In this document: positions 1-64,000 of the stretch, one piece after another
Position numbering within the stretch: the stretch's first letter is position 1
How the letters are laid out: each line of letters starts with the position of its first letter
Source of the DNA: a virus
Virus record (IMG/VR): IMGVR_UViG_3300030333_002778
Coordinates: 1-64,000 of that record
Length of the DNA: 64,000 nucleotides
Strand: one strand, 5' to 3'
The notes under the pieces: model-generated
The model's database searches: none
What the model saw: the letters and a program-made list of their open reading frames with translations, nothing else
What the model was told of the DNA's origin: nothing
Made by a program: the position numbers and the translations under genes

Positions 1-430
1 GATCTGTAGAGCAATCTTCACATGATCCTAAATCAGAAAACATTTTATTTACACAACATTTTATTGTTCCATAAACCCATGCAAAACTACTTGCACTTAA
101 CCATTGATCATTTACTTTTACTCTATATTGTATTTTATAAATACCTTGGGTCATCACATCACCTGCCGCACCATTTAAATAACTCATATTTATATTAAAA
201 GTACATCCATTACCACAGGGTAAAGAAGAGCCTAATATAGATGAAGGTATTACAAAACTATCATCAGATCCAGGAGGAATTATTAAAATTTCTACATCCT
301 GTATATTTTGAAGTAATTGTCCAGTCCATCCTGATTGAGTTACAGGAGCTTGTCCTGTTGTATCTGTAAATACTATACTTGTACCATTACATGATTCTAC
401 TGCTGAAAAATTTATTGTTACACTTGCCAT
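1..430 (-). CDS. Structural protein downstream of the auxiliary capsid gene (partial, runs off the window)
   Basis: Hand translation from ATG at 430 (MASVTINFSAVESCNGTSIVFTDTTG...GIYKIQYRV...IKCCVNKMFSDLGSCEDC) is open to base 1; lies in the structural operon. Confidence 0.7.
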   Translation of the reverse strand, partial: MASVTINFSAVESCNGTSIVFTDTTGQAPVTQSGWTGQLLQNIQDVEILIIPPGSDDSFVIPSSILGSSLPCGNGCTFNINMSYLNGAAGDVMTQGIYKIQYRVKVNDQWLSASSFAWVYGTIKCCVNKMFSDLGSCEDCSTD

Positions 431-447
431 TAAACAATTATATTAAA

Positions 448-483
448 TACAAGTATAGGGGGATTTCTCCCCCTTAACTTGTA
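448..483 (-). terminator. Intergenic hairpin (terminator or processing site)
   Basis: Minus strand TACAAGTTAAGGGGGA-GAAA-TCCCCCTATACTTGTA: GNRA loop followed by a U-rich tract. Confidence 0.65.
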
Positions 484-495
484 AGATTAAATTTA

Positions 496-888
496 TTACA
501 CTACGTAACAAACAGTCACATCTAAATCACCTGCGTTAAATGTTCCAGTTGTTGTTATAGAGATAACACCACCCTGAACTGCATCTAATGCTAATGGAGT
601 AACTACTGCTGAACTATCTTGCTTATTTGCTGCATTCAAGTCTGCAAGTACTACTACTGGTGTAAGATCAACATGAGTTCCTCCTGCTGGTCCTATATTT
701 GCAATAATATTAGTACCATTTGTTAATGCTACATTAGCATACATATAAACACCTACTATCGTTGCTTTTGGTGGAATAATTACAGTACTGTCATAGTCAC
801 CTGCTGCTGTCGAACTAAATACGAAATTAGCTGTAGCACATTGAACTTCTCTGTTTATTCCTTTGCTTTTTATTGTTGGAGCTGCCAT
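496..888 (-). CDS. Small beta-rich virion protein (possible head decoration)
   Basis: 130 aa rich in A/G/T/V, located in the capsid operon. Confidence 0.55.
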   Translation of the reverse strand: MAAPTIKSKGINREVQCATANFVFSSTAAGDYDSTVIIPPKATIVGVYMYANVALTNGTNIIANIGPAGGTHVDLTPVVVLADLNAANKQDSSAVVTPLALDAVQGGVISITTTGTFNAGDLDVTVCYVV

Positions 889-920
889 TATATTAAAATT
901 TTATTAAGTTAAACAATTAA

Positions 921-1895
921 TTAAAGTACTACTGCTGGGAAATTACCCGCACATGAGTTAAACCATGGATTTAATTCATTTTGTAATGCTGTCTGCATTG
1001 CAGTTCCTGCATTATTTAAAGCTATAATAGTCATTTCTGGACTAGCCATATCTTTATTTAAATTAGCAGAAGCATGCATATCATCATGAAGAATAGTATA
1101 CATATCATACTCAACTCCTGATGTAGCATATACTGGGTATGAAGGAATAGGGAATTTCATTAAATTCGTAACACCTTCTTCTCCTAAGTTCTTTCTTTCA
1201 AGATCTGATACATGTTCATAAGTACCTGTACCAAATGCTGGATCTGTTGAATAAGTAACTGCAGTAGTTCCTCCATCAATAAATCCACCTTCTACGGTAA
1301 CCTTAAAATATACTTGCTCGTATCCATCAATTATTTTATAAGTTTGAGCTATACTAGTCAAACTTAAACCATAATCTGCACCATTATTTGTAGATGCTGC
1401 AACTACATAATCTTTAGCAATAGGGTCAGCATTAATTAATGCTACAAACTTAGCAGATATGTTAGCAACTGTATCTGAAGCTGTTGTAGTATAATTAAAA
1501 CGTCTTACTAATTGTCTTTCTGATCCTTGTACTTTATCGAATCTAAAAATAATAGACATTGAATATTCTGTACTATTTACTAAATTAATATCCAATGTAC
1601 CTGCACCTACGTTACCTACATGAGTAACTTGTTGAGTTGGTCCTGCATATACAGCCCCCATCCATTTATGCACTTGCGAGCCTTGGATTTTAGCTGAAAA
1701 TTTAGGAGCAACACCTGCTGGTGTACCTTGGGCTATATAGATATAAGGAGCATCTGCAATAGTTTCACCTGCTGCTAATCTCGTCATATCTGGTTTAAAA
1801 GCTGCTATTTCTCCGTCAGCTAAATCTGATACAGCTGTACCAGCTGATCGGGCTACATTTTTCCCGATTAAAATTTTATAATTTTCGTGTCTCAT
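921..1895 (-). CDS. crAss-like auxiliary capsid protein
   Basis: 324 aa; synteny MCP-conserved protein-ring-this gene as in crAss-like phages; C-terminal GxGTYE...Y(D)MYTI pattern. Confidence 0.65.
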   Translation of the reverse strand: MRHENYKILIGKNVARSAGTAVSDLADGEIAAFKPDMTRLAAGETIADAPYIYIAQGTPAGVAPKFSAKIQGSQVHKWMGAVYAGPTQQVTHVGNVGAGTLDINLVNSTEYSMSIIFRFDKVQGSERQLVRRFNYTTTASDTVANISAKFVALINADPIAKDYVVAASTNNGADYGLSLTSIAQTYKIIDGYEQVYFKVTVEGGFIDGGTTAVTYSTDPAFGTGTYEHVSDLERKNLGEEGVTNLMKFPIPSYPVYATSGVEYDMYTILHDDMHASANLNKDMASPEMTIIALNNAGTAMQTALQNELNPWFNSCAGNFPAVVL

Positions 1896-1903
1896 TATAA
1901 ATC

Positions 1904-1923
1904 TTTTTTAAAAATTAAACAAT
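1904..1923 (-). promoter_or_regulatory. 20-bp leader motif ATTGTTTAATTTTTAAAAAA, copy 1
   Basis: Exact match to 4856-4875; just upstream of the ATG at 1895. Confidence 0.55.
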
Positions 1924-1926
1924 ATT

Positions 1927-2604
1927 TTATTCTTGTGACATTTGTTCAACCATATGAGTTTGGAATCTTGGGTTAGCTGTATTTTCTAAAGCCATACCAA
2001 CTGCCATTGTAACAATTTCAGTATGTGTATGATTAGCCAATTCACAATCTATACCCTCAGATAAACTCATAGTTATAGGTTCTTTCAAATATCTTAAAAA
2101 GTATTTGTCAATAGACAAAGATCCATCGCTTATTAGCTCTGAAAAATTTTGGTGCATTAATCTAACAATTTGATTTCTATCAGGTTTATTAAAAGGATCT
2201 TTAATAATCTTATTATAATCATCATGTTGAATAACTTTAACACCTACACGATCTGTTACTAAACTACCATTGCAGTCCATATAACGAATTTCACATTCTT
2301 CGTTAATAGCAAACCAATAATCTTGAGGTAATTCAAATAATACACCATCAGGCTTTTCGGCCCCAGTAGGAGCAGTAGGTTCTATCATAGTTTGTATAAT
2401 AGTTTCCCTTAAATCATCCGTCCTTTTCTGTGTTTCCTCAAACGTTTCATCTCTAACATCGTGCGAATATCTTTGCTTAACAAATTTGTCTTGTGCTTTA
2501 TTTAACCACAAGTCAATTTCTTCAGGTTCAAAGTTAGGGTAGTTAAGACTATCAGTCTTATCTAACCCCACCTTGAATTCTATGTGCATTTCTGCTATCG
2601 TCAT
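1927..2604 (-). CDS. crAss-like tail ring/adaptor protein
   Basis: N-terminal FEPEEIDLWLNKAQDKFVK and C-terminal YLKEP...CEL..HTHTEIV.MAV.MAL, typical of crAss ring proteins. Confidence 0.75.
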   Translation of the reverse strand: MTIAEMHIEFKVGLDKTDSLNYPNFEPEEIDLWLNKAQDKFVKQRYSHDVRDETFEETQKRTDDLRETIIQTMIEPTAPTGAEKPDGVLFELPQDYWFAINEECEIRYMDCNGSLVTDRVGVKVIQHDDYNKIIKDPFNKPDRNQIVRLMHQNFSELISDGSLSIDKYFLRYLKEPITMSLSEGIDCELANHTHTEIVTMAVGMALENTANPRFQTHMVEQMSQE

Positions 2605-3377
2605 TATTTACTTTTTTTACTAGCTTGTAATTTTGATTTCAGGGATAACACAATATCCTGATTTTTAGGACTCTTTAAATATCCAACTGCAGTTTCTATA
2701 TCATGTCCTATAGGATTATCACCGAACATATAATGTCCACCTCTAATTCTAAGAGCATTAATAGCAACTAAGTCTTCTATAAAAACCCTAGTTTTGAAAT
2801 CCGCAATTCCTATAATATTATTAAATTCTTTAGGATCTTTTTCAATGATATCATTTAATGTATTTTCAACTAAAGTATCAGAAGCGTTTTCAGCTCTTTT
2901 ACCCATTAATTTTAATACATCTCTCATTTCTTTAGTCGTTAAAGAACTAAATTTCTTATAAGCTTTACGTTTTTCTTTGACAACTAAGTTGTCTTTTTTA
3001 GCATCTTCTTCCGCATCATATAAAACATACTCTGCTTTAGGAGTTGCTGATAAGTCATTTACTGAATTGGCTACTCTTTTACTAGCAAATAAAATCTTAT
3101 AATCTAGAAAATCTTTTGGATTATCTAATTTTAAAGTTTTTTGTTTGTCTGTTAAAACAATAGTATAATCTCTCCAGTAAGTAGAATATTTATTTAACGT
3201 GCCATTCTGTAGACTTAATTTCTTTTCAAGTTCCTTTTCCTCCTCTTCTGTAAGACCGGTAGCATAGCCAGCACGTCCGTACTGAGCTATGACCGTATCT
3301 TTACATTTAGGGAATCTATGATAACCTGACCAGCGATGTTTCTCTACTGACTTCACGATTACAGTACCTTTTGCCAT
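2604..3377 (-). CDS. Conserved crAss-like protein encoded after the MCP
   Basis: 257 aa, charged; directly downstream of MCP; LxLDNPxD motif. Confidence 0.65.
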   Translation of the reverse strand: MAKGTVIVKSVEKHRWSGYHRFPKCKDTVIAQYGRAGYATGLTEEEEKELEKKLSLQNGTLNKYSTYWRDYTIVLTDKQKTLKLDNPKDFLDYKILFASKRVANSVNDLSATPKAEYVLYDAEEDAKKDNLVVKEKRKAYKKFSSLTTKEMRDVLKLMGKRAENASDTLVENTLNDIIEKDPKEFNNIIGIADFKTRVFIEDLVAINALRIRGGHYMFGDNPIGHDIETAVGYLKSPKNQDIVLSLKSKLQASKKSK

Positions 3378-3399
3378 AATTATAAATTAAAAATTAATA

Positions 3400-4848
3400 T
3401 TAATTACCTGCTGCATTAGTACAAACTAACTCACCACATGCCATTGGGTTTTTGATCATGATACCACATTCAGTTAACATGTGTACTGAATAACCGTCAA
3501 GATTATCAGAACGCATAGTGTTTACTGATTTAGCTGTGTTACCAAATGGATCAACAGAACCTGCTGTATGCCACATGATATCCTTAGATCCTTTTTTATG
3601 AACTGTTTGGATATTTGATTCTCCACCAGCCATTCCAAAATCTAAGAATGTAAATCTGTATGATTCTAAAGGTCTACCCGTTTCAGCGTGTAACTGTCTA
3701 TTGATAACAGTATTATCATATAAAGGTAAATGTTTAAGAGTAATCTTAGTTCCATTTAATCCCATATATGTTTTAAACTGTCCACCTAATGCAAGGTTTT
3801 GTCCACTACCAGTTACAAATTTAGAATCTACTAAAGTCCAATTAGACGCAGCTGTTTTCATAGCTTTGTCAAACTCAGCAAATCCATATTCACCAGTAAA
3901 TGCAACAAAATCTCTAGATGATTCTGGAGACACGTTGTAAGATAGATCAATTAAAAAGTCTCTAATGATATCTTCAGTTAATGTAGTATAATCACGTTTA
4001 TTAGCTGGAGCAATTTGCTCTCTAATACCCGCTCCCTCATAAACTGGAAGTCCATTATTTCCTAACATATCAGTTACTCCATTTGAAGCACTTGAGAAAG
4101 TTGAGTACCAATAAGCTCTTTCAATCTCTCTGTACCATTGTGCCATTGCTTCCCACTCAGCATATCTAGTCCAAACCGTAGATTTTTTTCCAGGGTTATT
4201 AGGATCAGATAACTGAATAACAAGCGCATCAGTTGCTGCACTTCTAGTTACAGTATATGATTTTCTTAAAGTAGTCATATGATTTCTCATTTTGAAAGGA
4301 GAGCTGAAAGTTGTATTACCTCCAGTAGAGAACTCAGGAACAGTTGTATATTCCTTAGAAAACTCTCTTCCAGCTTTGATTAAATCAGGATCCATAAATT
4401 TTGCTGGATCTGGGCTCGTTAGTTTTAACGTATATACCCATGCTGAACCATCAAAATAAGGATCTTCCATTACTCTTACTCGATATGATCGATCATCTGC
4501 CACAAGAACTTCTTGATTAGCGAACCATTTTTCCGCAAATTTTACACGGAATGTAGTTCTGTTTAGACCAGGCTGTACGCCTCCGTCTCCTAAGTTTGCT
4601 ACTACAGCGATAGACTTTTCATCATCACCTTGTAAATACCAATCATATTCTCTATTCCCCAATTCTTTCGTTCTTCCCATACCTGATGTAAGATATTGAA
4701 TTGGATTAGAACCCTGCATTCCAAAAATTCGAGTAACTAAAGTACTCATAACTTCTGGCTCAGTTAAATATGCTGTAGACAAGTGATTTTGTTGTGTCAA
4801 TCCTGAGTGCCACTTAGTTTTATAAAGTTGCAATCCATTTATAGCCAT
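3400..4848 (-). CDS. Major capsid protein (crAss-like)
   Basis: 482 aa; W.SGLT..NHL start, GAGIREQI, FTGEYGFAEF, LKHLPLYD; preceded by an acidic scaffold gene. Confidence 0.92.
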   Translation of the reverse strand: MAINGLQLYKTKWHSGLTQQNHLSTAYLTEPEVMSTLVTRIFGMQGSNPIQYLTSGMGRTKELGNREYDWYLQGDDEKSIAVVANLGDGGVQPGLNRTTFRVKFAEKWFANQEVLVADDRSYRVRVMEDPYFDGSAWVYTLKLTSPDPAKFMDPDLIKAGREFSKEYTTVPEFSTGGNTTFSSPFKMRNHMTTLRKSYTVTRSAATDALVIQLSDPNNPGKKSTVWTRYAEWEAMAQWYREIERAYWYSTFSSASNGVTDMLGNNGLPVYEGAGIREQIAPANKRDYTTLTEDIIRDFLIDLSYNVSPESSRDFVAFTGEYGFAEFDKAMKTAASNWTLVDSKFVTGSGQNLALGGQFKTYMGLNGTKITLKHLPLYDNTVINRQLHAETGRPLESYRFTFLDFGMAGGESNIQTVHKKGSKDIMWHTAGSVDPFGNTAKSVNTMRSDNLDGYSVHMLTECGIMIKNPMACGELVCTNAAGN

Positions 4849-4855
4849 TCACTTA

Positions 4856-4875
4856 TTTTTTAAAAATTAAACAAT
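4856..4875 (-). promoter_or_regulatory. 20-bp leader motif ATTGTTTAATTTTTAAAAAA, copy 2
   Basis: Exact match to 1904-1923; upstream of the MCP start. Confidence 0.55.
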
Positions 4876-4880
4876 TATTA

Positions 4881-6050
4881 TTACTTGACCGCTTTTTGGA
4901 ACAAACTAAAGTCAACATCTTCACTTGATCTCGTTCTAGATTTACTTTTAAGTTTCTTAGTAGAAACACTAGAAGCTCTTTCTAAACTTTTTCTAAGTGA
5001 TGAAGTAGCTTTTGTTCGCGCCTTTTTTTCAACCTTGGAAAAATCAAAGTTGTTAAAATATAACCAAGCCATTTTCAACTGTGCGTCTGGATCCTTTTCA
5101 GAATCTGTGACCAACTTTGTTTTTCCAGTCTTGCGGTCAGCTTTAGTTATATATTCGAAAAAATCTTTCTTCTGTTTTTTAGAAATAGGGAATCCCGCTA
5201 TTTCTTCTCTTTTATCTATATCAGTTTCTAAATTAGTAAGAAATTCTTTATATTGTGCCTCTCTTTGTTCATTAGCTTTCTGTTGCTCTTTTATTAAATT
5301 AGCACGTTCAGCTTCTTGATGTTTCTGTAATTTAGCTAAAGATCTAGAAGCTCTTTTGGCAAGAACTCCTCCATCTAATAAATCTTGAACTTCATCTATA
5401 ATTTCTTCTTGAGAGTATCCTTCTCTTCTCATTAATTCAGCTACAAGTTGCTTTTGCATATTCTCATTTTTTTCAATAGCCTTTTTATCTATACGATTAA
5501 AATCTACATCAGAATGAGCTCTAACAAAATGTTGAGGATCTCCTCCCTGCTCTACATAGTTGATAAATTCTTTAGATGTAGGATCTAGAGAATCTTTATA
5601 TTTCTCTATTCCTTTCTTTATTTGATCTTCAACTACTTTTGCAAGACCCTCTTCAGAATCTTCAAAATCTTCATCACTATAATCTACAATACCTTCTTCT
5701 CTTAAAAAGTTTGCAACAACAGCTATTTCAGAAGGAGCTTCATCTGAAACTTCTTCTTTAGAAGTTTCTTCTGCTTTTACTTCTTCTTCTTTTTCTTCTT
5801 TTTCTTCAACTTCTTCTAATTCTTTATATTGAATTTCTAAATTATCAGAAGAAAGTTCTTCAACATCTTTTGATTTTGATTCTGTCTTTTTTTCAGGAGT
5901 TTCAGTTTTATCTTCTATTCCTGTATCATCACCTAAGGATTCTCCATCAGGTAAATCTTTAATTTCTAAATTATCTTGCGGTACCATTGTATCCCCAGCA
6001 AGAATATTAAAACCTTCAAAAGGTTTTTCTTCATTGGTTTCTTTACTCAT
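4881..6050 (-). CDS. Putative capsid scaffolding/assembly protein
   Basis: 389 aa; very acidic N-half, coiled coil, basic C-terminus; immediately upstream of MCP. Confidence 0.75.
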   Translation of the reverse strand: MSKETNEEKPFEGFNILAGDTMVPQDNLEIKDLPDGESLGDDTGIEDKTETPEKKTESKSKDVEELSSDNLEIQYKELEEVEEKEEKEEEVKAEETSKEEVSDEAPSEIAVVANFLREEGIVDYSDEDFEDSEEGLAKVVEDQIKKGIEKYKDSLDPTSKEFINYVEQGGDPQHFVRAHSDVDFNRIDKKAIEKNENMQKQLVAELMRREGYSQEEIIDEVQDLLDGGVLAKRASRSLAKLQKHQEAERANLIKEQQKANEQREAQYKEFLTNLETDIDKREEIAGFPISKKQKKDFFEYITKADRKTGKTKLVTDSEKDPDAQLKMAWLYFNNFDFSKVEKKARTKATSSLRKSLERASSVSTKKLKSKSRTRSSEDVDFSLFQKAVK

Positions 6051-6076
6051 AATTAAATATATTTAACATAATTTCA

Positions 6077-6106
6077 CAAAAATAAAATTAAATTCCAATA
6101 AAACAA
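6077..6106 (-). promoter_or_regulatory. Bacteroidota sigma70-type promoter for the scaffold/MCP operon
   Basis: Minus strand TTG-N19-TATTTTTG (-33/-7 consensus). Confidence 0.75.
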
Positions 6107-6153
6107 TTCTTTTTTTAAAAAAATCTAATTTTTTTTACATTTATTATAGCGGT

Positions 6154-6525
6154 TTATCGTTTACCACCATCATACACTACAGCATGACCTTCTTTAACTA
6201 ATGTGTCATTTATACACACTTGTGTTAGAACATCTTTGCCTGCTAGTTTATTAATATGCAACCTTCCAAGAACCCTACCATATTTACCAAGTTCTTCAGA
6301 TTGCAGCTCAAAACAATTAGCAGCTCCTTCCAGAATATCTATAAGTCTTTCCTTAGCAGCTAATCCTAATTTTTTCTCTACTTTATTTCTTGTTCTAGAT
6401 TCTGGAGCATTAATACCAGCAAGACGAATTCTCTTCTTTACATGGACATCAAAACCCAAATCTATATCAGCATCAATGGTATCTCCATCAACTACTCTTA
6501 TTAATTTTGCATTATATCTATACAT
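6154..6525 (-). CDS. Thermonuclease (SNase) family nuclease
   Basis: RVVDGDTID, RIRLAGINAPE, GKYGRVLG, INDTLVKEGHA motifs. Confidence 0.88.
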   Translation of the reverse strand: MYRYNAKLIRVVDGDTIDADIDLGFDVHVKKRIRLAGINAPESRTRNKVEKKLGLAAKERLIDILEGAANCFELQSEELGKYGRVLGRLHINKLAGKDVLTQVCINDTLVKEGHAVVYDGGKR

Positions 6526-9092
6526 TAGTCTAAATTGTATCTAAAATTCATATCTGTATTTTTAAAGAAAGTTTCTCTATCTTCATATCCTTCAGTAACT
6601 TTATAATCCCAATCTACACCACGTACTGAAGGTTGATGTTTATTCTTTCCTGATATATAATCATTCCAATTAGTCCATAATAATTCACCTTTATCATTTG
6701 TTTTAGTTGGACTACATGTTATACAATATACATCGGTCAAACCATCATATTTACCTCCTTGTATTGGATTTTCTTTTCTAAATTGAACTGGGTCTAATAT
6801 ATACCTAGAATAAAATCTACCCTCCCTAGGTAAAGAATCGTCATATCCCCAACCTGGATTATCCTCTGATCCTACTAATTTATTTGGATTATTTTTAAAA
6901 TATTTTTGAAAATTATATCCATGTCCCATATTATAAGCTAACATAGCTCTATATTTTTTTTCGTTTGCATTTGGTGCGTCTACAATATAAGGCCTATCCA
7001 TTAACCAATCTAAATAAGTTGCTTGAAAGTATCTAGCTATTACCGGATCATTTGGATCAGCATCTTCAGGTAAATATCCTCTTTCTATCCACATATTCCA
7101 TGTTCTAGGTAAAGTTTGAGCTAATCCAAAAGCACCTGCAGAACTTGTTCTAGGATCACCATCTTGAAGTTGTAAATAGTTTTCTTTCCATAACATATTA
7201 TTTAACTCTTCATCAGTAAACCATTTATTCTCTATTTTATCTAATTCTTGATTATACCATTCTTTACTAAATTTCTTTATTTTTTTTTCATCATCACCAT
7301 TATTCTGAGGTTTTAAAGCCATTAAAGATTCCATTAATGTAGACTCTTCATTTGTGGAGGTAGGAGGAGTCGAACCTCCGTATTCAAAGCGGGGTACATC
7401 ACCACGCGATGACAAACCAAATCTACCCCCATGTCTAGCTCGTGCTCTGCTATGTCCATATTTAGCACGTACTCTATAATTATCAGATCTAGTTCTAAAC
7501 TTAAGAGTATCCATCAATGGATCTCCTGTTGTTGTCATTCTTCCACCATATCTAGCTGTTACAGTCTGCTGATTTTGTAGATCATCTATATTATATTTTT
7601 CAAAAAAATTTTTTATAATTTTTTTATTCTTTTCTGTTATAACATTCATAAGATATCTAATATTCATATCTTCATCTATAAATTTAGGATCATCATGACG
7701 ATATTCAGGAATTCTAAACCTTTCTATAAATCTTTCTAAAGGTAAAGTAAGTTTTCCATCACCAAATGAATCTAAATATTCTCGCCAATGTTCAGCTGTC
7801 ATCTGCTCATATCTATAATCATATATACCTTTATCTAGCATATCTTGTCTTATAGCTCCCATATCAGCATGAGTCTCTTCTGTATCCTCAAGATGACCTC
7901 CTTCGTTAGAAAAATTTAGAGCACTAAGCATTCGTTTTTCTCTTTCTGGTAAATAATGTGAAAATCCATGATGGCCTATTTCATGTGCTAAAGTTGATTT
8001 AATATTATCAACCCATTGTGGATGTATTTGATCCATATATGGACTAACAGTTACAGTTCCTAAAAGATCCTTCCATCTAGGATCATCAGGATTTTCATTT
8101 GCCATTCTTAAAATAGAGTTTATTTCTTTTTGATTCATTTTTGCACCTACATCATCCCATTCAAAAGGATAGTCATAATAACCCTCTCCCTGTGTACGAT
8201 CATAATAATTTTTTGTAGAATAAAGCTCTTTATGTATATTTGGACCTATTTTAAATGGCCATGCATATCCACCAGTAGTTTCATGATCTCCTATTTTTCT
8301 TCTACTATATATTGCATTTACTAAATTTGGGTATTTACCTGCCTCTTCACTATCTAGAAACTCGTCTAAATTCTTATATTTTTTTGTTATATCTTTATAA
8401 TTTAATATATCTGGATTAGCTTCATAGAATGCTGCAAGATGTTTTTGTTGATTAACTACATTATCACGTTGTCCAAGAAAAGTTAAATTTCCAAGCGCAT
8501 CTGTAAATAAACTCTTTTGATTTTTCCAAGATTTTCTTGGTATATTATCAATAAATCTACTATCAAAATCTAAAAAAGAATCTTCACCCATCCATTCATC
8601 TAATAATTCTTGTTCCTGATTATACTGTGTATATTTATTATTAATTGAAGGATATACTGAAAGAAAAGGAGTATTCTCTATAAACTCTCCTGAATATCTT
8701 CTCTCAGCTAAACTATCTGGATCTGTATAATACTCCATTAAATCTGAAATATAATTTCTATCAGGAACATTCATAGGATTGAATTCGTTTTTCATATAAT
8801 CAGACATTATAGGATTTGGCCAAACTCTTATATCCTTTCTTAAACCTTCAGTATCAATTTCATTAGAACCTTTACCTGTTATATAACCACGTTCATCTAC
8901 TAAATTTGGATATTTTGAATGTAATTCTTTTTTCTGTTGCTGAAAATATTTTTCTGGATTTTCTATACGGTCTTTTTCTTCCGCAGTTAATTTACTATCT
9001 TTCCTAGATATTTTATTAGCTTTTAGTTGATTTAATAACTTTCTAAAAACTCCAGGTTTTTTATTACCACCATTTTCATAACGTCTCCTCAT
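6525..9092 (-). CDS. 855-aa cargo-like protein with a zincin HExxH domain and a C-terminal lytic transglycosylase (SLT)
   Basis: TLAHEIGHH with downstream EETHAD; SLT motifs WKEN, SSAGAFGLAQ, AMLAYNMGHG. Confidence 0.78.
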   Translation of the reverse strand: MRRRYENGGNKKPGVFRKLLNQLKANKISRKDSKLTAEEKDRIENPEKYFQQQKKELHSKYPNLVDERGYITGKGSNEIDTEGLRKDIRVWPNPIMSDYMKNEFNPMNVPDRNYISDLMEYYTDPDSLAERRYSGEFIENTPFLSVYPSINNKYTQYNQEQELLDEWMGEDSFLDFDSRFIDNIPRKSWKNQKSLFTDALGNLTFLGQRDNVVNQQKHLAAFYEANPDILNYKDITKKYKNLDEFLDSEEAGKYPNLVNAIYSRRKIGDHETTGGYAWPFKIGPNIHKELYSTKNYYDRTQGEGYYDYPFEWDDVGAKMNQKEINSILRMANENPDDPRWKDLLGTVTVSPYMDQIHPQWVDNIKSTLAHEIGHHGFSHYLPEREKRMLSALNFSNEGGHLEDTEETHADMGAIRQDMLDKGIYDYRYEQMTAEHWREYLDSFGDGKLTLPLERFIERFRIPEYRHDDPKFIDEDMNIRYLMNVITEKNKKIIKNFFEKYNIDDLQNQQTVTARYGGRMTTTGDPLMDTLKFRTRSDNYRVRAKYGHSRARARHGGRFGLSSRGDVPRFEYGGSTPPTSTNEESTLMESLMALKPQNNGDDEKKIKKFSKEWYNQELDKIENKWFTDEELNNMLWKENYLQLQDGDPRTSSAGAFGLAQTLPRTWNMWIERGYLPEDADPNDPVIARYFQATYLDWLMDRPYIVDAPNANEKKYRAMLAYNMGHGYNFQKYFKNNPNKLVGSEDNPGWGYDDSLPREGRFYSRYILDPVQFRKENPIQGGKYDGLTDVYCITCSPTKTNDKGELLWTNWNDYISGKNKHQPSVRGVDWDYKVTEGYEDRETFFKNTDMNFRYNLD
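7355..7430 (-). ncRNA. tmRNA-like tRNA-like domain (Ala acceptor) embedded in the CDS
   Basis: Acceptor GGGGGTA/TACCTCC with G3:U70 and A73; perfect T-arm GGAGG-TTCGACT-CCTCC; stemless D-loop GATTTGGTTTG. Confidence 0.65.
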
Positions 9093-11503
9093 TAATCTTT
9101 TTTATATGGTTTTATTTCTCCTTCCATTTGAAAAGGATTTTCTTCTACCTCTTCTTCTCCTTCTTTTTTTCTTTGTAAATTATATCTAAATAAAGATTGC
9201 TCTTTAAACTTTTGCATTTCTCTCGCATGACGTTCTTTAAGAGCTTCTGGACTTTCAAACATCCATAGAGGATTTCCACCAGGTTCAGTTCTATATGGTA
9301 TAAAGAAATTCATAAGAGGAGAATATTGATCATGATATTCTATATTAGGATTTCTACCACCGCTAGGTCCAAATAACCAATTATATCTATTTGTTACTCC
9401 TGATTGATATCTATCATATTCCGTAGAAATCGTACTTCCTCTATGCCCCCACCATATCATTCTATCTGAAATAATAGGTTTAAATGTTGGATTCCATGAA
9501 CTTGTAGTTTTTAAATATGGATTAATTCTATAATTTAATGCATTTCTAAGATTTGCTTGTTGTATATTAACATTAAATAAATTTGGATTTTGATAAGGTG
9601 TCCATAACTGACCCATACCTTTATTACCAAATAAGTTATTAAAATAATTTGATTGGTTAAGACCTGCTTGATTTCCATATATACCTTTACCTCCTAATAC
9701 ACCACCTCCTAATTCAGGAGCAGTTCTATACATTTTTAAATTAGGATCCCATCTCATTTGTTGATGAGTCATATATCCTCTATTATTTAATAAGAATGGT
9801 GAACCTCCTTGAATGTTAAAACCTTTTGTAGAATATTTACCAAACTGAGGACCAAATAATAAACCCTCTCCTGGAGATTGAGATAAAGTTTTATTTAATT
9901 TTTTATTCCAATTAGCAAGATTTCTTTCAGCACCACCTCTATAACCTTTAAAAAGAGTTAATCTAGTAGGGTCAATACCTTGACTATATTTAAAAGTATA
10001 AAAAGCTGCAGGATCAAACTGGCCTGCAGGAATTTGTCCTCCCTTTGTTTGATTAACCCAATTACCAGTCATATGTGCAAAGTTGGGATTAAGTTTATTA
10101 TTTTGTGCTATATTAGCTGCTCTAATATTAGCATTAAAAGTACCAGCCGCTGGGCCTACATTATAATAAGTTCCAAAAGGACCTTTAGGCATAAGAGCAG
10201 CAGACCAATCTTTCCAAAATATATTTCTAGGATCTAAATCTTTCAGCCTAACACTTCCTAGTTTTCTCTTTATATTTGCAAGATTACCAAAATCCATTAA
10301 TTTACCCATACCTGTTGTACTACCTTTTGGCCAATTATTATATAAGGTTATAGGATTATATGCTTTTACTATACTAGCAAATTGACCTACTTTATTTTTA
10401 AAAGGAGAAATTATATTATTTTTCCAGAATTTCTTTTTAAATAATTTAGGAAAATGTTTTATATCTTTAAGAGCTCCCCATCCTCTTCCTCCTACACCCC
10501 ATATAAATTCACCAGGCCCATTACTTGCTATCATCATAGATTTTGGAATGGGATTACCCTCAGGATCATACCCTCCCATAAACATAAAATCATGAGGTTC
10601 TCCATTTTTTGTCCAATCCCCGCTATATTGTACACCACCTTCTGGTGTAAAAGTTATTCCCATATTAGAACTCATAAAACTTGCAACATCATTATTAAAA
10701 GCTTTATATACATTATATTCTTCAGGACTAAAACCTATTGTATCAAGAAAGAAAGAATCGGGTGCACCTGTTAATCGAAGATTCATTCTTTCTTTTTCAG
10801 ATAAACTGCCTATATATGCATCCATTTTATTAATTACCGAATCCGCTAATTTATCATTTTCTTTCCAATATTTTTGTGTAGCAACTCTATTAAATAATTC
10901 AGTAAGATCTATACCAAGATTAGCAGCCATAGGCCATTTTTTATTTAATACCTCATGAGGTACTGCCCAAGAACCATCTGCATTTCTTATTAAAGCTGAA
11001 AGAGGATCATTATAAAACCTCTTCATTTCTCTATAATATTTATTTGATTCTGATCTACGTATTGATTTATCTTTTTTTACATTTGAATAAAAAGCCTCAT
11101 AATTTCTCATGAATTCTCTTTTCTGCTTAGGATCATTTAAATCAAAATCTGTATCTATAGATTCTAAAAACTCATTCCAACGTAACATTTCTTCGCCTGC
11201 CATACCTCCCTCAGTATAACTATCAAATCCATAAAAATCTGCATAATCAGAATGTAGACCTTTATCTCTTAGTACACTTGAATCTCCTGCTCTGTTTCTT
11301 TCTTTTCCTACTTCCCAAAAAGCATCATCAGGAATCTTCCAAAAATCAGACCAGCCTTGTGCAGGTAATCCTACAGTATTAAGCAGAAAATTTTCTGGAT
11401 CAATAAAAACTTCATCTTCTGGATGAGGAGGTGGTCCACCATGACTCATCTTAGATCTGCCTCTAGGTACTAGATATTTATTATTTTTTCTTATTAGATT
11501 CAT
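9092..11503 (-). CDS. 803-aa unknown protein, probably virion cargo
   Basis: Long ORF coupled to portal; acidic N-half and basic G/N-rich C-half; N-terminal KMSHGG motif. Confidence 0.6.
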   Translation of the reverse strand: MNLIRKNNKYLVPRGRSKMSHGGPPPHPEDEVFIDPENFLLNTVGLPAQGWSDFWKIPDDAFWEVGKERNRAGDSSVLRDKGLHSDYADFYGFDSYTEGGMAGEEMLRWNEFLESIDTDFDLNDPKQKREFMRNYEAFYSNVKKDKSIRRSESNKYYREMKRFYNDPLSALIRNADGSWAVPHEVLNKKWPMAANLGIDLTELFNRVATQKYWKENDKLADSVINKMDAYIGSLSEKERMNLRLTGAPDSFFLDTIGFSPEEYNVYKAFNNDVASFMSSNMGITFTPEGGVQYSGDWTKNGEPHDFMFMGGYDPEGNPIPKSMMIASNGPGEFIWGVGGRGWGALKDIKHFPKLFKKKFWKNNIISPFKNKVGQFASIVKAYNPITLYNNWPKGSTTGMGKLMDFGNLANIKRKLGSVRLKDLDPRNIFWKDWSAALMPKGPFGTYYNVGPAAGTFNANIRAANIAQNNKLNPNFAHMTGNWVNQTKGGQIPAGQFDPAAFYTFKYSQGIDPTRLTLFKGYRGGAERNLANWNKKLNKTLSQSPGEGLLFGPQFGKYSTKGFNIQGGSPFLLNNRGYMTHQQMRWDPNLKMYRTAPELGGGVLGGKGIYGNQAGLNQSNYFNNLFGNKGMGQLWTPYQNPNLFNVNIQQANLRNALNYRINPYLKTTSSWNPTFKPIISDRMIWWGHRGSTISTEYDRYQSGVTNRYNWLFGPSGGRNPNIEYHDQYSPLMNFFIPYRTEPGGNPLWMFESPEALKERHAREMQKFKEQSLFRYNLQRKKEGEEEVEENPFQMEGEIKPYKKD

Positions 11504-13973
11504 TAGCCTTTTTGGTTTTTGCTGCTGTTTTCTTTATACTTTCATTAGCTCTATTTGCTCTTTTCTTTTCTGCTAACTCTTCTCTTTTTAATTGAAGATC
11601 TGCTTGATTCTTTTCTCTAGCTGCTCTATCTCTATTAGCAGCATCTAATCTGGCAACTTCACTTCTATCAGTATTATCTACATAACCATCATTATTATGA
11701 TCTGCATCTGCCATCCTTGCTTCTGCTGCAATTTCTGCAACTCTGATCTTAGTATCAGAATCTAATTGCTTTCTTGCATCTTCTCTATCTTCTTTTTCTC
11801 TTTCTAATTGAGCTTGAGCTTCAGCTTGTTGTTGCTGCATTTGTTGAGCTTGCTGTTGTAATTGTTCTTCTCTTTGTTTTTGCTCTTCTTGAGATGTTTT
11901 TAATTTTGTTCTCATCTTCGCCATAGATTCAGTAGTTAATACATCTGCTACATCAGAGAATCCTATAGATCCAGATTGTAATGCTGCTTGAGCTAATTGT
12001 TTCATAGACTCTACATTTCTATCATCTTTAGAAGAATTACTTACAAATACACCATAGTTAGTTTCAGAAAATGTATCTGCTTCTATATTCATAAAACTTC
12101 TTGTCATATCATCCATAATGTACTGAAGTTTTTTTCCAGATCTCCAAGCCATCTTAGCTACATCTACTAATGCTTGTAATACTCTTTTTTTAACTTCTCC
12201 ATGATTATAAAACCAATATTCTGTAATATGAGATGATTGTACTACTGCACGTTCTGTATTTCCTACTAATTCTGAAGTCTGTACTTGTCCTTGACGTTGT
12301 CTAGAAACTCCCGAGAGTTCACCAACTTCGACCTTTATCTGCTCTAATAATTGGACATGGGTATTTATATAGTTACCCATAGAAAGGTCTATAGACTGAA
12401 ATTGGTTAAATGGAGCTGCTTGTTGGGATCTATTACCCTCCTCTCGGGAGTTAATAAACATAACTCCTAATGCTTCTAAATAGTACATCCACTTTGAAAC
12501 GTCCCACCCTTCAGAAGAAGGTATCTGTGCAACATCCATTAAAGCGACTTTACCTTTAGATTTAGCTAGAGCTAATTCAGTTCTATAATAAACAATATTA
12601 TATAAATATTGATAAGGCTTCATTCTATCAATTAAAGAAATAGATTCTGAATTTCTTTCATTGTAAATATATCCTACATAACCAGATTTGACTATACTAG
12701 GATTATCCATATCTCTTCTTTGATTTTCTTTAGGCCTTATATTAACGTAAATATCTTCAGCTATTTTTGTACCTTCCCAATACTCACTTATCCAATGCCA
12801 TTTTAAAGTTACACCATCAAATTCCCATTCTCCTGTATCTTTATTTTTAACTGCATTATCAGGTATTTCAAATATTTCATCTACAATATCTTCATTTATT
12901 TGACCCTGTTCATCTACCATTTTTATGAATCCTACTTTTCTCATAGATTTCCATTCGCATTGAATAACTCTAATCATACCATCTTTACGATAAGATCTTA
13001 TAGCATCAGGATCAAATGTACCTCTTGCATCATAATTTATTATATTAAATTCTGAATAAGGATAATTTAATCCATTATTATCCATATGACTATCTCTTCC
13101 TGAGTATCCTTTTTCTAAAGCATCTATTTCTCTAGGAGTTAAATCATCATGAAATTCATCTATAACAGTAGATAAAGTTAACCATCTTTCTTCTATTATA
13201 GATTGAGCATCTTCAATATGTGGAGAATCAGGATCTAAAATAACTCTAATATCTAATGGGTTACAAAGTCTAACTACAGGTTCTCCTGAAACTTCTCCTA
13301 CCCAATATATTTCTTCTCCCGCTACTAAAGCATCTTTAAAACCAGCATTAAACTTACTTTCAATACTTTGTTGTTTAACTAAATATTCTAAAATACTTTG
13401 ACCTTGCATTTCGCGTATATCCTGGTAATCATATTTCATATATTTCTCAACTTGATCTGGAGTAGGTATTTCCATCATCTTAGCTCTTTCAGGATCTACT
13501 TGTTCCATCTTAGCTCTTTCTTCTGCCATTTGTTGTTGTTGTTCTTTAGGAATAATCATATCATAAAGAAACTGCAACATCATTTCTTTCTTCTTTCTTT
13601 CCATTTCAGATATAGCATCAGGATCATGAGTTATAACTTTAAAGTTAAAAGGTCTCTTGATTTCTTCTCCCATTAATAATTGGATCTTAGGAGATATAAT
13701 ATCATAGTGTTGAAGGTTGGCTGGGAATTCATCCTTATTATATCCATAAGGATTTATAACGTACTCAAAATCTTTTTGATCTAATGTACCATTATACAAA
13801 TCATAATTGATTTGTTTTCTATGTCTAGATGATCTACCATTATAAGATATATCACTATACGTAACTTTTTCTAATTCATCTATACAAGATTTACCCCAAT
13901 TCTTAGTCTTTTTAGATCTGCTAAGTTTCTGTTTTGGCAAGTCTTCTAGTATATAATTTGACTGTTTATCCAT
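11481..13973 (-). CDS. Portal protein (crAss-like)
   Basis: 830 aa after TerL; QHYDIISPKIQLLMGEEIKRP, SLIDRMKPYQYLYNI, GVSRQRQGQ. Confidence 0.93.
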   Translation of the reverse strand: MDKQSNYILEDLPKQKLSRSKKTKNWGKSCIDELEKVTYSDISYNGRSSRHRKQINYDLYNGTLDQKDFEYVINPYGYNKDEFPANLQHYDIISPKIQLLMGEEIKRPFNFKVITHDPDAISEMERKKKEMMLQFLYDMIIPKEQQQQMAEERAKMEQVDPERAKMMEIPTPDQVEKYMKYDYQDIREMQGQSILEYLVKQQSIESKFNAGFKDALVAGEEIYWVGEVSGEPVVRLCNPLDIRVILDPDSPHIEDAQSIIEERWLTLSTVIDEFHDDLTPREIDALEKGYSGRDSHMDNNGLNYPYSEFNIINYDARGTFDPDAIRSYRKDGMIRVIQCEWKSMRKVGFIKMVDEQGQINEDIVDEIFEIPDNAVKNKDTGEWEFDGVTLKWHWISEYWEGTKIAEDIYVNIRPKENQRRDMDNPSIVKSGYVGYIYNERNSESISLIDRMKPYQYLYNIVYYRTELALAKSKGKVALMDVAQIPSSEGWDVSKWMYYLEALGVMFINSREEGNRSQQAAPFNQFQSIDLSMGNYINTHVQLLEQIKVEVGELSGVSRQRQGQVQTSELVGNTERAVVQSSHITEYWFYNHGEVKKRVLQALVDVAKMAWRSGKKLQYIMDDMTRSFMNIEADTFSETNYGVFVSNSSKDDRNVESMKQLAQAALQSGSIGFSDVADVLTTESMAKMRTKLKTSQEEQKQREEQLQQQAQQMQQQQAEAQAQLEREKEDREDARKQLDSDTKIRVAEIAAEARMADADHNNDGYVDNTDRSEVARLDAANRDRAAREKNQADLQLKREELAEKKRANRANESIKKTAAKTKKANESNKKK

Positions 13974-13994
13974 TATCCAATTATCGTTAATTTA

Positions 13995-14025
13995 CAAAAA
14001 TATGTAAAATATACAAAATCGCAAA
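13995..14025 (-). promoter_or_regulatory. Bacteroidota sigma70-type promoter for portal
   Basis: Minus strand TTTG-N19-TATTTTTG. Confidence 0.78.
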
Positions 14026-14029
14026 TATT

Positions 14030-16042
14030 TTAAAAGGTTTTTTTAGTCTTCTTAAATAAAGAAGATCTCCAAAATTTATCACCTTCACTAAATTTAAATT
14101 GCGCCTCTAAATCAATATGATAGTTTTCATGACTATGTAATATACATAACATAAATGCTATTACACGGTCAAAGTTACCATCTTTCTCATAAGCTATCAA
14201 CTCCTGAATTAAAGGAATTGAATATATACTATGGAGATTTAATTGATCTCCTTCTTCAGTATCTGCTCGTTTTTCTAACAACCAATCTCTTAAATAAATT
14301 TCACATTGTACTTTAATAGGTTGGCTCATATGAACACCATATCCTCTACTTACCGTAGATCTATTTACAATATCTTTTAATATATTTGGTTGTGGTTTTA
14401 ACAAATGAAGACATTTTTTTTGCTCAAAATATATCTTCAATCCTTTTAAGTTATTCTCATACAAACTCTGTGCATTATAATAAGTTAAAAGCTTTCTAAC
14501 ATTTTCATAATATTCTTTAGCTGTTTCAGGTCTACCTGTATATTCTGCTACAGGAATATTATAAGTTTTATCAAACTTCTGAAATGTTTTATATATGAAA
14601 GTACTTCCTAAAGAACTAGTAGTAGAATCGTCCTGATCATAAGGGTCAGTTCCAGCTATGTATAATCCATAAGGAGTATTACCATCATTATCTCTAAAAG
14701 GATGTTCCCATATTACAACACATCCTGTTTTATCATCTGTAGGTTTAATTGGGAATTTAGTTATAGGTTTTAATTCTATATTAGGCATCCATTTAACTAT
14801 ATCCTTTTCCCAATACAGCTCTCCTAACATAGCCATGTCTTGAGCTTTCTTAGTTACTTCTAATTCTCCTAACCAAGCATTCAACTCAATAGTTGGGAAT
14901 ATATTTCCACTACTTTTTAGAAATGCTTCTCTAGGAGTTTTAGGAGATTGTGTAATATACTTTTCCCATGTAGTTCTTGAATCTGTAGTTTTAATGATCT
15001 TTCTTTCTTGATCTAAAAATTCTTCTGCTGCAGCTCTATTTGAGTTACCTTCTTCATCTACCATAGAAACTACATCACCATTTTCTAAAGTAACTTTTCC
15101 TGGTTTATACCACATATCATCTATAAAGAACCCACAATTAGTTCCAGCTCCTCCTTCATCCCATACATTTTCAAATGGTCTTAACCAATATTTATCAGGG
15201 TTATAAAACATTTCTGCAAAATCATTTGATCCTCCTTCCATATCACCACCCGTTCCGAATATTAATGGCATACCAATCATTACATTACCATCTCTAAATA
15301 CAGGTGCTGTAATCATATATGCATTTATAAGATTAGGAAATTTACCAGCTTCTTCCCATAACATAAGATCGGCAGTTTTACCAATAGCTGCTGAAAAGTT
15401 ATCTTTAAATGTTAATGTAAAAATTTCACTATTATATCCATTCCATACTTCTTTACCTTCTACTATTTCTTTGAATCTAGCTTTAACAAAATCTCTACGA
15501 TCTGGATTTCTACGTTTCGCCCATGCTGTATGTTTGTTTAAAAAGTTAATCATTTCTAAACTCATGGCCATTGTAGCACCACCATATTCATTTAAATATG
15601 CACCAATAATACTTGTAGAATCCTTAAAGAAATTATATTGATGAACACATAGAGCACCATTCTTATATGAGAAACCTTTACGTCTCGCTTTAGCTACTAT
15701 CATACCTTGACCATTTTCTCTTGCTTTTTCACATTCGTCAAAATAATAATAATCCATATCTAAAAAACTTGGAAAGGTTAAAATCTTCCTTTCCAACTTT
15801 CCTTTTTTTACAGTAGCTTTTATTTGTGTAAAATTAAGATAGAAATAATGAGGTCCTGTTATTCGGACCCCACCTACTTCGAATCCTTCCAAACACCTTC
15901 TAGTTTGCTCATCCCAATATTCTCTATATGCATAGGTTCCTGGGGGAGAATTTGTGTAATAGCCATTTTTTAAAAAACTTCTAGCTTCACACGAAAACTC
16001 CCTGGTATTAACAAACGAAGGAATTTGACCGAAATGATTCAT
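14030..16042 (-). CDS. terL: Terminase large subunit
   Basis: ITGPHYFYLNF, Walker A KARRKGFSYK, Walker B LWEEAG, GTGG, nuclease GTDPYD, NFDRV. Confidence 0.96.
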   Translation of the reverse strand: MNHFGQIPSFVNTREFSCEARSFLKNGYYTNSPPGTYAYREYWDEQTRRCLEGFEVGGVRITGPHYFYLNFTQIKATVKKGKLERKILTFPSFLDMDYYYFDECEKARENGQGMIVAKARRKGFSYKNGALCVHQYNFFKDSTSIIGAYLNEYGGATMAMSLEMINFLNKHTAWAKRRNPDRRDFVKARFKEIVEGKEVWNGYNSEIFTLTFKDNFSAAIGKTADLMLWEEAGKFPNLINAYMITAPVFRDGNVMIGMPLIFGTGGDMEGGSNDFAEMFYNPDKYWLRPFENVWDEGGAGTNCGFFIDDMWYKPGKVTLENGDVVSMVDEEGNSNRAAAEEFLDQERKIIKTTDSRTTWEKYITQSPKTPREAFLKSSGNIFPTIELNAWLGELEVTKKAQDMAMLGELYWEKDIVKWMPNIELKPITKFPIKPTDDKTGCVVIWEHPFRDNDGNTPYGLYIAGTDPYDQDDSTTSSLGSTFIYKTFQKFDKTYNIPVAEYTGRPETAKEYYENVRKLLTYYNAQSLYENNLKGLKIYFEQKKCLHLLKPQPNILKDIVNRSTVSRGYGVHMSQPIKVQCEIYLRDWLLEKRADTEEGDQLNLHSIYSIPLIQELIAYEKDGNFDRVIAFMLCILHSHENYHIDLEAQFKFSEGDKFWRSSLFKKTKKTF

Positions 16043-16257
16043 TTTTTCTTAGCAACTTTTTCAAATCCACTAATACCAAAACATCCGAGTACTACCCAGA
16101 CAAATGAATCATATACAAATTCATTTATAACTAGATCATGTCCTACTGATCCTGTTACTAAATCGATTACCATTACAATAATCATTATTAAAAAAGCCAC
16201 GAATCCTACGATAGCTTTTTCATTCCAATCATTGGAATCTTTAAAAATTTCCATCAT
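16039..16257 (-). CDS. Two-TM membrane protein, holin candidate
   Basis: 72 aa, two hydrophobic segments, basic C-terminus EKVAKKK. Confidence 0.6.
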   Translation of the reverse strand: MMEIFKDSNDWNEKAIVGFVAFLIMIIVMVIDLVTGSVGHDLVINEFVYDSFVWVVLGCFGISGFEKVAKKK

Positions 16258-16258
16258 A

Positions 16259-16636
16259 CTAATTAAATTTATTTAACATTAAAGTATCTATAGAATGCTG
16301 AACAGTTTTTTTGTCCGCATCTAATTTAAACATAACATTAGCATTAAACCTTTCTTTTTCTTCCCCACTTTCAAAAATTATAACAGTAGGTATAGCACTA
16401 ACATTATACATTGATTGAACATCCATATACATAGAAATATCTATTCTATAAACTTTACAATCTTTTAATTTTGATAATTCTTTAAATTCATTAGCAGAAT
16501 TCCACGATGCCCAAAACTCAACCGCTACTATATTCTTTGCTATTTTTGATTTAAAATTATCTGAATTTAACATTTCTTGACCTATACAATTATTCAATCC
16601 AAATAGTATCAAAAAACTAATTATAATTCTTTTCAT
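16259..16636 (-). CDS. Exported thioredoxin-fold protein lacking CxxC
   Basis: Signal peptide; VAVEFWASWNSAN in place of FWAxWCxxC; YNVSAIPTVIIF cis-Pro loop. Confidence 0.72.
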   Translation of the reverse strand: MKRIIISFLILFGLNNCIGQEMLNSDNFKSKIAKNIVAVEFWASWNSANEFKELSKLKDCKVYRIDISMYMDVQSMYNVSAIPTVIIFESGEEKERFNANVMFKLDADKKTVQHSIDTLMLNKFN

Positions 16637-16977
16637 TTTCTTAATAGTTTTATTTCATCCTTAAGTTCATCAAGGTCTTTTATTAATTGATCAATTTGAT
16701 TACGAGCCATTTGATCTTTCATATTAAACTCCATACGAGTTGGAGGCCATGTATTACTAGCAGCTGGATCTCCCATATCTATTGTATATGTACCTGTTCC
16801 TGGTTTTGGCATTTCTAAAGCTCTTTCTACTTTATCTTCTAATTCTACAAACTTAGAATTTATAGTACCCATTAAACCAAAGTAAGCAGATATAACACTA
16901 GCAACTCCTACTACTATACCTATTAAAGTTTTTATACTTATTTGAAATTTACTTTCTTCTGAGAGTTCTTTTGCCAT
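16633..16977 (-). CDS. Single-pass membrane protein with coiled coil
   Basis: TM segment LIGIVVGVASVISAYFGL and coiled-coil segments. Confidence 0.6.
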   Translation of the reverse strand: MAKELSEESKFQISIKTLIGIVVGVASVISAYFGLMGTINSKFVELEDKVERALEMPKPGTGTYTIDMGDPAASNTWPPTRMEFNMKDQMARNQIDQLIKDLDELKDEIKLLRK

Positions 16978-17747
16978 TATTTTGTTATTAAATATTTAAC
17001 TTTTCCACTTTGAATATATAATCCATCTGGCTCTCTAATAGCTTGTCCTAATAAATTATACATTATATTATTATCTTTAGAATTTTCTATTATATCAGGA
17101 ATATTAGATGAACAAGGAAGTCCTGTGTCACAATCTAAATATTCTGTTATTACAACATCTACATATTCTATTATAGTATCAGTTGTAAAAAACTCTACAT
17201 ATTCTATTTCTACTATAGTATCAAATACAATTACATCTACATATTCAATAACATCTACAAATAATGTATCTAATACATCTTCGTATATAGTTACTGTATC
17301 TGTTACAAATATATACTCAGGTACAAATGTTTCTACTTCTACTGTATCTATTAAGATCTGAGTTATATATTCAGTATTATATATTGTATCTATTTGAAAG
17401 ATTGTTTCATATATATAAAATGGAACCTCTAGAGTATCTGTTTCAAAAACATATTCTATTACATCTACATATACTGTGTCACAATCTGGTGGAGGTGGTA
17501 TACAATCCATAGGTGAAGTTGGTACTACATCAGCTCCCTCATCACTGGCATCGACACAATCTACCCACCCATCATTAATCCATTGAGTAACAACGCATCC
17601 ATCAGGTGCATATTGAGTCCAATTTGCTGGATCATCTCCACAATAAAAACCTTCTTGTTCAGCACAGTCTAAACATAATTGCTGAAAATCAAATTGAGAA
17701 TAAGCAAACGAGCTTATTAACAAAAGTATGTATATTATATTCTTCAT
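16977..17747 (-). CDS. Secreted protein: LDL-receptor class A-like domain, DT/V repeat stalk and T9SS-CTD-like tail
   Basis: Signal peptide; FYCG...GCVVTQWINDGWVDCVDASDE; repeated DT(I/L/V); C-terminal YNLLGQ...GLYIQSGKVKYLITK. Confidence 0.62.
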   Translation of the reverse strand: MKNIIYILLLISSFAYSQFDFQQLCLDCAEQEGFYCGDDPANWTQYAPDGCVVTQWINDGWVDCVDASDEGADVVPTSPMDCIPPPPDCDTVYVDVIEYVFETDTLEVPFYIYETIFQIDTIYNTEYITQILIDTVEVETFVPEYIFVTDTVTIYEDVLDTLFVDVIEYVDVIVFDTIVEIEYVEFFTTDTIIEYVDVVITEYLDCDTGLPCSSNIPDIIENSKDNNIMYNLLGQAIREPDGLYIQSGKVKYLITK

Positions 17748-17751
17748 TATT

Positions 17752-18774
17752 TTAAAATATTAAATAGTTAAACCCAAACCTTACATCGAAAATTTCTTTA
17801 CCCCAGTAACGCATATGTGTTCCTTCTACAAACATTCCTAAATGTCTATTAAGTCTAGCACCTAATACTATACCTGCATCCCATTCTAATAGATCTAAAC
17901 CATCTTCATATTCATAAGAATATTTATCTAATCCATAATGAAAAGGTAATACATTACCCCATGCATGTAACCAAAAATTCTCTGTCCATTTATAATAAGC
18001 TACTCCAAATACAGTGCTTATTTCTTTCTGCAAACCAAGTCTAGAAAGCTCTTGTTCATTAAATGATGCTACAGCATCTCCAAAATAATGCTTAAAAAAC
18101 TCATCATCACTTGTTGCAACTAATTCTTCTCCTTGAAACCAATGCCATTCTCCTTGTACATATTGTGTAGAATATCCAAAATCTTCAGCTAGATCTTGGA
18201 ATGTTGATTCACCTGGTACCCAAAAATCTTCTATAGGATTTATTCCGTATGCAGGATGCACTCTCATTACTGCACCTGCACTTATATCTATATTACCTTT
18301 ATTCCATCTATATCTTGTATCAAAAGAAGTATATTTTAAATCTACTCTTTGGTTATCTTTGTACTGGAATTTTGTGACGCATTTAGTTCCCAAGTATCTA
18401 ATCCAGTAATCCTGATCAGTAAACTTTTCACCACGATTACGTATAAAAGAATAATTAAACAAATACTCCCAACCATTAGCATTACCAATAGTAACGTCAT
18501 CTGAAACATTTCTTTCATCACCATAATACCATGTTTTAACTTTGTATTCATAATCAAATCTTGCTATTTTACGAAGGCCTACCGTTATATTAAAATCATA
18601 AGGATTGACCTCCGTTACATCCTCATAACCTTTATTTACCGCAATATAATCCTCTCTTTCTGTCATTGATGTTCCCATTGACATCGATGAATAAAAGGTT
18701 GAGTATTTAAAAAAATTATTCTGTCCTGTTGCAAAACTAAAACAAAATATTAATATGTATAAAATTCTTTTCAT
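17752..18774 (-). CDS. Putative outer-membrane beta-barrel protein
   Basis: Signal peptide; alternating aromatic/hydrophobic strands; C-terminal beta-signal-like DVRFGFNYLIF. Confidence 0.62.
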   Translation of the reverse strand: MKRILYILIFCFSFATGQNNFFKYSTFYSSMSMGTSMTEREDYIAVNKGYEDVTEVNPYDFNITVGLRKIARFDYEYKVKTWYYGDERNVSDDVTIGNANGWEYLFNYSFIRNRGEKFTDQDYWIRYLGTKCVTKFQYKDNQRVDLKYTSFDTRYRWNKGNIDISAGAVMRVHPAYGINPIEDFWVPGESTFQDLAEDFGYSTQYVQGEWHWFQGEELVATSDDEFFKHYFGDAVASFNEQELSRLGLQKEISTVFGVAYYKWTENFWLHAWGNVLPFHYGLDKYSYEYEDGLDLLEWDAGIVLGARLNRHLGMFVEGTHMRYWGKEIFDVRFGFNYLIF

Positions 18775-18908
18775 TATCTTCCTTGTCTATTATATTTTTT
18801 AAAATAATTTTTACTACTTTTTGAAGAGGACATTTTGCTTTTAGCATGTATCCCCTTTCTTTTTTTACTAGCGTTTCCGCTAAATACAAACGCTGCTCTT
18901 TTTGTCAT
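18774..18908 (-). CDS. 44-aa basic micro-protein (not in ORF track)
   Basis: MTKRAAFVFSGNASKKRKGIHAKSKMSSSKSSKNYFKKYNRQGR; TAATG coupling to the next gene. Confidence 0.65.
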   Translation of the reverse strand: MTKRAAFVFSGNASKKRKGIHAKSKMSSSKSSKNYFKKYNRQGR

Positions 18909-19137
18909 TTCTAAATTTCATTAATTCCGCACACCTTTCATATTCTTCTTCTTCCTCGTAATATTGTATTAAAACATCTACATCACATTCTTCATCTTCT
19001 AACATATTAAAAGGTAGCATTACTTCATCCTTATTATCTAATATTTCATCAAATGTACATTTACCAGTAATAATAAGATAAGCATTATCAAATGCTTCAC
19101 TTAATATTTCAGTATCATACTTTTCTTGCCTATGCAT
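18880..19137 (-). CDS. Small protein with UVR-like motif
   Basis: LIQYYEEEEEYERCAEL; paralogous to 41026-41373. Confidence 0.55.
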   Translation of the reverse strand: MHRQEKYDTEILSEAFDNAYLIITGKCTFDEILDNKDEVMLPFNMLEDEECDVDVLIQYYEEEEEYERCAELMKFRNDKKSSVCI

Positions 19138-19609
19138 AATCTACATATTTAATTGTAACCTCTTCTCCAGCTTCTAATGCAGCTGCAATAGGAGGATATA
19201 TCCTAGCATATGCTTGAGAAGACTTTCCTATAAATCCATCTTTCTTTATTTGATTATTAGTTTGAGTATCTCCTACTAATAAACAACCAGCAGTATGCTC
19301 GTCAGTATTTCCACAATGTATGAGAATATACTTAAAATTAGGAACATTAATAACATGCAAGGTACCCTTATGTATATCGGCAAACCGTTTAGTATAGTTA
19401 TCATGGATCCTACCGATCTTTCTAAGTATAACTTTATACTCTCCGGCAGGGATTCTAGTCTCCGCCATAACTTTTTCATTGTAACTATCTCTATATTCAT
19501 CTTCTAATGTGTATGCTAAAAACTTAGCGTTATCTGGATCTGTAACGTCAAACAACACTCCCGATGTTGAGTCCTCTCCACTACTTATTCTTATTACTTT
19601 TAATTTCAT
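19130..19609 (-). CDS. DUF5675-type L,D-peptidase, putative endolysin
   Basis: YTLED, TRIPAGEY, ILIHCGNT..HTAGCLLVG (His/Cys motif). Confidence 0.82.
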   Translation of the reverse strand: MKLKVIRISSGEDSTSGVLFDVTDPDNAKFLAYTLEDEYRDSYNEKVMAETRIPAGEYKVILRKIGRIHDNYTKRFADIHKGTLHVINVPNFKYILIHCGNTDEHTAGCLLVGDTQTNNQIKKDGFIGKSSQAYARIYPPIAAALEAGEEVTIKYVDYA

Positions 19610-19829
19610 TTCTTTTTTTAATACTTCTAATTAATTTTTCCAAATACCCGTCAAAACTTTTCATATCCATACATTCTAAAGTCATCATCACTTCTCCTCG
19701 AAAACATAATGCACTTCCAAATAGATCTAAAGTTTCCTCTCCGCCAATTTTGCGTATCAATACCTTTTTACTATCCTTTGCAGGTTTAAAATGATATTTA
19801 TCTTTCAATATTTTTCTTGTTATTGCCAT
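19581..19829 (-). CDS. Hypothetical protein
   Basis: 82 aa, tightly packed in the operon. Confidence 0.55.
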   Translation of the reverse strand: MAITRKILKDKYHFKPAKDSKKVLIRKIGGEETLDLFGSALCFRGEVMMTLECMDMKSFDGYLEKLIRSIKKRNEIKSNKNK

Positions 19830-19830
19830 A

Positions 19831-20148
19831 CTATTTTATTTTATATTCAGGCCATCTATCATCTGGACATGTAGATGTACCCCACTTTGCTTTAACATCA
19901 ATAAAGCAACCACACTTAGAACATTTTTCATCCTTTCTCCATGGACAAGTATTACAGATAGCAATTCGCTTTTCAAATACTTCTTTGCCCGCATCATGCA
20001 TTCCAGATTTAACATATTTTGCTAAACTTTTTGTAAAATTCCAAGCCTGTTTTGTTATACTTGGCATAACTAATGGTTTTTGATTACCATATTCCTGAAC
20101 ACTTGGTCCAGTAGCTTTTTCCTTTTTTTTATTACATCCGCATCCCAT
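19831..20148 (-). CDS. Cys-rich zinc-binding protein (DUF6171-like)
   Basis: RIAICNTCP...CSKCGCFIDVKAKW...CPDDRW; likely start MGCGCNKKK. Confidence 0.65.
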   Translation of the reverse strand: MGCGCNKKKEKATGPSVQEYGNQKPLVMPSITKQAWNFTKSLAKYVKSGMHDAGKEVFEKRIAICNTCPWRKDEKCSKCGCFIDVKAKWGTSTCPDDRWPEYKIK

Positions 20149-20152
20149 AATA

Positions 20153-20695
20153 TTAACGTTCATATAAACCAATATCTCCGCCCCCACGGACACGAGAATC
20201 AGTTTTGATTTCTTTTTTAATTCTATTCTCTAATTTATCTAAACTATCTACTATATTCCCTACTTTCTCTAGATTAATAGCTACATCCTTTGCATTATAC
20301 AAAGGTTTACCATTATCATCTGTTTTCAAAAAGTCTATAGTTTCAAAATAGTTTGCCAATTTATCTGAAGCTCCTCTAGCTGCTTTCATTAATCTCATTG
20401 TATGAGTTTCTTGAAATTCAACATATCTAGTTTTTGCTTCCTCTATATCCTTATCTTCTTTCCACTTTTCATCTTTCATAAAATCTTTTAAGATGATCTC
20501 CTTTCTTTTATTAGAAGGATATGCCATATAAGGACTATTAAAATCACACATAAAAAATATATATGATATTTCTCTAGTAGCTTTATCTTTACTTTTTGAC
20601 TTATCTCTTTTCCATATTTTATTAAAAATAGGAATAGCCAATGATTCAGCATTTAAAACTATATGTCCTCCTTTTATATCAAATAATGATGCCAT
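20153..20695 (-). CDS. Conserved crAss-like late protein (possible terminase small subunit)
   Basis: IWKRDKSKSKDKA..E..YIFFMCDFNSPY and C-terminal RVRGG; helical; TerS role is a guess. Confidence 0.55.
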   Translation of the reverse strand: MASLFDIKGGHIVLNAESLAIPIFNKIWKRDKSKSKDKATREISYIFFMCDFNSPYMAYPSNKRKEIILKDFMKDEKWKEDKDIEEAKTRYVEFQETHTMRLMKAARGASDKLANYFETIDFLKTDDNGKPLYNAKDVAINLEKVGNIVDSLDKLENRIKKEIKTDSRVRGGGDIGLYER

Positions 20696-20696
20696 A

Positions 20697-21047
20697 CTAT
20701 TTTGGTCTTACAGGTTTTATATTCCTGTTATTTCTTATTCTTTTAATTAAATTTTTATTTTCCATGATCTTAGATTGAGAAGTTTTATTTCCTGTAAAAT
20801 TAGCAAACTTATTATTTTCCATTTTTGTAATATACTTTTCAATTTCTCCATCTGTTAAAGGTCTAGGTATATTATTTTCTTTAGTAAAGTATATAGGTGT
20901 ATTTTTTAATCTAGGATCAGTAGTATAAGGTTTCTTAGCAGTTAGAAATTCATATACTAATTTAGAATTATTTCTTGTAGTAGATTGTTCATCTGCTATG
21001 TCTCTTTTTAAACTTTTTAATATGTAAGATGGTATACCTTTTTTCAT
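20697..21047 (-). CDS. Hypothetical basic protein
   Basis: 116 aa, coupled in operon. Confidence 0.55.
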   Translation of the reverse strand: MKKGIPSYILKSLKRDIADEQSTTRNNSKLVYEFLTAKKPYTTDPRLKNTPIYFTKENNIPRPLTDGEIEKYITKMENNKFANFTGNKTSQSKIMENKNLIKRIRNNRNIKPVRPK

Positions 21048-21235
21048 TACCTTAATCTTAATGCTTTTAAACTTTCTATTCTAGAATTTAAATTATATAA
21101 TCTTTTTTTATATTTTTCTACCTTTTCTGGATTCTTTTCTGCATTTGCTAAACTTTTAAGTCTAGTCACCTTTATTACTTTTTTTTCAAGCTGCTGTTGT
21201 TTATTCTTTTTAAATCTTTGATTAAACGTTTCCAT
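21047..21235 (-). CDS. Hypothetical basic protein
   Basis: 62 aa, coupled in operon. Confidence 0.5.
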   Translation of the reverse strand: METFNQRFKKNKQQQLEKKVIKVTRLKSLANAEKNPEKVEKYKKRLYNLNSRIESLKALRLR

Positions 21236-21419
21236 TTATACTATATAATCTTTTAGGTTTAACTTTAAATACACCAAAATGATGTAATCTTATTTTAACT
21301 AAATCTTCGCTTTGCATTTGTGTATGTACAAATTTAAATTGAGATTTTACAATATCTTCTACAACAAATTCTGGTAGATCATATTTAGTAGCTAATTCTT
21401 TTATTACTCCTTGATCCAT
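21222..21419 (-). CDS. Short HU/IHF-like DNA-binding protein
   Basis: IKELATKYDL..VEDIV....F...IRLHHFGVFKVK. Confidence 0.65.
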   Translation of the reverse strand: MDQGVIKELATKYDLPEFVVEDIVKSQFKFVHTQMQSEDLVKIRLHHFGVFKVKPKRLYSINGNV

Positions 21420-21420
21420 A

Positions 21421-21735
21421 TTATTTACATCTCTTGTAAGCTATCAATGTTCCAGCAGTTAATCTTATTTGAGTAAAATTACCATAAAATATTCTTCCTA
21501 ATAATTTAGATTCTATACTATGATCTGCTGAAAACCCTTCCCAGTCTACAACTGTAGCCCCACTTGCATGAGCATAATCTAATGTAGCAGTTACCAATGC
21601 AGATGGATTCGATATAGCTACCCAATCACCTTCGAATAGATCTGTACCAGTAATCATAGTAGCACCACAACCACAACGATTGTCACCAGTCATACCTACT
21701 TTTCTTTCTATATTTTTTAATTCTGTTTGCGCCAT
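21421..21735 (-). CDS. Small beta-rich hypothetical protein
   Basis: 104 aa; GDWVAI...GRIFYGNFTQIRLTAGTLIAYK. Confidence 0.6.
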   Translation of the reverse strand: MAQTELKNIERKVGMTGDNRCGCGATMITGTDLFEGDWVAISNPSALVTATLDYAHASGATVVDWEGFSADHSIESKLLGRIFYGNFTQIRLTAGTLIAYKRCK

Positions 21736-21761
21736 TTAATTTAATTTATTTAATTAATTAG

Positions 21762-21833
21762 TTGCGGGAGATGGACTCGAACCAACCTAGACGGGCTAAT
21801 GAAACCCGTGAGTAACCCCTACTCTATCCCGCT
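21762..21833 (-). tRNA. tRNA-Met(CAT)-like, atypical (initiator-like)
   Basis: Acceptor AGCGGGA/TCCCGCA (1:72 mismatch), D-stem GAGT/ACTC, anticodon arm CGGGT-TTCATTA-GCCCG, T-loop TTCGAGT; no encoded CCA. Confidence 0.75.
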
Positions 21834-22300
21834 ATCTTTTTTTTCCTTTGATTATGATAATATTCAGTAGCAGGTGCTTCTTTCTTATCAAAGCAACTAT
21901 GTACATGCATATAATCAAAATCATAAGACCATGGATTTTTAAAATGTGATCCTACTATTCCTTTTTTAGAAGTCATTAAATATCCTAGGTTTTGACCTGA
22001 TTTATCTAATAATCTCCACATATATCTAGATGTTCCATCATTAGCTGGACCATGAAATGTAATTACTATTCCATGGGTATCACAATATTTCTTAGCCTCA
22101 ACTCCATCAAAAAAAGAATCATTACCCTCTAAATGATCTTTAGTGCAATCACATGCAACTATATCATAAGTGGCATTATCTACTTTAGCTTTGTCTGAAT
22201 CACTTAATTTATCATACTTAGCTTTACTCTCTGCTATAAGAGCATCTACTTCTGCTCTTTTCTTGATTCTTCTACGTTCTTGTTGTTCTTTAAAATCCAT
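21824..22300 (-). CDS. Hypothetical protein with Cys/His residues
   Basis: 158 aa; ACDC..DH, YCDTH, HVHSC; 3' end overlaps the tRNA. Confidence 0.6.
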   Translation of the reverse strand: MDFKEQQERRRIKKRAEVDALIAESKAKYDKLSDSDKAKVDNATYDIVACDCTKDHLEGNDSFFDGVEAKKYCDTHGIVITFHGPANDGTSRYMWRLLDKSGQNLGYLMTSKKGIVGSHFKNPWSYDFDYMHVHSCFDKKEAPATEYYHNQRKKKIAG

Positions 22301-22377
22301 TAGCTTCTTTTATATATCTTTAATATTCCTGCTGCAGTTATAAACGCTACTGCTACACAGATAGGACAAGGACACAT
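22300..22377 (-). CDS. 25-aa micro-protein with CPCPIC and a TM segment
   Basis: MCPCPICVAVAFITAAGILKIYKRS; TAATG overlaps at both ends. Confidence 0.6.
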   Translation of the reverse strand: MCPCPICVAVAFITAAGILKIYKRS

Positions 22378-22556
22378 TATATCTCAAATCCAAAATTTAA
22401 TAACATAAATCTAAATCTTTTACATTCTTTTCTTTCTTTTTTACATGAAGTGCTAGCACATAAGTAAAATTCCAGAATAGTAAGTATTCCAAATCTAAGA
22501 CTTATATTAATCTTATTCTTTTTATTTCCTTTTTTCCAACTGTTTATAAAATTCAT
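22377..22556 (-). CDS. 59-aa protein, first gene of the leftward operon
   Basis: MNFINSWKKGNKKNKINISLRFGILTILEFYLC...RFRFMLLNFGFEI. Confidence 0.62.
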   Translation of the reverse strand: MNFINSWKKGNKKNKINISLRFGILTILEFYLCASTSCKKERKECKRFRFMLLNFGFEI

Positions 22557-22584
22557 TTCGCTATAGTTTAATATTAATAGAAAA

Positions 22585-22592
22585 CAAATATA
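22585..22592 (-). promoter_or_regulatory. Bacteroidota -7 element for the leftward operon
   Basis: Minus strand TATATTTG about 29 nt upstream of ATG 22556; the -33 position reads TTT rather than TTG. Confidence 0.5.
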
Positions 22593-22716
22593 AAATAATT
22601 TCTTATAAAAAAAATATTTTTTATAAAATTTTTTTCATGGTGTATATTTAAAGATGCAGACCATTATTGGAATCTCCCCCCGGGCCCAACACCTCAATCA
22701 ACCCCCCGTGGGTCGA

Positions 22717-22748
22717 TTTTATGACCTACTACCATTACATATTATTGC
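22717..22748 (+). promoter_or_regulatory. Phage-specific early promoter candidate 1
   Basis: TTTATGACC-YANK-ACCWTTAC-N8-GC, shared with 23210 and 23621. Confidence 0.6.
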
Positions 22749-22780
22749 GTATAGAGAATCTTACGCGCAACTTGTTGATT

Positions 22781-23095
22781 ATGTCGCAAAGCACAGAATC
22801 TAAACAAGCGCAATACATAACTATTGCTATCTCAGCTATCTTCGGTGGTGATGGAGTCAATACTCCTTCTCCTAAGATGTGCAATGATGGTGTTGAGAGA
22901 TTCATTATGAAGACTCCTGACATCTGTGTACTACCTGAAGATGGTGGCAGACCTCGTATTGAGGAAGGTACTACAGTGTTCCTTGATGTTACTGAAGAAA
23001 ATGCTCAGTGGGTCGAGGTTGTCTGTGACCTGCTTGAGAAAGCAAAAGCTGATGGTCAATCTACTATTGAGATAGATTGGAAGCCAAAGGTGTAG
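22781..23095 (+). CDS. First early protein (probable start MSQSTESK)
   Basis: 104 aa; GC-richer codons than the rest of the window; follows the motif and a hairpin. Confidence 0.65.
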   Translation: MSQSTESKQAQYITIAISAIFGGDGVNTPSPKMCNDGVERFIMKTPDICVLPEDGGRPRIEEGTTVFLDVTEENAQWVEVVCDLLEKAKADGQSTIEIDWKPKV

Positions 23096-23209
23096 TTAGT
23101 GTTGAAGCTGAAGCCTGAGTGTCATTCACGGATATTAGTGCCACTTAGGGGAAGTCTCGCATAGCTTTCTTACTCAATATGCGCCTTTCGGGGTTATCTC
23201 TTTTTTTTA

Positions 23210-23240
23210 TTTATGACCCATGACCTTTACGAAAGTGTGC
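23210..23240 (+). promoter_or_regulatory. Phage-specific early promoter candidate 2
   Basis: TTTATGACCCATGACCTTTACGAAAGTGTGC after a T-tract. Confidence 0.65.
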
Positions 23241-23259
23241 AATCAATAACGTAATAAAA

Positions 23260-23430
23260 ATGAAAAAAACATATGATATTTACAATAACAAAAAGATTAA
23301 ACAGTTAGTAAAGCATTTCGTTGACATGCCTATGACTGAAGATAACTTTGAATTATTAAAGAAATTAGTATTAGATGACTTTGAAGAATATGTTGAGTGG
23401 TCTGATGGTAAACCATATACTAATTTTTAA
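23260..23430 (+). CDS. 56-aa early protein (not in ORF track)
   Basis: MKKTYDIYNNKKIKQLVKHFVDMPMTEDNFELLKKLVLDDFEEYVEWSDGKPYTNF; A-rich leader. Confidence 0.65.
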   Translation: MKKTYDIYNNKKIKQLVKHFVDMPMTEDNFELLKKLVLDDFEEYVEWSDGKPYTNF

Positions 23431-23437
23431 TTAAACC

Positions 23438-23536
23438 GAGATTGAGCTAGTGAAAATGAAGCATATGAAAACCCTATAAAGATAAGATAGAAGGGCTTAT
23501 TTAGTATTCATATGTGGATCAACCTAGCTCTTTCTC
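23438..23536 (+). ncRNA. Rod-like structured RNA candidate
   Basis: GAGCTAG/CTAGCTC closing stem with inner GCATATGAA/TTCATATGT and CCCT/AGGG. Confidence 0.45.
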
Positions 23537-23556
23537 ATGACTTTGTGTTGGTTGGT

Positions 23557-23624
23557 AAGATAATAAAGCTCTGAATAAGAAATGCTACTTAATTTATTTA
23601 TTCTTTATTATCTTTTCTTTTTTT
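23557..23624 (+). terminator. Intrinsic terminator-like hairpin
   Basis: AAGATAATAAAG/CTTTATTATCTT 12-bp stem followed by a T-tract. Confidence 0.5.
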
Positions 23625-23652
23625 ATGACCTAAGACCTTTACGGAAGTAAGC
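23621..23652 (+). promoter_or_regulatory. Phage-specific early promoter candidate 3
   Basis: TTTTATGACCTAAGACCTTTACGGAAGTAAGC. Confidence 0.65.
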
Positions 23653-23659
23653 GATAGTT

Positions 23660-23790
23660 GTTGTAATAATAAACATACTAAAATTATTTAACAGTTGTGA
23701 ACTCCTTGCTTGACTACTTAAAATCAATCAACACTAGAAGTAATGCTACAACAATGAAATTAACTGTAAGTATGTGTTATTACTTACAAC
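23660..23790 (+). ncRNA. Rod-like structured RNA candidate directly after promoter 3
   Basis: GTTGTAATAATAAACATACT pairs imperfectly with AGTATGTGTTATTACTTACAAC; inner ACAGTTG/TAACTGT. Confidence 0.45.
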
Positions 23791-23916
23791 ATTATCGTAC
23801 ACACATGTATTTAACACTTTTATTAACATTTGTATTATACTTATATTAATATATATATAGCGAAAGTATAATACACCAAAGCGAAGAGCACAATGTCATA
23901 ACTGTGCATATTTATT

Positions 23917-24609
23917 ATGGATTTAGAACAATTTTTAAATTCTTTAGAGACTGGTCAATGTGGATTAATCTCTTATCGTAGAAATAATGACTCTGAAGAT
24001 GGTACTAAAAACTTTAGTATAGAATTAGCAGAGAAAATTATTCCTCCTACAAGTAATACTAGTAATGCTATGAATGCAATATCATTATTAACTGTTGGAG
24101 ACAAAAGATTTAGTAGTCGAGGACATCGTAGAGCATGGCCTCCAGTTTCCCCAAAGTTTTTACTTCATTTAGGCGTAAAACAGGATGAAATTGACGCTAT
24201 GGACATTGGAGATGTAACAGAGTTATTCATCAAGAGTCCAAAAGCAATGAATAATCAATATTTAAGATTAAAGATTACTGAATTATTAGACAGTCAATTA
24301 GAAACACATTTTGCTAACTTTAAAAATGGTCAGAAACAAATTGCTTATATGAGAGCAAATCTTGATAAAATGGCTAAAAAGATGGGAGGTAAAGATTCTG
24401 ATTTCTTCATGAGTTTAAATGAAACTACTGGAGCATTAGAAAATGTATTTAGTTTGACTGATGTTGTTGCAGTACCAGAATTAGAACAAGATACTTCATC
24501 TGTTCATACTTGGGCTGAAAGATATGTAGAACAATCAAACATGAACTATAACAAGTCTAAAACTGAAGTTGTAGAGACTGTTGAGGCTGAAGAAGAGCCA
24601 TTTCTATAA
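23917..24609 (+). CDS. Early protein with acidic PFL tail
   Basis: 230 aa; C-terminus VETVEAEEEPFL. Confidence 0.7.
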   Translation: MDLEQFLNSLETGQCGLISYRRNNDSEDGTKNFSIELAEKIIPPTSNTSNAMNAISLLTVGDKRFSSRGHRRAWPPVSPKFLLHLGVKQDEIDAMDIGDVTELFIKSPKAMNNQYLRLKITELLDSQLETHFANFKNGQKQIAYMRANLDKMAKKMGGKDSDFFMSLNETTGALENVFSLTDVVAVPELEQDTSSVHTWAERYVEQSNMNYNKSKTEVVETVEAEEEPFL

Positions 24610-24620
24610 ATCTTAAATAT

Positions 24621-25172
24621 ATTAGAGAGATAGTATTAAATTATCCGTGATTTAGCTTTGCATGCTATCTCTCTAATATTTAATATAGCTATAATAGGTA
24701 CCTTTCTAGAAGGTCCTAATCATCGCGTCTTTATATTAGAGGCATCTATATAAAGTTAAGAACTTAGAGTCTTGTTAAAACGAAAAGAGTCAACTTATGT
24801 TGTATGATGTTAAACTTACTAGAATAAAGATAGGATCTAGTACTATTATAGTCTTTATGGAGATAACTAGTATTAGAGTAAATGACCCTGAAGCGTTTGA
24901 AAGTTAATGAAAGCTGCAGTAATTGTCATTAATGAGTAGTGGAGAAATTTACTCTAATGCTTTAAGTAAACTATACCATAATTTAATAGTATGGGTAGAT
25001 ATAAAGTAGATAAATTCACCTAGGAACTACACACGGTAACAGTGAACTAGGAAAAATAAGTTTGTTTTTATATACGGTAAACACAAACAGAAAGTAAGTG
25101 AGCAATCTATTTAGATCAGGTTTAACATGTCTTGTCCTCTTGATCGGCTTTGTGGGGTTGCTCACTTGTTTT
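24621..25172 (+). ncRNA. Structured ncRNA array A (about 5 closed-stem domains)
   Basis: Closing stems at 24621-24677, 24688-24852, 24870-24960, 24971-24998 and 25091-25172; no substantial ORF. Confidence 0.55.
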
Positions 25173-25201
25173 CACTAATGTTAAATTAAAAAATATAAAA
25201 A

Positions 25202-25318
25202 ATGAAAAGAATAATTTATACATTACTACTAATAGGACTATTCACGAGTTGTGCTTCTGGCAAAATAAACTCGTGTTGGAGTAGTAATGGAAAAACAATA
25301 AATGGTCTGTATAAATAA
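25202..25318 (+). CDS. 38-aa lipoprotein
   Basis: MKRIIYTLLLIGLFTS-CASGKINSCW...; lipobox FTSC. Confidence 0.7.
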   Translation: MKRIIYTLLLIGLFTSCASGKINSCWSSNGKTINGLYK

Positions 25319-25344
25319 ATGTTAAATTAAAAAAAATTACAAAA

Positions 25345-25752
25345 ATGGAAGAATTATTACATCGAGCAGAGATAATTATGGTAGTGCTATCTCTGATCGT
25401 ATTTGTTTTACTACTAATTTGTGCTAAACAACACAGTATAATACAAAATATGCAATCTTCAGCAGAAGAATCTATGCAGTTGTTTCAAGAATATAAAGAT
25501 TTAGTGAGGGAAAGATATGGTCCTTCAACTTACATGCTTAATCGTGACTTTGATCATAAGTATGAAATTGATATATTTGAAGATGATGATGATCCATCTA
25601 TAAAAACAGATGGTAAAGGTGGTGTACTTTATTATAAAACTAGAAAAGATATGTTTATGGATAATCCTTGTACAAAAGAAGAATGGGAAGAATATCATAA
25701 ACATAAAGATTTTCATGATCAATATCAATTTATAATAAAGAACGATGATTGA
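25345..25752 (+). CDS. Membrane-anchored early protein
   Basis: N-terminal TM IIMVVLSLIVFVLLLIC; 135 aa. Confidence 0.7.
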   Translation: MEELLHRAEIIMVVLSLIVFVLLLICAKQHSIIQNMQSSAEESMQLFQEYKDLVRERYGPSTYMLNRDFDHKYEIDIFEDDDDPSIKTDGKGGVLYYKTRKDMFMDNPCTKEEWEEYHKHKDFHDQYQFIIKNDD

Positions 25753-25843
25753 AATATTTATAATAAGCCTATTTGCAGGGATAGCGATAGGCTTATACAT
25801 ATCAAGTCAAATTAATCGTTGGATAGATAAAAATAGTAAATAA
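25745..25843 (+). CDS. 32-aa single-TM micro-protein
   Basis: MIEIFIISLFAGIAIGLYISSQINRWIDKNSK. Confidence 0.6.
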   Translation: MIEIFIISLFAGIAIGLYISSQINRWIDKNSK

Positions 25844-25845
25844 TT

Positions 25846-25935
25846 ATGAAAAGAGATGAAATTCAAACAACAGCATTACTCATAGCAATAGTAATATTCT
25901 ATGTATTAATGCTTTTAATAATGATAACACGATGA
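25846..25935 (+). CDS. 29-aa single-TM micro-protein
   Basis: MKRDEIQTTALLIAIVIFYVLMLLIMITR; ATGA overlap with the next gene. Confidence 0.6.
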   Translation: MKRDEIQTTALLIAIVIFYVLMLLIMITR

Positions 25936-26117
25936 AAGAATCAGCATTTTATAATATAAATATGAAAGGTAAACGTGAACCTAATGAGTCTAGAGAAGAC
26001 TATAAAGCACGTATGAGGGAGGTGAAAGAAAGAACAAAATTACATTTAAAAGGAAGAATAATATGGGACAGTAAAACTCTTGGTACATATATCAAGAAAT
26101 TACATGGCCCATTATGA
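25932..26117 (+). CDS. Small basic phage protein
   Basis: KREPNESREDYKARMR...LKGRIIWDS...GTYIK. Confidence 0.7.
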   Translation: MKESAFYNINMKGKREPNESREDYKARMREVKERTKLHLKGRIIWDSKTLGTYIKKLHGPL

Positions 26118-26121
26118 TGTT

Positions 26122-26744
26122 GTGGGATGGAGTATATCGTAAGAATACTTGAGGATTTTTAGTTGATTGTAATTATTTTTTGTCCTTTCATGCATCCCAC
26201 TTATTAAAGGGGAATTTAGTATAGTGAGTGGCGCGTTGCTATACACATTTTTGCTGACATAATCTTGGATGGTTTCCCCAGTATACAAAGAGGAGTGCTC
26301 GATATAAGACGAGGTTATTCACGCATTCGTACATGTAGTTTTAAAAGTTCCATCTTAATTCAAGCATGTGAGAGCTCCTCTGTGATATAAACAAAGAAAG
26401 ACGGAAGACCGTTAGACTATTATTAATTATAATTGTAACAGGTTATAAACGTTAGTTTAATAAAGAACGTCACTATGTAGAAAGAGGTTATCCATTTATC
26501 TTCGGATATTTCGATGAATGATCATTGTAATTGTGATCTGATAGATCTGTAGTTAATTCTACGGGGAGAATCAGCATAGTTACCATAGACTGTCATGAAG
26601 TCTTTCACTTGTTTATGTATTAGCCAGTGATATGGATATAATAATAGATAAGCCGGCCAGCTTATCGCGGGAAAGTAATCCGTATTGGATGACTTAACAC
26701 AATAGTGTTAAACCCATTATTATTGAAGTATCACTAGGCTGATA
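26122..26744 (+). ncRNA. Structured ncRNA array B (5 abutting closed-stem domains)
   Basis: Closing stems at 26122-26200, 26209-26279, 26282-26389, 26387-26616 and 26618-26744. Confidence 0.6.
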
Positions 26745-26867
26745 CGCTTATAGCAAATACTATTATCATTATGATAATGTATAAATATTTAGTTATGTCT
26801 ATTCTCATTGAATACAATATACATATCTAATGTTACAAGAATGTTAAATTAAAATTAAATAATTATT

Positions 26868-27107
26868 ATGTTTTGGAAAGATGCAGTAAATAATAAATAT
26901 AAACATCTGATGAATTTAGTACCAGATGTTAGAAAGAAAGCTAAACTCCCTTATTCTGTCAATGTATTAGACGAGAAATTGGTAGAGTTAGAAAAAGAAT
27001 ACAACCGATTACAAGAACTAGACGCTAGTGACAAAGATATAACAGAAATAGAAAACCTTATAACAGATTTAAAAAGTTCCATAACTATATTGATTATTGG
27101 AACATAA
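26868..27107 (+). CDS. Hypothetical coiled-coil protein
   Basis: 79 aa; preceded by AATGTTAAATTAAAA leader. Confidence 0.65.
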   Translation: MFWKDAVNNKYKHLMNLVPDVRKKAKLPYSVNVLDEKLVELEKEYNRLQELDASDKDITEIENLITDLKSSITILIIGT

Positions 27108-27119
27108 TTATTATCTTTA
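27090..27119 (+). promoter_or_regulatory. Host-type promoter variant upstream of the replication module
   Basis: TTG-N19-TATCTTTA (one mismatch to TAnnTTTG). Confidence 0.45.
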
Positions 27120-27134
27120 TAAAAACGTTAATAT

Positions 27135-27215
27135 ATGTGGATATTAAAAGTATTAATTGCACTAGGAATCTTATATAGTTTAGGATATTTATTCAACTCG
27201 TGGGAAGAACAATAA
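27135..27215 (+). CDS. 26-aa single-TM micro-protein
   Basis: MWILKVLIALGILYSLGYLFNSWEEQ. Confidence 0.55.
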   Translation: MWILKVLIALGILYSLGYLFNSWEEQ

Positions 27216-27217
27216 AT

Positions 27218-27424
27218 ATGAGTTATATGAAATGGTTATCGACTCTTACCAAGGATGAGGTAGAGGAGATGAGAAATGAACTTCATAAAGCTGTAGCCAA
27301 CAAACAAATCAAATTAAAATATAAGGATACAGAATATACTACTATGAAAATGAGTAGTATAATAAACTATATGGATGATTTCTGGGAATTTAAAAATTGT
27401 GTAAAATTAGAAAAGGAGGATTAA
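27218..27424 (+). CDS. Hypothetical protein (probable start MSYMKW)
   Basis: 68 aa, following the 26-aa ORF. Confidence 0.6.
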   Translation: MSYMKWLSTLTKDEVEEMRNELHKAVANKQIKLKYKDTEYTTMKMSSIINYMDDFWEFKNCVKLEKED

Positions 27425-27440
27425 TTTCCTCCTTTCTTGT
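27409..27440 (+). terminator. Hairpin/terminator before polA
   Basis: AAAGGAGGA-TTAATT-TCCTCCTTT followed by CTTGT. Confidence 0.55.
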
Positions 27441-27482
27441 TAATAGCATGTATAAATATATACAGAAGTAAAAATTTAAATT

Positions 27483-29354
27483 ATGAGTAAAATAGTATTA
27501 ATTACAAATCAAAAACAAATAACGACTCCAAATTGTCCTTTTGAAATAGGAACAATGGAAGAGTGTGTAGATTATTTGAAAGGTCAACAATATATAGCTG
27601 TTGATACTGAAACTGAGGGTAAGGATTTCACCCGCAAAAAAATAGTAATGTTTCAAATAGGAACAAAAGAAATTCAATATGTTATAGATACTAGATATAT
27701 ATCTATAGAACCACTAAGAGATATACTTGAAGATACAGAATATCATGTAAAAATATTTCATAATATTAAGTTTGATTATAAGTTTATTAAATCAAATTAT
27801 AATATTGAAGTAGAGAATATTTATGATACTATGTTAGCTGAAGGTGTATTACATTGTGGTAAAGATAAGCACGGATACAGCCTTAACCGCCTAACACAGA
27901 GGTATTTAGGGGTGACGCTTGACAAAGAAGTTCGTAACAAATTTATAGGATTAGATGGTAAACCATTTACTGCTGAACAAATTTGTTATGGAGCTAAAGA
28001 TGTACAATATTTGATTGAAATTATGGAGACTCAATTAGATCAGATATTTAAACTAGAATTACATTATGTATTAATACTAGAAAATAAAGCAGCTTTAGCT
28101 TTTGCAGACATAGAATATAATGGTCTATGTTTTGATCAAGACTCTTGGCTTAAGAATGCTCAGGTAAATGAAACTGAAGTTACTTTACTCGAACAAGAAT
28201 TGGATCAATGTATTGTTGATAATAATCTAGATGATTTTATTTCTAATCATGTTCAGCTTGATTTCTTTACACCTGTTGAAGATCTTCGTAAAGTCAATGT
28301 TAAGTGGTCATCTCCTATGCAAGTTAAGAATGTAATGGAAAGACATTTAGATACATCACTTGAAAAAGTTAATGCATTTGAATTATCTAAATATAAAGAT
28401 AGACCATTTGTAGGTAAATATCTTAAATATAAAGAAAAACAAAAGATATTAAGTACTTATGGTAAATCTTTTCTTAAATATGTGATGAAAGATGGTAAAG
28501 TCAGAACAAGCTTTTGGCAAATATTAAATACTGGGCGTGTGTCTAGTGGATCTAAAGAGGATCGTAAGCCTAATATGCAGAACATTCCAGCGAGGAATCA
28601 GTTTAGGAATTGCTTTCATGCAAGAGATGGACACAGTATTGTATCTGTTGATTACAGTGGGCAGGAGTTAGCTATTATTGCTTACGGTTCTCAAGATCCT
28701 GTTTGGATTAAATGTAGAAAGAATAATGAAGATCTCCATTCAGTATGTGCTGAATTAGTATTTGGTGATAAATGGCATACAGGTGATAAAAAGAAATTAA
28801 GAAACATGATTAAGACTATTAATTTCGGATTAGCTTATGGTATGAGTAAGTTTAAATTATCTGATACATTAAATATTGATGTAGATGAAGCTGATGAACT
28901 TATAAAGAAATACTTTAGCGCATTTCCTAATATAAAAGCATTTTTAAATAAACTTGGATGGTATGGTGTTATGAATGGTCATATTAAAACTTTTAAACCT
29001 TTTAGAAGAATTAGATGGTTTGAAAATTGGTATGCAGGTATACATAATTCATATAAAGATTTCAAGATTAAAGGAGCGATTGAGCGTGCATCTAAAAATA
29101 CTCCTATTCAAGGTACAGGAGCGGATATGATTAAACAATCTATGATTCTCATAAGAGAAGAGATTAAGAAAAATAATTATCCTTGTTACATGGTAACACA
29201 AGTACATGATGAAATAGGTGTAGAAGTTAAAGATGATTTCGCTGAAGAATGGGCTCATATACAATGTGAGTTAATGAAGAAAGCTGGTAAAATGATTGTT
29301 GATGGATTTGAAATGTCAGTTGATTATACAATAACTAAAAAATGGAGTAAATAA
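27483..29354 (+). CDS. polA: Family A DNA polymerase with 3'-5' exonuclease
   Basis: ExoI VDTETEG, HNIKFD, YGAKD; TGRVSS, motif A VDYSGQEL, motif B KTINFGLAYG, motif C QVHDEI. Confidence 0.96.
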   Translation: MSKIVLITNQKQITTPNCPFEIGTMEECVDYLKGQQYIAVDTETEGKDFTRKKIVMFQIGTKEIQYVIDTRYISIEPLRDILEDTEYHVKIFHNIKFDYKFIKSNYNIEVENIYDTMLAEGVLHCGKDKHGYSLNRLTQRYLGVTLDKEVRNKFIGLDGKPFTAEQICYGAKDVQYLIEIMETQLDQIFKLELHYVLILENKAALAFADIEYNGLCFDQDSWLKNAQVNETEVTLLEQELDQCIVDNNLDDFISNHVQLDFFTPVEDLRKVNVKWSSPMQVKNVMERHLDTSLEKVNAFELSKYKDRPFVGKYLKYKEKQKILSTYGKSFLKYVMKDGKVRTSFWQILNTGRVSSGSKEDRKPNMQNIPARNQFRNCFHARDGHSIVSVDYSGQELAIIAYGSQDPVWIKCRKNNEDLHSVCAELVFGDKWHTGDKKKLRNMIKTINFGLAYGMSKFKLSDTLNIDVDEADELIKKYFSAFPNIKAFLNKLGWYGVMNGHIKTFKPFRRIRWFENWYAGIHNSYKDFKIKGAIERASKNTPIQGTGADMIKQSMILIREEIKKNNYPCYMVTQVHDEIGVEVKDDFAEEWAHIQCELMKKAGKMIVDGFEMSVDYTITKKWSK

Positions 29355-30550
29355 TGAATATATCTAAAATAAAAGATAAAATTCAAAGAAAAGGTCTAAA
29401 TAAATGGTTTAGTAAGCCGTGGTATGGGAGGGGTACTCTACAATATGCTACCGGTTCAGGTAAGACACGTTGTGGTGTTCTGGCCGCGGCTTATTTAGCC
29501 AAAATAACTAATATGGATGCTAGGATATTAATATTAACTCCTACTGAAACTATTAGAGATAGATCATGGAAAGATGAATTTTATAAATGGAACGAAGGTG
29601 ATGTATATGAACAATGTGTTAAATGTGTTTGTATACAAACCGCATATAAATGGATAGGTCACAGTTTTGATCTAGTAATTGCAGATGAAATACATAATTA
29701 TGTATCTCCTGAATATTTTAATTTCTTTGCTAATAACAAATTTGTTAGGATATTAGGATTATCTGCATATATAGATCCAATTAAATTGAGATTATTAAAT
29801 AGTATAGCACCTGTAGTAGAATCTATTTCTACATTAAAAGCACAGGATCTTGGATTGATTAGTCCATTCAAGATATATAATGTCCCGGTTAGATTGACCA
29901 CAGATGAACAAATAGAATATGATAAAGCAGATAAATCATTTAATGGTTTATTTTCCTTTTTTAACAAAGATCTTAAAACTATGTTTGCTTGTATGAATAC
30001 AAATGTATATAGTAATTTTCTTGCTAAAAAAGGCATGGTTCTTGACGCTTCTGTGGCAAGCTATCCGTTTATGTGTAATGCAGCAATGGCTAAGAGAAAG
30101 AATATAATATATAATTCTAAATCTAAAATCAAAGCTGTTAAAAAACTATCAAATATTTTTTCTGAGAAGAAGGCTATTATATTTTCTCAGACTATTGAAT
30201 TTGCTGACAAAGTCACAGATGAATTAGATAATTGTGTAAGTTTTCATAGTAAAATTCCTAAAAAGAAAAGAAATGAAAACTTGAATTTGTTAAAGAGCGG
30301 GAACTCAATAACACGAATATCTACTGCTAAGGCTTTGAACGAAGGTATGAATGTACCTGATATTTCTATGGCAATTATTGCTAGTGGAACAAGCAAGACT
30401 AAAGATATGATTCAGCGTATTGGTAGAGCAGTACGTTGGGAAGCTAATAAAGAAGCTTCAATCTTTCGTCTCTACATTCAAGACAGTCAAGAGGAGAAAT
30501 GGGTTAGCGCTTCTCAGGAAAAATATGAAGTTGAACAATTAAAATTATAA
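29354..30550 (+). CDS. Superfamily 2 helicase (DExH)
   Basis: ATGSGKT, DEIH, GLSA, NEGMNVP, QRIGRAVR. Confidence 0.92.
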   Translation: MNISKIKDKIQRKGLNKWFSKPWYGRGTLQYATGSGKTRCGVLAAAYLAKITNMDARILILTPTETIRDRSWKDEFYKWNEGDVYEQCVKCVCIQTAYKWIGHSFDLVIADEIHNYVSPEYFNFFANNKFVRILGLSAYIDPIKLRLLNSIAPVVESISTLKAQDLGLISPFKIYNVPVRLTTDEQIEYDKADKSFNGLFSFFNKDLKTMFACMNTNVYSNFLAKKGMVLDASVASYPFMCNAAMAKRKNIIYNSKSKIKAVKKLSNIFSEKKAIIFSQTIEFADKVTDELDNCVSFHSKIPKKKRNENLNLLKSGNSITRISTAKALNEGMNVPDISMAIIASGTSKTKDMIQRIGRAVRWEANKEASIFRLYIQDSQEEKWVSASQEKYEVEQLKL

Positions 30551-30551
30551 T

Positions 30552-30989
30552 ATGAAAACAATTCTTGAAGCAAAAGATCATCTGCGCAAGAATTATAAGT
30601 CTGGTACTGGTTGTCCCGTTTGCGGACAACTAGTCAAGGCCTATAAGCGTAAGTTAAATTCAAATATGTGTAAAGCATTAGCAATTATATATAATAGAAC
30701 TTCTGATGGATCTACTATACATGTACAAAATACTTTTTCTGATTTAGGATTAAGAGCAACTGCTATGGATTATACTCATCTAGAGAAATGGGGATTTATA
30801 GAAACAGGAGATGTACATGGTCACTGGAAAATAACTAAAAAAGGTAAAGATTTTCTGGCTAATCAATCTGTAGCTTCTGCATACTGTTTAGTATATGCAG
30901 GTAAGGTATATGAATGGTCTAGTGAAATGATTACCATTGAAGAAGCTTTAACAAAACGATTTAAATTAACAGATGTAATGCAATTATGA
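30552..30989 (+). CDS. Zn-ribbon/winged-HTH protein
   Basis: CPVCGQ and LEKWGFIE...WKITKKGKDFL wing. Confidence 0.6.
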   Translation: MKTILEAKDHLRKNYKSGTGCPVCGQLVKAYKRKLNSNMCKALAIIYNRTSDGSTIHVQNTFSDLGLRATAMDYTHLEKWGFIETGDVHGHWKITKKGKDFLANQSVASAYCLVYAGKVYEWSSEMITIEEALTKRFKLTDVMQL

Positions 30990-31153
30990 AACACGATGAA
31001 ACACGAAATGGAATACCTTGGGATGCGATAGATGATTACTATCAAACTCTCGAAAAAAAGATTATTACAGTGACGTATGTCATTGGTAATCAGACAATTA
31101 CAAGTCATAAAAAAGTAAAAAAATTCGATAAAAAACTTGTCGAAAAACTATAG
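30986..31153 (+). CDS. 55-aa hypothetical protein (not in ORF track)
   Basis: MKHDETRNGIPWDAIDDYYQ...; ATGA overlap with the upstream gene. Confidence 0.55.
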   Translation: MKHDETRNGIPWDAIDDYYQTLEKKIITVTYVIGNQTITSHKKVKKFDKKLVEKL

Positions 31154-31192
31154 TTTTATTATATTTACAAACTTAAAATTTCCTATAATTAT

Positions 31193-31777
31193 ATGAATAT
31201 AGAAATCAATGTTTTTGGTTTAATAAATAATAAATTAACAGCATCACAGTATGTTATGTTAAATTTATTATTTGAAAATAAGAAGGAGTTATTTGTAAAT
31301 TATGTTAATCTATATGGATTTGCAAAAAGAGAACTACAAGGACTGGTGGATCAGGGTTATATATTAACTTGTGATCCACAACAGCCCTTAACTTGTATAA
31401 CTATTGCAAGAGATAAAGTCAGAAAATTATTAGGAATAGAAGAATCTTATTTCACAGAATTATTTGAAAAATATCCTATAAAAGTATACAATGGTAGAAC
31501 AGTGCGAGTATTAAGACCTACAACGCTTTCTTCAAAGGGAGCACAAAATTGTAAAGCTAAATATGATCGTGTTGTAAAGGGTAATTTGCAAAAACATAAA
31601 TTCATTATGGATTGTTTAAATAAAGAAATAGAAACCAGAACAAGAGGTGGAAATTTACAATATATGCATGCATTAGAAACTTATTTAAACAAAAATGCTT
31701 GGGATGCTTATGAGTCCCTATTAGATAGTAATAATAACGTATCTTCAGATACAAAATATGGTGAAGGATTAATATGA
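31193..31777 (+). CDS. Replisome organizer / DnaD-like initiator
   Basis: N-terminal wHTH; FTELFEKYP...YMHALETYLNKNAWD; upstream of DnaB. Confidence 0.65.
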   Translation: MNIEINVFGLINNKLTASQYVMLNLLFENKKELFVNYVNLYGFAKRELQGLVDQGYILTCDPQQPLTCITIARDKVRKLLGIEESYFTELFEKYPIKVYNGRTVRVLRPTTLSSKGAQNCKAKYDRVVKGNLQKHKFIMDCLNKEIETRTRGGNLQYMHALETYLNKNAWDAYESLLDSNNNVSSDTKYGEGLI

Positions 31778-32766
31778 CAAAAATAAATAAACCTAGATTA
31801 CAATATACAAGTATAAAGAAAGCAACATTTGATGCTACTCAGTATATTGAAAAGAGAAGAAAAGGATTAATTAAATCCTTAAGAACTCCATGGTCTAAAT
31901 ATAACCATGTGAGTATGGACGGAATAGAGTGGAACACTATACATACTATAGCGGGTATGTCTGGTAGTGGTAAAACTGCTATTATAAATCAGTTAGAAAC
32001 AGAATTATTTAGATTAAATACAGATGAAAAATTTGCTGTATTATCATTTAATTTTGAAATGCTAGCACGTCAACTAATAAGCAGAAAGTTTTCTAATGCT
32101 TTAAATACAACAACTAGAAAACTACATAGTGGTATAGAAGGATATTCTTTATCTGATGCTGCTTATTATAAAGTTCTTTCTACAGGAAAGGAATTATCTC
32201 AATTACCTATATGGTATGTAGAAATGCCTGGAAATGTAGAGTTAATTAAAAATACAATAGAACATTTTGTTACATCCGCAGAAAATAAAGATCGTGGTGT
32301 AGTAGTTATGTTAGATCATACAATTCTTGTAAGAGGTAAAGCCGGAGAATTAGAACGACTAATATTAGTTGAACTGATGGTTATGGCAAACTCTCTTAAA
32401 AAGAAATATAAGATTGCATTTGTATTTTTATCTCAGCTGAATAGAGAAATAGAACAAGCTGATCGAGTTGTAGAACCATCACAGCAATTTCCTAAAAAGA
32501 AAGATTTATTTGGTGGTGATTCAGTATATATGTTCTCTGATTTAGTAATGGTTTCAATGAATCCTGAGCAATTAGGATTAGAAACTTATGGACCAAAGAG
32601 TTGGCCAACTAAAGATGCATTATTTTGGCATTTTCTAAAAGTAAGAGAGGGTAAACCTTGTATTGCTAAAATGAAAAACGAATTAATGTATAATAGAGTG
32701 GTTGATTATACGGTAGAAAATGTATATGAATTAAATACTAATAAAGATGACAAAAATATGGGATGA
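31774..32766 (+). CDS. dnaB: DnaB-like replicative helicase (C-terminal RecA domain)
   Basis: AGMSGSGKT, FNFEM, LDH, LSQLNR, DLFGGDS, LKVREG. Confidence 0.9.
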   Translation: MTKINKPRLQYTSIKKATFDATQYIEKRRKGLIKSLRTPWSKYNHVSMDGIEWNTIHTIAGMSGSGKTAIINQLETELFRLNTDEKFAVLSFNFEMLARQLISRKFSNALNTTTRKLHSGIEGYSLSDAAYYKVLSTGKELSQLPIWYVEMPGNVELIKNTIEHFVTSAENKDRGVVVMLDHTILVRGKAGELERLILVELMVMANSLKKKYKIAFVFLSQLNREIEQADRVVEPSQQFPKKKDLFGGDSVYMFSDLVMVSMNPEQLGLETYGPKSWPTKDALFWHFLKVREGKPCIAKMKNELMYNRVVDYTVENVYELNTNKDDKNMG

Positions 32767-33118
32767 TAGTAATTTTATATCAACTGGTAATGACTATGAT
32801 ATAGATTATAGCAACTCAGAAGATTATGAGAGTTGTGTAAAAGAACTAGAAGCATTAGCAAGAAATATAGAGGAAGCAAAACGACCTGGATATACTCAAG
32901 CTAATGGAGACGTATTGGCTAATTTCAAGAAAGCGGCAGAATTAGCTGGGACAACACCTATGCAAGCATGGGGTGTATATTTTTATAAACATGTAGCTGC
33001 AATTTTATCTCATGCTAAAGATCCTAATATTCCTCAAGCGGAAGATTTGGATGGTAGATTTGCAGATGCGATGAATTATCTTAAATTGGGTTTTTACCTA
33101 TTAAAACAGAAAAAGTAA
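32747..33118 (+). CDS. All-alpha NTP-pyrophosphatase-like / nucleotide-modification-associated (DUF1599-like) protein
   Basis: KRPGY...D.LANF...KH...D..NYL pattern. Confidence 0.6.
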   Translation: MTKIWDDSNFISTGNDYDIDYSNSEDYESCVKELEALARNIEEAKRPGYTQANGDVLANFKKAAELAGTTPMQAWGVYFYKHVAAILSHAKDPNIPQAEDLDGRFADAMNYLKLGFYLLKQKK

Positions 33119-33119
33119 T

Positions 33120-33791
33120 ATGGCGAATTTAGTTATTATATGTGGAAAGTCAGGATCCGGCAAGTCCACCTCTGGAAGAAATTTGGATCCTAAAACTACT
33201 TTTTGGGTAAATAGTGATCAAAAAGCATTACCATTTAAAGGATGGAAAAAGAATTATTCTAAAGAAAATAAGAATTATTCTAAAGTATCTTCTTTAGTGG
33301 AAACATGTAATATTTTGAAAGCTATACCTGAACGTGCTCCTCACATTAAAACTGTTATTGTTGATACAATTAATCGTATGATGACAGATAAAGTAATGGG
33401 AGAAAGACATGTTAAAGGATTTGAAAAGTGGACTCAATTATCTGGTGGTATATATGATATATTTACTATAATAAATCAAATATTACCTGATGATATTGAT
33501 GTATTTGTATTAGCGCATTCTGAGGAAGGATACAATGATATGGGTGCTCAATATAAGAAAGTAATGACAGCTGGAAAACAACTTGATCGCATTGTTTTAG
33601 AGTCTATGTCAAGCGTTGTTTTATTTACTGAAGTTAAAGCCGATGGTAAAGGAAAGAACGAGTATATGTTTCAAACACAAACTGATGGTGTTTCAACTGC
33701 GAAATCACCTGAAGGAATGTTTGAAGAATATTTAATTCCTAATGATTTATTAGAAATTAAAAAAGCGATGAATAAATATTATAATGAATAA
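33120..33791 (+). CDS. AAA_24 / Sak4-like ATPase
   Basis: GKSGSGKST, VIVDT, LAHSE, TAKSPEGMF; adjacent to SSB. Confidence 0.85.
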   Translation: MANLVIICGKSGSGKSTSGRNLDPKTTFWVNSDQKALPFKGWKKNYSKENKNYSKVSSLVETCNILKAIPERAPHIKTVIVDTINRMMTDKVMGERHVKGFEKWTQLSGGIYDIFTIINQILPDDIDVFVLAHSEEGYNDMGAQYKKVMTAGKQLDRIVLESMSSVVLFTEVKADGKGKNEYMFQTQTDGVSTAKSPEGMFEEYLIPNDLLEIKKAMNKYYNE

Positions 33792-33813
33792 TTAATCGAT
33801 TAAAATTAAATTT

Positions 33814-34371
33814 ATGTATCAAATTAATCAGACTGTAAAGTCAGAGGGATCGTCTACCTCAGTATTCCCGTTAGGTATAACGGAAAATGCAGAAATGACG
33901 AATGTTAGTGTTGACACTGCTAGTAATGGTAATGCATTTCTTAAGTTTGAATTTACTTCAAATGAAGGATCTAAGCTAAATCATTTCGAGTGGCCAATAG
34001 ACACACAAAATGAAGGTTGGGAAAAGAAATTACAATCTCAAATGAAGAGAGTAAAACATATCCTAACTAAATTTATGGAAGAAGATAAAATAATTATTAA
34101 TGCAGATTCTTTTGAAGGATTTGCTAAAGGTGTAATCACTTTACTTGGTAATACTTATGTAGGTAAGAAATTAAGAGTAAAAACTGTTTATAGCTACAAT
34201 AATTATGTATCTATTCCTAAATATGTTCCTTTCGTTGAAACTATGGATATTAATCCAACTAAGTTAAATATAACAAGTTTTGATAAAATGGAAAAAGATG
34301 AAGCTGATAACCCAGCTACATTAAGTTCAACAAGTACAGAAACTAAATCAGATGGTGATTTACCATTCTAA
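33814..34371 (+). CDS. ssb: Single-stranded DNA-binding protein
   Basis: OB-like N-terminus, acidic tail SDGDLPF, follows Sak4-like gene. Confidence 0.75.
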   Translation: MYQINQTVKSEGSSTSVFPLGITENAEMTNVSVDTASNGNAFLKFEFTSNEGSKLNHFEWPIDTQNEGWEKKLQSQMKRVKHILTKFMEEDKIIINADSFEGFAKGVITLLGNTYVGKKLRVKTVYSYNNYVSIPKYVPFVETMDINPTKLNITSFDKMEKDEADNPATLSSTSTETKSDGDLPF

Positions 34372-34407
34372 ATAAAATTTAGTTTCTTTGCGTTAATAAA
34401 ATATATA

Positions 34408-35442
34408 ATGTATAAAATAAATATTTCGTTAACCAAAGAAGCTGTACTTAATAAAATAAGTTCGTACCAAATTTTTAGTTATTATTTGGGCCGTGATTTT
34501 AAATCCGGCATAGTATTGAGTAGTCCCTTTAGACAAGATGATAAACCAAGTTTTTCTTTGTTTACCGATCGTAAAGGGACTATTCGGTATAAAGATTTTG
34601 GTACTGGTGAATCGGGTGATTGTTTTAATTTTATTCAGAAGAAATTCGGAATAGGTTTTTACGATTGCCTTATTCGCATTAATAACGACTTTAAATTGGA
34701 CTTAATGTACAGTGGAATTGGCAGAACAACTGTTCCTTATGACGGTTTCAAGACTGCAATCAAAGAACTAAATTTTAATCCTAAAAAATCTATAAATGTT
34801 AAAGTACAACCTTATACTTTTATAGATGAACATTACTGGAATCAATATGGTATTGACAAGAATTTACTTAAAGTATATAATGTATTTTCTTGTAAATGTG
34901 TTTTCATTGGAGATAAAACTGTAGCTACTTATGTAAATAATAATCCTATTTACGGCTATTTGTTTTATAAAGATGAAGAATACACATGGAAAATCTATCG
35001 TCCTTTATCTATTAACGGATACAAATGGATGAGCAATACCAATAGAACTGTATTTCAAGGATGGGATCAATTACCTAGAAAAGGTGATTTTATTATTATT
35101 ACTAAAGCATTGAAAGATGTTATGGTATTAAGAACATTAGGATTCATAAGTGTTGCATTGCAAAATGAAATCGCAGGTATAAAGGATACTGTTGCTCATG
35201 AATTATATGAGAGATTTAATGATGTATATATATTAAATGATTTTGATTATACTGGCGTAAGAGGCGCTAATAAACTAAAAAAGAAATATGGTTTCAAACC
35301 TATATTTCTTCAATGTTTTAAAACAAGATCAAATGGATTTAAAGATATATCTGATTTCAGAAAATCTCATTCATATGAAGAAAGTAAAAGTTTAATAAAA
35401 AAATTAATAGATAAATGGAAATACGAAGAGAACAACCCGTAG
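34408..35442 (+). CDS. dnaG: DNA primase (crAss-type TOPRIM)
   Basis: SPFRQDDKPSF, YKDFG, ITKALKDVM, NDFDYTG, KDISDF. Confidence 0.9.
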   Translation: MYKINISLTKEAVLNKISSYQIFSYYLGRDFKSGIVLSSPFRQDDKPSFSLFTDRKGTIRYKDFGTGESGDCFNFIQKKFGIGFYDCLIRINNDFKLDLMYSGIGRTTVPYDGFKTAIKELNFNPKKSINVKVQPYTFIDEHYWNQYGIDKNLLKVYNVFSCKCVFIGDKTVATYVNNNPIYGYLFYKDEEYTWKIYRPLSINGYKWMSNTNRTVFQGWDQLPRKGDFIIITKALKDVMVLRTLGFISVALQNEIAGIKDTVAHELYERFNDVYILNDFDYTGVRGANKLKKKYGFKPIFLQCFKTRSNGFKDISDFRKSHSYEESKSLIKKLIDKWKYEENNP

Positions 35443-37895
35443 AAGAATTTATTGGAAAAGCTAAATCTAATAAATTCAAGATTGGTGATGATTCTGTAGG
35501 AATAATCATCGACTCTTTAATTAATTTATATTCTGATCCTATTGGTTCTATTGTAAGAGAGGTAACATCTAATTGTTATGATGCTCATAGAGAAAAACGT
35601 CTTAAAAGAAAAGGAGTAATTCCTATGACTTCTGAAGACAAACTTCAATATTGGCATAAAGAAGATAAAAACCCTCAAATAGAATTTCAAGATGAGAATA
35701 TATTATTAGGTATTGGTAATGCAATGATATTTAGAGATTTTGGCGTTGGATTAAGTCAATATAGAGTAGAAACTATCTATACTATGTTTGGTAATTCAAC
35801 TAAAAGAGATAACAATCTACAAATTGGTGGATTTGGAATTGGTGCTAAATCTCCATTTGCATATACTGATACTTTTTATATTATAGCAAATCATAATGGT
35901 ATAAAATATTCATATATGTTATACAAAGGTAACGATGCATTTCATATGGATATGATAAAGAAAGTACCAACATCAGATTTAAATTCAACTGAAGTTATTA
36001 TACCTATAAAAGAACATTCAGATCTCAGAACATTTAGAAAATCTATAGAACAACAACTATTATATTTTGAAAATATTAGATATATAAATGTCGAAGAAGG
36101 TTTAGGAGCTAATATTAAATCTATAGCGTGTGATTATGAAGATGAAGATTTAGCTATTTCTTTAGATTTAAAATCTGCAAGTATAGATCAAGAACTTCAT
36201 TGTATGGTAGGTAGAGTCAGATATCCTTTAGATTTTAATTCTTTAGATAATATTTGGAAAGATAATTATAATAATAAAGAAAAAGATATTCCTGCTGCAA
36301 TTAAATTTGATATTGGTGAAATTGATTTGGTCCCTTCAAGGGAAAATATTCGATATACTGATAGAACTAAAGAAGCTATTAAAGCTAAGATTGAATCTGT
36401 TAGAAAAAGTTGTATATATGATTGTAATAGAGAATTAAATAATGCTACTGATTTTATACACTGGTTAGAAATGTCTACTTCTATTCTTAAAAGGGATACT
36501 TGGCGAAGAACTTATGATAGTGTTTTTGAAATAAGAGCTTCTTTAGCAGGATTGAAGAAAGACGATATTAAATTAAATTTAGTAGGTGAACTAAGTGTCA
36601 ATCCTTTATTAGATAAATCTGAAACTAAAATGTTTTCCGGCTTTACTTGTTATACTATTTCAAAAGAACCTAGTAAAAATCATGTAGGTGGTTATAGATT
36701 ACTTAAAAAAGTATCAGTTTTAAAAGATTTCTTAAATTATCCGGTTTATTATCAAGAACAAAATTATGAACCTGATGAAGAAGGGAATGTTAAGACAAAA
36801 ACTTTTAGAAAAGCTAAAGATATGGCTATTTTAAATTATGTTTTAGAATCTAATAAAAACTCTTTTATTCAATTAAGAAAGAATAGAATAGATGATAAAG
36901 TTATTGAATCTGAAAAAGAAATTGATCTTTGGAATAATAAACAAGAAGCCAGGGAACCAGAAGTAATTAAATCTGATTTTGAAATTATGTCTAAACTTAT
37001 AGATGGGTGTAAACATAGATTTAGAATGTATGATGATTTTAAACAAGAAGTATCAGATGATTTAGTTGGTGAATATGAATCCGATCAAGCAAGAAGAAAA
37101 AGATTGGGTAAAATATTTGGTAGAAAACTTTATTTAGGTCGTAATATGGACGAAGCTAAATTTGGTAATATAGAAACTGAAGTTACTGATCTAGGAGCTT
37201 ATAAGGATAAAGGTGGTATTGTAATATATGGTTTTTCAAAAGACAATGAGTTATTAAAACAGATAGGAGGTATTTGTAGACAAAATGGAATGAATGAACA
37301 TGCTCCTGAGTATGCTAATACTAACTTTAACTGGGCTCCAGCGGAAGAAAATAGGCAAAGTTATAGAGATTTTCATGAAGGAGTTGTTATTTTAAAAGTA
37401 GCAGCTAATCTTAAAGATCAATTAGCCGAATTTATAAATGTTAATGACTTGTTTAAAATGAAACACGATATAATAAAAAAATGGTATACTTCTCATCTTA
37501 TTATGGAAGATACCGAAAAGATTAATTTCTTTCAATTCTTTAGAACTTTAAATGAAGATTTGTTTTATAAATGGCGTAAACTTCACAGACTCCATGATAA
37601 AAACTATCGTAGATTTAGATATCTAAATGAATATCAGTCTGATGAATTACTTGATTTATGTAAATCAAATAATTTACAAGATGATAAAGCTTTAGAAACT
37701 CTAAAAGAATTAAAACAATATGCCGAAGGTTTAGATTTACTTAAATATATAGATATAATACAACCTACTCAAGAAGAAACGAGAATAGAAAATAAACAAT
37801 TATTTCTTGAGTTACGTAAGTATCTTAAATTTAAGAATAAAGCTACTTTAAAGTATAAAAAAATTAGAAAAAATAATAAAAAATTAGTAAATTAG
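35415..37895 (+). CDS. rIIA: rIIA-like protein with GHKL ATPase
   Basis: LYSDPIGSIVREVTSNCYDAH, RDFGVGLS, STKR, IGGFGIGAKSPFAY, LVPSRE. Confidence 0.88.
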   Translation: MEIRREQPVEEFIGKAKSNKFKIGDDSVGIIIDSLINLYSDPIGSIVREVTSNCYDAHREKRLKRKGVIPMTSEDKLQYWHKEDKNPQIEFQDENILLGIGNAMIFRDFGVGLSQYRVETIYTMFGNSTKRDNNLQIGGFGIGAKSPFAYTDTFYIIANHNGIKYSYMLYKGNDAFHMDMIKKVPTSDLNSTEVIIPIKEHSDLRTFRKSIEQQLLYFENIRYINVEEGLGANIKSIACDYEDEDLAISLDLKSASIDQELHCMVGRVRYPLDFNSLDNIWKDNYNNKEKDIPAAIKFDIGEIDLVPSRENIRYTDRTKEAIKAKIESVRKSCIYDCNRELNNATDFIHWLEMSTSILKRDTWRRTYDSVFEIRASLAGLKKDDIKLNLVGELSVNPLLDKSETKMFSGFTCYTISKEPSKNHVGGYRLLKKVSVLKDFLNYPVYYQEQNYEPDEEGNVKTKTFRKAKDMAILNYVLESNKNSFIQLRKNRIDDKVIESEKEIDLWNNKQEAREPEVIKSDFEIMSKLIDGCKHRFRMYDDFKQEVSDDLVGEYESDQARRKRLGKIFGRKLYLGRNMDEAKFGNIETEVTDLGAYKDKGGIVIYGFSKDNELLKQIGGICRQNGMNEHAPEYANTNFNWAPAEENRQSYRDFHEGVVILKVAANLKDQLAEFINVNDLFKMKHDIIKKWYTSHLIMEDTEKINFFQFFRTLNEDLFYKWRKLHRLHDKNYRRFRYLNEYQSDELLDLCKSNNLQDDKALETLKELKQYAEGLDLLKYIDIIQPTQEETRIENKQLFLELRKYLKFKNKATLKYKKIRKNNKKLVN

Positions 37896-37899
37896 TAAA

Positions 37900-38916
37900 A
37901 TGAAAAATACGTATTTAGTCTGTAAAGTCGATAAAGAAAATGTTCAGATCATTATCGATGGACTCCCTAAAACTCTTTCTAGAAAATATAAAGAAGCTGA
38001 CTCTGTAATTCAGTTAGCTAAAAACTTTAATAAATCTAGAGATGAGAATGAACGAAAAGCCATAATGGGCAAAGTTCAGGAATTGCTAACTCCTGGATAT
38101 CGAATTCAACATAAGACTGACGGTCGATTTGAATTTGACGGTGGTAGGAAAATGTATCTTAAAGGTACTACTGATCCTATACCAAATTTCTTAGCAAAAA
38201 AGTTAATGAAATGGATGGAGGAAGATATTCCTTTAACAGGTTTGATTAACTTTTGGAAGCATCTGTTATTAAATCCGGATAAAGCTGTTAGAAAGCAATT
38301 ATATAGCTTTCTAGAGCATAATGGCCATCCGATAACAGACAAAGGGTATTTTCTCGCATATAAAGCCTGTAAAGTCAAGAAAAAGTACGATAAAAAGACT
38401 GGGGAAGAAATTGTTCAGTTTCAGTACAATGAAGACACTGGTAAAAGAGAAGAGAAATATACTCAATCATTAACTTTTGCACCTTATCATAGTGGCGCTC
38501 ATGGAATGGTAATTAAAGTAGGTCAACCTATTGCAATGCCAAGAGAGGAGTGTGACTCTAATCCGGATCGAACATGTTCTGCAGGTCTTCACGTGGGATC
38601 TATGGAATATGTTCATGATTTTGGATATGGTGATGGTGTAATATTAGAAGTATTAGTTAGTCCACGTAATGTTGTAGCAGTACCGTCTGATTATGACAAT
38701 ACTAAAATGAGATGTTGTGAATATTTTCCTATCGCTATTAGTAATGGTGAAAATGAAGATGTTTATTTAGAATCTGATTATACTGGATTTGATCATGACT
38801 CTATGGTAAAAGACTTAGAAGCTTATGAGAAAGCTAAAAGAAAGCAAATAGCTGATCTTGAGAAAGAATTATCTCAAAGAGATCAGATTGCAGCTGAAAT
38901 TACTTCTAGTAATTAA
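37900..38916 (+). CDS. rIIB: rIIB-like protein
   Basis: FWKHLLLNP, ITDKGYFLAYK, CSAGLHVG, VSPRNVVAVP.DY...KMRCCEY. Confidence 0.88.
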   Translation: MKNTYLVCKVDKENVQIIIDGLPKTLSRKYKEADSVIQLAKNFNKSRDENERKAIMGKVQELLTPGYRIQHKTDGRFEFDGGRKMYLKGTTDPIPNFLAKKLMKWMEEDIPLTGLINFWKHLLLNPDKAVRKQLYSFLEHNGHPITDKGYFLAYKACKVKKKYDKKTGEEIVQFQYNEDTGKREEKYTQSLTFAPYHSGAHGMVIKVGQPIAMPREECDSNPDRTCSAGLHVGSMEYVHDFGYGDGVILEVLVSPRNVVAVPSDYDNTKMRCCEYFPIAISNGENEDVYLESDYTGFDHDSMVKDLEAYEKAKRKQIADLEKELSQRDQIAAEITSSN

Positions 38917-38922
38917 GTTAAC

Positions 38923-38958
38923 AGGGAGGGGGTCTTAACGGGCTCCCTATTTCCCTAA
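38923..38958 (+). terminator. Intergenic GC hairpin
   Basis: GGGAGGGGGTC-TTAACG-GGCTCCCTATTTCCC between rIIB and the next gene. Confidence 0.45.
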
Positions 38959-38969
38959 AATTTTATAAT

Positions 38970-39461
38970 ATGGATAAAGTACAAATCGTTATTCCTAAAT
39001 TTATTACACATATTGCTAAAACTAAAAATAAATATGTGAAAATAAACGGTCAAAAATTATTTACTGGAATGAATCATCATTTACGAGCTCTTGTAGTTCG
39101 TAGAATGCACACATATATTCAACAATATATACCATCTGTTTTAGAATTAGATGAATTATTACCTATGAAAGTAAAGTTGTATGTTTATACAGCTATTAAT
39201 CATGGTGATATTAGAATGTATAAAGGTGAATTAAGATGGCGTGAACCTAAAAAAGATTATATACCCCGATGGGATGTAGATAATCTATGGATTTGGATTA
39301 AATGTTTTCAAGATACGTTAGTAGAAATGGGTAAAATAGAAGATGATAATGTAACTCATATTCCAAATTCTGGTGAAATAGAGTTTATACCAGTTAAAGA
39401 TTTTAAAGATCGTAAATTAATTTTCGAATTAACAAAATATAAAAAAGCAAATGAAAATTGA
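38970..39461 (+). CDS. RusA-like Holliday junction resolvase
   Basis: WDVDNL...KCFQDTL...IEDDN catalytic Asp pattern. Confidence 0.78.
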   Translation: MDKVQIVIPKFITHIAKTKNKYVKINGQKLFTGMNHHLRALVVRRMHTYIQQYIPSVLELDELLPMKVKLYVYTAINHGDIRMYKGELRWREPKKDYIPRWDVDNLWIWIKCFQDTLVEMGKIEDDNVTHIPNSGEIEFIPVKDFKDRKLIFELTKYKKANEN

Positions 39462-40476
39462 TATAGATCATATAAGCCACTCTTCTTTGAGTGCGCTTAA
39501 TGTAAGCCCTCAATATTTTCTTAAATATAAAAGAAGAGAATTAAAGGAGGATACTAAAGCATTAGATTTAGGATCTGCTATTCATTGCTACGTTTTAGAA
39601 AACAATCATTTTCATGAACGTTATGCAGTAATGGATGTAGAACCTGTAGGAGGAATGATGGGAACATTTATAGAAACATATGCAGAAACTTCATTAACAG
39701 TTAATGAGTCTATGCCTGTGCAACTTAAAATAGATACCCATCAAACTCTTCAAGAATTAGCTTATGATAAAGCTGGTTTTAAAATACCTTTACAAACTGT
39801 ATTAAATAAATTTAATTTACCTGAAAATAAAAAGTATTTTGATTTCTTAGTACAAAATAAAGGAAAAACAGTTCTGTCTCAAAGTGATATGGATACTGTT
39901 TCAAAATGTGCGCTTTCTTTAAAAGCTCACAAACTTGCAAACTTTTTAACTACGCCTGAAAAGGCTGAGTTAGAAATTTCTTGGAAGCATGATGATATGA
40001 ATGTTAAATCTATTATTGATAATTTAATATTTGATTTAGATAATAAAACTATTTATCTTGTGGACCTAAAAACAACTTCAAAGTCAGTTTATAATTTTGA
40101 GAGAAGTTATTTCTCTTATGGATATTATAGACAAATGGCAATGTACAAGCTAGCAGTACATGCTTTTGTAAATGAATTTAAAGAAGCTATAAATGGTTCA
40201 GGTGGAGATGTCAGAGAATGGGATCTTCGCGATATGGATGTAAAAAGTTATATTGTGGTTGTACAAACAACCGGTCTAAATGAATGTGTTGTCTATGAGC
40301 CTTCTGCTTATGATATTACGTTAGGAGTAGAAGAAATCTCTAATTTAATTAGTAGATTAAAATGGCACATAGGCAATGACCAGTGGGAGTACCCAATGGA
40401 ATATTATGCTAATAATGGATCAACTAAATTGAAATTATCGAATGAGTATATCTCTAGAATTAAGGAAAATTCGTGA
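39451..40476 (+). CDS. PD-(D/E)xK exonuclease, RecE/ExoVIII-like
   Basis: ISHSSL, LGSAIH, KSIIDNL, VDLKTT, YGYYRQMAMY. Confidence 0.85.
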   Translation: MKIDIDHISHSSLSALNVSPQYFLKYKRRELKEDTKALDLGSAIHCYVLENNHFHERYAVMDVEPVGGMMGTFIETYAETSLTVNESMPVQLKIDTHQTLQELAYDKAGFKIPLQTVLNKFNLPENKKYFDFLVQNKGKTVLSQSDMDTVSKCALSLKAHKLANFLTTPEKAELEISWKHDDMNVKSIIDNLIFDLDNKTIYLVDLKTTSKSVYNFERSYFSYGYYRQMAMYKLAVHAFVNEFKEAINGSGGDVREWDLRDMDVKSYIVVVQTTGLNECVVYEPSAYDITLGVEEISNLISRLKWHIGNDQWEYPMEYYANNGSTKLKLSNEYISRIKENS

Positions 40477-41023
40477 AGAAGTAAAACCTAATAAAACTTT
40501 AGACTTCATATTTCCATTAATTGGATACAGTAAAGCGGAGTTAGCCCCATTACTTGTAAATGCATATCTAGGTGATGTGGATTTATATGATTGGGACTTA
40601 ACTTCGCCTGATGTATTTATATTAATGAGATACCGTGGAGATATGAATTGGATAAAATTAGAAAAAAGATTTGAAGAAGATAAGAACTTTAAAACTTCTT
40701 ATTCTCTTTATGATGGTAAATATGTAATGTTTGTATTTACTATTGATTCTAAATTTATTAATGATTTTAACAAAGTATTAGAAGGAAAATATTCAGAATT
40801 ATCCGATCCCGCTAAAATTCTTATAATGAGACACCGTTCTCCACGTAGCTCAATGTCTAAGATCCTGGTTAAGGATGAATCGCTAAAGGAATATTGGGAA
40901 AATAAAATCCAATCCCCTTTACCGAACAATTCAGAAGTTTGGCCTATTTTGGAAAGAAAGGATGAATTATTTGATAAGCGTGATTTCAAGAAATTAATGA
41001 ATGTAGTAGAGTTACCTGTGTAA
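40442..41023 (+). CDS. Conserved hypothetical protein
   Basis: 193 aa; FIFPL, NAYLGD, GKYSELS; last gene of the plus-strand module. Confidence 0.65.
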   Translation: MSISLELRKIREEVKPNKTLDFIFPLIGYSKAELAPLLVNAYLGDVDLYDWDLTSPDVFILMRYRGDMNWIKLEKRFEEDKNFKTSYSLYDGKYVMFVFTIDSKFINDFNKVLEGKYSELSDPAKILIMRHRSPRSSMSKILVKDESLKEYWENKIQSPLPNNSEVWPILERKDELFDKRDFKKLMNVVELPV

Positions 41024-41025
41024 CT

Positions 41026-41373
41026 CTACTCTTCATGTCCGGGATTTAATAGATATCTAATCAATTTCCCCCTTTTTTCAGAACGCGACTTATTCGCTTT
41101 TGTAATATTATCTTTTATTTGTTTAATATCCGCGCATATTTCATACTCTTCTGTGCTTTCAAAATAATCTAATAGAACATCAAATACTGATCTATCTTCA
41201 TATTCAGTTAAAAGCCAGAAAAAAGTATTAGGAAATATACTAAAGTCATAATTACTAAGTATTAATCTATAAGTATTAATCATAGATGATCTTTTAATTA
41301 TTTCTTTTTCTTTTTCACTAAATTCTTCTTCTTCTTCGAAATCATCGTTAAAATTATCAAAACTGTATTTCAT
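41026..41373 (-). CDS. Small protein with UVR-like motif
   Basis: LLDYFESTEEYEICADI; coupled to the RNAP gene. Confidence 0.6.
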   Translation of the reverse strand: MKYSFDNFNDDFEEEEEFSEKEKEIIKRSSMINTYRLILSNYDFSIFPNTFFWLLTEYEDRSVFDVLLDYFESTEEYEICADIKQIKDNITKANKSRSEKRGKLIRYLLNPGHEE

Positions 41374-44300
41374 TATTTAAGATCAAAGAATTTTATTTTA
41401 TCTCCAGGATGTGTATTCCATTCCTTAAATGGTAATATTCTCTTAAAGTATTTACTTATTTTAGCATCTCCTTTATCATAACCTCTAGTCTTTCTCTTAT
41501 ATCTTTCAAAATCTCCACCTGTTAATACAGATGTTAAATCTGATGTACCTTGAGAGAAGAATTTATATAATGCTTCTAGTCCAGACATACCTGCCATTGG
41601 TGTTCTTAATATATCAAAGAATGCAGTCGTAGGTAAGTAGAATAATAATTCTGATTCTACCCTTTTGATCGTATATAAAGCCTGCCATTCTGCTCTACTA
41701 AGCTCATCATCTTCTTTATCTCCTCTTATTCTTCCAGGTAATATTAATAACAACATTAAGAAAGCTATTTCTCCTAGCGCTCTTTTTAAATTAGCTTTTT
41801 GCCATGTAGGTAATTCTTTATAACGTTTACCAAATTCAAAATTAAGTTGTCTAGCTTCTTTAAACATAGTAACTATAAATTTAGCCGCGGTTACATAGTT
41901 TCCTTCTACTTCAGACATCAATCTTTCATTATAATCTGCTTTTTTATAAGGAGATTTAGCATCATAGATTACTTTTTCTATTCCTTCAAATCTTCTCATT
42001 GCTCCTGGTCTAAGCCATTTACGGAACTGCATAGCTGCTCTACCCATTGCATATTGTTGTAAAGCTGCTCTGTCTGATGAATTATAAATACCATGCATTC
42101 TTTGATAAACTGCTTTTACTCTTTCTATAAAATCAGTTTTATCTCTATGTGTAAATTGTTCTGCTACTTCAGGATTTAGTACTAATCTTTTATCTTTTAC
42201 TTTATATGCATCCCATAGATTAATATATTTACCACTAGATAACTTAAACTGCATATTCATCATTTGTGCAATAAATAATTGAGACTGTATTCTGTGCTCT
42301 CCAGCCGACATCATAAAATAAATAGCTCCTGGGTTTAAAGATCTAATAAAGAAATTTTTATGGTCTATTCTTTGTCCCGCTTCATTAAAATTGGATAAAA
42401 CATCAAAGTTTTCTAATAACATTCCTAATTTTGAAGTAGGTCTTCTTGATGCGACATCATTTATTATTCCAGGTAATGATAAATTGTATTTAGCAGTACT
42501 CTTTCCATAAGTTTTTAAATTTAGATATTGTCCTGCAAAAGCTTCTACCCAGTTTAATAACATACCAAACCCTGCATTAGATAAACCAACGTGTGGGTTT
42601 AATGCTAATACTCTTAATGCATTATAATTAATAGCAAGATCTACTAACTTAGTGTCTGTTATCTGTCTAGTTCCTCCGCCTAATGTTTTAATAGTCGAAC
42701 CTTTTTTCTTTTTCTTTTGATAAACAATCATATCTAAATAATCGTTAAATCTATCATAAGATCTTGAAATTTCACCTGAATAAGTTATTTCTTCTCCAGT
42801 TACCTTATCTACTATAGGCATTCCTTTACCGCTCAGTTTTCTTACTTGTCTGTGTTTTAATAATTCCTTAGTCATCTCTAACTCATTAATAATAGTTTGC
42901 ATATTATTATAGTTATTAGCCATTGTAAAGAATTGTCTTAATGAGCTTCCCAAGTCGTAAGATACTTCTTCTGGAGTAAGATCAAAATTCTCACCAGTTC
43001 CTATCTTCAAAGTATAATGTGTAGGGACATAACTTAAAGGCTCTCCTGTTTTTGAAACTATTTCACCATAAGATGTTTGATCATCCCCAACAGTAAAGTA
43101 ATCTATAAGTGTTTCTTTAGCTGTTCTTTTTAGTTTTTTATCAGACTCTAATAATAACTCTGCTTTTGAAGCTCTAATAGATGGTAAGAAAAATCCTGTT
43201 TCTTCAGTCCCTCTTCTATATTGCTGTTCTAATAATGTATTAGCATATTTAAAGTTCTCTATAAAATAATTATAGAATATTTTTCTTTGATCTCCTTCAG
43301 GTAATGCTTGTAATTTTTTATACTGCTCACTATATTCTATAGGATTATTTTTAAAGAAATTAGACCAAGTATCTTTACTAGATAAATTTGTGCCATTTTG
43401 TATACTATCTCTAACAAATTTTCTTTTCTTTTCATACCATTCGTATGTATGCTGATTAAGAATTCTTCCAGTTAACTTTCCATCTTTAGTTTTTTCAAGC
43501 ATAAAATCATAAAGCTCTCTAAAACTATTTGTTCCTACCCCTTTTGAAGTTTGAAATGCTTCTAACTTCTTAATACGTTCATACAATCCTATATCCTCTT
43601 TACCTGTCCCGTATAAAAACTTTTGTTCTTGTTCATGTGTTTTATATACTTGTTCTTTAACTAATTTATCAACAGCTGCTAATACTGAATCTTTAGAATC
43701 CCCCATAGCATCTAGCCATCTAGCTAATAAACTAATATCTCTTCCCGCTTTTACTAATTCATTTTGTATAAACTCTTCTTTATTTTCAATTCTAGGATCT
43801 GAAATATAATCAGATAAGAAATTTGCTAATAAAGGTCTTCCTAAAGCTTTATATAATTCATATACTTTTTGTCTTTTATAAATAGCAGGAGCTACAATTT
43901 CATTTATTTCTTGTTCGTAGCCTTCGTTAGCTAATAGCGGAGCAGCTAATGATATTTCATCTAACATATCATATGTCTGAACAAATTTTAATACTTTATT
44001 CAGCTCTGGTATATTAACAGAACTAGTTGTTTCAAGTTCTCTTAGTTTATTGTATGCTGCATCAATATCTGCATTAGCTCTTCTCATAAATAGAATAAGC
44101 CCTTCTTTTTCTCCGATCTCATCTAGCTTTCCAAGTAAATCTTTTAATCCTGTTACATATTCTTTTGCATCTTTTTGTCGTTGTAATGAAGCTATTTTCT
44201 TTTTAAGATTGTTCTTAGCTGTTTCAAATATTTGCGATATCCTATCAGTCTCTTTATTAGCTTCTGCTTGAGCTCTTTCATTATTTGGATTTAAAAAGTT

Positions 44301-47300
44301 AAACATGTTTTTTAATGTCTTGTTCTTTATAGGCTTAAGCTTTTTAAGTTTAGAAGCTACAGGACTAGCTGGATTTAATAAATCAACACTAGTCATAATT
44401 ACTTCTCCTGCTTTATTAATTGTAACATCAGCTTCTAAGCCTACTATATTCATTTCGTCTATTTTTATTCCTTTATTCTGAATAATATATCTATATAGCG
44501 AAAGTTGTAATCTATACTGATTAAGTAAGTTATTAGGAATTGTAGCTAAAGGGCCTGTAAAAGATGGTAATTGAGACTCTAATGTTAAGAATTTACCTTT
44601 CATTTTAGTTTTAAAGTCATGTATAATTCTTTTTCCTGTAGATGTAACCTCTATAATATCTACTTGACCTCCAATAATATCACTTTTATCTGCTACTTTT
44701 GTTTCCGTGTACAATCTACTTCCAGCTGTTATTTTAGATCTAACCCAAGCTCTTAGTTTAGGTAAGTTCTTATTAATAGCAGCTTTAGAACTAGTATCTA
44801 GATTTAAAGAATCTATTATTTGTTTATCCGTTAAGTTATTTACAATACCTTCCATGGTTTTGTGTAATTGCGTACCAACACCATCTTTTAAGAATTCCCA
44901 TAATTTTTCTACTTTTTCAGATGTATTAAAAGGATTACCTGCTCTTCTATTAGCAGCTGCTACTTTTTCAGCTATTTCTTTAGAAGCAAATGGTTTAGAG
45001 AAAGCTTCTATAAAAGAAGTCGTTCTATTTAATTTTATACCATCTAATTCATAGAAATTATTTTCAGTAGTAGGATCTTGAATCCTATTACTTTCATTAA
45101 TCATCTGTGAAAAGTTTTGTTTTTGATTGTTTAAAGCATAGTACTTTTCTACTCCTAAATTATCTATATTTAAACCGGTTATATCTCCATTTAATATACG
45201 AGAAGCCATAGGTCCAAATACATTATCTAATTGTTGTCTAAGCTCATCTTTTGCTTCTTGGTTTCTAGTAAATAATGCTTTTATTTGGTCCCATATTTTT
45301 CTTAACGTTCCTATGAATCCTTTGTATTTTTCTCTAACCTGCTGTTCATTTACTATATATTCAGCTAATATCTTACCTGCAGTTTCTTTTTGGAATTGAT
45401 AGTCTTCTGTATATAATTTTTCATAATCTTTTACGACTTGGCCGTATAAATCTGTTTTAGAAGCTAGTGCTAATAGTCTTTGAACTGTAGGCTTATCTTC
45501 TAATGCTTCTATAAAGAAGTGACTTAATTCCTCTGGTACAGTATATCTATCTCTATTCTGATCTAAATACATAATTCTATTAAGCATATCAGCTGCACCT
45601 ACTGCATCTACACCTAATTTTTTCTTAAGATTATTAATAGTTACTGCTTTAACTCCAAAATGTTTTTCAGCAAATCCTATTAAATAATTATCTAGATCTT
45701 TCAAAGCAGACTCTTTCATTTCTGGGCTTAATCTATATTCAAGTGTATTATTTCTACTTGTTATAGACCCTGAATCAAACATATTTGTTTGTGGTTGAGT
45801 ATTTTGCTCTGTTTTATTGGCAGGATGGATACTTTCGTATCTTTCTTGCGCATACATTTCTACAAATCTGTATCTTTCTCCTAAAGGAGGTATTTCTTGG
45901 TATATTGCACCATTTAAATTCCCTGAATTTGTTTCGCTAGCAGCTAAAAATTTATATAATCTCCATTTACCTGCATTATATGATCTAAAATAATGTACAA
46001 ATTCATTTGAATTTGGAACAGCACCTTCAATTATAAGATTTGGGTTTTGACTTTTATGTAAATAATGTTGATTAGCCTTTAAATTATGCGCTTTAATTAA
46101 TTGCGGAGTTCTATGAAGAACTTTTTTATCTGCTATTTTTAAGAATCCAGGATCTGTAAACATATTTCTAATAATCTGATGAGTAGCATTTAAGAAATAC
46201 TGATCATTCCACATTGAATTAGCCTCTGTTCTAAAGTAATTAGTCAATCCTGAAGATTTCCAATAGGATACTGGAACAAGATCTACAAAAGAATTAGGTC
46301 CTTTCATTAATCCTGAAGTAACAATAGAATACGATATTAAAGATTTAGCTAAATTTGCTACATCTTCTCTAGGGTCTAATAATAATTCGGCCCATCTATC
46401 TGTTATCTCTGATCTTTCTGATGGGTCTAGTTTAACACTATTATTAAATGCTATTAATTGTATAAATTTATCAGAACTTAAGTTATCAGGATGTGCATAT
46501 AATAAGCCTAAGAATGGGTCATTAAATAAGTCGTGTTTCTTTTTAATTTTAGCTAACCTAGAAGCTAATGATTTTTGGTATTTGAATAATACGTTTTCAA
46601 GACTTTTTGTTCTAACTTCTCCTGATTTAGTATAAAATAATCCTCTCATAGGAGAATCAGGTTTAATTACAGAGAAATATAAACCTAAACTATTAATAGT
46701 ATCTATATTTTGTGGTGATAATATACCATCTTCTTGACCTGTTAATTGTGCTATATTTCTTTTTAATTCTATAAACCCATTTTTATTAAATGGAATAAAG
46801 AAACTTGTAAATTCATTAGCGGATTCTATACCATATGTTATGTAAGACTGTACTCTCTTAGGTATTTTAGTAATTTCTATAGCAGATTTACTACTTTGTA
46901 TATAATCTACATTATCCATAAATTGTTCTAGGTAACTTAATCTACTAAATCGTTTTATACCATCTGGTGATAAATATCTATTACTTTTTGAAACATCTTT
47001 TGCTACTTTTAAGTATCTCATAAAGTCACTTAAAATTTGTATTTGTTTTTTAAGATCTGCTTCATTTGAAAGATCTGCTTGTAAACCTGTATCATTTAAA
47101 TAAGATGCAGTAGGAGTAAATTCTATTAGATTTTTTCTATTTATATTATTATAATAATCTAGTTGGCCTAATTGTTCTGCAGTAGTTCTAGCAATTTGAG
47201 CATGATTAGTAAAAGCAGGCGCATTTTTTACATTTTGTTCTAATTTTCTTATAATAGGCTGATTTATAAAATCTAATGCAGTTTCAACATTAAATCCAGC

Positions 47301-50300
47301 TCTATTTAGTATAGCAATTACTCCATGGTTAAATAGAGTTACACCTGCACGACCAATTCTTAAGTTTTTAGCATTATCTAAAGACTCACTCTGATGTGCA
47401 GCTATATAATTTAATATATATTCTCCATCAAAACCTTTTATTTTTGTCAGATCTACATGTGATGAAATATTATTTGCTCTTATGTTTATAGAATACTCTG
47501 GTTTTATTGTCATATCAGTAGACTGTGAAAGCGCGCTTCCTACAGAATGGTTTGAAAATGCTCCAATTAATGCAGCTGCTTGTTTATTAACCTCTTCTAA
47601 GTACATTTGACCTGAAGTACTAAATAAATTTAACCTACTCATTGTAGGAATTATACCTAATCTTTCGTATTTATTAATTAGATTTACATAAACATCTGTA
47701 TCTAGAGGATTCATAACCTCTTCTACATGATTTTTAGAAGTTAGAATAGTATAATTTATATCATATATTAAATTATCTAAAGCTTTTGTAGATACGCCAT
47801 CAAAATTTTGTTTTTCTTTATATTTTACATAATCAAAAGCTGAAATCTTTTCTCCATTATTTGTTAGTTCGGGGAACATTAAGAACATTTTATCAATATC
47901 AAAATCAGCTCCCATTTTATTTACAACTTCAGTAGGTAATATTACTATACCACCCGCGTTCTCTGGTAAGACTTCTACTATTTCTAATGCCATCATAGAA
48001 ACTTTTAATTGTGTAGGAATCCTATAACCAATAGATGTAAGTGCTTCTCTAGTTATGTTATTTTTAGCTAGATATTCTTCTGTAACTACTCCTGCAGGTA
48101 AATTATATTTAGCTCCTAATTGATAAGGTAATTTTATTTGAGCTACAAAACCTCCGTTTTTAGTAGGCTTTATAGTAAGTTCATCTGAAAGTTTATGTCC
48201 ATACTGAGCTATTTGAATAGCCCCCATTCCTTTTGTTTTCTGTCTTAAAACTCTATTTTTATATAGATTATTTAAAATAGACTCAAATGTTTTTGCAAAT
48301 GTAGGAAAAGAAAGAGGTGCTTGGAAATCATATCTAGTTTCTATATTATCAATTATTTCGTCTATATTTAATATCAAATAATAATTATCCTCTAATTCTC
48401 TTTCGTTTAAAGAATTTTCTAATATACCTCTAACCTTTAAAAGAAATTTTTTCTGATCTTCATAGTACTGATTAAATTCAGCTGCACCTTTTATTTCATC
48501 TCTATTTTCATATCGTTCCTTAAACTCTTGCCAACCCATTTCTTTTACTAATCCATCATGAGATCTTTTTATTTTTTCTGCAAATGCACTATCATATAAA
48601 TCTCTTATTTGATCTCCTTTTATAGAAATACCATTTAATGTGTAATTAAAATTAGACTCTATATTAGCAGTAATAAGTTTACCAAATTGAGTTCCATATA
48701 ATTGTTTTTTAGCTTTAAAATCAACTACTTGTGGTGATCTTAGATTTCTAGTATCTAACTCAGTTACTACTATATCTTTTAATTGTTCTTGAGTTGTTGG
48801 ATTTGATATACCAACAGCTCCTGTCTTAACTGCAGACTCAAAACTTACCATATCTATTTTCTTAAGACCGCTGTATTTACCTACAGCTTCCATACGTTGT
48901 CTTAAGTTATTTATCGTTACTGATTCTGAGCTATCTTTTTCATTTTCTGTCATCTCTCTTAATAATGGATAAACAGAGTGTTTAATTTGCTCCCATACTA
49001 GAGTTTTTCTACCATTATTATCTTCTACTATTCTATCTCCCCAATAAAAAGTTTTTAAAGGATCAAATAATAGTTTTTTAGATTCTTTATTTCCTAGTTT
49101 TCCTTTTGACCAATATTTCTCATAGTATACTCCATGCTTTTCAGGTATCCATTTACCCTGGGACTCTAAATAAGATTTATAAAATTCTATAGTAGAAAAA
49201 CTTTGCGCATCTGTTTTATTTAGATTGGCAAATTGGTCTGCTATTTGATCAGCCTTTTTAGAACCGGCTTCTTTCAATGCTTTACGTATATTCTCAACTA
49301 ATGTAGGATCTTTTTTATATACATCTTTAAATATAGAATGTGATATAGTATTACTCATACCATACTTTCCTATTACAGGATCAAATCCAGGAGTTATACC
49401 TGCATAATTTCTTTTACCCGCATCTATAAATATATTACCTGTATTATCTGCTTTATAAAATGCAGGATCCCCCATCATCATAGTATATATATGAGGTAAA
49501 TAAACAATATCATTAATAGCAAATTCTACCAAAGCTGGCATAATATTTGTATTAATAGTCTTTCCCTGTAAACTTTTAGGAGGTAATAATATATTCTTAT
49601 ATGTATTATCTTTTTCGTTCTTAGAAACTATTCCTTCTTTTTCAAATTTGTTTAAAGTCTCTGTTATATTTTGTATAACATATTCTCTGAGTTTATTTTT
49701 TATCTCTTTAACGGCATTACTCATCTGCTCTTGACTAGCAGTATTTGAGTCTCTTAACATTCCTAACTCAGTATAGAAATCTATATTATTTAAAGTAGGA
49801 AATATAATAAATCTTAATCCATTTGCATTTTTTCTATCACTCATATGATCTCCAGGCTCATTTTTATAATGATAATTCTGTATCATACTTTCTCTGCTTA
49901 TTTTATTATCTCCAAATAATTGGTCTTGAACTTTTAATATTCTACCATACTCTCTTAAAGCTAGCGGATATAATAAATCTACTGCAGTATCTACAAATTG
50001 ATTAGCTTGGTTAACACTAGTGCCATTCCAAGTTATATGACTAGATCCTGGATATATTCTAGGTAATGCCATATACATAGATTGCATTTTATCAGATCTA
50101 GTTCCTATATTTATTTTAGTAAAAGGCTGACTTCTATCAGTAAAAAAAGCCCATCTAGTTAAAAGAGATTGTTGTGGATTTAAATCTTTATAAGATGTTG
50201 ATCTTCCTTTATATCCTGCTTCCTTAAGAGAGTCTAATGTAACTATACTTAATTTTTCTCTAACATTATCAAATTTTTCTATAAGATCAAGGATTAAATG

Positions 50301-53300
50301 ATCTTCATAGAATGTATCTTGTTTATATTTATTTATAGCGCTTTCATAAGTATTTTTACTTCTTAGTTCTAATACTCTTTTAGAATCAAATGTATTTAGA
50401 TTAATAGCATATATATTTTTACCATTACTATGGAAAGAAGCTAAGGCTTTATCTACTTTAAAGTTAGATGCTAATTGAGCAAACTTATTTAAAGACCCCA
50501 TTTCCATATCTCCTGCAACAAATGGGCTGATTCCTTTTCTTAATTTAGCTAGTATATGTGAATAAGAATTTGATCCTGACATATACTTATGTAAGTCTCT
50601 AACAAAAACTTCATCATTATTATATAAACTATTATAAGCTTCATTAGGAATTAATATACCAGTTCTATCTAGTATTTTTTTCATCTGCTCAATATACTTC
50701 TTCTTAACTTCTCTATGAGCATTCATCTCTTTTTGCTGATCTCCTTCTTTTACAATAAACTTTAGATTTGACCATAAGTCAAATATTTCTTTAGCTGTAG
50801 ACTCATTTATAGTATCTTGTTTACCTTCTTGTATATTAAATAGATCTGTAGTTACTTCTCTATTTCCTATCCAATCATTGATAATCATTCTATTAAAACT
50901 ATTTCTATTTGCATAGACTAGTTTTATCATACCATCTTGAATAATAGGAATTTCAAAATCTATAAGTTGATCATTCATATGGGTTATAAACTTATTTTTA
51001 AAAGCCGGTGACCCATTATTTATTCTATCCAATACAACCTCCGCTATTTTATTATCCTCTGCTAATAGCTCTAATCTATTCATTACATCTCCCTGTGGAG
51101 TATTCGCTAATGCAAATTTTAAATAAGAGTAAACTTCAGAGAATGAGTAGAAACTTTTTTCTCCTAATAAACCTCCTCTAGACCCATCATTTTTTTGTAT
51201 TAAAGATAGTTCTATTTTTACATCTTTAGATAATGTAGCTTTTCTAGGTCTCTCAAAGAAATTTATCCCATGAATATGTTGCGCTGTTTCTAATTCTGCG
51301 TTTTCTAAATCAGTTTCAAACTCTTCTGATGCTGCTATATCAGATGTATTTTCTTCAGAAATATCTATTTGTTCTTCTATTTCAGCATTTTGAGTTTCTA
51401 TTAATTTTCCAGACTCTTTAAATCCGAATCTTACACCAAATACTGTTAAGTTTCTAACAACAAGATCTCGGAATCCGGGGCTAACAACATTTATATTATT
51501 TTCATCAAATTGACTATAAAAGTTTTCTTGTAATGCTGCTTTTGACCATTCTTCTCCTTGTTCTATTCCTGCTTCTGTCATCTGCTCACCTATCCTTTCC
51601 ATATTTTGTCTTGCAGCTTCTAGTTTTGCTACTAATATTTTAGGATCTGTTAATTTTTCTAGCCATAAATCACCATATTCTTTCTGATAAGCTTCTCGCA
51701 TCTTATTAGTAATCACATCTACAATTTCATTCTTTTGAATATTAGTATATCCAGGCTTTTGTCTTAGTTTATACGCGACTGTTGATCGTTCTCTTAATTC
51801 TTTAGTAGTATACTTATTATAGTTTCTAGAACTTAAATCACTAAACATCTCATTAAGAGTAAGATCCATACCTAAGAATTTCTTTATGTATGTCATAATA
51901 TCCTTAAAGAATTTAGCTATGGTTCCTATTAAACCTCTATTTTCTTGAGTAATTCTATACTCCATAAAAGATTCCGCTAATTTTGTTTCAAGCTCTTGTT
52001 GATTTTGTATACCCCACTGTTGTTGAGCAGCTTTAAATAAAGAAGATTTTTCATTAGCAGTTAAATGTAAATCTATTATTCTTCGCATAGCTTCCCAATA
52101 AGCTGTACCTTTCTTAGCAAATTGTGCTAATGTTACCATACCCTGATGGTAATATCCATAAGCTTGACGACCATCTTTTAAAGTAATATACTTAACTCTT
52201 GCAGCTATTTCTAATCCCTCTTCACCAAACTTATCAATAAACCATTGTACTTCTTCTTCAGATAATAAAAGATTAGATTCTGGATTAACTTCATATTGTC
52301 TTAATTTAAAATCAGTATCTATATCATCACGAGATTTTGTAGGAGGCTTCTTTTTAGGCGCTTTTTTTATTATTTCCTTCTTTTTATTCTTTTTTTCCAT
52401 CTGTTCTCTTGCAAAATTATCTAGATTTTGCATTTTACTAGGGTCAAAAGATGGACTATACTTATTATCTATCTGAGCTTGTGGATCAAATCCAAATAAA
52501 TTAGAATTTTGATTAAATTCAGGCCCTTTATTTAAGAAATCTGGGACTTTTTTTGGATTAGATTTAAATTTTTCTTCAGTAGGCTCTACATAAATATTAG
52601 AATTATAGAACTGTTGAGATCCATTAGCTGGAATATCTGTTGAAATAGGTAATATATTAGGATCTGTTAAGTATTCAAAATAAGAATTCCATGACCCTAG
52701 TTTAGATTGAAAAGGATCTTTCATCATTTCCATTCTAGCCTTCTGAATATTATATTTCTTACTCATAAGATGTTCAACTAGTGCTTCTCTTATACTTTTT
52801 CCACTCAGATCTAGAGTTTTAGAACTTATATATTTATTTTTTCCTTGTTTTTTAACAGCTCCTGTTTCTTTATCGTATTCAACAAAGAAAAATTCAGGAT
52901 TGTATGATAAATTATGTCCATTAAGAGCTGTTAGAAAATTATTTCTTTTATTTTGTCCTGCAGCACGGTATTGTAATCCAATAATTTTATCTTTATATGG
53001 AAATACTATTTCAAAATTATCAAACACAAGTCCTGGAGCATTCTTGCTATACGTTCTTACAGTATTAACTATTTTTTTAATCTCACTTTCTATAGTAGCC
53101 GGAGTTAAACTATAGTCTAATATAATTTCAATAACTGCATCAGCTGCTTCTTGACTTAGATTAGATGTAGATAATCTAACAGGAGTAAGTATTCCGTTTG
53201 CTCTTTTAATAGCAGCATATATAGCACCATGCTCTATAAAAGTAGAAATATCAAAATCCATATTATTTTTTTGCCATATAATAACACCTTCATTTTTATT

Positions 53301-56300
53301 ACCATATCCTAATATTAATGAATTAGCATCTCCGAGTACACTTATAGGCTGTTCTATAGATTTACCATCCTTTTTTAATCTTAATACCCAACCGTTTCCT
53401 TTACCTGCAATCTTACCTTTTATATCTTTTAGTTCTTTTTGCTTTGCAAATATTTCTCTTATACGGGTATTTTCTTTAGAAAAAGCGCTGATTCTAAGTT
53501 GTCCTAGATTTACAGTAGGATCAGAAGCTAAACGAATACTAATAACCATTTTAGTAGGATCATTAGATTTATAAAACTCATTATTAGGTTCTGGTCTTAA
53601 TATAATATCAGTCCCTACTCCTATATTAGGATCATTAATAGCCTGAAAATCAAATATTTCATTATTATTTCTAACATTAGAATCTTTTCTAATAACTAAT
53701 GCATTACCCTTTTTATCTGTAAGTATCTTAGGGCCCGCATTATCTTGTAATACAATTCTTTTACCTTCTCTTACTATATATCCACTGCTATTTAATCTAG
53801 GAGGATAGTAATATAATACTTGATATTTACGATCAAATTCTTTTCTGTTTTCTGTCAAAAGCTTATTCATAGCTTCTGTCATAGGAATCATTTTCAATGT
53901 AGATTTTGGTACAGGATTACCATTACTATCTACAACTGTAACAACTACAGCTTCATTGTGAGGACCTACACTTTCAAGACCATAACTCATAAATTGAGGA
54001 GTCATCGCAGTACCTTTAGTTTCTTTTAAAGTTTTTTCATCTAAAACAGTAGGATTAGATGTGGTAGTAGGAGTAGTTTTAGTTTCATCTGTCTTAGAAC
54101 TTTCTGCATTTTCTGCAGCCTTTCTCATTTTGTTCTTTTGTTTCTGCTGATTTAGTTGATCTTTCTCTTTATTTAGTATGTCTTTCTGCTCCTTATTCAT
54201 CTCCATATTCAGCTTTTCTATTCTATCTATTTCATCTTGCTTCTCTTTAGCTTCTTTTAGGGCTTGTTGTAAGGCTTCTTTATTTTTTAAAGACTGTTGT
54301 ATTTGTAACCACTCGTTCTTAATCTTTGTTGCTGCTTCTTGAAATCTAGCATTGTCAGGATGTTGTAACATCCATTGATCTATATCTTCCTCAGTTACTT
54401 TTTCTTTTACTATAAAATCTCTAAAATCTTGTATTAGTGCATCGGTTGCTGATTCAGCAGCTGCTTGCTCTATAGAAGGTTTAAGAACTTCATCGAGATC
54501 TTTTTTCTCCATAGTAGTTAACTCCTTTCCCGACTCTAGTTTATTTATATTTTGTATTTGTTTTAAAGCCATATCCCTTAGCGCTCTATATTGTGCTTGT
54601 CTATGTCTTTTTCTAAGTACATCTCCATTTTCTACCTCTTCTAAAAACTTCTCTTCTTCTTGGAATTGCTCTGGAGTTAATATCTCTGATGACTCACTCT
54701 TTAATTTATCAGAAACTACTTCTAATTCGCTTATGTAACCTTCTAACTCTTTTATTTGTTCCTGCATAGAGTTAATAAGCTTATCATTCTTTTCTCTTTC
54801 TGATTGAGGAGTATCTTTAAGATTATTATATTGCTCTAAACCTTCTTTATTTTCTATTAATTGCTCTAAAGCTAGTTTAGAAGCTTTAATCTGCATGATC
54901 AGATTATGTCTCATTTTTGTTTGAGCTCCTAGTTGTTTGTATTTTTCTTGAGAGTAGATATCTGATTCTAGATCTAATTCAACTTGTTCATTAATCTCAT
55001 TTATCAGATTTTGATATATTTGCACAGCCATTTGTTGCTGCGCTACTCTAGCAGAAATACCAGGACCATACTTGGCTCCAAAAGGACTTTTAAAATATTT
55101 ATTATAAGCAGTACTTGCTTGCTCTATTATACTTAGCATATCTGCTTTTACATCTTTTATTTGTTCTTGAGTAATACCAGCATCAGTAAGAATTTCTTCC
55201 ATGATCGGGTCTTCCATCATTTCTTTTAAAAGATCTCCATTATTAACTAGTTCATTATTCATAGCTAAATTAACTGCCAATAATCTTTGTAACTGCTTAA
55301 CCTTATAAGTATCTCCTTTTTCTTGAGCTTCTTTCATTTGCTCAGAAACATTAGCAAGCATTTCCATTCTTTTAGTAATAGCTTGTATCTTAGCCTGCTC
55401 TTGTTTTTTATAAGCTTTACGATTCATAAGACCTGCACCGGCTGTCATCACAGCACCTCCTGCAAATCCCATAATACTAGATGACCAAAATCCACCCTGA
55501 GTAGAATACTTTCTAAGACGACTAAGTAAACTATCATCTGTCATAGTATCTCTACCAACATCATCAAAACCTGCTAAAAGATCTCCTTGTAGAATACCTT
55601 CTTGCATAGCTATCCAGTTAATTTGCTCTTCTATAGCTTCTGTATAAGACCATAAACCAAACTTTGCTAAGGCTTTAGCTTTTGGCTTAATCCATTTACC
55701 TACTTTACCTAATCTTGTTTTTGGTATTACAGTTTTTGGGGCTTTTAATGTAGCATCTTGAGCCGTTCTAACAGCTGAAGAAGTAGCTCCTTTACCTCTA
55801 TATTTAGCACGACCAAACATTAAACCATATTGTGCAATATCAAAAAATGCATTAGTCCAATCCCATTTAAAAGTATGAGCTGCAGCATGAGATGAAATAT
55901 ATCTTGCAGCCGCATCAGCAAGAGCTGGATCATTTAAAGATATTCCAGACTCTTTTAAAAATTGTTGGCCTCCTTCTGATTCTAAAAACTCATCTAAATT
56001 TTTTTGATTTTGGAACCAAGCAAGATTCTTTTCATAAGATAGTAATCCAGTTTCCGCAGCTTCTCTATAATTCTCCATATATCTCATAGACACACCCCCT
56101 ACTACTGCTTTTGTCATCCAGTCTGTAGTTTTATTACTAAATAATTTTCTATCTAAAAACTTACCTGTATTTGCTATTCTTGAATACTTACTTGCTCTAG
56201 CAGCATTATTAACAGCTTTTAAAGGTCCCACACCTGCAAATTTACCGGCTTTTGTTACAGCCCATGCAGGAAAAAATAACGATAGAGCAGATCCTATCGA

Positions 56301-56834
56301 TACCATATTATTATACCACCAACCTGAGTCATTAGGTTGCCATGAAGAACCTGGATACATTTCATATATAGGGGTAACTTCTTTTGTCCATTCTCTTATT
56401 CCACCCCCTAAATCTGAAATAGCATTAGTAAAACCATCATTTATATCTAAATTTATTAAATCTAATAAAGATCCGAATCCTTCAATAGTACCCCCAACTA
56501 TTTCTCCTATTACAAATTGATTTAAAAAACTAGTAAATTGGTCCCAACCAGTTTGTCTACTAGCACGCATCATATCTATTTGAGATGGATCACTAACCCC
56601 AAAATCTACATCTGGCCAATCATAAAAATTAGTATTATATGTAACACCTTGATGCATAGAAGGATCCTGAAATCCTAAATCTACACCGTGGATATAATCC
56701 TGTAGACTTAAAGGATCTGCAGCTGCACTGGCTTTTTTAGGCCCACTTATTTTCTTCTCTGAATTTCTTTCAGGTAATTGTGTAATAGGGTCTATACCTT
56801 GAGTCTGTGTTTGTATAAAATCTTGTAATCCCAT
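41373..56834 (-). CDS. Giant virion-packaged RNA polymerase polyprotein (5153 aa)
   Basis: Catalytic GADFDIDK (DFDID at 47892-47906), GYRIPTQ, KTDAQS; two degenerate zincin-like motifs; PD-(D/E)xK insert; large helical C-terminal domain. Confidence 0.9.
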   Translation of the reverse strand: MGLQDFIQTQTQGIDPITQLPERNSEKKISGPKKASAAADPLSLQDYIHGVDLGFQDPSMHQGVTYNTNFYDWPDVDFGVSDPSQIDMMRASRQTGWDQFTSFLNQFVIGEIVGGTIEGFGSLLDLINLDINDGFTNAISDLGGGIREWTKEVTPIYEMYPGSSWQPNDSGWWYNNMVSIGSALSLFFPAWAVTKAGKFAGVGPLKAVNNAARASKYSRIANTGKFLDRKLFSNKTTDWMTKAVVGGVSMRYMENYREAAETGLLSYEKNLAWFQNQKNLDEFLESEGGQQFLKESGISLNDPALADAAARYISSHAAAHTFKWDWTNAFFDIAQYGLMFGRAKYRGKGATSSAVRTAQDATLKAPKTVIPKTRLGKVGKWIKPKAKALAKFGLWSYTEAIEEQINWIAMQEGILQGDLLAGFDDVGRDTMTDDSLLSRLRKYSTQGGFWSSSIMGFAGGAVMTAGAGLMNRKAYKKQEQAKIQAITKRMEMLANVSEQMKEAQEKGDTYKVKQLQRLLAVNLAMNNELVNNGDLLKEMMEDPIMEEILTDAGITQEQIKDVKADMLSIIEQASTAYNKYFKSPFGAKYGPGISARVAQQQMAVQIYQNLINEINEQVELDLESDIYSQEKYKQLGAQTKMRHNLIMQIKASKLALEQLIENKEGLEQYNNLKDTPQSEREKNDKLINSMQEQIKELEGYISELEVVSDKLKSESSEILTPEQFQEEEKFLEEVENGDVLRKRHRQAQYRALRDMALKQIQNINKLESGKELTTMEKKDLDEVLKPSIEQAAAESATDALIQDFRDFIVKEKVTEEDIDQWMLQHPDNARFQEAATKIKNEWLQIQQSLKNKEALQQALKEAKEKQDEIDRIEKLNMEMNKEQKDILNKEKDQLNQQKQKNKMRKAAENAESSKTDETKTTPTTTSNPTVLDEKTLKETKGTAMTPQFMSYGLESVGPHNEAVVVTVVDSNGNPVPKSTLKMIPMTEAMNKLLTENRKEFDRKYQVLYYYPPRLNSSGYIVREGKRIVLQDNAGPKILTDKKGNALVIRKDSNVRNNNEIFDFQAINDPNIGVGTDIILRPEPNNEFYKSNDPTKMVISIRLASDPTVNLGQLRISAFSKENTRIREIFAKQKELKDIKGKIAGKGNGWVLRLKKDGKSIEQPISVLGDANSLILGYGNKNEGVIIWQKNNMDFDISTFIEHGAIYAAIKRANGILTPVRLSTSNLSQEAADAVIEIILDYSLTPATIESEIKKIVNTVRTYSKNAPGLVFDNFEIVFPYKDKIIGLQYRAAGQNKRNNFLTALNGHNLSYNPEFFFVEYDKETGAVKKQGKNKYISSKTLDLSGKSIREALVEHLMSKKYNIQKARMEMMKDPFQSKLGSWNSYFEYLTDPNILPISTDIPANGSQQFYNSNIYVEPTEEKFKSNPKKVPDFLNKGPEFNQNSNLFGFDPQAQIDNKYSPSFDPSKMQNLDNFAREQMEKKNKKKEIIKKAPKKKPPTKSRDDIDTDFKLRQYEVNPESNLLLSEEEVQWFIDKFGEEGLEIAARVKYITLKDGRQAYGYYHQGMVTLAQFAKKGTAYWEAMRRIIDLHLTANEKSSLFKAAQQQWGIQNQQELETKLAESFMEYRITQENRGLIGTIAKFFKDIMTYIKKFLGMDLTLNEMFSDLSSRNYNKYTTKELRERSTVAYKLRQKPGYTNIQKNEIVDVITNKMREAYQKEYGDLWLEKLTDPKILVAKLEAARQNMERIGEQMTEAGIEQGEEWSKAALQENFYSQFDENNINVVSPGFRDLVVRNLTVFGVRFGFKESGKLIETQNAEIEEQIDISEENTSDIAASEEFETDLENAELETAQHIHGINFFERPRKATLSKDVKIELSLIQKNDGSRGGLLGEKSFYSFSEVYSYLKFALANTPQGDVMNRLELLAEDNKIAEVVLDRINNGSPAFKNKFITHMNDQLIDFEIPIIQDGMIKLVYANRNSFNRMIINDWIGNREVTTDLFNIQEGKQDTINESTAKEIFDLWSNLKFIVKEGDQQKEMNAHREVKKKYIEQMKKILDRTGILIPNEAYNSLYNNDEVFVRDLHKYMSGSNSYSHILAKLRKGISPFVAGDMEMGSLNKFAQLASNFKVDKALASFHSNGKNIYAINLNTFDSKRVLELRSKNTYESAINKYKQDTFYEDHLILDLIEKFDNVREKLSIVTLDSLKEAGYKGRSTSYKDLNPQQSLLTRWAFFTDRSQPFTKINIGTRSDKMQSMYMALPRIYPGSSHITWNGTSVNQANQFVDTAVDLLYPLALREYGRILKVQDQLFGDNKISRESMIQNYHYKNEPGDHMSDRKNANGLRFIIFPTLNNIDFYTELGMLRDSNTASQEQMSNAVKEIKNKLREYVIQNITETLNKFEKEGIVSKNEKDNTYKNILLPPKSLQGKTINTNIMPALVEFAINDIVYLPHIYTMMMGDPAFYKADNTGNIFIDAGKRNYAGITPGFDPVIGKYGMSNTISHSIFKDVYKKDPTLVENIRKALKEAGSKKADQIADQFANLNKTDAQSFSTIEFYKSYLESQGKWIPEKHGVYYEKYWSKGKLGNKESKKLLFDPLKTFYWGDRIVEDNNGRKTLVWEQIKHSVYPLLREMTENEKDSSESVTINNLRQRMEAVGKYSGLKKIDMVSFESAVKTGAVGISNPTTQEQLKDIVVTELDTRNLRSPQVVDFKAKKQLYGTQFGKLITANIESNFNYTLNGISIKGDQIRDLYDSAFAEKIKRSHDGLVKEMGWQEFKERYENRDEIKGAAEFNQYYEDQKKFLLKVRGILENSLNERELEDNYYLILNIDEIIDNIETRYDFQAPLSFPTFAKTFESILNNLYKNRVLRQKTKGMGAIQIAQYGHKLSDELTIKPTKNGGFVAQIKLPYQLGAKYNLPAGVVTEEYLAKNNITREALTSIGYRIPTQLKVSMMALEIVEVLPENAGGIVILPTEVVNKMGADFDIDKMFLMFPELTNNGEKISAFDYVKYKEKQNFDGVSTKALDNLIYDINYTILTSKNHVEEVMNPLDTDVYVNLINKYERLGIIPTMSRLNLFSTSGQMYLEEVNKQAAALIGAFSNHSVGSALSQSTDMTIKPEYSINIRANNISSHVDLTKIKGFDGEYILNYIAAHQSESLDNAKNLRIGRAGVTLFNHGVIAILNRAGFNVETALDFINQPIIRKLEQNVKNAPAFTNHAQIARTTAEQLGQLDYYNNINRKNLIEFTPTASYLNDTGLQADLSNEADLKKQIQILSDFMRYLKVAKDVSKSNRYLSPDGIKRFSRLSYLEQFMDNVDYIQSSKSAIEITKIPKRVQSYITYGIESANEFTSFFIPFNKNGFIELKRNIAQLTGQEDGILSPQNIDTINSLGLYFSVIKPDSPMRGLFYTKSGEVRTKSLENVLFKYQKSLASRLAKIKKKHDLFNDPFLGLLYAHPDNLSSDKFIQLIAFNNSVKLDPSERSEITDRWAELLLDPREDVANLAKSLISYSIVTSGLMKGPNSFVDLVPVSYWKSSGLTNYFRTEANSMWNDQYFLNATHQIIRNMFTDPGFLKIADKKVLHRTPQLIKAHNLKANQHYLHKSQNPNLIIEGAVPNSNEFVHYFRSYNAGKWRLYKFLAASETNSGNLNGAIYQEIPPLGERYRFVEMYAQERYESIHPANKTEQNTQPQTNMFDSGSITSRNNTLEYRLSPEMKESALKDLDNYLIGFAEKHFGVKAVTINNLKKKLGVDAVGAADMLNRIMYLDQNRDRYTVPEELSHFFIEALEDKPTVQRLLALASKTDLYGQVVKDYEKLYTEDYQFQKETAGKILAEYIVNEQQVREKYKGFIGTLRKIWDQIKALFTRNQEAKDELRQQLDNVFGPMASRILNGDITGLNIDNLGVEKYYALNNQKQNFSQMINESNRIQDPTTENNFYELDGIKLNRTTSFIEAFSKPFASKEIAEKVAAANRRAGNPFNTSEKVEKLWEFLKDGVGTQLHKTMEGIVNNLTDKQIIDSLNLDTSSKAAINKNLPKLRAWVRSKITAGSRLYTETKVADKSDIIGGQVDIIEVTSTGKRIIHDFKTKMKGKFLTLESQLPSFTGPLATIPNNLLNQYRLQLSLYRYIIQNKGIKIDEMNIVGLEADVTINKAGEVIMTSVDLLNPASPVASKLKKLKPIKNKTLKNMFNFLNPNNERAQAEANKETDRISQIFETAKNNLKKKIASLQRQKDAKEYVTGLKDLLGKLDEIGEKEGLILFMRRANADIDAAYNKLRELETTSSVNIPELNKVLKFVQTYDMLDEISLAAPLLANEGYEQEINEIVAPAIYKRQKVYELYKALGRPLLANFLSDYISDPRIENKEEFIQNELVKAGRDISLLARWLDAMGDSKDSVLAAVDKLVKEQVYKTHEQEQKFLYGTGKEDIGLYERIKKLEAFQTSKGVGTNSFRELYDFMLEKTKDGKLTGRILNQHTYEWYEKKRKFVRDSIQNGTNLSSKDTWSNFFKNNPIEYSEQYKKLQALPEGDQRKIFYNYFIENFKYANTLLEQQYRRGTEETGFFLPSIRASKAELLLESDKKLKRTAKETLIDYFTVGDDQTSYGEIVSKTGEPLSYVPTHYTLKIGTGENFDLTPEEVSYDLGSSLRQFFTMANNYNNMQTIINELEMTKELLKHRQVRKLSGKGMPIVDKVTGEEITYSGEISRSYDRFNDYLDMIVYQKKKKKGSTIKTLGGGTRQITDTKLVDLAINYNALRVLALNPHVGLSNAGFGMLLNWVEAFAGQYLNLKTYGKSTAKYNLSLPGIINDVASRRPTSKLGMLLENFDVLSNFNEAGQRIDHKNFFIRSLNPGAIYFMMSAGEHRIQSQLFIAQMMNMQFKLSSGKYINLWDAYKVKDKRLVLNPEVAEQFTHRDKTDFIERVKAVYQRMHGIYNSSDRAALQQYAMGRAAMQFRKWLRPGAMRRFEGIEKVIYDAKSPYKKADYNERLMSEVEGNYVTAAKFIVTMFKEARQLNFEFGKRYKELPTWQKANLKRALGEIAFLMLLLILPGRIRGDKEDDELSRAEWQALYTIKRVESELLFYLPTTAFFDILRTPMAGMSGLEALYKFFSQGTSDLTSVLTGGDFERYKRKTRGYDKGDAKISKYFKRILPFKEWNTHPGDKIKFFDLK

Positions 56835-56843
56835 ATTTTATTT

Positions 56844-59800
56844 CTATTTTTTGATCCAGTTTGGATGTACTATACTTGTATTAAAAAGATTATCTTTATT
56901 GTATCCGAATTCTCCTATAGAGAAATGCCACCATTCTTTTGGATTTTGTAGTAATGGTTCATATGTATATATCTCTCCAAAAGGATTATCTTGATATCCT
57001 AAGTCTTCTTGTCTTGTTTTGAATAAAGGATCGCTAGTAGGGAACGTATCTGTACCATACATTCCTCCTCTAGTAGCCTCTCGAGAACCTGCTTGTGATA
57101 AAGATTTTAATACTACTCCTGCTATTATACCTTTAATATCACCTAGATTTCCAAAGTTATTTCCTATTTCTTCAAGATCAGTAAGAGTAGATAGCATTGT
57201 ACCATTTTTATCAAATATTGCCATATCATAATGACCAGGCTCTTGAGAAATATCAAATGCTTGTCCTATTACATGGAATCCTTTATTACCTTCTGCAACA
57301 TAAGGACCTACTTTACCCCCATCAATCCATTCTTGATGTGCTTGTTGTTGTCCTGTATAAGATCTAGATATATCAGAAATAGGTATTCTAAATCCACCTG
57401 CTCCTCCAGATACAAAGCCTAATTGTAATTCTCCACTTTCTATTAATTCTCCTACATTTTGATTTAAATAAGTGTCACCTGATGTATAAGGTAATTTAAA
57501 ACTTTTTAAGACATCAAATATACCATAAAGATTTCCATTTTTATCAGATCTATCAAAGAAATTTACTTGCTGTCCATCTACTATTTGAGATGATCCTAAA
57601 ACTCTATTAACCTCATCAAAAGATAACTTCATTATTTCAGCTAATGGTTTCTTTATATTTACATTTGAATCTATAACATTATTTCCGCTTGCCATTCCAA
57701 ACCCTATATCATATAAGTTATGAGTTTGCCAATGTTCATCACTATAAACTGTTTGTCCTTTTTTAGCAAGGAATCCAAACTCACTTCCAAATGAATCTTG
57801 TACATCAAACACCATTTCATTTGCAGTAACTGGTTTATTAGGTTGTCCCTGAGGTACAATATCCCAACTTTCTGCATCTATTCCTCGATTAATTGCATTC
57901 TTTTTATCTTTCTTTAACCAGTAACTAGCTTCATTTATTCTTGAAGGATCATTAAACATTAATATATTACCTAATTGAACTATTTCATCTCCATTGAACA
58001 TTGTTGTTCCATCTGCATATACAGGCTGGCCATTTTCATAATCAATTATAGTACCTTTTGTAGGTACAAATATATTATTTCCTACACTTAATGCTTCTCC
58101 ATCAGGTCCTTCTTTAAAGTAATATAGTCCTACTGGTACACCATCTGACCTTAAAGTATTACTTGGTATTATATTACCTGGTATTTCTCTTGCTTTAGAT
58201 TGGTCTAAATAAGCAAGGAAATTACTATTATTTACCATTTGTTGGTTTGTACTCAATTCTATTTGCTTATTATTATCATCTTTACCATAATTTAAATGTA
58301 AATTTTGATATTGAGGAGTAGCTGCAGTGTATATTCTTAAGTTAGGTTTATCTGCATCACCAGTAGGTAGGTTTAATTCAACTGCATATCCATCAAATGC
58401 TCCTATAGGCGTTGAAGAGTAATGTAAGATAACATTCTTTCCTATTCTATAATCATCTTCATATGTTTTATTTGCAGCGGTTGGAGATTGACCCCATTGA
58501 TAATCTTCCATTAATTCTAACACTTGTTGAGAATTTAGTGTAGTACCATCTTCTAATACCCATGGATGATCTTCTTCACCAAATAATATTTGTGTATATG
58601 TTTTAGCCTCTTCTGCATCTACATCAGCAAATCCAGTACCTTTATATTGATTATTATTATAATTTCTACCATTAAAAGGTTTTGTATCTCCAACTATTTG
58701 TGTCATTTCACTATAAATAGGAGCAGCATTACCTGGACCTATCCATTGGAAATATCCATCCCACTGTGTTAATACTTGTTCATAATTATCAGCTGTACCT
58801 GCCATATTATATAATTTTTGCATATCTCCTACTCCCGCAATAGGATCTCCATCTTCATCAAATTGTAAGAAAGTAAATCCATTTTGCATAAACGCATCTC
58901 TATCAGCAGCATTATTATAATCATACCACACACCATTAAGACTAACCTGTGAAGCAAAACCATTCTCATCCATACTAGCTGGGTTAGCTTCTATATCTAA
59001 ATTACTAGCAGCTTGTTGGAATAAATTCATAAGAGAGAATTCATAATTCTTCATTTTACTTTCAGCCAATAATATTTGATTATCTAAAGTTTCTCTTAAT
59101 TTAGAATCAAGATTACCACTTCTTTCTAGATTTGCTTTTCTATTTAAAAGATCTAAATATTGAACTTTAAGATTTTTAACTTCTTGTGCAAAATAACTAC
59201 TTTGCCATTGAGGTTCTTGTTCAGATATTACTACTCGTTCTGGTTTTGATGTAGCTTCTTCACCATTCCATGTCCATATATTTTCTAAAATAGGTTTTCC
59301 AACTGTCATGTTCACTGATCCTACAGTACTCTTTTCAAAGTTTATATCTTTAACATCTGGTCCAGTATTACCTGGAGTAGTATTTCCTCCTTTTGTAGAT
59401 GTTATATCAAAAGTAAGATCTGATTCTAAGAATCTTTCAGCCATTCTTCCTAATAAACCAGCTCTAGCATATGATAAAGCAGCATTAGTAGGTTGACCAT
59501 TTTGATCTAGTAATGGATTCTCTTCTAGTACTCCATCTATTAATTCTTGTGCATTTTCTTGATCTCCATAAAGATTTTTCAAATATGTCATTGCATAATC
59601 ATTAACAGAGCTTATATAATCTTCTTCAGTATTATACCATTCAGGAGAAAGCATTAAATTTAATTCATTTCTAAATCCAGAATTAAGTGCAGACATATTA
59701 TTCATAGTTGCTGTTCCTGCAGTATGATATAATCTAGCTCTATTAATAGAATTATTTTTAGTTTTTATTACTTGTCCTGAAGTTTCAGAATCAGGATCCA

Positions 59801-60449
59801 TATCAATAACATCTGTTTCTGTAAGTTCTTTTTGTAGATCTTTAAAGATAGCATCTATTTCTGAATCTTGATCTACATTAGGATGTAAACCTGAATATAC
59901 AAATGGATTAAATGTTTGTTGACCTGTAGCATCATTATACGACATATGATCCTCATAGTTTATTGAACCATCAGAACCAACTCCTTCTTGTATCCATGTA
60001 TTAAAGTTACCCGGATCTAAAAAAGGATTAAATATTTCATCATAATCTCCTGCTGTTCTGGCTTCATTCTGTGCTTTAATATACTCACTAACATTTGCTG
60101 TATTAGTTTTAATTTGGTATAGATTTCCAAATTTCATATCTTTATCTACTTGTCTAGCTATTGTTTTTAATTCTGGAATCATAGCATAGTAGTTTCCATT
60201 GTATTGATTGTACAGATCGTCTAATTGGGTAGTAACGTTTTCTCTATATTCTTTTAGATATTTTTTTTCTGCTGGGTGATATGCTTGTATACCCATGATT
60301 GAATCTTGGGTAGCATTAAATAATAATTCTCCCTGATTATCTCTTTTCTTTTGTTGTCCCGCCATCGTTGCCAATTCTTGAAATGGTAAAGGAACGTAAG
60401 TATTTATTACGTTCTGTTTAGCCGGACTCATGTATTCATTTATAGCCAT
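56844..60449 (-). CDS. Virion cargo protein with C-terminal M15-family peptidase
   Basis: N-terminal YVPLPFQEL; C-terminal SRSY..QQ, FHVIGQAFD, EWWHF. Confidence 0.75.
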   Translation of the reverse strand: MAINEYMSPAKQNVINTYVPLPFQELATMAGQQKKRDNQGELLFNATQDSIMGIQAYHPAEKKYLKEYRENVTTQLDDLYNQYNGNYYAMIPELKTIARQVDKDMKFGNLYQIKTNTANVSEYIKAQNEARTAGDYDEIFNPFLDPGNFNTWIQEGVGSDGSINYEDHMSYNDATGQQTFNPFVYSGLHPNVDQDSEIDAIFKDLQKELTETDVIDMDPDSETSGQVIKTKNNSINRARLYHTAGTATMNNMSALNSGFRNELNLMLSPEWYNTEEDYISSVNDYAMTYLKNLYGDQENAQELIDGVLEENPLLDQNGQPTNAALSYARAGLLGRMAERFLESDLTFDITSTKGGNTTPGNTGPDVKDINFEKSTVGSVNMTVGKPILENIWTWNGEEATSKPERVVISEQEPQWQSSYFAQEVKNLKVQYLDLLNRKANLERSGNLDSKLRETLDNQILLAESKMKNYEFSLMNLFQQAASNLDIEANPASMDENGFASQVSLNGVWYDYNNAADRDAFMQNGFTFLQFDEDGDPIAGVGDMQKLYNMAGTADNYEQVLTQWDGYFQWIGPGNAAPIYSEMTQIVGDTKPFNGRNYNNNQYKGTGFADVDAEEAKTYTQILFGEEDHPWVLEDGTTLNSQQVLELMEDYQWGQSPTAANKTYEDDYRIGKNVILHYSSTPIGAFDGYAVELNLPTGDADKPNLRIYTAATPQYQNLHLNYGKDDNNKQIELSTNQQMVNNSNFLAYLDQSKAREIPGNIIPSNTLRSDGVPVGLYYFKEGPDGEALSVGNNIFVPTKGTIIDYENGQPVYADGTTMFNGDEIVQLGNILMFNDPSRINEASYWLKKDKKNAINRGIDAESWDIVPQGQPNKPVTANEMVFDVQDSFGSEFGFLAKKGQTVYSDEHWQTHNLYDIGFGMASGNNVIDSNVNIKKPLAEIMKLSFDEVNRVLGSSQIVDGQQVNFFDRSDKNGNLYGIFDVLKSFKLPYTSGDTYLNQNVGELIESGELQLGFVSGGAGGFRIPISDISRSYTGQQQAHQEWIDGGKVGPYVAEGNKGFHVIGQAFDISQEPGHYDMAIFDKNGTMLSTLTDLEEIGNNFGNLGDIKGIIAGVVLKSLSQAGSREATRGGMYGTDTFPTSDPLFKTRQEDLGYQDNPFGEIYTYEPLLQNPKEWWHFSIGEFGYNKDNLFNTSIVHPNWIKK

Positions 60450-60456
60450 ATCTTAT

Positions 60457-63400
60457 TTATTTTGTAGTTTTAAAAAGATCAAATAAATTACTAAGGTTAA
60501 AATCATCTCCTCCAATATTTAAATCACCTTTAAATGCATCCATGTCAAAAGCTCCATCTTCACCAAAATAATTTGGAAACATTCTTTGTATTCCGCTTAG
60601 TTTTAATGCATCCATATTTTGTAAATTTTGTGTTAGCTTATTTTTCTGAGCTAAATTAGATATACCTTCAAAGAATGATTTTTCAAAGCCTTGTTGAACT
60701 CCTTTTCTTTGATTCATAATATTTCTAATTCTTGCAGTTTCTTGTCTTTCACTTTCACCTATTTTAAATAAAGCATCTGCATAAGAAGCAGCTCCTTTTT
60801 TATTCATTTCTTCAAATAGCGCTCTAGTTTTTTGATCTGCTCCCATCTTAGTACCAAACAATTTAGCTAGATTACTAGCATATTCAGAAGAACTACCTCC
60901 ACTAGCATCTCTTAAATAGTTAGTTGCTGTATTTAACATTTGTTCATTAGAAGCAAGAGCAGATGTAGGATCATTATACATATTACCTTCTAAAGTTCTT
61001 AAAAGTTGTTCTGTTCTTTTATTACGTATAGGCGCTTCTCTTTGAATAGGTTCTTTAGATTTAAAAAAGTTATACCAATTAGCTGCATTTTCTGGTCCAA
61101 AAGTAGAACCTATTCTATCAAGAAATCCTTTTTCTCCAAATAGGTTTGATAGAAAATTCTTTTTATTTCCCCCTTCTCCATCTTCTCCATTACCATCACC
61201 AGTATTTCCTGTATTATTATTTTGATCAAGTTCTTGCTGAGTAACTGGAGCCATATCTTCATCGCTAATATCAGTCTTATATATATTTCTAGCATCATCC
61301 CACCAATCTTCAAAAGTTTCTCCTGCTCCACCTTCAAAATCAGGTCCTTTATTTTCTTGCCATAATTTTCTAGCTTTATTTTTATTAAGAATACTAGCCA
61401 TATCACCTTCTTCTAGTACTTCGTTTTTACTATATAAATCCAAAGCATCACTTACTCTAATTTTAGGTCCTATATTTAAGTTTGAAAAAGGTTTTTTTAA
61501 TGTTGAGAAAAAGTCTTTATAACTTTGTCTTCTTGCATCAAGATCTGCTCCTTCAGGAAAAGGTCCAAACATAGGATCTTGACCACCTTCAGCGCTCCAT
61601 CTTTCTTTTGGGCCACCTTCTTTAGTACGATTAGGATTTAACCAATCTATAACACTTTGTACTTTTCTTTTACCTTCTCCTGTTTTTATTCTTGGTATTC
61701 TTCCTCTAAAAGGTTCTATAGGAGTACTCATAAATTCATCGTATTCTTCCTCTTCTGCTGCTACATCTAGGTTTCCTGCATTCGGATCATTTTTTCTTCC
61801 AAAATTTGTAGGTAATCCTAACTCATCTGCAACTATATCCCACTGACTATTTGCTTGGTATTGGGACAAAGGAGGTGGTTTAGAACCTTCTCCAACAGTT
61901 CTATCATCAACAGGAGTCTCCCCGCTTAATATAGCACCAAGATCATTTCCCATTAAACCTCTTTCCATTAAATTAAAACTAGGCTTACCCTCTATAGGGT
62001 CTCTTTTTTCATTTACTGCATTGAATCTACTTAGATCTACATCTCCAAACTCTAAAGGAGTGTTCATAAATTCATCATACTCTTCTTCTTCAGCTTGTGT
62101 ATCAAGAGCTCCTGGATCTACTTTATCTGCAGTTAGATCTATACTCTCTAACATATTACCACCCTGTACTACATTTCCTTCAGCATCTATCCAACTATCA
62201 CTCTCAACACCACGTGGTCTGTAAGTTGAATCGAACTGCATATACTGATCTCGTAATTCATCAGTCATTACAGGAGCTTCTGAAACGACTGTATTTCCTC
62301 CTCCTGTTATTTGTTGTATAACAAATTTACCATAAGGATCTCCATAATTTCTTGATATATCTTCTAATTGTTGTTGTAAACTCCAATCATTCAGATCTTT
62401 TCCTGCATATGTTGTAACTAAATCTTGTATAATTTGTTCCATATTAGGAGGTTGTGCTTGTTTCGTGTCCCCTCCAGTTTCATATTTTCTCATTCCATAT
62501 GCAGCCAATGGCATTCCTGGTGGTGGAGGTCCTTGTTGAGGTCCCTGTTGTTGCTGTTGAGCAAAATATTTTTGAGCTAGATCTGGAAAATCTCTCATAA
62601 GTTCCTCAGGAGTAGCGCCTCCTTTCATAGCATCTCCAAATGCTATTTGTCTAGCTTGTTCTTGTTCTTGCTCTAAATCTTGTAATTGTTTTTGTTTAGA
62701 CTTCATCATTTGTTGTGCAGTCTTCTTACCTATATCGTCAATACTAGGATCGTTTAATATCTTTTTTAGTTTTTCCATATCTTTTGCAAGCTTTTTAGAA
62801 GCGTCTGCAAATGACATATTGTGTATTTTAGATTTTAATTTTTTAGAAAATACATACTGCTCTTGACCTCCTCCATTTACTACTTCTCCTCCTTGAGAGT
62901 GACTCTTTCCTTTTAACTCATGTAATCCAGGCATTCCTGTAGATTGCATTTGTCCTGTAGTTTGTGGAGGTGTATTACTTTTAATAGTTTCTCCTCCTTC
63001 TGCTTCATATTCATTACCTTGGCCTCCATACATTCTTCGTCCTCCTTCTGAACCTAATAACATAGGCAGTTTATTATTATACCAACTAGCCATCCAGCTC
63101 ATTTCATCACCCTCACCTAAACCTTCAATTTCACTTTTAACATTTCCTAATTGACCAGCCATACTACCCATATAATCCATCATTTCCATTCCTAGATTTG
63201 GCATATCTAAAAATGGAGTCTCAGCTTTACTTTGTAAAGCCATTAAATTATCTGTTAATCCTGCTATATTAGAAGTTTTAGTACCTCCTGTTGTTAGTTC
63301 GTCTTCTAATTGATTTGCTTTAGTTCTAGCTTCATTTCTTTCTTCTCTTATTTTTTGATTTTCATTAAAAATATATTTAGAGCCCATAGAATCTAATATA

Positions 63401-63564
63401 GGATCTGCTAAAGAAAAAGGAAAAGGTAAAGCCTGAGCTACATTTAAATCTCCTATTGTTCCTGCTAATTTTAATCCCTGACTTGCTTTAGGCATTCTCA
63501 TAGGATTACCTCCGTAGGCATACCACGAAGTTGTCTTTTTTACTTTCTTTTTTCTTTTAGCCAT
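60457..63564 (-). CDS. Virion cargo/ejection protein
   Basis: EAEGGE, GKSHSQGGE, VFSKKL, SFADASK motifs; position between muzzle and RNAP genes. Confidence 0.72.
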   Translation of the reverse strand: MAKRKKKVKKTTSWYAYGGNPMRMPKASQGLKLAGTIGDLNVAQALPFPFSLADPILDSMGSKYIFNENQKIREERNEARTKANQLEDELTTGGTKTSNIAGLTDNLMALQSKAETPFLDMPNLGMEMMDYMGSMAGQLGNVKSEIEGLGEGDEMSWMASWYNNKLPMLLGSEGGRRMYGGQGNEYEAEGGETIKSNTPPQTTGQMQSTGMPGLHELKGKSHSQGGEVVNGGGQEQYVFSKKLKSKIHNMSFADASKKLAKDMEKLKKILNDPSIDDIGKKTAQQMMKSKQKQLQDLEQEQEQARQIAFGDAMKGGATPEELMRDFPDLAQKYFAQQQQQGPQQGPPPPGMPLAAYGMRKYETGGDTKQAQPPNMEQIIQDLVTTYAGKDLNDWSLQQQLEDISRNYGDPYGKFVIQQITGGGNTVVSEAPVMTDELRDQYMQFDSTYRPRGVESDSWIDAEGNVVQGGNMLESIDLTADKVDPGALDTQAEEEEYDEFMNTPLEFGDVDLSRFNAVNEKRDPIEGKPSFNLMERGLMGNDLGAILSGETPVDDRTVGEGSKPPPLSQYQANSQWDIVADELGLPTNFGRKNDPNAGNLDVAAEEEEYDEFMSTPIEPFRGRIPRIKTGEGKRKVQSVIDWLNPNRTKEGGPKERWSAEGGQDPMFGPFPEGADLDARRQSYKDFFSTLKKPFSNLNIGPKIRVSDALDLYSKNEVLEEGDMASILNKNKARKLWQENKGPDFEGGAGETFEDWWDDARNIYKTDISDEDMAPVTQQELDQNNNTGNTGDGNGEDGEGGNKKNFLSNLFGEKGFLDRIGSTFGPENAANWYNFFKSKEPIQREAPIRNKRTEQLLRTLEGNMYNDPTSALASNEQMLNTATNYLRDASGGSSSEYASNLAKLFGTKMGADQKTRALFEEMNKKGAASYADALFKIGESERQETARIRNIMNQRKGVQQGFEKSFFEGISNLAQKNKLTQNLQNMDALKLSGIQRMFPNYFGEDGAFDMDAFKGDLNIGGDDFNLSNLFDLFKTTK

Positions 63565-63585
63565 TATATATTATTTACCAATTTA

Positions 63586-63616
63586 CAAAAATAATTAAAT
63601 TTATTAAACTTCCAAA
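63586..63616 (-). promoter_or_regulatory. Bacteroidota sigma70-type promoter for the cargo/RNAP operon
   Basis: Minus strand TTTG-N19-TATTTTTG. Confidence 0.78.
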
Positions 63617-63620
63617 CTTT

Positions 63621-64000
63621 TTATCTGAAAGAAGCTCTAAAATGTACCTGAAAATAGTAAAGTAAAAACTTTATATTTTTAGATACTCCAGTTACATCAT
63701 CAAAATTATCATATATAAGTTCTGTCATTATATATTTATCTCTTAATCTTTCCTTAAATAATCTACTAGGATCATATAATGATTCATTAAATACATCGGG
63801 GTTTTGAATATCTGCATTTATAACATTTCTAGGAACAATCATTTGCCAACTACCTTCTATATCTTTTACATTATCTCCTGGAACTAAATCTATCCATCCA
63901 CTAGATTGATAGTTATTAGTATATCTAACTTCTTTAAAAGGATCTCTAACTGATACTTGATAATTAAATACAGATTCTTCTGTTACTCTATAAGTTTCCA
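63621..64000 (-). CDS. Tail stabilization/muzzle protein, C-terminal part (partial)
   Basis: Frame is open to the window end; YTNNYQSSGWIDL...W..IVPRN...ERLRDKYIMTELIYDN. Confidence 0.75.
   Translation of the reverse strand, partial: ETYRVTEESVFNYQVSVRDPFKEVRYTNNYQSSGWIDLVPGDNVKDIEGSWQMIVPRNVINADIQNPDVFNESLYDPSRLFKERLRDKYIMTELIYDNFDDVTGVSKNIKFLLYYFQVHFRASFR

What the first reader, a model, noticed from the sequence alone, without database searches (positions are those of the whole stretch)
7355..7430. Mini-tmRNA (Ala-accepting tRNA-like domain) hidden in frame inside a virion gene
Seen: a 76-nt sense-strand element GGGGGTAGATTTGGTTTGTCATCGCGTGGTGATGTACCCCGCTTTGAATACGGAGGTTCGACTCCTCCTACCTCCA with a 7-bp acceptor, G3:U70, A73, a perfect T-arm, a stemless D-loop and a short irregular helix in place of the anticodon arm. 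It also encodes the linker HGGRFGLSSRGDVPRFEYGGSTPPTST of the 855-aa ORF. Known: G3:U70 is the AlaRS identity element, and a stemless D-loop defines the SmpB-binding TLD of tmRNA. Inference: a TLD-only RNA with no tag ORF that could sequester SmpB, rescue ribosomes without tagging, or serve as an RNase P/Z site that cuts this late mRNA (dual coding). It could also be a relic or att-like capture.
Basis: partly seen in the sequence, partly recalled or inferred. Interest (0 to 1): 0.8.

Follow-up and report, generated by a model that had tools for sequence, protein, structure and literature searches.

The report
Mini-tmRNA nested inside phage virion gene
A 76-base copy of the tRNA-like head of the bacterial ribosome-rescue RNA (tmRNA), with no tag-coding part, lies in frame inside a virion enzyme gene of a marine crAss-like phage and is the best-conserved stretch of that protein, so the same DNA probably serves as both protein code and small RNA, but no RNA data exist.

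Summary
On the minus strand at 7355-7430 lies a 76-nt tRNA-like element. It has a 7-bp acceptor stem with G3:U70 and A73, a 5-bp T-stem with a UUCGACU loop, a stemless GG D-loop and a short irregular helix. It is in frame (codons 555-580) in the 855-aa zincin-SLT gene of an 89-kb crAss-like phage.

It is the only Rfam match in the window: tmRNA, both halves of the tRNA-like domain (TLD), 34.3 bits, E 4e-10, below the gathering score.

The one homologue whose DNA I could obtain keeps all 12 pairs, including an A-U to G-C double change. The encoded peptide is the longest invariant run of the protein family (31 aa, twice the next). Ten of its 25 codons are rare for this genome. Recoding the peptide with genome-typical codons rebuilds the fold in only 9 of 100,000 trials.

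TLD-only tmRNAs are published (mycobacteriophage DS6A). I found 42 distinct free-standing, strongly covarying ones in IMG/VR. This element is a divergent member: it lacks their UUCGAC/GGAC junction and is nested in an ORF.

This scan has already reported free-standing phage mini-tmRNAs, and one nested case, on other DNA.

Function (SmpB titration, tag-less rescue or an RNase P cut site) is inferred, not shown. A relic reading is not excluded.

The parts
7355..7430 (-). Nested TLD-only mini-tmRNA-like element (76 nt), equal to codons 555-580 of the host ORF
   Evidence: Rfam tmRNA 34.3 bits, E 4.3e-10 on the whole window. Own mini-TLD model R1 gives 37.6 bits over its full length. It folds as an autonomous domain in mRNA context.
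7424..7430 (-). Acceptor stem, 5' strand (GGGGGUA), with G3 of the G3:U pair
   Evidence: 7 of 7 pairs with 7356-7362. In L002, A7 becomes G together with U to C on the partner.
7413..7423 (-). Stemless D-loop analogue with UGG (GAUUUGGUUUG)
   Evidence: Aligned to the tmRNA D-loop consensus. It lacks the CGAC that follows in free-standing forms.
7384..7412 (-). Short irregular P2-like helix (3+3+4 bp with internal loops, triloop) in place of the anticodon arm and mRNA-like domain
   Evidence: MFE and constrained folds. The only two changes here in L002 fall on unpaired bases.
7363..7379 (-). T-arm: 5-bp stem GGAGG/CCUCC with 7-nt loop UUCGACU
   Evidence: In L002 one A-U becomes G-U.
7355..7362 (-). 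Acceptor 3' strand (UACCUCC) plus discriminator A, followed by CAA rather than CCA
   Evidence: A synonymous ACC codon would have encoded CCA but is used in neither sequence.
6525..9092 (-). Host gene: 855-aa zincin-like + SLT lytic transglycosylase protein in the head/virion module (TerL, portal, 803-aa ORF, this gene, nuclease, 389-aa ORF, major head protein)
   Evidence: Full-length collinear homologues are P0002 (82%) and P0003 (68%).
6885..7148 (-). SLT (lytic transglycosylase) domain, residues 649-736, downstream of the element
   Evidence: Pfam PF01464, E 4.3e-6, above its cut-off. PHROG endolysin / internal virion protein families.
7968..7985 (-). HEIGHH zinc-peptidase-type motif, residues 370-375, upstream of the element
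   Evidence: Translation. It is conserved as HE(I/L)GHH in the homologues. No Pfam family matched, so the domain assignment is an inference.

Best explanation
The element is a genuine tmRNA-type tRNA-like domain with no mRNA-like part (a 'TLD-only' or CDS-less mini-tmRNA). It is nested in frame in the linker between the zincin-like and SLT domains of a virion protein gene of a marine crAss-like phage. It is kept by selection on the RNA as well as on the peptide. Shown: its identity as a TLD-like fold, its nesting in a real gene, its conservation in every known homologue, and an excess of nucleotide-level order over what the peptide requires. Inferred mechanism: part of the late mRNA folds into the TLD. 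RNase P cuts at its 5' end and a 3' tRNA-processing enzyme cuts after the discriminator A. CCA is then added and AlaRS charges the RNA through G3:U70/A73. The ~79-nt RNA binds SmpB and EF-Tu. With no resume codon, it competes with host tmRNA. That would either block ssrA tagging or give tag-less alanine transfer late in infection, as proposed for the DS6A TLD. My odds: about 0.85 that it is a real TLD-derived element, about 0.65 that it is still under RNA-level selection, and about 0.4 for the processed, SmpB-directed mini-tmRNA mechanism as stated.
For: The Rfam tmRNA model aligns both TLD halves in the window (34.3 bits) and in the homologue L002 (42.0 bits, E 5.8e-15). A covariance model built only from 28 free-standing phage mini-TLDs matches both elements end to end. 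It gives 37.6 and 43.2 bits, against 15-28 for ordinary tRNAs in the same search. Window and L002 differ at 5 of 76 nt and keep 12 of 12 pairs: one A-U to G-C double change, one A-U to G-U change and two changes at unpaired bases. The encoded peptide is the longest invariant run of the three full-length proteins: 31 aa at residues 551-581, next longest 15, shuffle P 1.5e-4. Identity between P0001 and P0003 is 1.00 over the element, 0.62 before it and 0.82 after it. Ten of 25 codons are rare for this genome, and only 3e-5 of random recodings have a codon-choice likelihood as low. Recoding the peptide with genome codon usage restores all pairs, the T-loop, the GG and G3:U in 9e-5 of trials. No distant homologue of either enzyme domain covers residues 540-567, and only two reach the 3' part of the element. 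The segment is therefore a family-specific linker. The TLD folds autonomously in 196 nt of mRNA context in both sequences. It is the only TLD-like element in the complete 89-kb genome. Free-standing TLD-only RNAs are a real, covarying phage class: 98% of cells paired and 146 double-sided changes against 41 in shuffles. Hudson et al. 2014 (PMC4131195) and PMC11915505, both citing Mao et al. 2009, report that a DS6A-like TLD inhibits tmRNA in E. coli.
Against: DNA is available for only two homologues, and they are close (about 10% nt divergence). Synonymous change in the element (4 of 25 codons) is not lower than in the flanks. Of the possible single synonymous changes, 39 of 63 would be structure-compatible anyway, so the substitution pattern is weak evidence. 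The element lacks the UUCGAC/GGAC junction, which is invariant or nearly so in free-standing mini-TLDs, and it has only a weak P2-like helix. It scores 37.6 bits against 68.5 for an independent canonical member. Equally atypical codon patches exist elsewhere in the window; its z of -5.07 ranks fourth among distinct stretches. CCA is not encoded although a synonymous codon would allow it. There is no promoter or terminator signal of its own. The phage encodes no SmpB or RF-1-type factor. No expression or processing data exist.
Confidence: 0.42

Rival explanations
1. Relic or exapted TLD. A free-standing mini-tmRNA gene, or an inserted copy, was absorbed into the ORF. Its translation became a useful linker peptide, and the RNA no longer functions. 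The fold is still visible because the peptide fixes most bases and the two available DNAs are close relatives.
For: The UUCGAC/GGAC junction and a regular P2 helix are missing, although they are invariant or nearly so in free-standing forms. There is no reduction of synonymous change. No CCA is encoded despite a free synonymous option. There are no own transcription signals. Flanking linker residues are also well conserved.
Against: With genome-typical codons the peptide alone gives 12 of 12 pairs in 1.3% of recodings, and the full TLD signature in 9e-5. The identical peptide in a 68%-identical protein implies an old insertion, yet 10 rare codons persist in a 30% GC genome. A G/S/T/P/R-rich inter-domain segment being the single most invariant run of the protein is hard to explain by protein function alone. 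L002 changed towards a better TLD score, with a double change that keeps a pair.
Confidence: 0.25
2. Cis-acting processing signal ('tRNA punctuation'). The fold exists to recruit RNase P and a 3' processing enzyme to cut the late mRNA between the zincin-like and SLT halves. This would limit full-length protein, or allow separate translation of the SLT half from the in-frame AUGs just downstream. The excised RNA itself would have no role.
For: RNase P needs only the coaxial acceptor/T-arm stack, which is exactly the part kept perfect, while the SmpB-side junction is degenerate. In L002 the C-terminal module is a separate 393-aa gene, so the two halves can work apart. In-frame Met codons follow the element at residues 587 and 591. 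Mukai 2021 (PMC8124441) proposed a comparable idea for selC nested in selB.
Against: The G3:U pair, A73 and the tmRNA-type D-loop are not needed for RNase P, yet they are kept in both sequences. Cutting would leave a non-stop 5' mRNA. There is no direct evidence of cleavage.
Confidence: 0.2
3. Degenerate tRNA-Ala-like pseudogene or D-armless tRNA rather than a tmRNA derivative. An alternative 6-bp hairpin with a 7-nt loop would act as an anticodon arm.
For: The tRNA model gives 22.8 bits, E 1e-3. An alternative hairpin can be drawn by eye from the sequence. Odd tRNA-Ala(UGC) genes with short D arms exist in phage tRNA arrays.
Against: The score is below the tRNA cut-off (29), and ARAGORN calls nothing. 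The tmRNA and mini-TLD models score higher. The putative loop has C, not U, at position 33. The MFE fold prefers the P2-like fold.
Confidence: 0.05
4. Chance resemblance, a rare-codon pause cluster at a domain boundary, or a DNA-level att-like site captured from a host ssrA gene.
For: Other rare-codon patches exist in the window. Phages often carry 3' fragments of ssrA (PMC9004378).
Against: E is 4e-10 on the window, and the match recurs in L002 at E 6e-15. Both halves are present in gene order, unlike an att fragment. The exact 3' half occurs in only one of 185,579 species genomes, and only as a fragment.
Confidence: 0.04

Closest known systems
TLD-only ('Standard, no CDS') tmRNA of mycobacteriophage DS6A (Hudson, Lau and Williams 2014, PMC4131195; tmRNA database 2025, PMC11915505; both cite Mao et al. 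2009)
   Same: It is phage-encoded. It has the acceptor stem with G3:U70, the T-arm and the stemless D-loop of tmRNA. It has no resume codon, tag ORF or pseudoknots, and is about 65-85 nt long. The proposed action is inhibition of host tmRNA, perhaps by titrating SmpB.
   Different: DS6A and the 42 free-standing relatives I found are separate genes in intergenic space, often near tRNAs. They keep the UUCGAC/GGAC junction and a 6-8-bp covarying P2 helix. The window element is translated as part of an 855-aa protein, lacks that junction and has an irregular helix.
selC (tRNA-Sec) nested inside the selB ORF of Alphaproteobacteria (Mukai 2021, PMC8124441)
   Same: A whole tRNA-type gene lies on the sense strand inside a protein ORF and is read through as amino acids. 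Folding and processing of the RNA would destroy the full-length mRNA. That case is also supported by bioinformatics only.
   Different: selC is a canonical tRNA at the 3' end of a functionally linked gene in bacteria. Here a tmRNA-type domain sits in the middle of a phage virion enzyme gene with no evident functional link.
Mini-tmRNA nested in frame in a secreted SLT-like gene of a marine actinophage
   Same: A TLD-only element is read in frame in a linker upstream of a peptidoglycan-enzyme-like domain. The T-arm/acceptor peptide (GFDSPHLH) is invariant in 9 of 12 homologues.
   Different: The phage lineage, protein and reading phase at the 3' half are unrelated. That element is a canonical class member with the junction motifs, and 3 of 12 homologues lack it. 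Here all four known homologues have it. The SLT assignment of that protein was not confirmed by Pfam or PHROGs here.
Mitochondrial (jakobid, oomycete) and plastid CDS-less tmRNAs (Rfam RF02544; Jacob et al. 2004, as cited in PMC11915505)
   Same: These are tmRNAs reduced to the tRNA-like domain with no tag reading frame. They are thought still to act with SmpB.
   Different: They are organellar and usually permuted. The RF02544 model does not match the window element.

Membership tests
tmRNA (Rfam RF00023, standard form) | Both halves of the tRNA-like domain: 5' acceptor/D-loop, and 3' T-arm/acceptor with G3:U70 | tested here: met
   The cmscan alignment covers model positions 1-19 and 346-374 in the window and in L002.
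tmRNA (Rfam RF00023, standard form) | Score at or above the curated gathering score (47 bits) | tested here: not met
   34.3 bits (window) and 42.0 bits (L002).
tmRNA (Rfam RF00023, standard form) | mRNA-like domain with resume codon, tag ORF and pseudoknots | tested here: not met
   Only 31 nt replace 326 model positions. ARAGORN finds no tmRNA or tag peptide.
TLD-only / CDS-less phage mini-tmRNA (DS6A type) | 7-bp acceptor with G3:U70 and discriminator A; 5-bp T-stem with 7-nt UUCRANU loop; stemless D-loop with UGG | tested here: met
   There is a full-length match to model R1, which was built from 28 free-standing members.
TLD-only / CDS-less phage mini-tmRNA (DS6A type) | UUCGAC ... GGAC junction flanking P2 (G19, A20, G52 and A54 invariant; C21 and G53 at 90% or more in alignment A3) | tested here: not met
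   The window has UUUG-UCA and AUAC; L002 has GUAC. Three model positions are deleted.
TLD-only / CDS-less phage mini-tmRNA (DS6A type) | Regular 6-8-bp P2 helix supported by covariation | tested here: inconclusive
   An irregular 3+3+4-bp helix is predicted. The two sequences do not vary at its paired positions.
TLD-only / CDS-less phage mini-tmRNA (DS6A type) | Stand-alone RNA gene outside protein-coding sequence | tested here: not met
   The element is codons 555-580 of an 855-aa ORF with full-length homologues. Apart from L014/L042, the free-standing members I examined (10 with the longest spanning open frames) lie before or outside real genes.
TLD-only / CDS-less phage mini-tmRNA (DS6A type) | Processed, alanylated, binds SmpB and inhibits trans-translation | not testable with these tools
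   No RNA run holds the locus. Biochemistry is needed.
Canonical tRNA (Rfam RF00005 / ARAGORN) | Cloverleaf with D-stem and anticodon arm; score at or above 29 bits | tested here: not met
   22.8 bits. ARAGORN makes no call. The folds show no D-stem.
Mitochondrial tmRNA (Rfam RF02544) | Match to the family model | tested here: not met
   No match at the element at E<=10.
RNA gene nested in a same-strand ORF (selC-in-selB type) | Whole RNA gene inside the ORF, frame open through it, arrangement conserved in homologues | tested here: met
   The element is in frame with no stop. L002 DNA has the same arrangement. The peptide is identical in P0002 and P0003.

The most novel reading that the evidence does not exclude
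The nested TLD is a self-contained 'cut-and-protect' module. RNase P and 3' processing excise it from the late mRNA. This splits the zincin-SLT message into a non-stop 5' half and a separately translatable SLT half. It also releases an alanyl-mini-tmRNA that occupies SmpB, so the non-stop product is not ssrA-tagged and degraded. One ORF would then yield both fused and separate enzymes. A mini-tmRNA also sits in frame in the linker of a putative (unconfirmed) cell-wall enzyme gene in an unrelated actinophage. That recurrence would reflect this logic rather than mere tolerance of linkers.
Probability: 0.1. Interest if true: 0.85.

Novelty: new variant of a known kind. Interest (0 to 1): 0.6.

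Why it matters
TLD-only tmRNAs are a barely studied phage tool against, or in place of, host ribosome rescue. The published record names one phage case among nine CDS-less sequences. A copy that is translated as the linker of a virion enzyme, and that is the most conserved stretch of that protein, would be a clear case of dual RNA/protein coding in a phage. It would extend the only published bacterial precedent (selC in selB) to the tmRNA family and to crAss-like phages. It also gives a directly testable system: synonymous recoding separates the RNA role from the peptide role. Practically, such elements are invisible to ARAGORN and fall below Rfam thresholds, so genome annotation misses them.

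Tried and rejected
- Protein-guided and peptide-pattern scans of IMG/VR found no relatives. The exact 3' half also gave no hit there.
- The single metagenome scan gave only L002.
- tblastn and blastn against isolate phages found no homologue of the gene or the element.
- The look-up of sequencing runs listed 20 marine or seawater runs holding the gene, with no RNA holder listed.
- AlphaFold2 on a 4-sequence alignment gave an unusable model (mean pLDDT 32.7). It shows no secondary structure for residues 488-601, but I give this no weight.
- The promoter/terminator scan around the element found no excess over shuffles and no terminator.
- A host-capture search with the 3' half in 185,579 genomes found only a fragment in an Acidimicrobiia MAG.
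- The mt-tmRNA model gave no hit at the element.
- SmpB and RF-1 domains are absent from the phage.
- The synonymous-rate test showed no suppression. The test on compatibility of substitutions was not significant.
- Mao et al. 2009 is not held and is cited only through PMC4131195 and PMC11915505.
- The long open frames spanning other mini-TLDs were examined. All except L014/L042 were judged spurious or to start downstream of the RNA.
- Complex prediction was not used, because the partner in question is an RNA.
Full report
**What is there**

The quoted 76 nt are the reverse complement of window 7355-7430. They lie on the sense strand of ORF 6525..9092(-), 855 aa. The element begins on a codon boundary and encodes residues 555-580.

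It has these features:
- seven acceptor pairs, including G3:U;
- an unpaired A after the acceptor;
- a 5-bp T-stem with a UUCGACU loop;
- a stemless D-loop with GG;
- a short irregular helix (3+3+4 bp) where an anticodon arm or the mRNA-like domain would be.

In 196 nt of mRNA context the same fold forms as a closed domain, both in the window and in the homologue L002.

ARAGORN does not call it. Rfam's tmRNA model aligns both halves of the tRNA-like domain (TLD), with 31 nt in place of 326. The score is 34.3 bits against a gathering score of 47. E is 1.7e-11 on the gene and 4.3e-10 on the whole window, where it is the only match at E<=0.05. The tRNA model gives 22.8 bits (cut-off 29), and the mitochondrial tmRNA model gives nothing.

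**Context**

The record is a complete 89,460-bp IMG/VR virus of about 30% GC. Its large terminase is about 40% identical to those of gut crAss-like phages and of Flavobacterium and Cellulophaga phages. It is therefore a marine crAss-like phage, probably of a Bacteroidota host.

The gene lies in the head/virion module. The order is terminase, portal, an 803-aa ORF, this gene, a small nuclease, a 389-aa ORF and the major head protein. The gene has an HEIGHH motif at residues 370-375 and a Pfam SLT lytic transglycosylase domain at residues 649-736.

In a search of 1.84 billion representative proteins, distant relatives match the N-terminus, residues about 360-540, or residues about 570-790. None covers residues 540-567, and only two reach the 3' part of the element. 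The element therefore encodes a family-specific inter-domain linker.

**Homologues**

Only three relatives exist in the collections:
- two full-length proteins, P0002 (82% identity) and P0003 (68%);
- a 393-aa split form, P0004, on the 1.6-kb marine contig L002.

All of them carry the peptide. In the three full-length proteins, the longest invariant run is 31 aa at residues 551-581. It lies exactly over the element and is twice as long as the next run (15 aa); the shuffle P is 1.5e-4. Identity between P0001 and P0003 is 1.00 over the element, 0.62 before it and 0.82 after it. A Gly/Ser/Thr/Pro/Arg-rich linker that is better conserved than either catalytic motif points to an extra constraint.

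DNA was obtainable only for L002. Its element scores higher (tmRNA 42.0 bits, E 5.8e-15) and differs at 5 of 76 nt:
- A7 to G together with U69 to C, which turns an A-U acceptor pair into G-C. The first change is non-synonymous (Arg to Gly).
- A54 to G, which turns an A-U pair in the T-stem into G-U.
- Two changes at unpaired bases.

All 12 pairs survive. Taken alone, this is weak evidence. Of the 63 possible single synonymous changes, 39 would be compatible anyway. The share of identical-residue codons that carry a synonymous change is 4 of 25 in the element, which is not below the roughly 0.1 seen in the flanks.

**Nucleotide-level order beyond the peptide**

Ten of the 25 codons are rare for this genome, with relative frequency at or below 0.14: GGG, TTG, TCG twice, CGT, CCC, CGC, TAC, ACC and TCC. 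The element is 54% GC in a 31% GC window.

I sampled synonymous codons for the same peptide from the genome's own usage, with these results:
- a codon-choice likelihood as low as observed in 3e-5 of trials;
- 12 of 12 pairs in 1.3% of trials;
- the full signature (pairs, T-loop, GG and G3:U) in 9e-5 of trials.

The caveat is that the element's codon z-score (-5.07) ranks only fourth among distinct stretches of the window's long ORFs. Similar patches occur at conserved motifs of replication genes. The identical peptide in a 68%-identical protein implies an old insertion. Persistence of the rare codons therefore argues for selection on the nucleic acid. Without the DNA of P0003, this remains an inference.

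**The wider class**

A pattern built from the TLD core found 83 IMG/VR loci, with 60 distinct sequences. That core is GGGG, UGG in the D-loop, a 20-50-nt gap, the T-loop core and CUCCA.
- Eighteen are odd tRNA-Ala(UGC)-like genes in tRNA arrays.
- Forty-two are free-standing TLD-only RNAs of 61-85 nt.

In a 28-sequence alignment, 98% of cells pair. There are 146 double-sided changes against 41 in shuffles, and all six P2 pairs covary. Open frames spanning these RNAs are mostly short. Of the ten longest that I examined, nine start downstream of the RNA or look spurious.

The covariance model R1 built from these sequences gave the following scores:

| Sequence | R1 score (bits) |
|---|---|
| Unannotated mini-TLD in a tRNA cluster of Streptomyces phage pSt2308 | 68.5 |
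| L002 element | 43.2 |
| Window element | 37.6 |
| Ordinary tRNAs in the same search | 15-28 |

The window element is thus a full-length but divergent member. It lacks the UUCGAC/GGAC junction, which is invariant or nearly so in the class, and it has a weak P2 helix. It is the only such element in the whole phage genome. The phage has no SmpB or RF-1-type gene.

**Literature**

- Hudson, Lau and Williams 2014 (PMC4131195) list mycobacteriophage DS6A as 'TLD only'. They note that a similar molecule strongly inhibits tmRNA, perhaps by titrating SmpB (Mao et al. 2009, not held here).
- The 2025 tmRNA database paper (PMC11915505) counts nine 'Standard, no CDS' sequences. It repeats that the DS6A form inhibits endogenous tmRNA in E. 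coli.
- Mukai 2021 (PMC8124441) reports selC nested in the selB ORF as the first nested tRNA gene in a bacterial ORF.
- I found no paper on a tmRNA-type domain inside a coding sequence.

Earlier notes of this scan had already described free-standing phage mini-tmRNAs, and one nested case in a marine actinophage. I re-found that case independently as L014/L042. It is a canonical mini-TLD in frame after a signal anchor. The peptide GFDSPHLH is invariant in 9 of 12 homologues and absent from 3. Its SLT-like nature was not confirmed by Pfam or PHROGs here.

**Mechanism**

Shown:
- a TLD-type fold;
- dual coding in a real gene;
- conservation in all known homologues;
- excess nucleotide order over what the peptide requires.

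Inferred: a fraction of the late transcripts folds into the TLD. RNase P and a 3' tRNA-processing enzyme cut it out, and CCA is added because the gene has CAA after the discriminator. AlaRS charges the RNA through G3:U70/A73, and it engages SmpB and EF-Tu. With no resume codon, it competes with host tmRNA, giving either a block of tagging or tag-less alanine transfer.

Rivals:
- a relic kept only as a linker peptide (about 0.25);
- a pure RNase P punctuation signal that splits or limits the zincin-SLT message (about 0.2). The perfect acceptor/T-arm with a degenerate junction, the split form in L002 and the in-frame Met codons at 587 and 591 all fit this reading;
- a degenerate tRNA (about 0.05);
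- chance or an att-like fragment (about 0.04).

**Verdict**

This is a real, divergent TLD-only mini-tmRNA-like element nested in frame in a virion gene. It is a new variant of a known kind. Identity is well supported, RNA-level selection is probable but rests on few sequences, and function is untested.

Noticed in passing
L007-L089 (IMG/VR loci); e.g. L029:5908-5987(-), L010:4080-4143(+): There are 42 distinct free-standing TLD-only mini-tmRNAs (61-85 nt) in phage contigs. They show strong covariation in the acceptor, P2 and T stems and a conserved UUCGAC/GGAC junction, and many are followed by an encoded CCA. ARAGORN calls none of them correctly. This class is far larger than the nine CDS-less entries in the 2025 tmRNA database.
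   Followed up: yes
L091:791-868(+) (Streptomyces phage pSt2308, PV588686.1, about 33356-33433); also hits H5-H7: An unannotated canonical mini-TLD sits inside a tRNA cluster of an isolated Streptomyces phage. Related matches occur in phages LuckySocke, GiJojo and Alone3, one of them under a 'hypothetical protein' CDS.
   Followed up: partly
L014:6766-6845(-) and L042 (same element); ORF L014:6129-6950(-): A canonical mini-TLD is read in frame (phase 0) after a signal anchor and before a Pro/Thr linker of a 263-aa-type secreted protein with an ES...GWFQ motif. Nine of 12 homologues keep the TLD-encoded GFDSPHLH and three lack it. This matches earlier scan note e1-5967336.
   Followed up: partly
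L008, L022-L024, L030, L031, L034, L037, L039-L041, L050, L059, L060, L066, L071, L080, L082: Eighteen distinct 68-72-nt tRNA-Ala(UGC)-like genes with very short D arms lie in large phage tRNA arrays. ARAGORN calls only three of them.
   Followed up: no
L002:281-1462(-) and upstream ORF ending near 1473: In this marine contig the C-terminal module (linker with the TLD plus SLT) is a separate 393-aa gene behind an unrelated upstream ORF. The zincin and SLT halves are therefore shuffled as modules, and the TLD travels with the SLT half.
   Followed up: partly
window 21761-21833 (-): ARAGORN calls a tRNA-Met(CAU) with a weak 3-bp T-stem. The Rfam tRNA model does not report it at E<=0.05 on the window, nor in the whole-genome family search.
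   Followed up: partly
L090:1440-1803 (crAss-like phage cr7_1, NC_055895.1 20629-20992): An annotated 357-nt 'tmRNA' overlaps an annotated tRNA-Cys. Only a T-arm/acceptor-like 3' piece lies about 60-90 nt into the feature. The annotation may be an artefact, or the gene may be a permuted form.
   Followed up: no
L029:5908-5987(-): ARAGORN joins a mini-TLD to downstream sequence and reports a tmRNA with the tag AWDYNPMWVQCSA. This is probably a false full-length call caused by a TLD-only gene.
   Followed up: no
window 27867-27941, 28533-28607, 29414-29488, 38323-38397, 34636-34710 (+): These are other 25-codon patches with codon usage as atypical as the TLD (z -4.6 to -6.8). Some fall on conserved motifs of replication genes (a polymerase motif and a GSGKT Walker A). 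No Rfam match lies there.
   Followed up: no
window about 22652-22727: A 54% GC island with C-tracts (CCCCCCGGGCCC ... CCCCCCGTGGG) lies in the region where the strand bias of the genes switches. I have no explanation for it.
   Followed up: no

Follow-up and report, generated by a model that had tools for sequence, protein, structure and literature searches.

The terminase region of a marine, crAss-like phage with an 89-kb genome raises the question of why a phage would encode five exported proteins in a row beside its TerL gene, and what such a set would do to the envelope of its host. The window analysed here is the first 64,000 nucleotides of the corresponding IMG/VR record (IMGVR_UViG_3300030333_002778).

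Gene organization of the locus

A sequence-only reading of the window had proposed five tightly coupled genes at 16039-18774, and all five ORFs lie there on the minus strand, and neighboring ORFs in the list are separated by no more than 4 nt or overlap by up to 4 nt. TerL is on one side and a DUF5675 candidate endolysin on the other.

g159 (DUF5675), 19130..19609, minus strand: candidate cytoplasmic endolysin (Pfam, PHROG)
g85, 18880..19137, minus strand: small acidic ORF in the interval between endolysin candidate and barrel; uncertain module member
g44, 18774..18908, minus strand: strongly basic 44-aa ORF; uncertain module member
g340, 17752..18774, minus strand: predicted outer-membrane beta-barrel, 340 aa; core
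g256, 16977..17747, minus strand: predicted exported barrel partner, 256 aa; clade-specific
g114, 16633..16977, minus strand: predicted single-pass inner-membrane protein, 114 aa; core
g125, 16259..16636, minus strand: predicted periplasmic thioredoxin-fold protein, redox-dead, 125 aa; core
g72, 16039..16257, minus strand: two hydrophobic helices, 72 aa; accessory
TerL, 14030..16042, minus strand: downstream module boundary (phrog_6681)

Given the IMG/VR relatives of the barrel and g114, the five ORFs can be taken as real genes. Each product has a signal peptide or a membrane segment, in agreement with the earlier description, and the signal peptides of g340, g256, and g125 follow the Bacteroidota-type Q-rule, ending just before Gln. 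The localisations of the five products (inner membrane, periplasm, outer membrane, and surface) are predictions from sequence.

TerL was identified by its match to phrog_6681 (E 2.1e-139) and shares ∼40% identity with TerL of gut crAss-like phages. Its start is overlapped by 4 nt by the stop of g72, which places the module in the late operon. In comparison with a gut crAss-like phage, the segment running from g120 to g72 is inserted between the TerS-like gene and TerL, as expected of a mobile module.

On the other flank, g159 matches Pfam PF18925 (DUF5675; E 3.7e-24) and phrog_1501, lacks a signal peptide or transmembrane segment, and has invariant H98, C99, and C109 in an alignment of 17 homologues. 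DUF5675 has been classed as a C82-like peptidase lysin domain (preprint 10.64898/2026.04.11.717860), making g159 a candidate cytoplasmic endolysin of the C82 / L,D-transpeptidase-like peptidase type. The cassette does lie between this gene and TerL, as first described, but the endolysin candidate is not strictly adjacent to the barrel because two small ORFs of 85 and 44 aa intervene. The former (pI 4.2) is conserved only in the five closest crAss-like loci, and the latter (pI 11.7, 14 K+R), which overlaps the barrel start by 1 nt, is present in only four loci.

The outer-membrane barrel and its exported partner

The g340 protein opens with a signal peptide and ends in an aromatic beta-signal (...NYLIF). 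Its AF2 model (pLDDT 75.6, pTM 0.71) is an outer-membrane barrel, as had been predicted for the 340-aa protein, and has 12 strands. Outer-membrane barrels were the sole Foldseek matches, and VIA Z-scores were 14.7 for Tsx, 13.1 for the EstA barrel, 12.9 for KdgM, and 12.4 for NanC. Barrel sequences are 62-79% conserved, and a predicted periplasmic turn (residues 73-97) is conserved yet unstructured. Relatives number 108 in IMG/VR, and a separate count gave 300 clusters at 50% identity. No family match was found in Pfam, NCBIfam (empty at E up to 10), or PHROG, and no homologue in GenBank phages or cultured bacteria; among 185,579 species genomes, only three MAG contigs matched, and in at least two of them the barrel lies within this phage module.

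A cargo gene beside a barrel of similar size (∼310-340 aa) recalls the sprB-sprF layout, and g340 might be a divergent, host-captured PorP/SprF (or PorV/PorQ) barrel in a host-type cargo/shuttle pair. This origin is very unlikely. A search of the phage with PF11751 was empty at E up to 1; in the MAG bearing locus L082, this profile found five true PorP/SprF genes and missed the L082 barrel. Profile-profile comparison gave a probability of 11.8%, confined to the signal peptide region, and fold comparison gave Z 12-15 to 12-stranded barrels versus 7.0 to PorV (6h3i_F). The empty NCBIfam search and the near absence of g340 from species genomes also count against it.

The barrel is always paired with a second exported partner, the identity of which varies by clade. 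In 76 of 80 barrel-seeded loci the barrel is directly followed by g256. Behind its signal peptide, g256 has an LDLa-like Cys module of the Ca-binding kind, then 126 aa of acidic low-complexity V/T/I/D/E/Y repeats, the length of which varies among members, and finally a C-terminal tail (AF2 pLDDT ∼88 for residues 20-85, <30 for residues 88-213, and ∼78 at the C-terminus). Ldl_recept_a matches stay below threshold, with 31 of 39 members giving one and a best E of 4e-4, and LDLa modules fill the top Foldseek rows, though at E>1. The tail residues Y230, G234, Y244, I245, and G248 are invariant and correspond to motifs B, D, and E in Ye et al. (2025, PMC11969387), and the C-terminal ∼30 aa fits 'short' T9SS sorting-signal motifs; together with the sub-threshold LDLa matches, this fit upholds the initial description of an LDLa/T9SS-like protein. 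In sister clades, its place is taken either by a protein of 700-1020 aa that bears a true T9SS sorting domain or by an acidic lipoprotein, and in five sister loci the barrel is translationally coupled to a genuine T9SS-CTD protein (PF18962, E 1e-13 to 4e-6).

The partner could serve late surface remodelling, in which T9SS-exported g256, tethered to the phage barrel, would mask receptors, block superinfection, or prevent re-adsorption of progeny to debris, with the linkage to lysis genes reflecting shared late timing only. The PF18962 coupling and the tail motifs are consistent with this role, and g256 is the most variable module member (31-82% identity, indel-rich), as expected of a surface protein. 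In T9SS biology, CTD proteins are paired with outer-membrane barrels, as in PorV-PorU, PorQ-PorZ, and SprF-SprB. There is also precedent for phage-encoded T9SS cargo (PMC7468147).

Co-occurrence and modularity

The barrel, g114, and g125 are found together in hundreds of contigs of uncultured marine viruses, at identities as low as ∼30%. Clades at 30-47% identity retain all three together, and the trio is kept in phages of differing TerL and portal families. The g114-g125 pair was always adjacent in barrel-seeded loci; among g114-seeded loci, g125 was immediately next in 76 of 79, with the remaining three ending just past the g114 gene, and the barrel was present in all but a few, most of the exceptions having little upstream sequence. 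Co-occurrence in other genomes, a check proposed with the sequence-only reading, was wide from two independent seeds, although gene neighborhood shows association rather than mechanism and the loci are phylogenetically related. The unit is modular, with a phage-specific core of barrel, transmembrane coiled-coil protein, and redox-dead thioredoxin, a variable barrel partner, and an accessory 2-TM protein. What stands of the proposed five-gene cassette is the three-gene core; the LDLa and 2-TM proteins are clade-specific, and there is no fixed set of five.

Gene order between sub-modules varies and some loci have other genes inserted, as would fit unrelated small exported proteins brought together by chance. 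Such a coincidence is extremely improbable: the trio persists across highly divergent clades and phage backgrounds, its genes are translationally coupled, and the co-occurrence counts already contradict it.

Lysis context

The endolysins that abut the module are of four non-homologous types (Peptidase_M15_3/phrog_894, DUF5675, phrog_3000/33083, and PG_binding_1+Amidase_2), and a phrog_3427 holin is nearby in some module-bearing lineages. Of the 58 unique loci flanked on each side by at least 4 kb, an endolysin type was found in 49, the holin in 36, and an endolysin directly abutting a module gene in 26. Because unrelated endolysins and a holin family adjoin the module in different phage lineages, the module belongs to the lysis cassette. 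Lipobox ORFs were sought in and near the cassette and none was found, leaving no lipoprotein spanin there; the single clean lipoprotein ORF of the 89-kb genome is in the early region.

Surface remodelling explains neither this direct abutment of four endolysin types nor the universally linked g114 and g125, whose conservation extends further than that of any cargo partner. Exclusion genes also tend to be early or lysogenic, whereas the present module belongs to a late operon fused to TerL. Of the functions first suggested, lysis or spanin replacement gains evidence from the adjoining endolysins and holin, while receptor masking, exclusion, and display are rather unlikely.

Inner-membrane and periplasmic components

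In the g114 protein, 18 conserved cytoplasmic residues (motif KELSE-SKF) are joined by a transmembrane helix (hydrophobic window at residues 18-36) to a ∼70-aa periplasmic helix-linker-helix, and its predicted shape and topology are i-spanin-like. It matches phrog_20984 (E 1.6e-7) and has at least 544 relatives in IMG/VR, with a periplasmic part of ∼60-80 aa throughout all clades. Its gene precedes and overlaps that of g125 in the manner of i-/o-spanin gene pairs.

The redox-dead thioredoxin assignment of g125 was borne out by a PF00085 match of 38.7 bits against a 23.5 cut-off and by a PDB profile search that returned thioredoxin/PDI domains (E 3e-14), with the CxxC positions aligned to N46/N49. 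The former active site has changed from WCGPC to W-N-x-x-N, leaving no redox cysteines, and W45, N46, N49, P83, and T84 are invariant. A Cys in the signal peptide is not conserved, and most members are not lipoproteins. The g72 protein, present in about half of loci, has two hydrophobic helices, a Lys-rich C-terminus, and 84% mean column identity in the alignment; it appears class-II-holin-like, and the phrog_3427 holin is absent from this phage genome.

The module might instead control lysis timing or act as a trans-envelope sensor, with g114 as a class-III-type holin or holin regulator and g125 as its periplasmic partner, by analogy with T4 T/RI. In such a sensor, the barrel and its ligand-binding partner might relay an outside signal, as in FecA/FecR-type systems, to delay or trigger lysis. 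The cytoplasmic motif of g114 is invariant and not needed for a spanin, its periplasmic part is short, and barrel partners bear LDLa, AMPK1_CBM/CBM48, and MAM domains. In the P0016-like clade, the g114 homologue gains a ∼90-aa N-terminal cytoplasmic domain with two tandem L-G-x-I-L...Q-L motifs, which give weak DUF4388 matches and may be MshEN-like, and in locus L085 an H-NOX gene (PF07700, E 2e-45) is immediately upstream. In the phrog_3000-endolysin architecture, g114 is the only transmembrane protein near the endolysin; however, a weak phrog_3427 match elsewhere in two of five genomes with this architecture means that g114 need not be the holin there. Neither g114 nor g125 matches a Pfam or PHROG holin/antiholin family, and timing control by this route is rather improbable.

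Proposed function

As infection ends, the set probably helps to open the host envelope or to control it. The preferred explanation, held with slightly less than even confidence, is a spanin-like outer-membrane-breaching or envelope device for T9SS-bearing Bacteroidota hosts. Late in infection, host BAM machinery would insert g340 into the outer membrane, and g256, exported by Sec and then T9SS, would remain attached to it. The g125 protein could act as a redox-inert adaptor between g114 and the periplasmic turn of the barrel. Once a holin, probably g72 in this genome, had released the DUF5675 peptidase and the wall had been cut, the assembly would destabilise or rupture the outer membrane, the role of lipoprotein spanins in other phages. 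The trans-envelope system first envisaged is partly supported: the set supplies a predicted product for each envelope layer, and these products may assemble into a physical complex.

Several features weigh against a spanin-like device. The periplasmic part of g114 looks too short for Rz-style bridging of the periplasm, g125 is not a lipoprotein in most members, no cultured phage encodes the barrel, and the barrel and g72 (62-79% and 84%) are more strongly conserved than lysis proteins usually are. Both the recurring T9SS cargo partner and the signalling-type g114 cytoplasmic domain of one clade are no better explained by rupture than by display or regulation.

Comparison with known systems

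No characterised system matches this exported protein set. Like lambda Rz/Rz1-type two-component spanins (Kongari et al. 2018, PMC6139136), the module is in the lysis cassette by the endolysin, has a first gene encoding an N-terminally anchored inner-membrane protein with periplasmic helices that overlaps its partner gene, and supplies proteins for each envelope layer. Unlike them, it lacks a small outer-membrane lipoprotein and has a BAM-type 12-stranded barrel in the outer membrane, adds a dead thioredoxin and T9SS-type cargo, has a periplasmic g114 arm of only ∼70 aa, and is far more conserved than is usual for spanins, with no part homologous to one.

The Bacteroidota pairs SprB-SprF, PorU-PorV, and PorZ-PorQ likewise have a sorting-signal protein encoded beside a barrel of ∼340 aa. 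The last 30 residues of g256 fit short-CTD motifs B (Y..G + basic), D (GxYI), and E (basic) (Ye et al. 2025, PMC11969387), and true PF18962 domains occur in sister clades of the module. However, g340 has no detectable PorP/SprF, PorV, or PorQ homology and has 12 strands rather than 14, and the phage-encoded pair is in a lysis cassette, where an inner-membrane protein and a dead thioredoxin always accompany it. 'Cryophage' T9SS cargo proteins (Bellas et al. 2020, PMC7468147) are also phage-encoded with T9SS sorting domains, presumed to hijack host secretion, but these are enzymes or PA14-domain proteins in variable islands, with no barrel, inner-membrane partner, thioredoxin, or lysis link reported.

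T4 T/RI shares the lysis context and the combination of a single-pass protein (cytoplasmic N-terminus, periplasmic C-terminus) with a small Sec-exported periplasmic partner. It differs in having no sequence family match to the module, a large, globular T periplasmic domain, and no outer-membrane or surface component. Finally, g125 resembles redox-inactive thioredoxin-fold binding modules such as the b/b' domains of PDI in keeping the thioredoxin fold and cis-Pro loop while losing the CxxC cysteines, a pattern indicative of binding rather than redox activity; unlike those modules, it stands alone as a periplasmic phage protein, and its former active site bears an invariant N-x-x-N.

Gene order and phage lineage

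The window belongs to an 89,460-bp IMG/VR virus record with a completeness rating of 100%. Because its TerL matches phrog_6681 (E 2e-139) and shares about 40% identity with TerL proteins of gut crAss-like phages, the record is assigned to a marine crAss-like phage. Genes on the minus strand run in the order g180, g120 (DUF6171), g82, g159 (DUF5675), g85, g44, g340, g256, g114, g125, g72, TerL, and portal, each ORF being named by its length in amino acids. The features discussed here are as follows.

20153-20695, minus strand: g180, whose homologue in gut crAss-like phages is encoded just upstream of TerL
19831-20193, minus strand: g120, a Cys-rich DUF6171 protein (E 4e-9)
19130-19609, minus strand: g159, a candidate endolysin with DUF5675
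18774-18908, minus strand: g44, 44 aa, pI 11.7, with 14 Lys/Arg and no acidic residues, overlapping the barrel start by 1 nt
16039-18774, minus strand: the five flagged genes, encoding a barrel (g340), an LDLa-like protein (g256), a transmembrane protein (g114), a thioredoxin-fold protein (g125), and a protein with two transmembrane segments (g72)
14030-16042, minus strand: TerL

The five genes are closely spaced, at most 4 nt apart and overlapping by up to 4 nt, and the g72 stop overlaps the TerL start, which makes the five part of the late operon. Between TerL and the TerS-like homologue of g180, probably the small terminase, a gut crAss-like phage has only one ORF, which is unrelated, hydrophilic, and 72 aa long; the ~4.1-kb block from g120 to g72 is therefore considered an insertion in the marine lineage. 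Within this block, g44 is kept only in the closest crAss-like relatives (4 loci); it may be a cationic lysis-cassette peptide recalling the phiKT 'disruptin' (10.1101/515445), yet is perhaps not a real gene. The DUF5675 protein g159 has an invariant His...Cys pair, and a PDB search with its sequence gave nothing useful; a 2026 preprint groups DUF5675 structurally with C82 peptidases and employs it as a lysin (10.64898/2026.04.11.717860).

A predicted twelve-stranded outer-membrane barrel

The sequence-only reading had taken the 340-aa protein for a barrel, and structure prediction bore this out. The AlphaFold2 model of g340 from a 48-sequence alignment (pLDDT 75.6, pTM 0.71) has 12 long antiparallel strands, and Foldseek comparison with the PDB returned nothing but outer-membrane barrels. 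An independent all-against-representatives structural search ranked 12-stranded barrels first, with Z scores of about 12-15 to Tsx (14.7), KdgM (12.9), NanC (12.4), and the autotransporter barrels EstA (13.1) and NalP (11.9). A signal peptide ending just before a Gln, the even number of antiparallel strands, and an aromatic C-terminal beta-signal (G-F-N-Y-L-I-F, near-invariant across homologues) are the features of an outer-membrane barrel inserted as a BAM substrate. One turn (residues 73-97), which strand parity places on the periplasmic side, is highly conserved, with low model confidence, and is read as a likely docking site.

No family assignment emerged from Pfam, NCBIfam, or PHROG. A language-model atlas places the barrel only among viral hypothetical proteins, and BFVD contains a single homologue, unnamed and derived from a viral UniProt entry. 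Barrels of the Bacteroidota type IX secretion system (T9SS) were considered as candidates. The PorP/SprF profile (PF11751/TIGR03519) had no hit in the phage at E up to 1, and in MAG G001, which served as a positive control, PF11751 found five PorP/SprF genes and missed the phage barrel of the same MAG. Profile-profile comparison of g340 with PorP/SprF by hhalign gave a probability of 11.8%, and the T9SS shuttle PorV reached only Z 7.0 in the structural search. Identity with PorP/SprF, PorV, or PorQ was dismissed on these profile misses, the negative hhalign result, the empty NCBIfam search, and the low PorV score. Barrel enzymes such as OMPLA, LpxR, PagL, and OmpT were likewise rejected: among 19 divergent members of the family, invariance is confined to Gly, Tyr, one Glu, and one Arg, with His never invariant and Ser only nearly so. 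Since catalytic-type residues are not invariant across the family, g340 is unlikely to be an outer-membrane enzyme.

Predicted inner-membrane and periplasmic partners

The g114 protein begins with an 18-aa N-terminal tail, followed by a hydrophobic helix (18-36), a further helix, a Pro/Gly linker, and a last helix. It thus has one transmembrane helix, an invariant cytoplasmic motif (K-E-L-S-E-x-S-K-F), and a periplasmic part of ~70 aa, which is the type II inner-membrane layout of an i-spanin, with an N-terminal transmembrane segment and periplasmic coiled-coil helices, in short form.

The description of g125 as a redox-dead thioredoxin was confirmed. The protein scores 38.7 bits against PF00085 (cut-off 23.5), and a PDB profile search matches it to the thioredoxin fold at E 3e-14. 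The cis-Pro loop is kept, with P83 and T84 invariant, and the CxxC motif is lost, both Cys positions aligning to invariant Asn residues (N46 and N49); homologues in distant clades likewise have no Cys pair. The Cys of the signal peptide is absent from 73 of 136 homologues, and a canonical lipobox is present in only about a dozen. As this Cys is not conserved, g125 is not generally a lipoprotein and was rejected as an o-spanin-type lipoprotein.

The smallest protein, g72, has hydrophobic segments at ~15-34 and 47-65, ends in K-K-K, and is 84% conserved per column. It resembles class II holins in its small size, two transmembrane domains, charged C-terminus, and place in a lysis cassette, and matches no holin family profile in Pfam or PHROG.

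Two observations concern divergent g114 homologues. In locus L085, of the P0016-like clade (a sister clade of divergent module homologues), the g114 homologue (9964-10632) is immediately preceded by a phage gene for an H-NOX (haem-NO-binding) protein (9413-9964; PF07700, E 2e-45). The g114 homologues of this clade are extended at the N-terminus by ~90 aa of cytoplasmic domain, in which two L-G-x-I-L...Q-L motifs stand in tandem; these give weak DUF4388 hits and may be MshEN-like.

A lysis-timing or sensor circuit finds support in this cytoplasmic domain, which g114 homologues have acquired in one clade, and in the H-NOX gene adjacent in L085; as a role for the module it stays a live alternative, rated as rather unlikely.

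Conservation of a three-gene core

Seeding with the barrel found 108 IMG/VR relatives, and 80 of them were retained. Here g256 directly follows the barrel in 76 of 80 loci (exceptions are mostly at contig ends), g125 always directly follows g114, and g72 occurs in about half. The order of these sub-modules varies among loci, and other genes can intervene. Only a few of the loci have the crAss-type TerL of the window, others having a TerL of 22% identity or different portal families, so the module is common to several phage lineages. A barrel profile search of 1.8 billion representative proteins yielded 300 clusters, and loci with divergent barrels (30-47% identity) contain the barrel with g114 and g125 homologues and no LDLa protein. 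Seeding with g114 gave at least 544 relatives and 79 new loci; a thioredoxin gene directly follows g114 in 76 of these, and the remaining three loci stop shortly after g114. Few g114-seeded loci lack the barrel, and most of those that do have little upstream sequence.

Barrel, g114, and g125 therefore make up the core, recurring together from both seeds while the neighbour of the barrel differs by clade. The five-gene cassette proposed earlier holds in part: its genes do co-occur in other genomes, with the trio retained, but they are not a fixed set of five, as the g256-type partner is clade-specific and g72 is found in about half of the loci.

Searches of 50,697 GenBank phage records (tblastn with three divergent barrels and g114) found no homologue of either protein, and no cultured phage with the module was found. 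Among 185,579 species genomes, the barrel had homologues only on three MAG contigs (L082-L084), and L082 and L083 carry the same phage module beside it. The barrel contigs L083 and L084 (PBPJ01000041.1 and PBPJ01000028.1) and L082 (NZWA01000061.1) were assigned to two MAGs, one labelled 'Woesearchaeota archaeon' and the other Flavobacteriales; the archaeal assignment is almost certainly an error of binning. A family of many small basic proteins, all starting M-A-F-K-M (or M-A-Y-x-Q-K-N-N-P), was also seen around and inside the module in phrog_3000-type phages (L039:7423-14190, L061, L076, and L032).

Barrel neighbours and type IX secretion

The g256 protein consists of a signal peptide, an N-terminal Cys module (pLDDT ~88), an acidic low-complexity stretch, and a 30-residue tail. 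Across 39 sequences, six Cys (C25, C28, C36, C51, C64, and C82) and an acidic cluster (D59, D63, D69, and E70) are invariant, the cluster reading N-D-G-W-V-D-C-V-D-A-S-D-E in the window protein. LDL-receptor class A modules have six Cys and a Ca-binding acidic cluster, D-x-x-D-C-x-D-x-S-D-E. Resemblance to them is sub-threshold throughout: PF00057 scores 13.8 bits (cut-off 24.1), Ldl_recept_a appears below threshold in 31 of 39 homologues (best E 4e-4), and the top Foldseek rows are LDLa repeats of 30-37% identity at a non-significant E>1. The middle 126 residues are nearly all V, T, I, D, E, Y, and F, have no Lys or Arg, vary in length among homologues, and are modeled at pLDDT below 30.

Type A sorting-domain profiles (PF18962/TIGR04183) have no hit in g256, and PF18962 has none in the 39 homologues at E up to 1. 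In 'short' T9SS C-terminal sorting domains (CTDs), motif B is Tyr, Gly, then a basic residue, motif D is GxY then Ile, motif E is Lys/Arg at the extreme C-terminus, B and D are 1-6 aa apart, the fold is a three-stranded beta-sheet, and export depends on the T9SS (Ye et al. 2025, PMC11969387). By inspection, the last 30 residues of g256 fit this scheme motif for motif, with Y230-N-L-L-G234-Q-A-I-R, a three-residue gap (E-P-D), G-L-Y244-I245, and then G248-K-V-K. Y230, G234, Y244, I245, and G248 are invariant in the 39 sequences, and AlphaFold2 models residues 229-253 as a helix and short strands (pLDDT ~75-80).

In the window's clade, the barrel neighbour is this LDLa/short-tail protein, encoded directly downstream of the barrel in the window. 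In five other loci (L082, L165, L168, L174, and L184), it is a secreted protein of 700-1020 aa with a bona fide Por_Secre_tail (PF18962), encoded directly upstream and overlapping the barrel start, and in the P0016-like clade it is an acidic lipoprotein of ~190 aa. Several barrel-adjacent T9SS cargo proteins have carbohydrate-binding-module-like segments (AMPK1_CBM/CBM48 in L165), and just downstream of the module in L155 (8814-11732) there is a secreted phage protein of 972 aa that carries a MAM domain (PF00629, E 5e-19).

Late surface display of T9SS cargo on the phage barrel would suit these neighbours, and phage-encoded T9SS cargo has precedent (PMC7468147). It would leave g114 and g125 unexplained; as the role of the module it too stays a live alternative, rated as rather unlikely.

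Lysis context and the search for spanins

Neighbouring ORFs of all loci were clustered and the recurrent ones annotated. Four unrelated endolysin types abut the module, in different architectures.

Peptidase_M15_3/phrog_894 endolysin: directly after the thioredoxin gene
phrog_3000/33083 protein: immediately ahead of the barrel
DUF5675 protein: near the module
PG_binding_1+Amidase_2 protein: immediately following the thioredoxin gene, in L082

A holin of phrog_3427 (GTA_holin_3TM-like) is a further recurrent neighbour. There are 58 unique loci with flanks of at least 4 kb on each side, which are related and hence not independent events; of these, 49 have one of the endolysin types, 36 have this holin, and 26 have an endolysin touching a module gene. 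Recurrence with four non-homologous enzymes is a stronger argument than these counts. The module shares with spanins this location beside endolysin and holin in the lysis cassette. No phrog_3427 holin was found in the window's genome, so that g72 would be the remaining holin candidate there. As mutually exclusive alternatives, g72 and the phrog_3427 holin were rejected, since they co-occur in many loci, and weak phrog_3427 hits elsewhere in two of the genomes with the phrog_3000 architecture undermine the idea that only g114 could be the holin there.

An o-spanin is a small outer-membrane lipoprotein with a lipobox Cys, encoded in or just after the i-spanin gene. No lipobox ORF exists in any frame across 15800-19200. 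By the usual criteria the window's genome lacks a spanin, since neither the cassette nor its surroundings have a lipoprotein ORF. An embedded or adjacent small lipoprotein ORF near g114/g125 was likewise rejected as a general component, being present in only 2 of 151 loci (L155 and L166) and not in the window. In these two, a Cys- and Lys-rich lipoprotein ORF of 36-46 aa follows the thioredoxin gene directly (L155:8677-8817 and L166:8624-8734), o-spanin-like in position and size.

The lipobox scan of the 89-kb genome returned a single clean ORF.

25202-25318, plus strand: 38-aa ORF with a textbook lipoprotein signal, a hydrophobic core and then F-T-S-C

It lies in the early region, among structured-RNA arrays, and could encode an early exclusion-type lipoprotein.

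Function and comparison with known systems

Positional and architectural evidence favors, tentatively and short of probability, the explanation that, in phages infecting T9SS-bearing Bacteroidota, the module is the envelope arm of the lysis cassette and takes the place of spanins. Several features fit this poorly, namely the short periplasmic arm of g114, its invariant cytoplasmic motif, the unusually high conservation, and the recurrent T9SS cargo. Quite improbable is a role as sensor and actuator of the lysis decision, built by the phage across the envelope, in which a T9SS-displayed ligand-binding surface protein (LDLa here; CBM/MAM cargo elsewhere) would dock on the barrel and a signal would pass via its periplasmic turn and the dead thioredoxin to g114, whose cytoplasmic motif would gate holin triggering. 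That motif would be extended in one clade by a tandem second-messenger-type domain, with the H-NOX gene directly upstream in one locus of that clade. We know of no lysis-inhibition or lysis-timing circuit of such a kind described for any phage.

A literature search found no paper describing the module. To our knowledge, its parts (a BAM-type barrel, a dead thioredoxin, and T9SS cargo) have never been implicated in lysis, and passage of the outer membrane by Bacteroidota phages, including the abundant crAss-like group, is essentially unstudied. Recognisable spanins are missing from about 15% of the phages that infect Gram-negative hosts (10.1101/515445). The module is conserved, phage-specific, and widespread in marine viromes, and sits where an outer-membrane-breaching function would be encoded. 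Should its role be to breach the outer membrane, the module would add a class to the known lysis machineries, with phages exploiting BAM and the T9SS; should it instead set the time of lysis or remodel the surface, phage and host would have a new interface in a major group of ocean carbon degraders. Either way, annotation of lysis cassettes in phages of Bacteroidota gains a concrete set of genes. Among known systems, its layout resembles that of PorP/SprF, in which the cargo gene adjoins the barrel gene, as CTD-bearing cargo or g256 does here.

What the first reader, a model, noticed from the sequence alone, without database searches (positions are those of the whole stretch)
24621..25172. ncRNA array A: tandem self-closing RNA domains in the early region
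Seen: about 550 nt without a substantial ORF, tiled by long closing helices: ATTAGAGAGATAGTAT/ATGCTATCTCTCTAAT (16 bp), GCTATAATAG/CTATTATAGT enclosing a ~165-nt multibranch with a GGCA tetraloop hairpin, GTATTAGAGTAAAT/ATTTACTCTAATGC (14 bp) and TAAGTGAGCAATCT/GGGTTGCTCACTTG. Mismatches are mostly G:U-compatible on the + strand, which points to selection at the RNA level. The domains share architecture but not sequence. Inference: a polycistronic cassette of distinct small RNAs released by cleavage of the closing stems, an RNA analogue of an early anti-defence gene cluster.
Basis: partly seen in the sequence, partly recalled or inferred. Interest (0 to 1): 0.75.

Follow-up and report, generated by a model that had tools for sequence, protein, structure and literature searches.

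The report
Hairpin-punctuated spacer, marine crAss-like phage
This gene-free 590 bases among the early genes of an uncultured marine crAss-like phage is not a packed array of four RNA genes: it holds three strong plus-strand stem-loops at the borders of swappable segments, most likely punctuation of the early transcript, with transcription and function untested.

Summary
The window is a marine Crassvirales genome of 89,460 nt. Positions 24610-25201 have no credible long ORF under any genetic code tried and match no Rfam family.

Three of the four reported closing helices are real and far better than shuffles on the + strand:
- H1, 24619-24679, z -6.5.
- H3, 24869-24961, z -3.2.
- H4, 25090-25173, z -5.0, with a U-tract.
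- A mini hairpin at 25059-25088 is also significant.

The "165-nt multibranch" (24684-24868, z -0.5) and the 24965-25058 spacer fold no better than chance, so the "tiling" is overstated.

Ocean strains delete exactly these segments, and the breakpoints sit at hairpin bases. No diverged homologue of the region could be fetched, so covariation is untestable. However, H1 and H3 share a stem base, and a hairpin in a related phage shares it too, directly after an early gene.

Best reading (0.5): cassette-border stem-loops that end, process or stabilise the early transcript, PeSL-like. Stable early ncRNAs, as reported for phage phi14:2, remain possible. An anti-defence role has no support.

This scan has noted the same kind of swappable hairpin modules on other marine crAss-like genomes.

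The parts
23917..24609 (+). Upstream 230-aa early gene of unknown function. Its stop codon lies 9 nt before H1.
   Evidence: ORF list. No Pfam or PHROG family. Homologues at 28-30% identity in L002, L004, L009, L013 and L005.
24619..24679 (+). H1: stem-loop with an 18-bp outer stem plus a 7-bp inner stem. The stem base is AUAUUAGAG/CUCUAAUAU, followed by a UUUAA flank.
   Evidence: z -6.45 on +, -4.86 on -. The single-sequence covariance model finds L005:2843-2962, which has the same base and flank and a compensated inner stem.
24682..24872 (.). D2: 191-nt presence/absence segment.
   Evidence: Fold z -0.54. Skipped and replaced by 8 nt in contigs of runs X4 and X9, from two studies. A second deletion, 24700-24865, occurs in X4.
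24797..24907 (+). 36-codon ORF inside D2 that runs into the H3 loop. A possible micro-gene or a chance ORF.
   Evidence: Codon-usage score 0.48, reached by 1.3% of ORFs in composition-matched simulated sequence. The only relative, P0015, is identical for 23 aa and then diverges, giving a junction at about 24866.
24869..24961 (+). H3: 15-bp closing stem around a 63-nt loop. Its base GUAUUAGAG/CUCUAAUGC and 3' UUUAA flank are paralogous to those of H1.
   Evidence: (z -3.20).
24962..25058 (+). Unstructured spacer.
   Evidence: Fold z -0.27.
25059..25088 (+). Mini hairpin, absent from one ocean strain.
   Evidence: Fold z -3.69. X3 contig skips 25060-25094.
25090..25173 (+). H4: 19-bp G.U-containing stem with an inner hairpin. 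It ends in UUGUUUUC, so it is terminator-like.
   Evidence: z -5.03 on +, -2.70 on -; terminator-like site 25152-25165 plus T-run.
25177..25201 (+). Gene-start motif AATGTTAAATTAAAAAA, first of three copies (25177, 25318, 26840). Each copy lies 10-25 nt before an ATG.
   Evidence: The copy before the 79-aa gene is conserved in L002-L006.
25202..25318 (+). 38-aa lipoprotein-like gene, the next cassette downstream.
   Evidence: The sequence starts MKRII...FTSC.

Best explanation
Array A is a non-coding intercistronic spacer, or 3' UTR, of the rightward early transcription unit of a marine crAss-like phage. It sits in a hypervariable stretch of small genes.

Its functional parts are three independent + strand RNA stem-loops at segment borders:
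- H1 lies directly after the 230-aa gene.
- H3 is its paralogue.
- H4 carries a U-tract just before the start motif of the next gene.

They most likely form or protect RNA 3' ends. The mechanism would be termination, and/or cutting of the long double-stranded stems by a host RNase III-type enzyme, leaving protective terminal hairpins. This would insulate neighbouring early cassettes from one another.

The stretches between the hairpins (D2 and the 24962-25058 spacer) are dispensable filler or residues of cassettes. The hairpin bases are where strains break and rejoin the region.

Shown: the structure, its strand bias, the modular indels, and the shared stem base.
Inferred: transcription, termination or processing, and any role in recombination.
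For: 1. The hairpins are strong and better on the + strand, which is the coding strand of all genes from 22.7 to 41 kb. The material between them is not structured.

2. Position fits punctuation.
- H1 starts 9 nt after a stop codon.
- H4 ends 29 nt before the next ATG and has a T-run.
- Relatives carry a strong + strand hairpin right after the homologous gene: L013 z -6.7 and L009 z -4.6, much weaker on the - strand.

3. There is a hairpin type.
- H1 and H3 share the stem base UAUUAGAG/CUCUAAU and the 3' flank UUUAA.
- TATTAGAG occurs three times on the + strand within 260 nt, where about 0.03 is expected.
- L005 and L006 (DNA polymerase 77% identical) have AUAUUAG-UGGGG...CCCCA-CUAAUAUUUAA directly after the stop of an 85-aa early gene, so the base is kept and the inner stem is compensated.
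- The homologous L003 element keeps the loop blocks but is closed by a different helix, GGTAGGA/TCCTACC.

4. The units are dispensable and swappable in nature.
- Deletions of 24682-24872 (two studies), 24700-24865, 25060-25094 and 24975-25341 were seen in ocean contigs.
- Five of eight breakpoints lie within 5 nt of a hairpin base, where about one is expected (hand count).
- P0015 shows another junction at about 24866.

5. Host-type RNase III exists in Bacteroidota (control hit). Processing of early polycistronic RNA at long hairpins is established for phage T7 (textbook knowledge). Stem-loop and promoter cassettes that mediate indels in hyperplastic regions are described for T4-type phages (PMC2839356, PMC4122927).
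Against: - No RNA data cover the region, so transcription, 3' ends and cleavage are all unshown.
- H1 and H3 have long stems with 25- and 63-nt loops and no U-run, unlike classical intrinsic terminators.
- Three or four consecutive hairpins over 560 nt are more than one gene end needs.
- The closest relatives with the homologous gene, L002 and L004, have no significant hairpin after it (z -0.1).
- The L005 hairpin folds equally well on both strands, so a DNA-level role is not excluded.
- In phi14:2, intergenic early regions are themselves abundant stable RNAs, which would favour an RNA product over mere punctuation.
Confidence: 0.5

Rival explanations
1. Stable early non-coding RNAs. The hairpin units, or the whole stretch, accumulate as RNA products with a function of their own, such as decoys, protein sponges or regulators, like the unexplained abundant early intergenic RNAs of phi14:2.
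For: - phi14:2, a cultured marine crAss-like phage, transcribes two long ORF-free early intergenic regions more highly than most genes, and these RNAs persist late (bioRxiv 10.1101/2020.03.07.982082).
- All three long gaps of this early arm are structured on the + strand (z -3.5, -4.7, -6.1).
- The neighbouring gap holds a DNA-conserved element with compensatory pairs.
Against: - No sequence similarity to the phi14:2 regions, and the phi14:2 g004-g005 region tested is not significantly structured (z -0.32).
- Array A is absent from all fetched relatives.
- Half of it is unstructured, and its units are individually lost in natural strains.
- No own promoter was recognised.
- No Rfam match.
Confidence: 0.22
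2. Evolutionary debris. The region is what cassette turnover left behind: orphaned gene-end hairpins whose genes were deleted, plus decaying filler, with no present function beyond H1 and H4 serving the two flanking genes.
For: - Relatives have genes where this phage has spacer; L002 has ORFs of 102, 93, 48 and 112 aa after the homologous gene.
- D2 and the spacer are unstructured.
- Every unit is missing in some strain.
- The region is confined to near-identical strains.
- The two short ORFs keep gene-like codon usage, as a recently dead gene would.
Against: - No remnant similarity to the relatives' genes.
- The sequence has persisted nearly unchanged (about 97-99% identity in the laid contigs) in ocean samples of 2014-2025 from many studies.
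- Phage genomes purge useless DNA quickly, and this genome is otherwise tightly packed.
Confidence: 0.15
3. DNA-level element. The inverted repeats act in DNA as cassette recombination sites, comparable to integron attC hairpins with conserved inverse cores after each cassette, or as a replication or packaging signal.
For: - The stem base is conserved and the interior is variable.
- Hairpin length is 60-120 nt, and the position is directly after ORFs.
- Breakpoints lie at hairpin bases.
- The L005 hairpin is strand-symmetric.
Against: - No tyrosine or serine recombinase was found in the complete 89-kb genome.
- H1, H3 and H4 fold clearly better as + strand RNA.
- The GC-skew minimum and strand switch lie at 22.3-22.7 kb, 2 kb away.
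- Loops of 25-63 nt disfavour cruciform extrusion (general knowledge).
Confidence: 0.06

Closest known systems
Early long intergenic non-coding RNAs of Cellulophaga crAss-like phage phi14:2 (g004-g005 and g005-g006 junctions; bioRxiv 10.1101/2020.03.07.982082)
   Same: Marine Bacteroidota-type crAss-like phage. Long ORF-free stretches among small early genes on the rightward arm. Function unknown.
   Different: - No sequence similarity, and the flanking genes are not homologous.
- The phi14:2 stretch tested folds no better than shuffles.
- Expression is shown there and untested here.
PeSL (promoter-early stem-loop) cassettes of T4-type phages (PMC2839356, PMC4122927)
   Same: - Stem-loops and repeated gene-start motifs between small non-essential genes of a hyperplastic region.
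- Closely related strains differ by whole-segment insertions, deletions and replacements whose ends lie at these motifs.
   Different: - Unrelated phage order.
- No sigma-70-like promoter abuts the hairpins.
- The hairpins are long with large loops, and only H1 and H3 resemble each other.
- Terminator activity and mini-circles are untested.
RNase III processing hairpins between the early genes of phage T7 (textbook knowledge)
   Same: Long imperfect hairpins on the transcribed strand between early cistrons. After cutting they would leave a protective 3' hairpin.
   Different: No cleavage data. The T7 sites have a characteristic internal loop. Several hairpins here are not adjacent to any gene.
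Intrinsic (Rho-independent) terminators
   Same: H4 has a G+C-containing stem followed by a U-rich run, just upstream of the next gene.
   Different: H1 and H3 lack a U-run. All three have stems and loops far larger than typical terminators.
Large structured phage-associated RNAs in Rfam (for example ROOL, GOLLD)
   Same: Size class of about 600 nt, in a phage.
   Different: No match to any Rfam 15 family at the gathering threshold or at E<=10 beyond chance-level miRNA-like hairpin hits. This is not one integrated fold.

Membership tests
Any Rfam 15 RNA family | Score at or above the family's gathering threshold | tested here: not met
   0 matches in the whole window. The best sub-threshold hits were 17-21 bits against thresholds of 34-93. 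No tRNA or tmRNA in the region.
PeSL-type regulatory cassette | Lies in a hyperplastic region where close relatives differ by segment indels that end at the motif | tested here: met
   Deletions 24682-24872, 24700-24865, 25060-25094 and 24975-25341 in ocean contigs. A junction at about 24866 in P0015. Five of eight breakpoints lie within 5 nt of a hairpin base.
PeSL-type regulatory cassette | Composite of a strong sigma-70-like early promoter and a stem-loop | tested here: not met
   No 10-of-12 or better promoter-like site abuts H1, H3 or H4. No Bacteroidota -7 motif with a -33 partner. Only H4 is followed by a repeated gene-start motif.
PeSL-type regulatory cassette | Many near-identical copies in the genome that allow homologous exchange | tested here: inconclusive
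   H1 and H3 share only 8-9 nt of stem base plus flank, and H4 is unrelated. The start motif has three copies.
PeSL-type regulatory cassette | The stem-loop terminates transcription | not testable with these tools
   Needs a reporter assay or Term-seq.
phi14:2-type early intergenic lncRNA | ORF-free stretch of 0.5 kb or more in the early arm of a crAss-like phage | tested here: met
   Crassvirales head, portal and terminase genes. Gap list. No ORF under four genetic codes.
phi14:2-type early intergenic lncRNA | High early transcription that persists late in infection | not testable with these tools
phi14:2-type early intergenic lncRNA | Sequence or structural homology to the phi14:2 regions | tested here: not met
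   blastn and nhmmer found nothing beyond AT-rich noise. Covariance models R1-R3 gave no hit in L028.
RNase III substrate | About two turns (roughly 20 bp) of near-continuous double-stranded RNA | tested here: met
   H1 has 18+7 bp, and H4 has 19 bp plus an inner 7 bp. H3, with only 15 bp, is marginal.
RNase III substrate | Site-specific cleavage by RNase III | not testable with these tools
   The phage has no RNase III gene of its own. Host enzyme cleavage would need an assay.
Intrinsic terminator | Short G+C-rich stem with a small loop, followed at once by a U-run | tested here: inconclusive
   Only H4 has a T-run. H1 and H3 are followed by AUUUAA or CUUUAA, and their loops are 25-63 nt.
Integron attC-like recombination site | A cognate site-specific recombinase encoded by the element | tested here: not met
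   No PF00589 or PF00239 match in the complete genome.

The most novel reading that the evidence does not exclude
The stem-loop units are cut out of the early transcript and persist as small stable RNAs with functions of their own, for example as decoys for host defence or RNA-binding proteins. Their conserved stem bases would double as the joints by which crAss-like phages trade such RNA cassettes. That would make this an RNA counterpart of the accessory-gene islands of other phages.
Probability: 0.12. Interest if true: 0.75.

Novelty: new variant of a known kind. Interest (0 to 1): 0.38.

Why it matters
CrAss-like phages are among the most abundant viruses in guts and oceans, yet their early gene expression is poorly understood. 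The only cultured marine example makes abundant early non-coding RNAs of unknown role.

This locus adds a concrete anatomy to that picture: strong plus-strand stem-loops with a shared base at the borders of segments that wild strains gain and lose. If these are RNA-end or processing signals, they explain how early cassettes are insulated and shuffled in this phage order. If they are stable RNAs, they are candidates for a new class of phage effectors.

As it stands the region is strain-specific and unproven, so it is a modest lead rather than a discovery.

Tried and rejected
**Family and coding checks**
- Rfam at gathering threshold and at E<=10 gave nothing meaningful. ARAGORN found no tRNA or tmRNA in the region.
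- Hidden ORFs under code 4, TAG=Q and TAA=Q: none.

**Searches for a homologous region**
- DNA search of 50,697 phage records: no match.
- Of the 25 IMG/VR relatives anchored on the DNA polymerase, none has a DNA homologue of 24610-25201.
- IMG/VR scans with the 230-aa and 135-aa neighbour proteins, and with a family alignment, returned nothing new.
- Exact stem patterns of H1, H3 and H4 in IMG/VR gave one chance hit, L027.
- Two JGI metagenome scans returned only contigs sharing a short peptide patch.
The variant contigs behind P0001-P0013 and P0015 could therefore not be fetched, and no strain alignment or covariation test of H1, H3 and H4 was possible.
- Single-sequence covariance models of H1, H3 and H4 gave only the L005/L006 hit used above, plus a marginal L038 hit that was not pursued.

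**Expression**
- The one RNA run laid (X20) gave only 35-150-nt fragments of low identity outside the region. It says nothing about transcription.

**Hypotheses dropped**
- D2 as a MITE: its 9-nt inverted ends lie 6 and 19 nt inside the deletion ends, and a second deletion has other ends. Rejected.
- Origin of replication: the skew minimum is 2 kb away. Unlikely.
- Array A as a remnant of the relatives' 85/93-aa membrane-protein gene: no tblastn trace.
- A phage-encoded recombinase or RNase III: none.
- Homology of the 230-aa gene to phi14:2 g004: none.

**Weak or inconclusive**
- The joint 25200/25324 between two copies of the start motif (depth 2, side 22) and the joint 23869/26613 (side 21) are too weak to use.
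- The 36-aa ORF has gene-like codon usage but only one relative, which diverges after residue 23. Coding status is left open.

Full report
**Setting**

The window is the first 64 kb of an 89,460-nt IMG/VR virus record rated complete, with 31% G+C. Its major head protein, portal and large terminase match PHROGs, and the best phage relatives of the head protein are crAss-like phages of Bacteroides, Flavobacterium and Cellulophaga at 41-44% identity. Runs that hold the sequence are marine or seawater metagenomes. It is therefore an uncultured marine member of Crassvirales.

Genes run leftward up to 22300 and rightward from about 22660 to 41023. The cumulative GC skew has its minimum at that switch. 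The finding lies 2 kb into the rightward arm, among small ORFan genes and 2.3 kb upstream of the DNA polymerase gene at 27483.

**The observation**

Positions 24610-25201 separate the stop of a 230-aa ORF from the ATG of a 38-aa lipoprotein-like ORF. No frame opens under code 4, TAG=Q or TAA=Q. The genome is otherwise tightly packed: only 18 gaps of 45 nt or more exist, and three of the five longest lie in 23.4-26.9 kb.

The inverted-repeat scan confirms three of the four reported closing helices. Fold z-scores against dinucleotide shuffles were as follows:

| Element | Coordinates | z, + strand | z, - strand |
|---|---|---|---|
| H1 | 24619-24679 | -6.45 | -4.86 |
| H3 | 24869-24961 | -3.20 | -2.66 |
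| H4 | 25090-25173 | -5.03 | -2.70 |
| Mini hairpin | 25059-25088 | -3.69 | not run |
| D2 ("165-nt multibranch") | 24684-24868 | -0.54 | not run |
| Spacer | 24965-25058 | -0.27 | not run |

The whole stretch scores -4.69 on the + strand and -2.40 on the - strand. Against the genome itself, the 150-nt windows holding H1 and H4 rank 2nd and 4th of 1191 for GC-adjusted + strand stability.

So the picture is three strong hairpins plus a small one, separated by about 280 nt that are not detectably structured. It is not a wall-to-wall tiling.

The stem mismatches are indeed U.G on the + strand. However, that strand is G-rich and C-poor, so mutation bias alone favours them.

**Known families**

Rfam gives nothing at gathering thresholds, and only chance-level miRNA-like hairpin hits at E<=10. 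There is no tRNA-like element.

**Relatives**

Twenty-five IMG/VR loci anchored on the DNA polymerase (26-79% identity) were fetched. None has DNA similar to 24610-25201, while the next gap downstream is 77-85% identical in the five closest loci.

The phage collection, further IMG/VR scans and two JGI metagenome scans added nothing. A covariation test inside array A was therefore impossible.

**Natural strains**

The stretch occurs in about 20 public marine runs from 13 studies, dated 2014-2025. Contigs of three DNA runs laid on the window are 97-99% identical where they match, but they differ by whole-segment changes:

- 24682-24872 (D2) is replaced by 8 nt in two studies.
- 24700-24865 is skipped in another contig.
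- 25060-25094, the mini hairpin, is skipped in X3.
- 24975-25341 is skipped or replaced in X4.

Five of the eight breakpoints fall within 5 nt of a hairpin base, where about one would be expected (hand count). Independently, the only relative of the 36-aa ORF inside D2 (P0015) is identical for 23 residues and then diverges, which marks a further junction at about 24866, at the foot of H3.

The units are thus individually dispensable, and their borders are the hairpin bases.

**A hairpin type**

H1 and H3 share the stem base UAUUAGAG/CUCUAAU and the 3' flank UUUAA. TATTAGAG occurs three times on the + strand within 260 nt, where about 0.03 is expected.

A covariance model built from H1 alone finds one element elsewhere, L005:2843-2962 (the same in L006). 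It begins 3 nt after the stop of an 85-aa early gene. Its stem base and 3' flank are the same as in H1, but its inner stem is UGGGG/CCCCA instead of AGAGA/UCUCU.

The homologous element of L003 keeps the loop blocks but is closed by an unrelated helix, GGTAGGA/TCCTACC. L005 also has a homologue of the 230-aa gene (29% identity, E 3e-11).

In the more distant L009 and L013, the homologous gene is followed at once by a strong G.U-rich + strand hairpin, with z -4.6 and -6.7 on + against -2.7 and -2.3 on -. L002 and L004 have none (z -0.1).

Long closing stems right after small early genes therefore recur in this phage group, and they are maintained through sequence change.

**Context**

All three long gaps of the early arm are structured on the + strand (z -3.5, -4.7, -6.1).

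A T-tract followed by TTTATGACC-N5-GACCTTTACG occurs three times (22717, 23209, 23621) before early genes, and nowhere else in the genome. The last copy is the nearest candidate start for a transcript running through the 230-aa gene into array A.

AATGTTAAATTAAAAAA occurs three times (25177, 25318, 26840), each just before an ATG. The third copy is conserved in relatives. H4, with its U-run, sits directly before the first copy.

No promoter-like site was recognised inside array A. The phage encodes no recognisable recombinase or RNase III.

**Coding potential**

The two short ORFs that overlap D2 (31 and 36 codons) have gene-like codon usage, reached by 1.3% of ORFs in composition-matched random sequence. 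The first starts with TTG inside H1. The second has no conserved C-terminus. They may be chance, micro-genes or relics of a lost gene. No similarity to the relatives' genes at this position was found.

**Literature**

In the cultured marine crAss-like phage phi14:2, two long early intergenic regions are transcribed more highly than most genes and persist late, with function unknown. Those regions share no sequence with this window, their flanking gene is unrelated, and the one tested is not significantly structured.

In T4-type phages, small promoter/stem-loop cassettes (PeSLs) in hyperplastic regions act as terminators and mediate segment indels between close strains.

**Interpretation**

The best-supported reading (0.5) is that array A is an intercistronic spacer or 3' UTR of the early rightward transcript. 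It is punctuated by stem-loops that form, process or protect RNA ends at cassette borders: H1 after the 230-aa gene, its paralogue H3, and terminator-like H4 before the next gene start. The material in between is dispensable. This works like PeSLs and like the T7 RNase III sites, but it is not a member of either: there is no adjoining sigma-70-type promoter, the hairpins have a different form, and no activity data exist.

The rivals are stable early ncRNAs as in phi14:2 (0.22), debris of cassette turnover (0.15) and a DNA-level recombination or replication element (0.06). The specific claim of an anti-defence RNA cluster has no evidence for or against it.

**Earlier notes of this scan**

Follow-up notes on other marine crAss-like genomes describe the same kind of swappable + strand hairpin modules at the head of the early arm. 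One links to the conserved element in the neighbouring gap of this genome. They agree with the reading here but are not independent evidence.

**Verdict**

This is a real, strongly structured but only partly structured, strain-specific non-coding stretch. It is a new variant of known regulatory-hairpin and early-ncRNA themes in a little-studied phage order. Interest is moderate until RNA ends or strain covariation are measured.

Noticed in passing
window 26560-26870 (within the 26118-26867 gap): A non-coding element 77-85% identical in DNA to L002-L006, although the adjacent 79-aa gene is only about 50% identical in protein. The consensus fold has a long closing helix (GCCAGTGATAT.../...GTATCACTAGGC) and 7 pairs with compensatory changes among 5 sequences.
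   Followed up: partly
window 22717-22738, 23209-23230, 23621-23642: Three co-oriented copies of a T-tract followed by TTTATGACC-N5-GACCTTTACG. Each lies before an early gene, and the motif occurs nowhere else in the 89-kb genome. The exact pattern was not found in the fetched relatives. A hairpin plus T-run (23557-23614) directly precedes the third copy. Candidate early promoters.
   Followed up: partly
window 25177, 25318, 26840: AATGTTAAATTAAAAAA-like motif 10-25 nt before three ATGs. These are the only three copies in the genome. The copy before the 79-aa gene is conserved in L002-L006.
   Followed up: partly
window 25628-25682 (inside the 135-aa ORF): A 55-nt patch encoding ...YYKTRKDMFMDNPCTKEE... 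is 89-95% identical in DNA to otherwise unrelated viral contigs (L029-L032); metagenome contigs L033-L038 match the same peptide patch at protein level only. It also draws many partial contig matches in ocean runs.
   Followed up: partly
window 23441-23535 versus L005:3070-3128 and L003:3840-3895: A closed module (GAGCTAG...CTAGCTC with shared GTGAAAATGAAGC) lies upstream of the 230-aa gene here, but downstream of the homologous gene in relatives. Structured modules are reordered between related phages. This was judged by eye from the sequences.
   Followed up: partly
window 40501-40650: The most stable + strand 150-nt window of the whole genome (-52.4 kcal/mol, z -6.84) lies inside the predicted 193-aa ORF 40442-41023, at the end of the rightward arm.
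   Followed up: partly
window 22667-23095: A 142-codon TTG-start ORF with 42-43% G+C in a 31% G+C genome. It is preceded by C-rich runs and overlaps the first copy of the promoter-like motif. Its coding status is doubtful.
   Followed up: no
G000:C1:70118-70531 (outside the window): A 414-nt gap without an ORF on the leftward arm, one of the five longest gaps in the genome.
   Followed up: no
window 41373-56834: A single 5153-codon ORF on the minus strand, followed by ORFs of 1201 and 1035 codons.
   Followed up: no

Follow-up and report, generated by a model that had tools for sequence, protein, structure and literature searches.

A Structured Non-coding RNA Locus with a Conserved Core and Exchangeable Cassettes in the Early Arm of a Marine crAss-like Phage

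Introduction

The crAss-like phages are among the most abundant in the gut and the ocean and, to our knowledge, the only transcriptome available for any of them is that of phi14:2. Two long early intergenic regions of this Cellulophaga phage, located at the g004–g005 and g005–g006 junctions, were reported to be abundant from the first time point, to be transcribed above most genes, and to persist late (Drobysheva et al., bioRxiv 10.1101/2020.03.07.982082). Here, we ask what is encoded by a stretch of about 750 nt within the early arm of an uncultured marine relative, which a first-pass annotation of the DNA had read as a row of five abutting, closed RNA domains without a substantial open reading frame (ORF), and whether these domains are independent RNAs, parts of a single RNA, or something other than RNA.

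Results

Genomic context of the RNA arrays

The stretch analyzed here (herein referred to as the window) comprises the first 64 kb of a viral record of 89.5 kb, the source of which is an uncultured marine crAss-like phage. Structural genes, including those of the major head protein and the large terminase, are oriented leftward from about 22300, and an early/replication arm that includes PolA (27483–29354) followed by a helicase is oriented rightward from about 22650. A leftward ORF of 5153 aa (41373–56834, − strand) carries the sequence DFDID at residue 2977, which is the catalytic motif of the crAss-like virion RNA polymerase as described for gp66 of phi14:2 (bioRxiv 10.1101/2020.03.07.982082); judged by this motif, the ORF is a virion RNA polymerase homologue, and it exceeds phi14:2 gp66 more than twofold in length. 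The closest PolA sequences among GenBank phages belong to the gut crAss-like phages cr108_1 and IAS virus (about 30% identity), and the nearer relatives (PolA 59–80% identity) are marine metagenome contigs only; the loci retrieved from relatives are denoted L001, L002, and so forth.

Internal gaps of at least 250 nt that are free of ATG-initiated ORFs of at least 45 aa are rare in this 89-kb genome: there are only three, all in the early arm (a further gap at 199–495 was left out of this count, as it is covered by a gene running off the record end). The gap of principal interest, array B, extends on the + strand from the stop codon of a 61-aa ORF to the ATG of a 79-aa ORF (26118–26867). A second ORF-free structured stretch in the same arm, array A (24610–25200, + strand, z −4.7), has almost no homologue in relatives, and DNA runs from other samples contain strains with module-sized deletions or replacements within it (24681–24873); in the same strains, a 56-aa ORF (23260–23430) is replaced by 13 bases.

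Among the neighboring genes, a 230-aa early protein (23917–24609, + strand) is conserved in all relatives (22–30% identity), where its gene likewise precedes the RNA loci, and residues F65, G69, R71, K154, N168, and H197 are invariant. It has no sequence match in Pfam, PHROG, or the PDB; its AlphaFold model has a mean pLDDT of 70, and searches with this model returned nothing better than E 0.2 in Foldseek (the weak rows include SSB/OB-fold chains) and a best Z of 3.1 in VIA-align. The order of small early genes around the RNA locus varies. The 61-aa ORF that adjoins array B upstream (25932–26117, + strand) has a homologue in L001 (3547–3732), and in L001–L005 this ORF is instead found downstream of the array, after an 82-aa ORF. 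A 617-aa ribonucleotide reductase lies between the RNA locus and PolA in distant relatives (L020 3804–5657, with equivalents in L006–L024), and the window's own group has no ribonucleotide reductase gene between the two.

Two sequence motifs recur in the early arm. The motif AATGTTAAATTAAAA occurs in exactly three copies in the window (25177–25191, 25318–25332, and 26840–26854), each with a small early ORF whose ATG follows 12–14 nt later; we regard it as a candidate signal for the start of early or middle units. The first copy marks the end of array A and the third that of array B together with the box that follows it, and no copy precedes either array. Given that there is no start motif ahead of it, array B probably forms the 3′ portion of an early transcription unit. 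The sequence TTTATGACC-N5-ACCTTTAC is present in three co-oriented copies (22717–22738, 23209–23236, and 23621–23648), each following a T-tract; relatives of both PolA groups contain 30–38-nt matches to this stretch, which is a candidate early promoter for the virion RNA polymerase.

Array B is a noncoding, strand-specific structured locus

Array B is a noncoding, + strand, structured RNA locus. The lack of a substantial ORF over about 750 nt was upheld: no ATG-initiated ORF of at least 45 aa is present on either strand of 26118–26867, the longest ORF with any start is 41 aa (compared with a mean maximum of 52 in shuffled sequences), and no ORF of array B is shared with relatives in position or sequence. 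Recoding was considered and rejected, as no single-stop reassignment opens the interval. A group I intron or split gene was likewise rejected; the flanking ORFs are independent, have their own stop and start signals, and are ordered differently in L001–L005. The GC content is 33–35% in array B and 25–30% in its flanks. The array contains no tandem repeat and no tRNA, and neither ARAGORN nor RF00023 identifies a tmRNA in 26118–26867.

The minimum free energy (MFE) fold of the whole region on the + strand (26110–26760) has an energy of −173.6 kcal/mol (z −3.78), which improves on the mean of shuffled sequences by 29 kcal/mol and is equaled by 0 of 20 shuffles; the − strand reaches only −142.9 kcal/mol, such that the + strand is better by 31 kcal/mol. 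All five of the closing helices described in the first-pass annotation are recovered in this + strand fold, along with the gaps of 0–8 nt between domains. That annotation had also considered such tiling hard to attribute to terminators, and indeed no + strand terminator-like site, with a GC-rich hairpin ahead of a U-run, was detected in 26118–26867. The domains are nonetheless unequal in the significance of their individual + strand folds (z −3.2 for D1, −0.9 for D2, −2.3 for D3, −3.5 for D4, and −7.1 for D5), with that of D2 not significant (32 of 200 shuffles are as good), and in their conservation: D4 and D5 are conserved together as a single unit, D1 and D3 behave as exchangeable cassettes, and nothing beyond its own helix supports D2. 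The picture of five separate domains therefore stands with regard to the closing helices and not with regard to five equivalent parts.

Domains D4 and D5 form a conserved, covarying core

The core comprises a multi-helix half, D4 (26387–26616, + strand), and a long-stem half, D5 (26617–26745, + strand). To describe it across phages, we used an alignment of 18 sequences from both the close and the distant groups of relatives (alignment A8), from which a consensus was derived by RNAalifold and mapped to the window. In D4, this consensus places P1 at 26390–26400 with 26603–26613, P2 at 26410–26413 with 26466–26469, P3 at 26418–26422 with 26458–26462, and P4 at 26473–26477 with 26584–26588 (all on the + strand), and the helices are joined by the conserved segments AUAAAG (26460–26465), UCAC (26470–26473), and GACUG (26588–26592). 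The apical hairpins P3a and P3b and the full 6 bp of P4 are placed out of register by MAFFT. D5 is closed by an 18-bp helix (26617–26634 with 26727–26745) that has one conserved bulged A and encloses a branched interior.

Covariation, which had been put forward as a check on the domains, is present in D4–D5: the A8 consensus has 40 pairs, 25 of which show compensatory changes, and each of the core helices (P1–P4 and that of D5) includes pairs changed on both sides. Across the alignment, 95.3% of cells are paired, compared with 78.2% for column shuffles, none of 500 of which attain that level, and 31–45% in slid controls in which the 3′ partners were moved by 1–3 columns; the covariation score is 0.511 versus at most 0.108 in the slid controls. 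Within the D5 closing helix, 98.8% of cells are paired over the 18 sequences and 7 of the 18 pairs are compensatory. Frequent G–U pairs, which would be A–C on the other strand, assign the core RNA to the + strand.

The same architecture can be followed outward through the relatives. Five IMG/VR relatives with PolA 77–79% identical have an ORF-poor gap of 830–1000 nt in the same place, the last ~300 nt of which (the 3′ part of D4, D5, and the box beyond) retain 82–89% DNA identity. At a PolA identity of about 65%, the gap in relatives is shorter and lacks BLAST similarity, yet these phages keep the D5 closing helix, with its single bulged A and with compensatory changes. The order of elements in the distant relatives is P1, P2, a small internal loop, P3 (which closes a three-way junction), GUAAAG in place of AUAAAG, the return of P2, UCAC, P4, a variable insert, the return of P4, GACUG, and the return of P1, so that both UCAC and GACUG are kept as well; one to three bases then separate the P1 return strand from D5. 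The interior of D5 is about 95 nt here and 30–60 nt in the more distant relatives, and the core as a whole is about 360 nt here and 250–460 nt in relatives. Since P1 and the D5 helix are always adjacent, we read D4 and D5 as a single two-armed RNA, the two arms of which probably stack on each other.

A profile HMM built from A8 (nhmmer) identifies 43 loci, or about 40 once contigs counted twice across collections are considered, all belonging to one marine crAss-like clade with PolA at least about 60% identical; it identifies none in phi14:2 or in relatives with PolA 25–43% identical. A covariance model of 100 positions covering the 5′ half of the core (CM R1) scores D4 at 53 bits (E 1.5e-7) and recovers L035 and L037, neither of which belongs to its seed, without further matches. 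We considered and dropped a pseudoknot pairing the UUAGUAGUG joiner with the P3 region, as it is not kept across relatives. A hairpin within D5, GAUAAGC-CGGCCA-GCUUAUC (26647–26666), is invariant in six aligned close relatives and absent from the distant group; the palindrome GGCC in its loop could permit loop–loop dimerization.

Upstream cassettes are gained, lost, and reordered

Upstream of the core lie self-closed units separated by short A/U-rich spacers, and it is these that differ from phage to phage. D1 (26122–26200, + strand; cassette type M1) is a three-way junction composed of a closing stem, a hairpin whose loop is UAGUAAU-like in relatives, and a helix containing U-rich internal loops beneath a variable hairpin cap. 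This architecture also occurs in L001, L002, L004, L034, and L037, and its closing stem varies in a compensatory manner (GUGGGA/UCCCAC, GUAGGA/UCCUAC, UAGGGA/UCCCUA, and GUGGGG/CCCCAC), as read by eye and from single-sequence folds. D1 has no BLAST-level identity to other loci, and MAFFT with RNAalifold yielded no consensus for its homologues, which we attribute to register shifts. D2 (26209–26279, + strand) is a hairpin domain seen in this phage and near-identical strains only; it has no homologue in any fetched locus, and its position is occupied in relatives by a different cassette, M2′. D3 (26281–26388, + strand; cassette type M3) has a core helix at 26289–26296 with 26374–26381, and the span of 26282–26389 given earlier takes in a weaker outer extension. 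It is common to L002 only (75% identity), with the stems kept and the differences located in loops; no compensatory change is found between these two sequences.

The resulting unit orders are M1, a unique unit, and M3 in this phage; M1, a palindromic hairpin, M2′, M-K, and M3 in L002; M1, M2′, and M-K in L004 and L036; M1 and M2′ in L034 and L028; M-X and M2′ in L035; M1, M-X, M2′, and M-Y in L037; and a tRNA-like element, a hairpin, M1, and M2′ in L001 and L003. Cassette M-K, which lies inside array B in L002, L004, and L005, is located in another gap of this genome (23437–23540, + strand). Independent shuffling of domains among phages, one of the tests proposed for the array, is thus borne out by the 5′ units and not by D4–D5. 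Conversely, the suggestion that the array might be one large structured RNA is not supported for the array as a whole, because its 5′ part differs between close relatives.

An AT-rich conserved box (26745–26866, + strand) extends from D5 to the next gene, is near-invariant across six close sequences, and ends with the third AATGTTAAATTAAAA copy, 13 nt before the ATG. Just after D5 it contains a small hairpin composed of A and U only (26761–26780, + strand), which is kept in close relatives and draws no terminator call. A related motif follows D5 in distant relatives at 12–35 nt from its end.

The RNA belongs to an uncatalogued family

Set against Rfam, the array B RNA is an uncatalogued family. 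The Infernal search that the first-pass annotation had called for (Rfam 15, cmscan) gave no match at gathering score anywhere in the 64-kb window, and at E up to 10 over 22300–27500 it gave only chance-level matches of 16–24 bits, none within D1–D5; the sole such match near the array (26741–26794) runs from the last bases of D5 into the following box. The families tested include GOLLD, ROOL, tmRNA, group I/II introns, 6S, RNase P, and Y RNA/YrlA, and known families hence do not account for the domains; a Y-RNA-like stem was set aside in the absence of an Rfam match. BLASTN in distant mode with 25900–27000 found no match in 50,697 GenBank phage records. A 19-mer scan of IMG/VR added one new true member (L028) and one chance match, to a giant-virus contig (L027). 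Bacterial and archaeal genomes scanned with a structural pattern yielded no host-genome copy, the two matches being chance occurrences in coding DNA with noncomplementary arms; the same pattern in IMG/VR retrieved loci of the same clade only. More than 10,000 unnamed candidate viral RNAs are listed in one paper (PMC10690425), and that list may include this family.

Parts of the array are present in RNA libraries

Two RNA runs from one marine metatranscriptome sample, selected for holding this stretch, were compared with 23000–28500 as assembled contigs of low depth. Both contain a 172-nt contig identical to 26228–26393, that is, the 3′ half of D2 together with D3, the last matching base of which lies 4 nt past the D3/D4 border; one of the two also contains a 174-nt contig (depth 17) with a D4/D5 junction of the L002 type. 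Contig coverage of the array is partial, with D1 and most of D4 outside it, and across these 5.5 kb the two runs contain no credible contig on the flanking genes (a 38-nt piece at 25628–25665 with 6 mismatches was taken as spurious). These contigs are weak evidence that parts of the array are present in RNA, and contigs on the array with none on the genes agree with the report that early intergenic RNAs of phi14:2 are both more numerous and longer-lived than mRNAs.

Translation-related RNA elements at equivalent loci

A tmRNA is present in phi14:2 (NC_021806, 4031–4502, + strand) within the second of its lncRNA regions (g005–g006), with the tag GSSVQKLAMVA as predicted by ARAGORN and a score of 46 bits against RF00023 (cut-off 47, E 2.6e-16). 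No tmRNA feature is among those listed for the first 14 kb of NC_021806, nor is this tmRNA described in the phi14:2 study (bioRxiv 10.1101/2020.03.07.982082). The only tmRNA-like element of the genome studied here is a bare tRNA-like domain of alanine type on the − strand (7352–7430; G3:U70, T-arm, ACCUCCA end, 34.3 bits against RF00023), which lies in frame inside an 855-aa virion ORF. A homologue of this domain with G3:U70 is located in array B of L001 (2357–2433, + strand) and of L003, and in L001 it is the only copy in the genome; L002, L011, and L014 have no tRNA-like element, and the element thus appears to be mobile or sporadic. Loci equivalent to array B do, therefore, collect translation-related RNA mimics.

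Discussion

A tentative model of array B

The structure of the array, the strand that carries it, its conservation and modularity, and its presence in RNA libraries are matters of observation, and we tentatively favor, at somewhat less than even confidence, an explanation in which array B is a + strand locus for stable, trans-acting early RNAs with a conserved D4–D5 core and swappable cassettes. Under this model, array B would be read in the sense of the early genes, lying at the 3′ end of an early unit that the injected virion RNA polymerase transcribes. Its constant layer is the D4–D5 multi-helix junction (P1–P4) set directly against the long bulged helix, and its variable layer the self-contained hairpin cassettes upstream, which are gained, lost, and reordered among related phages. 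The folded units may outlast the decaying mRNA part as stable RNAs, as was reported for phi14:2, and we infer that they act in trans. The conserved core would be required early in infection as a specific scaffold or sponge for protein binding, and the cassettes would be accessory decoys for host RNA-binding or RNA-cutting factors, a role consistent with the tRNA-like and tmRNA cargo that relatives carry at the equivalent locus. Indeed, that cargo is the main reason for which we lean to trans-acting RNAs. The clade-wide conservation of the core is not typical of arms-race cargo.

The same arrangement can also be read in cis. The locus always lies at the end of a unit, just before the next gene-start motif, and a cis role consequently fits its placement equally well; the same holds for both arrays if they are the 3′ ends of early units. 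The RNA might act on the early transcripts themselves by stopping or insulating the virion polymerase, blocking 3′ exonucleases, or serving as a substrate for RNase III-type processing, with its abundance a by-product and the early-gene hairpins of T7 a precedent. Both arrays end just before a AATGTTAAATTAAAA copy, D5 ends 12–35 nt before the equivalent motif in distant relatives, closing helices of 15–18 bp suit double-strand-specific nucleases, and no copy of the start motif stands ahead of the arrays. However, a junction of 250–460 nt with conserved joiners and four covarying helices goes far beyond what a stop or stabilizer needs, no terminator-like site was detected, and cis action leaves unexplained the conserved-loop cassettes, the tRNA-like element, and the tmRNA at equivalent loci; we accordingly consider it unlikely, yet deserving of serious attention. 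That the RNA is a leader or riboswitch-like sensor for the genes directly downstream seems to us quite improbable. The conserved unpaired joiners of the core, and the position of D5 directly upstream of the next ORF in distant relatives, would suit such a sensor, but in the window's group a conserved box of 120 nt with its own start motif and without alternative terminator/anti-terminator pairing intervenes between D5 and the ATG, and the small downstream ORFs are not conserved between the two groups even though the RNA is.

A DNA-level element, either a replication origin or single-stranded DNA hairpins for the injected polymerase as in phage N4, would be in keeping with the adjoining replication module (PolA at 27483), with the AT-rich conserved flanking DNA, and with the preference of the phi14:2 virion RNA polymerase for single-stranded or denatured templates in vitro (bioRxiv 10.1101/2020.03.07.982082). 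It is at odds with strand-specific pairing rich in G–U pairs, with compensatory changes that keep helices and not sequence, with the existence of RNA-library contigs, and with the lack of iterons or tandem repeats in the locus, and we give it only a small chance. A single giant ornate RNA of the GOLLD/ROOL kind extending across the whole 620–750 nt is very unlikely; its size, its carriage by a phage, and the tRNA-like neighbor in relatives are all as expected for such an RNA, but the 5′ 270 nt are replaced piecemeal among close relatives as the 3′ core stays, and relaxing the Rfam search to E up to 10 yields no match. An explanation by short translated ORFs or by a recoded gene can be discounted almost entirely, for although ORFs of 30–60 codons can be drawn, none exceeds shuffled expectation or shows conservation of position or sequence, the region stays closed under any single-stop reassignment, and its indels do not come in multiples of three.

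Implications of putative trans-acting early RNAs

A bolder version of the trans-acting model, which we regard as improbable, is that array B is an RNA-only island for host takeover or counter-defense, in which D4–D5 would be a specific ribonucleoprotein or catalytic core and the exchangeable cassettes, as mimics of tRNA, tmRNA, and other RNAs, would neutralize RNA-targeting defenses of the host, all without translation. If true, the D4–D5 core would be needed as soon as the injected polymerase starts. The locus also suggests that RNA may serve a phage for its earliest functions, ahead of any protein synthesis. Judging from the tRNA-like element and the tmRNA present at equivalent loci, possible targets include translation and RNA-cleaving defenses. 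The locus provides a concrete, covariation-backed model for the early intergenic RNAs of crAss-like phages, and with core helices and joiners defined and cassettes that vary between strains, the question of what such RNAs do becomes testable.

Comparison with known systems

Large multi-helix RNAs borne by phages are exemplified by GOLLD (RF01998) and ROOL (RF03087), ornate RNAs of phages and prophages that are often found beside tRNA-like genes and, in the case of GOLLD, are better conserved in the 3′ half. Array B resembles them in kind, and its 3′ half is likewise the better conserved; unlike them, it has no cmscan match to either family, whether at gathering score or with E relaxed to 10, its conserved unit is smaller (250–460 nt), and its variable part consists of discrete, exchangeable hairpin cassettes. 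T7 has RNase III processing hairpins between its early genes, which are single and about 60 nt in length. As at those sites, conserved stem-loops here lie between early genes and abut gene ends in a phage with its own RNA polymerase, but the chains formed here have at least five domains, among them a four-helix junction that covaries.

RNA-based counter-defense offers a further likeness, by analogy only. Pseudo-ToxI repeats, Racr solitary CRISPR repeats, and phage tRNAs that substitute for cleaved tRNAs of the host share with array B an early, fast-evolving, cassette-like locus with translation-free RNA products, and the tRNA-like element and tmRNA at the equivalent locus of relatives extend the parallel; unlike the ToxI and CRISPR types, the window's array has no tandem or CRISPR-like repeats, and it has no tRNA. 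Among the roles suggested in the first-pass annotation was that of an antitoxin mimic. Type III antitoxin RNAs consist of tandem direct repeats of about 34–36 nt ahead of an endoribonuclease toxin gene, and this form is contradicted by the absence of tandem repeats; the downstream 79-aa ORF, moreover, has no family match.

The system had also been called apparently undescribed, which proves not to be wholly so in view of the early intergenic lncRNAs reported for phi14:2 (bioRxiv 10.1101/2020.03.07.982082). These are the closest published parallel, albeit by position and kind only. No homology to the phi14:2 RNAs was found with the core HMM and CM R1 against the whole phi14:2 genome, the upstream proteins of the two phages are unrelated, phi14:2 has PolB where this phage has PolA, and the second phi14:2 region holds a full tmRNA, unlike the arrays of the window. 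What the two phages have in common is layout: in each, the early rightward arm contains at least two long stretches free of genes, the virion RNA polymerase has DFDID, and the RNA is in the sense of the early genes, and array B, as a long ORF-free stretch of that arm with its RNA in this sense, follows the same plan. Array B is thus a well-resolved further example of the early noncoding RNAs of crAss-like phages.
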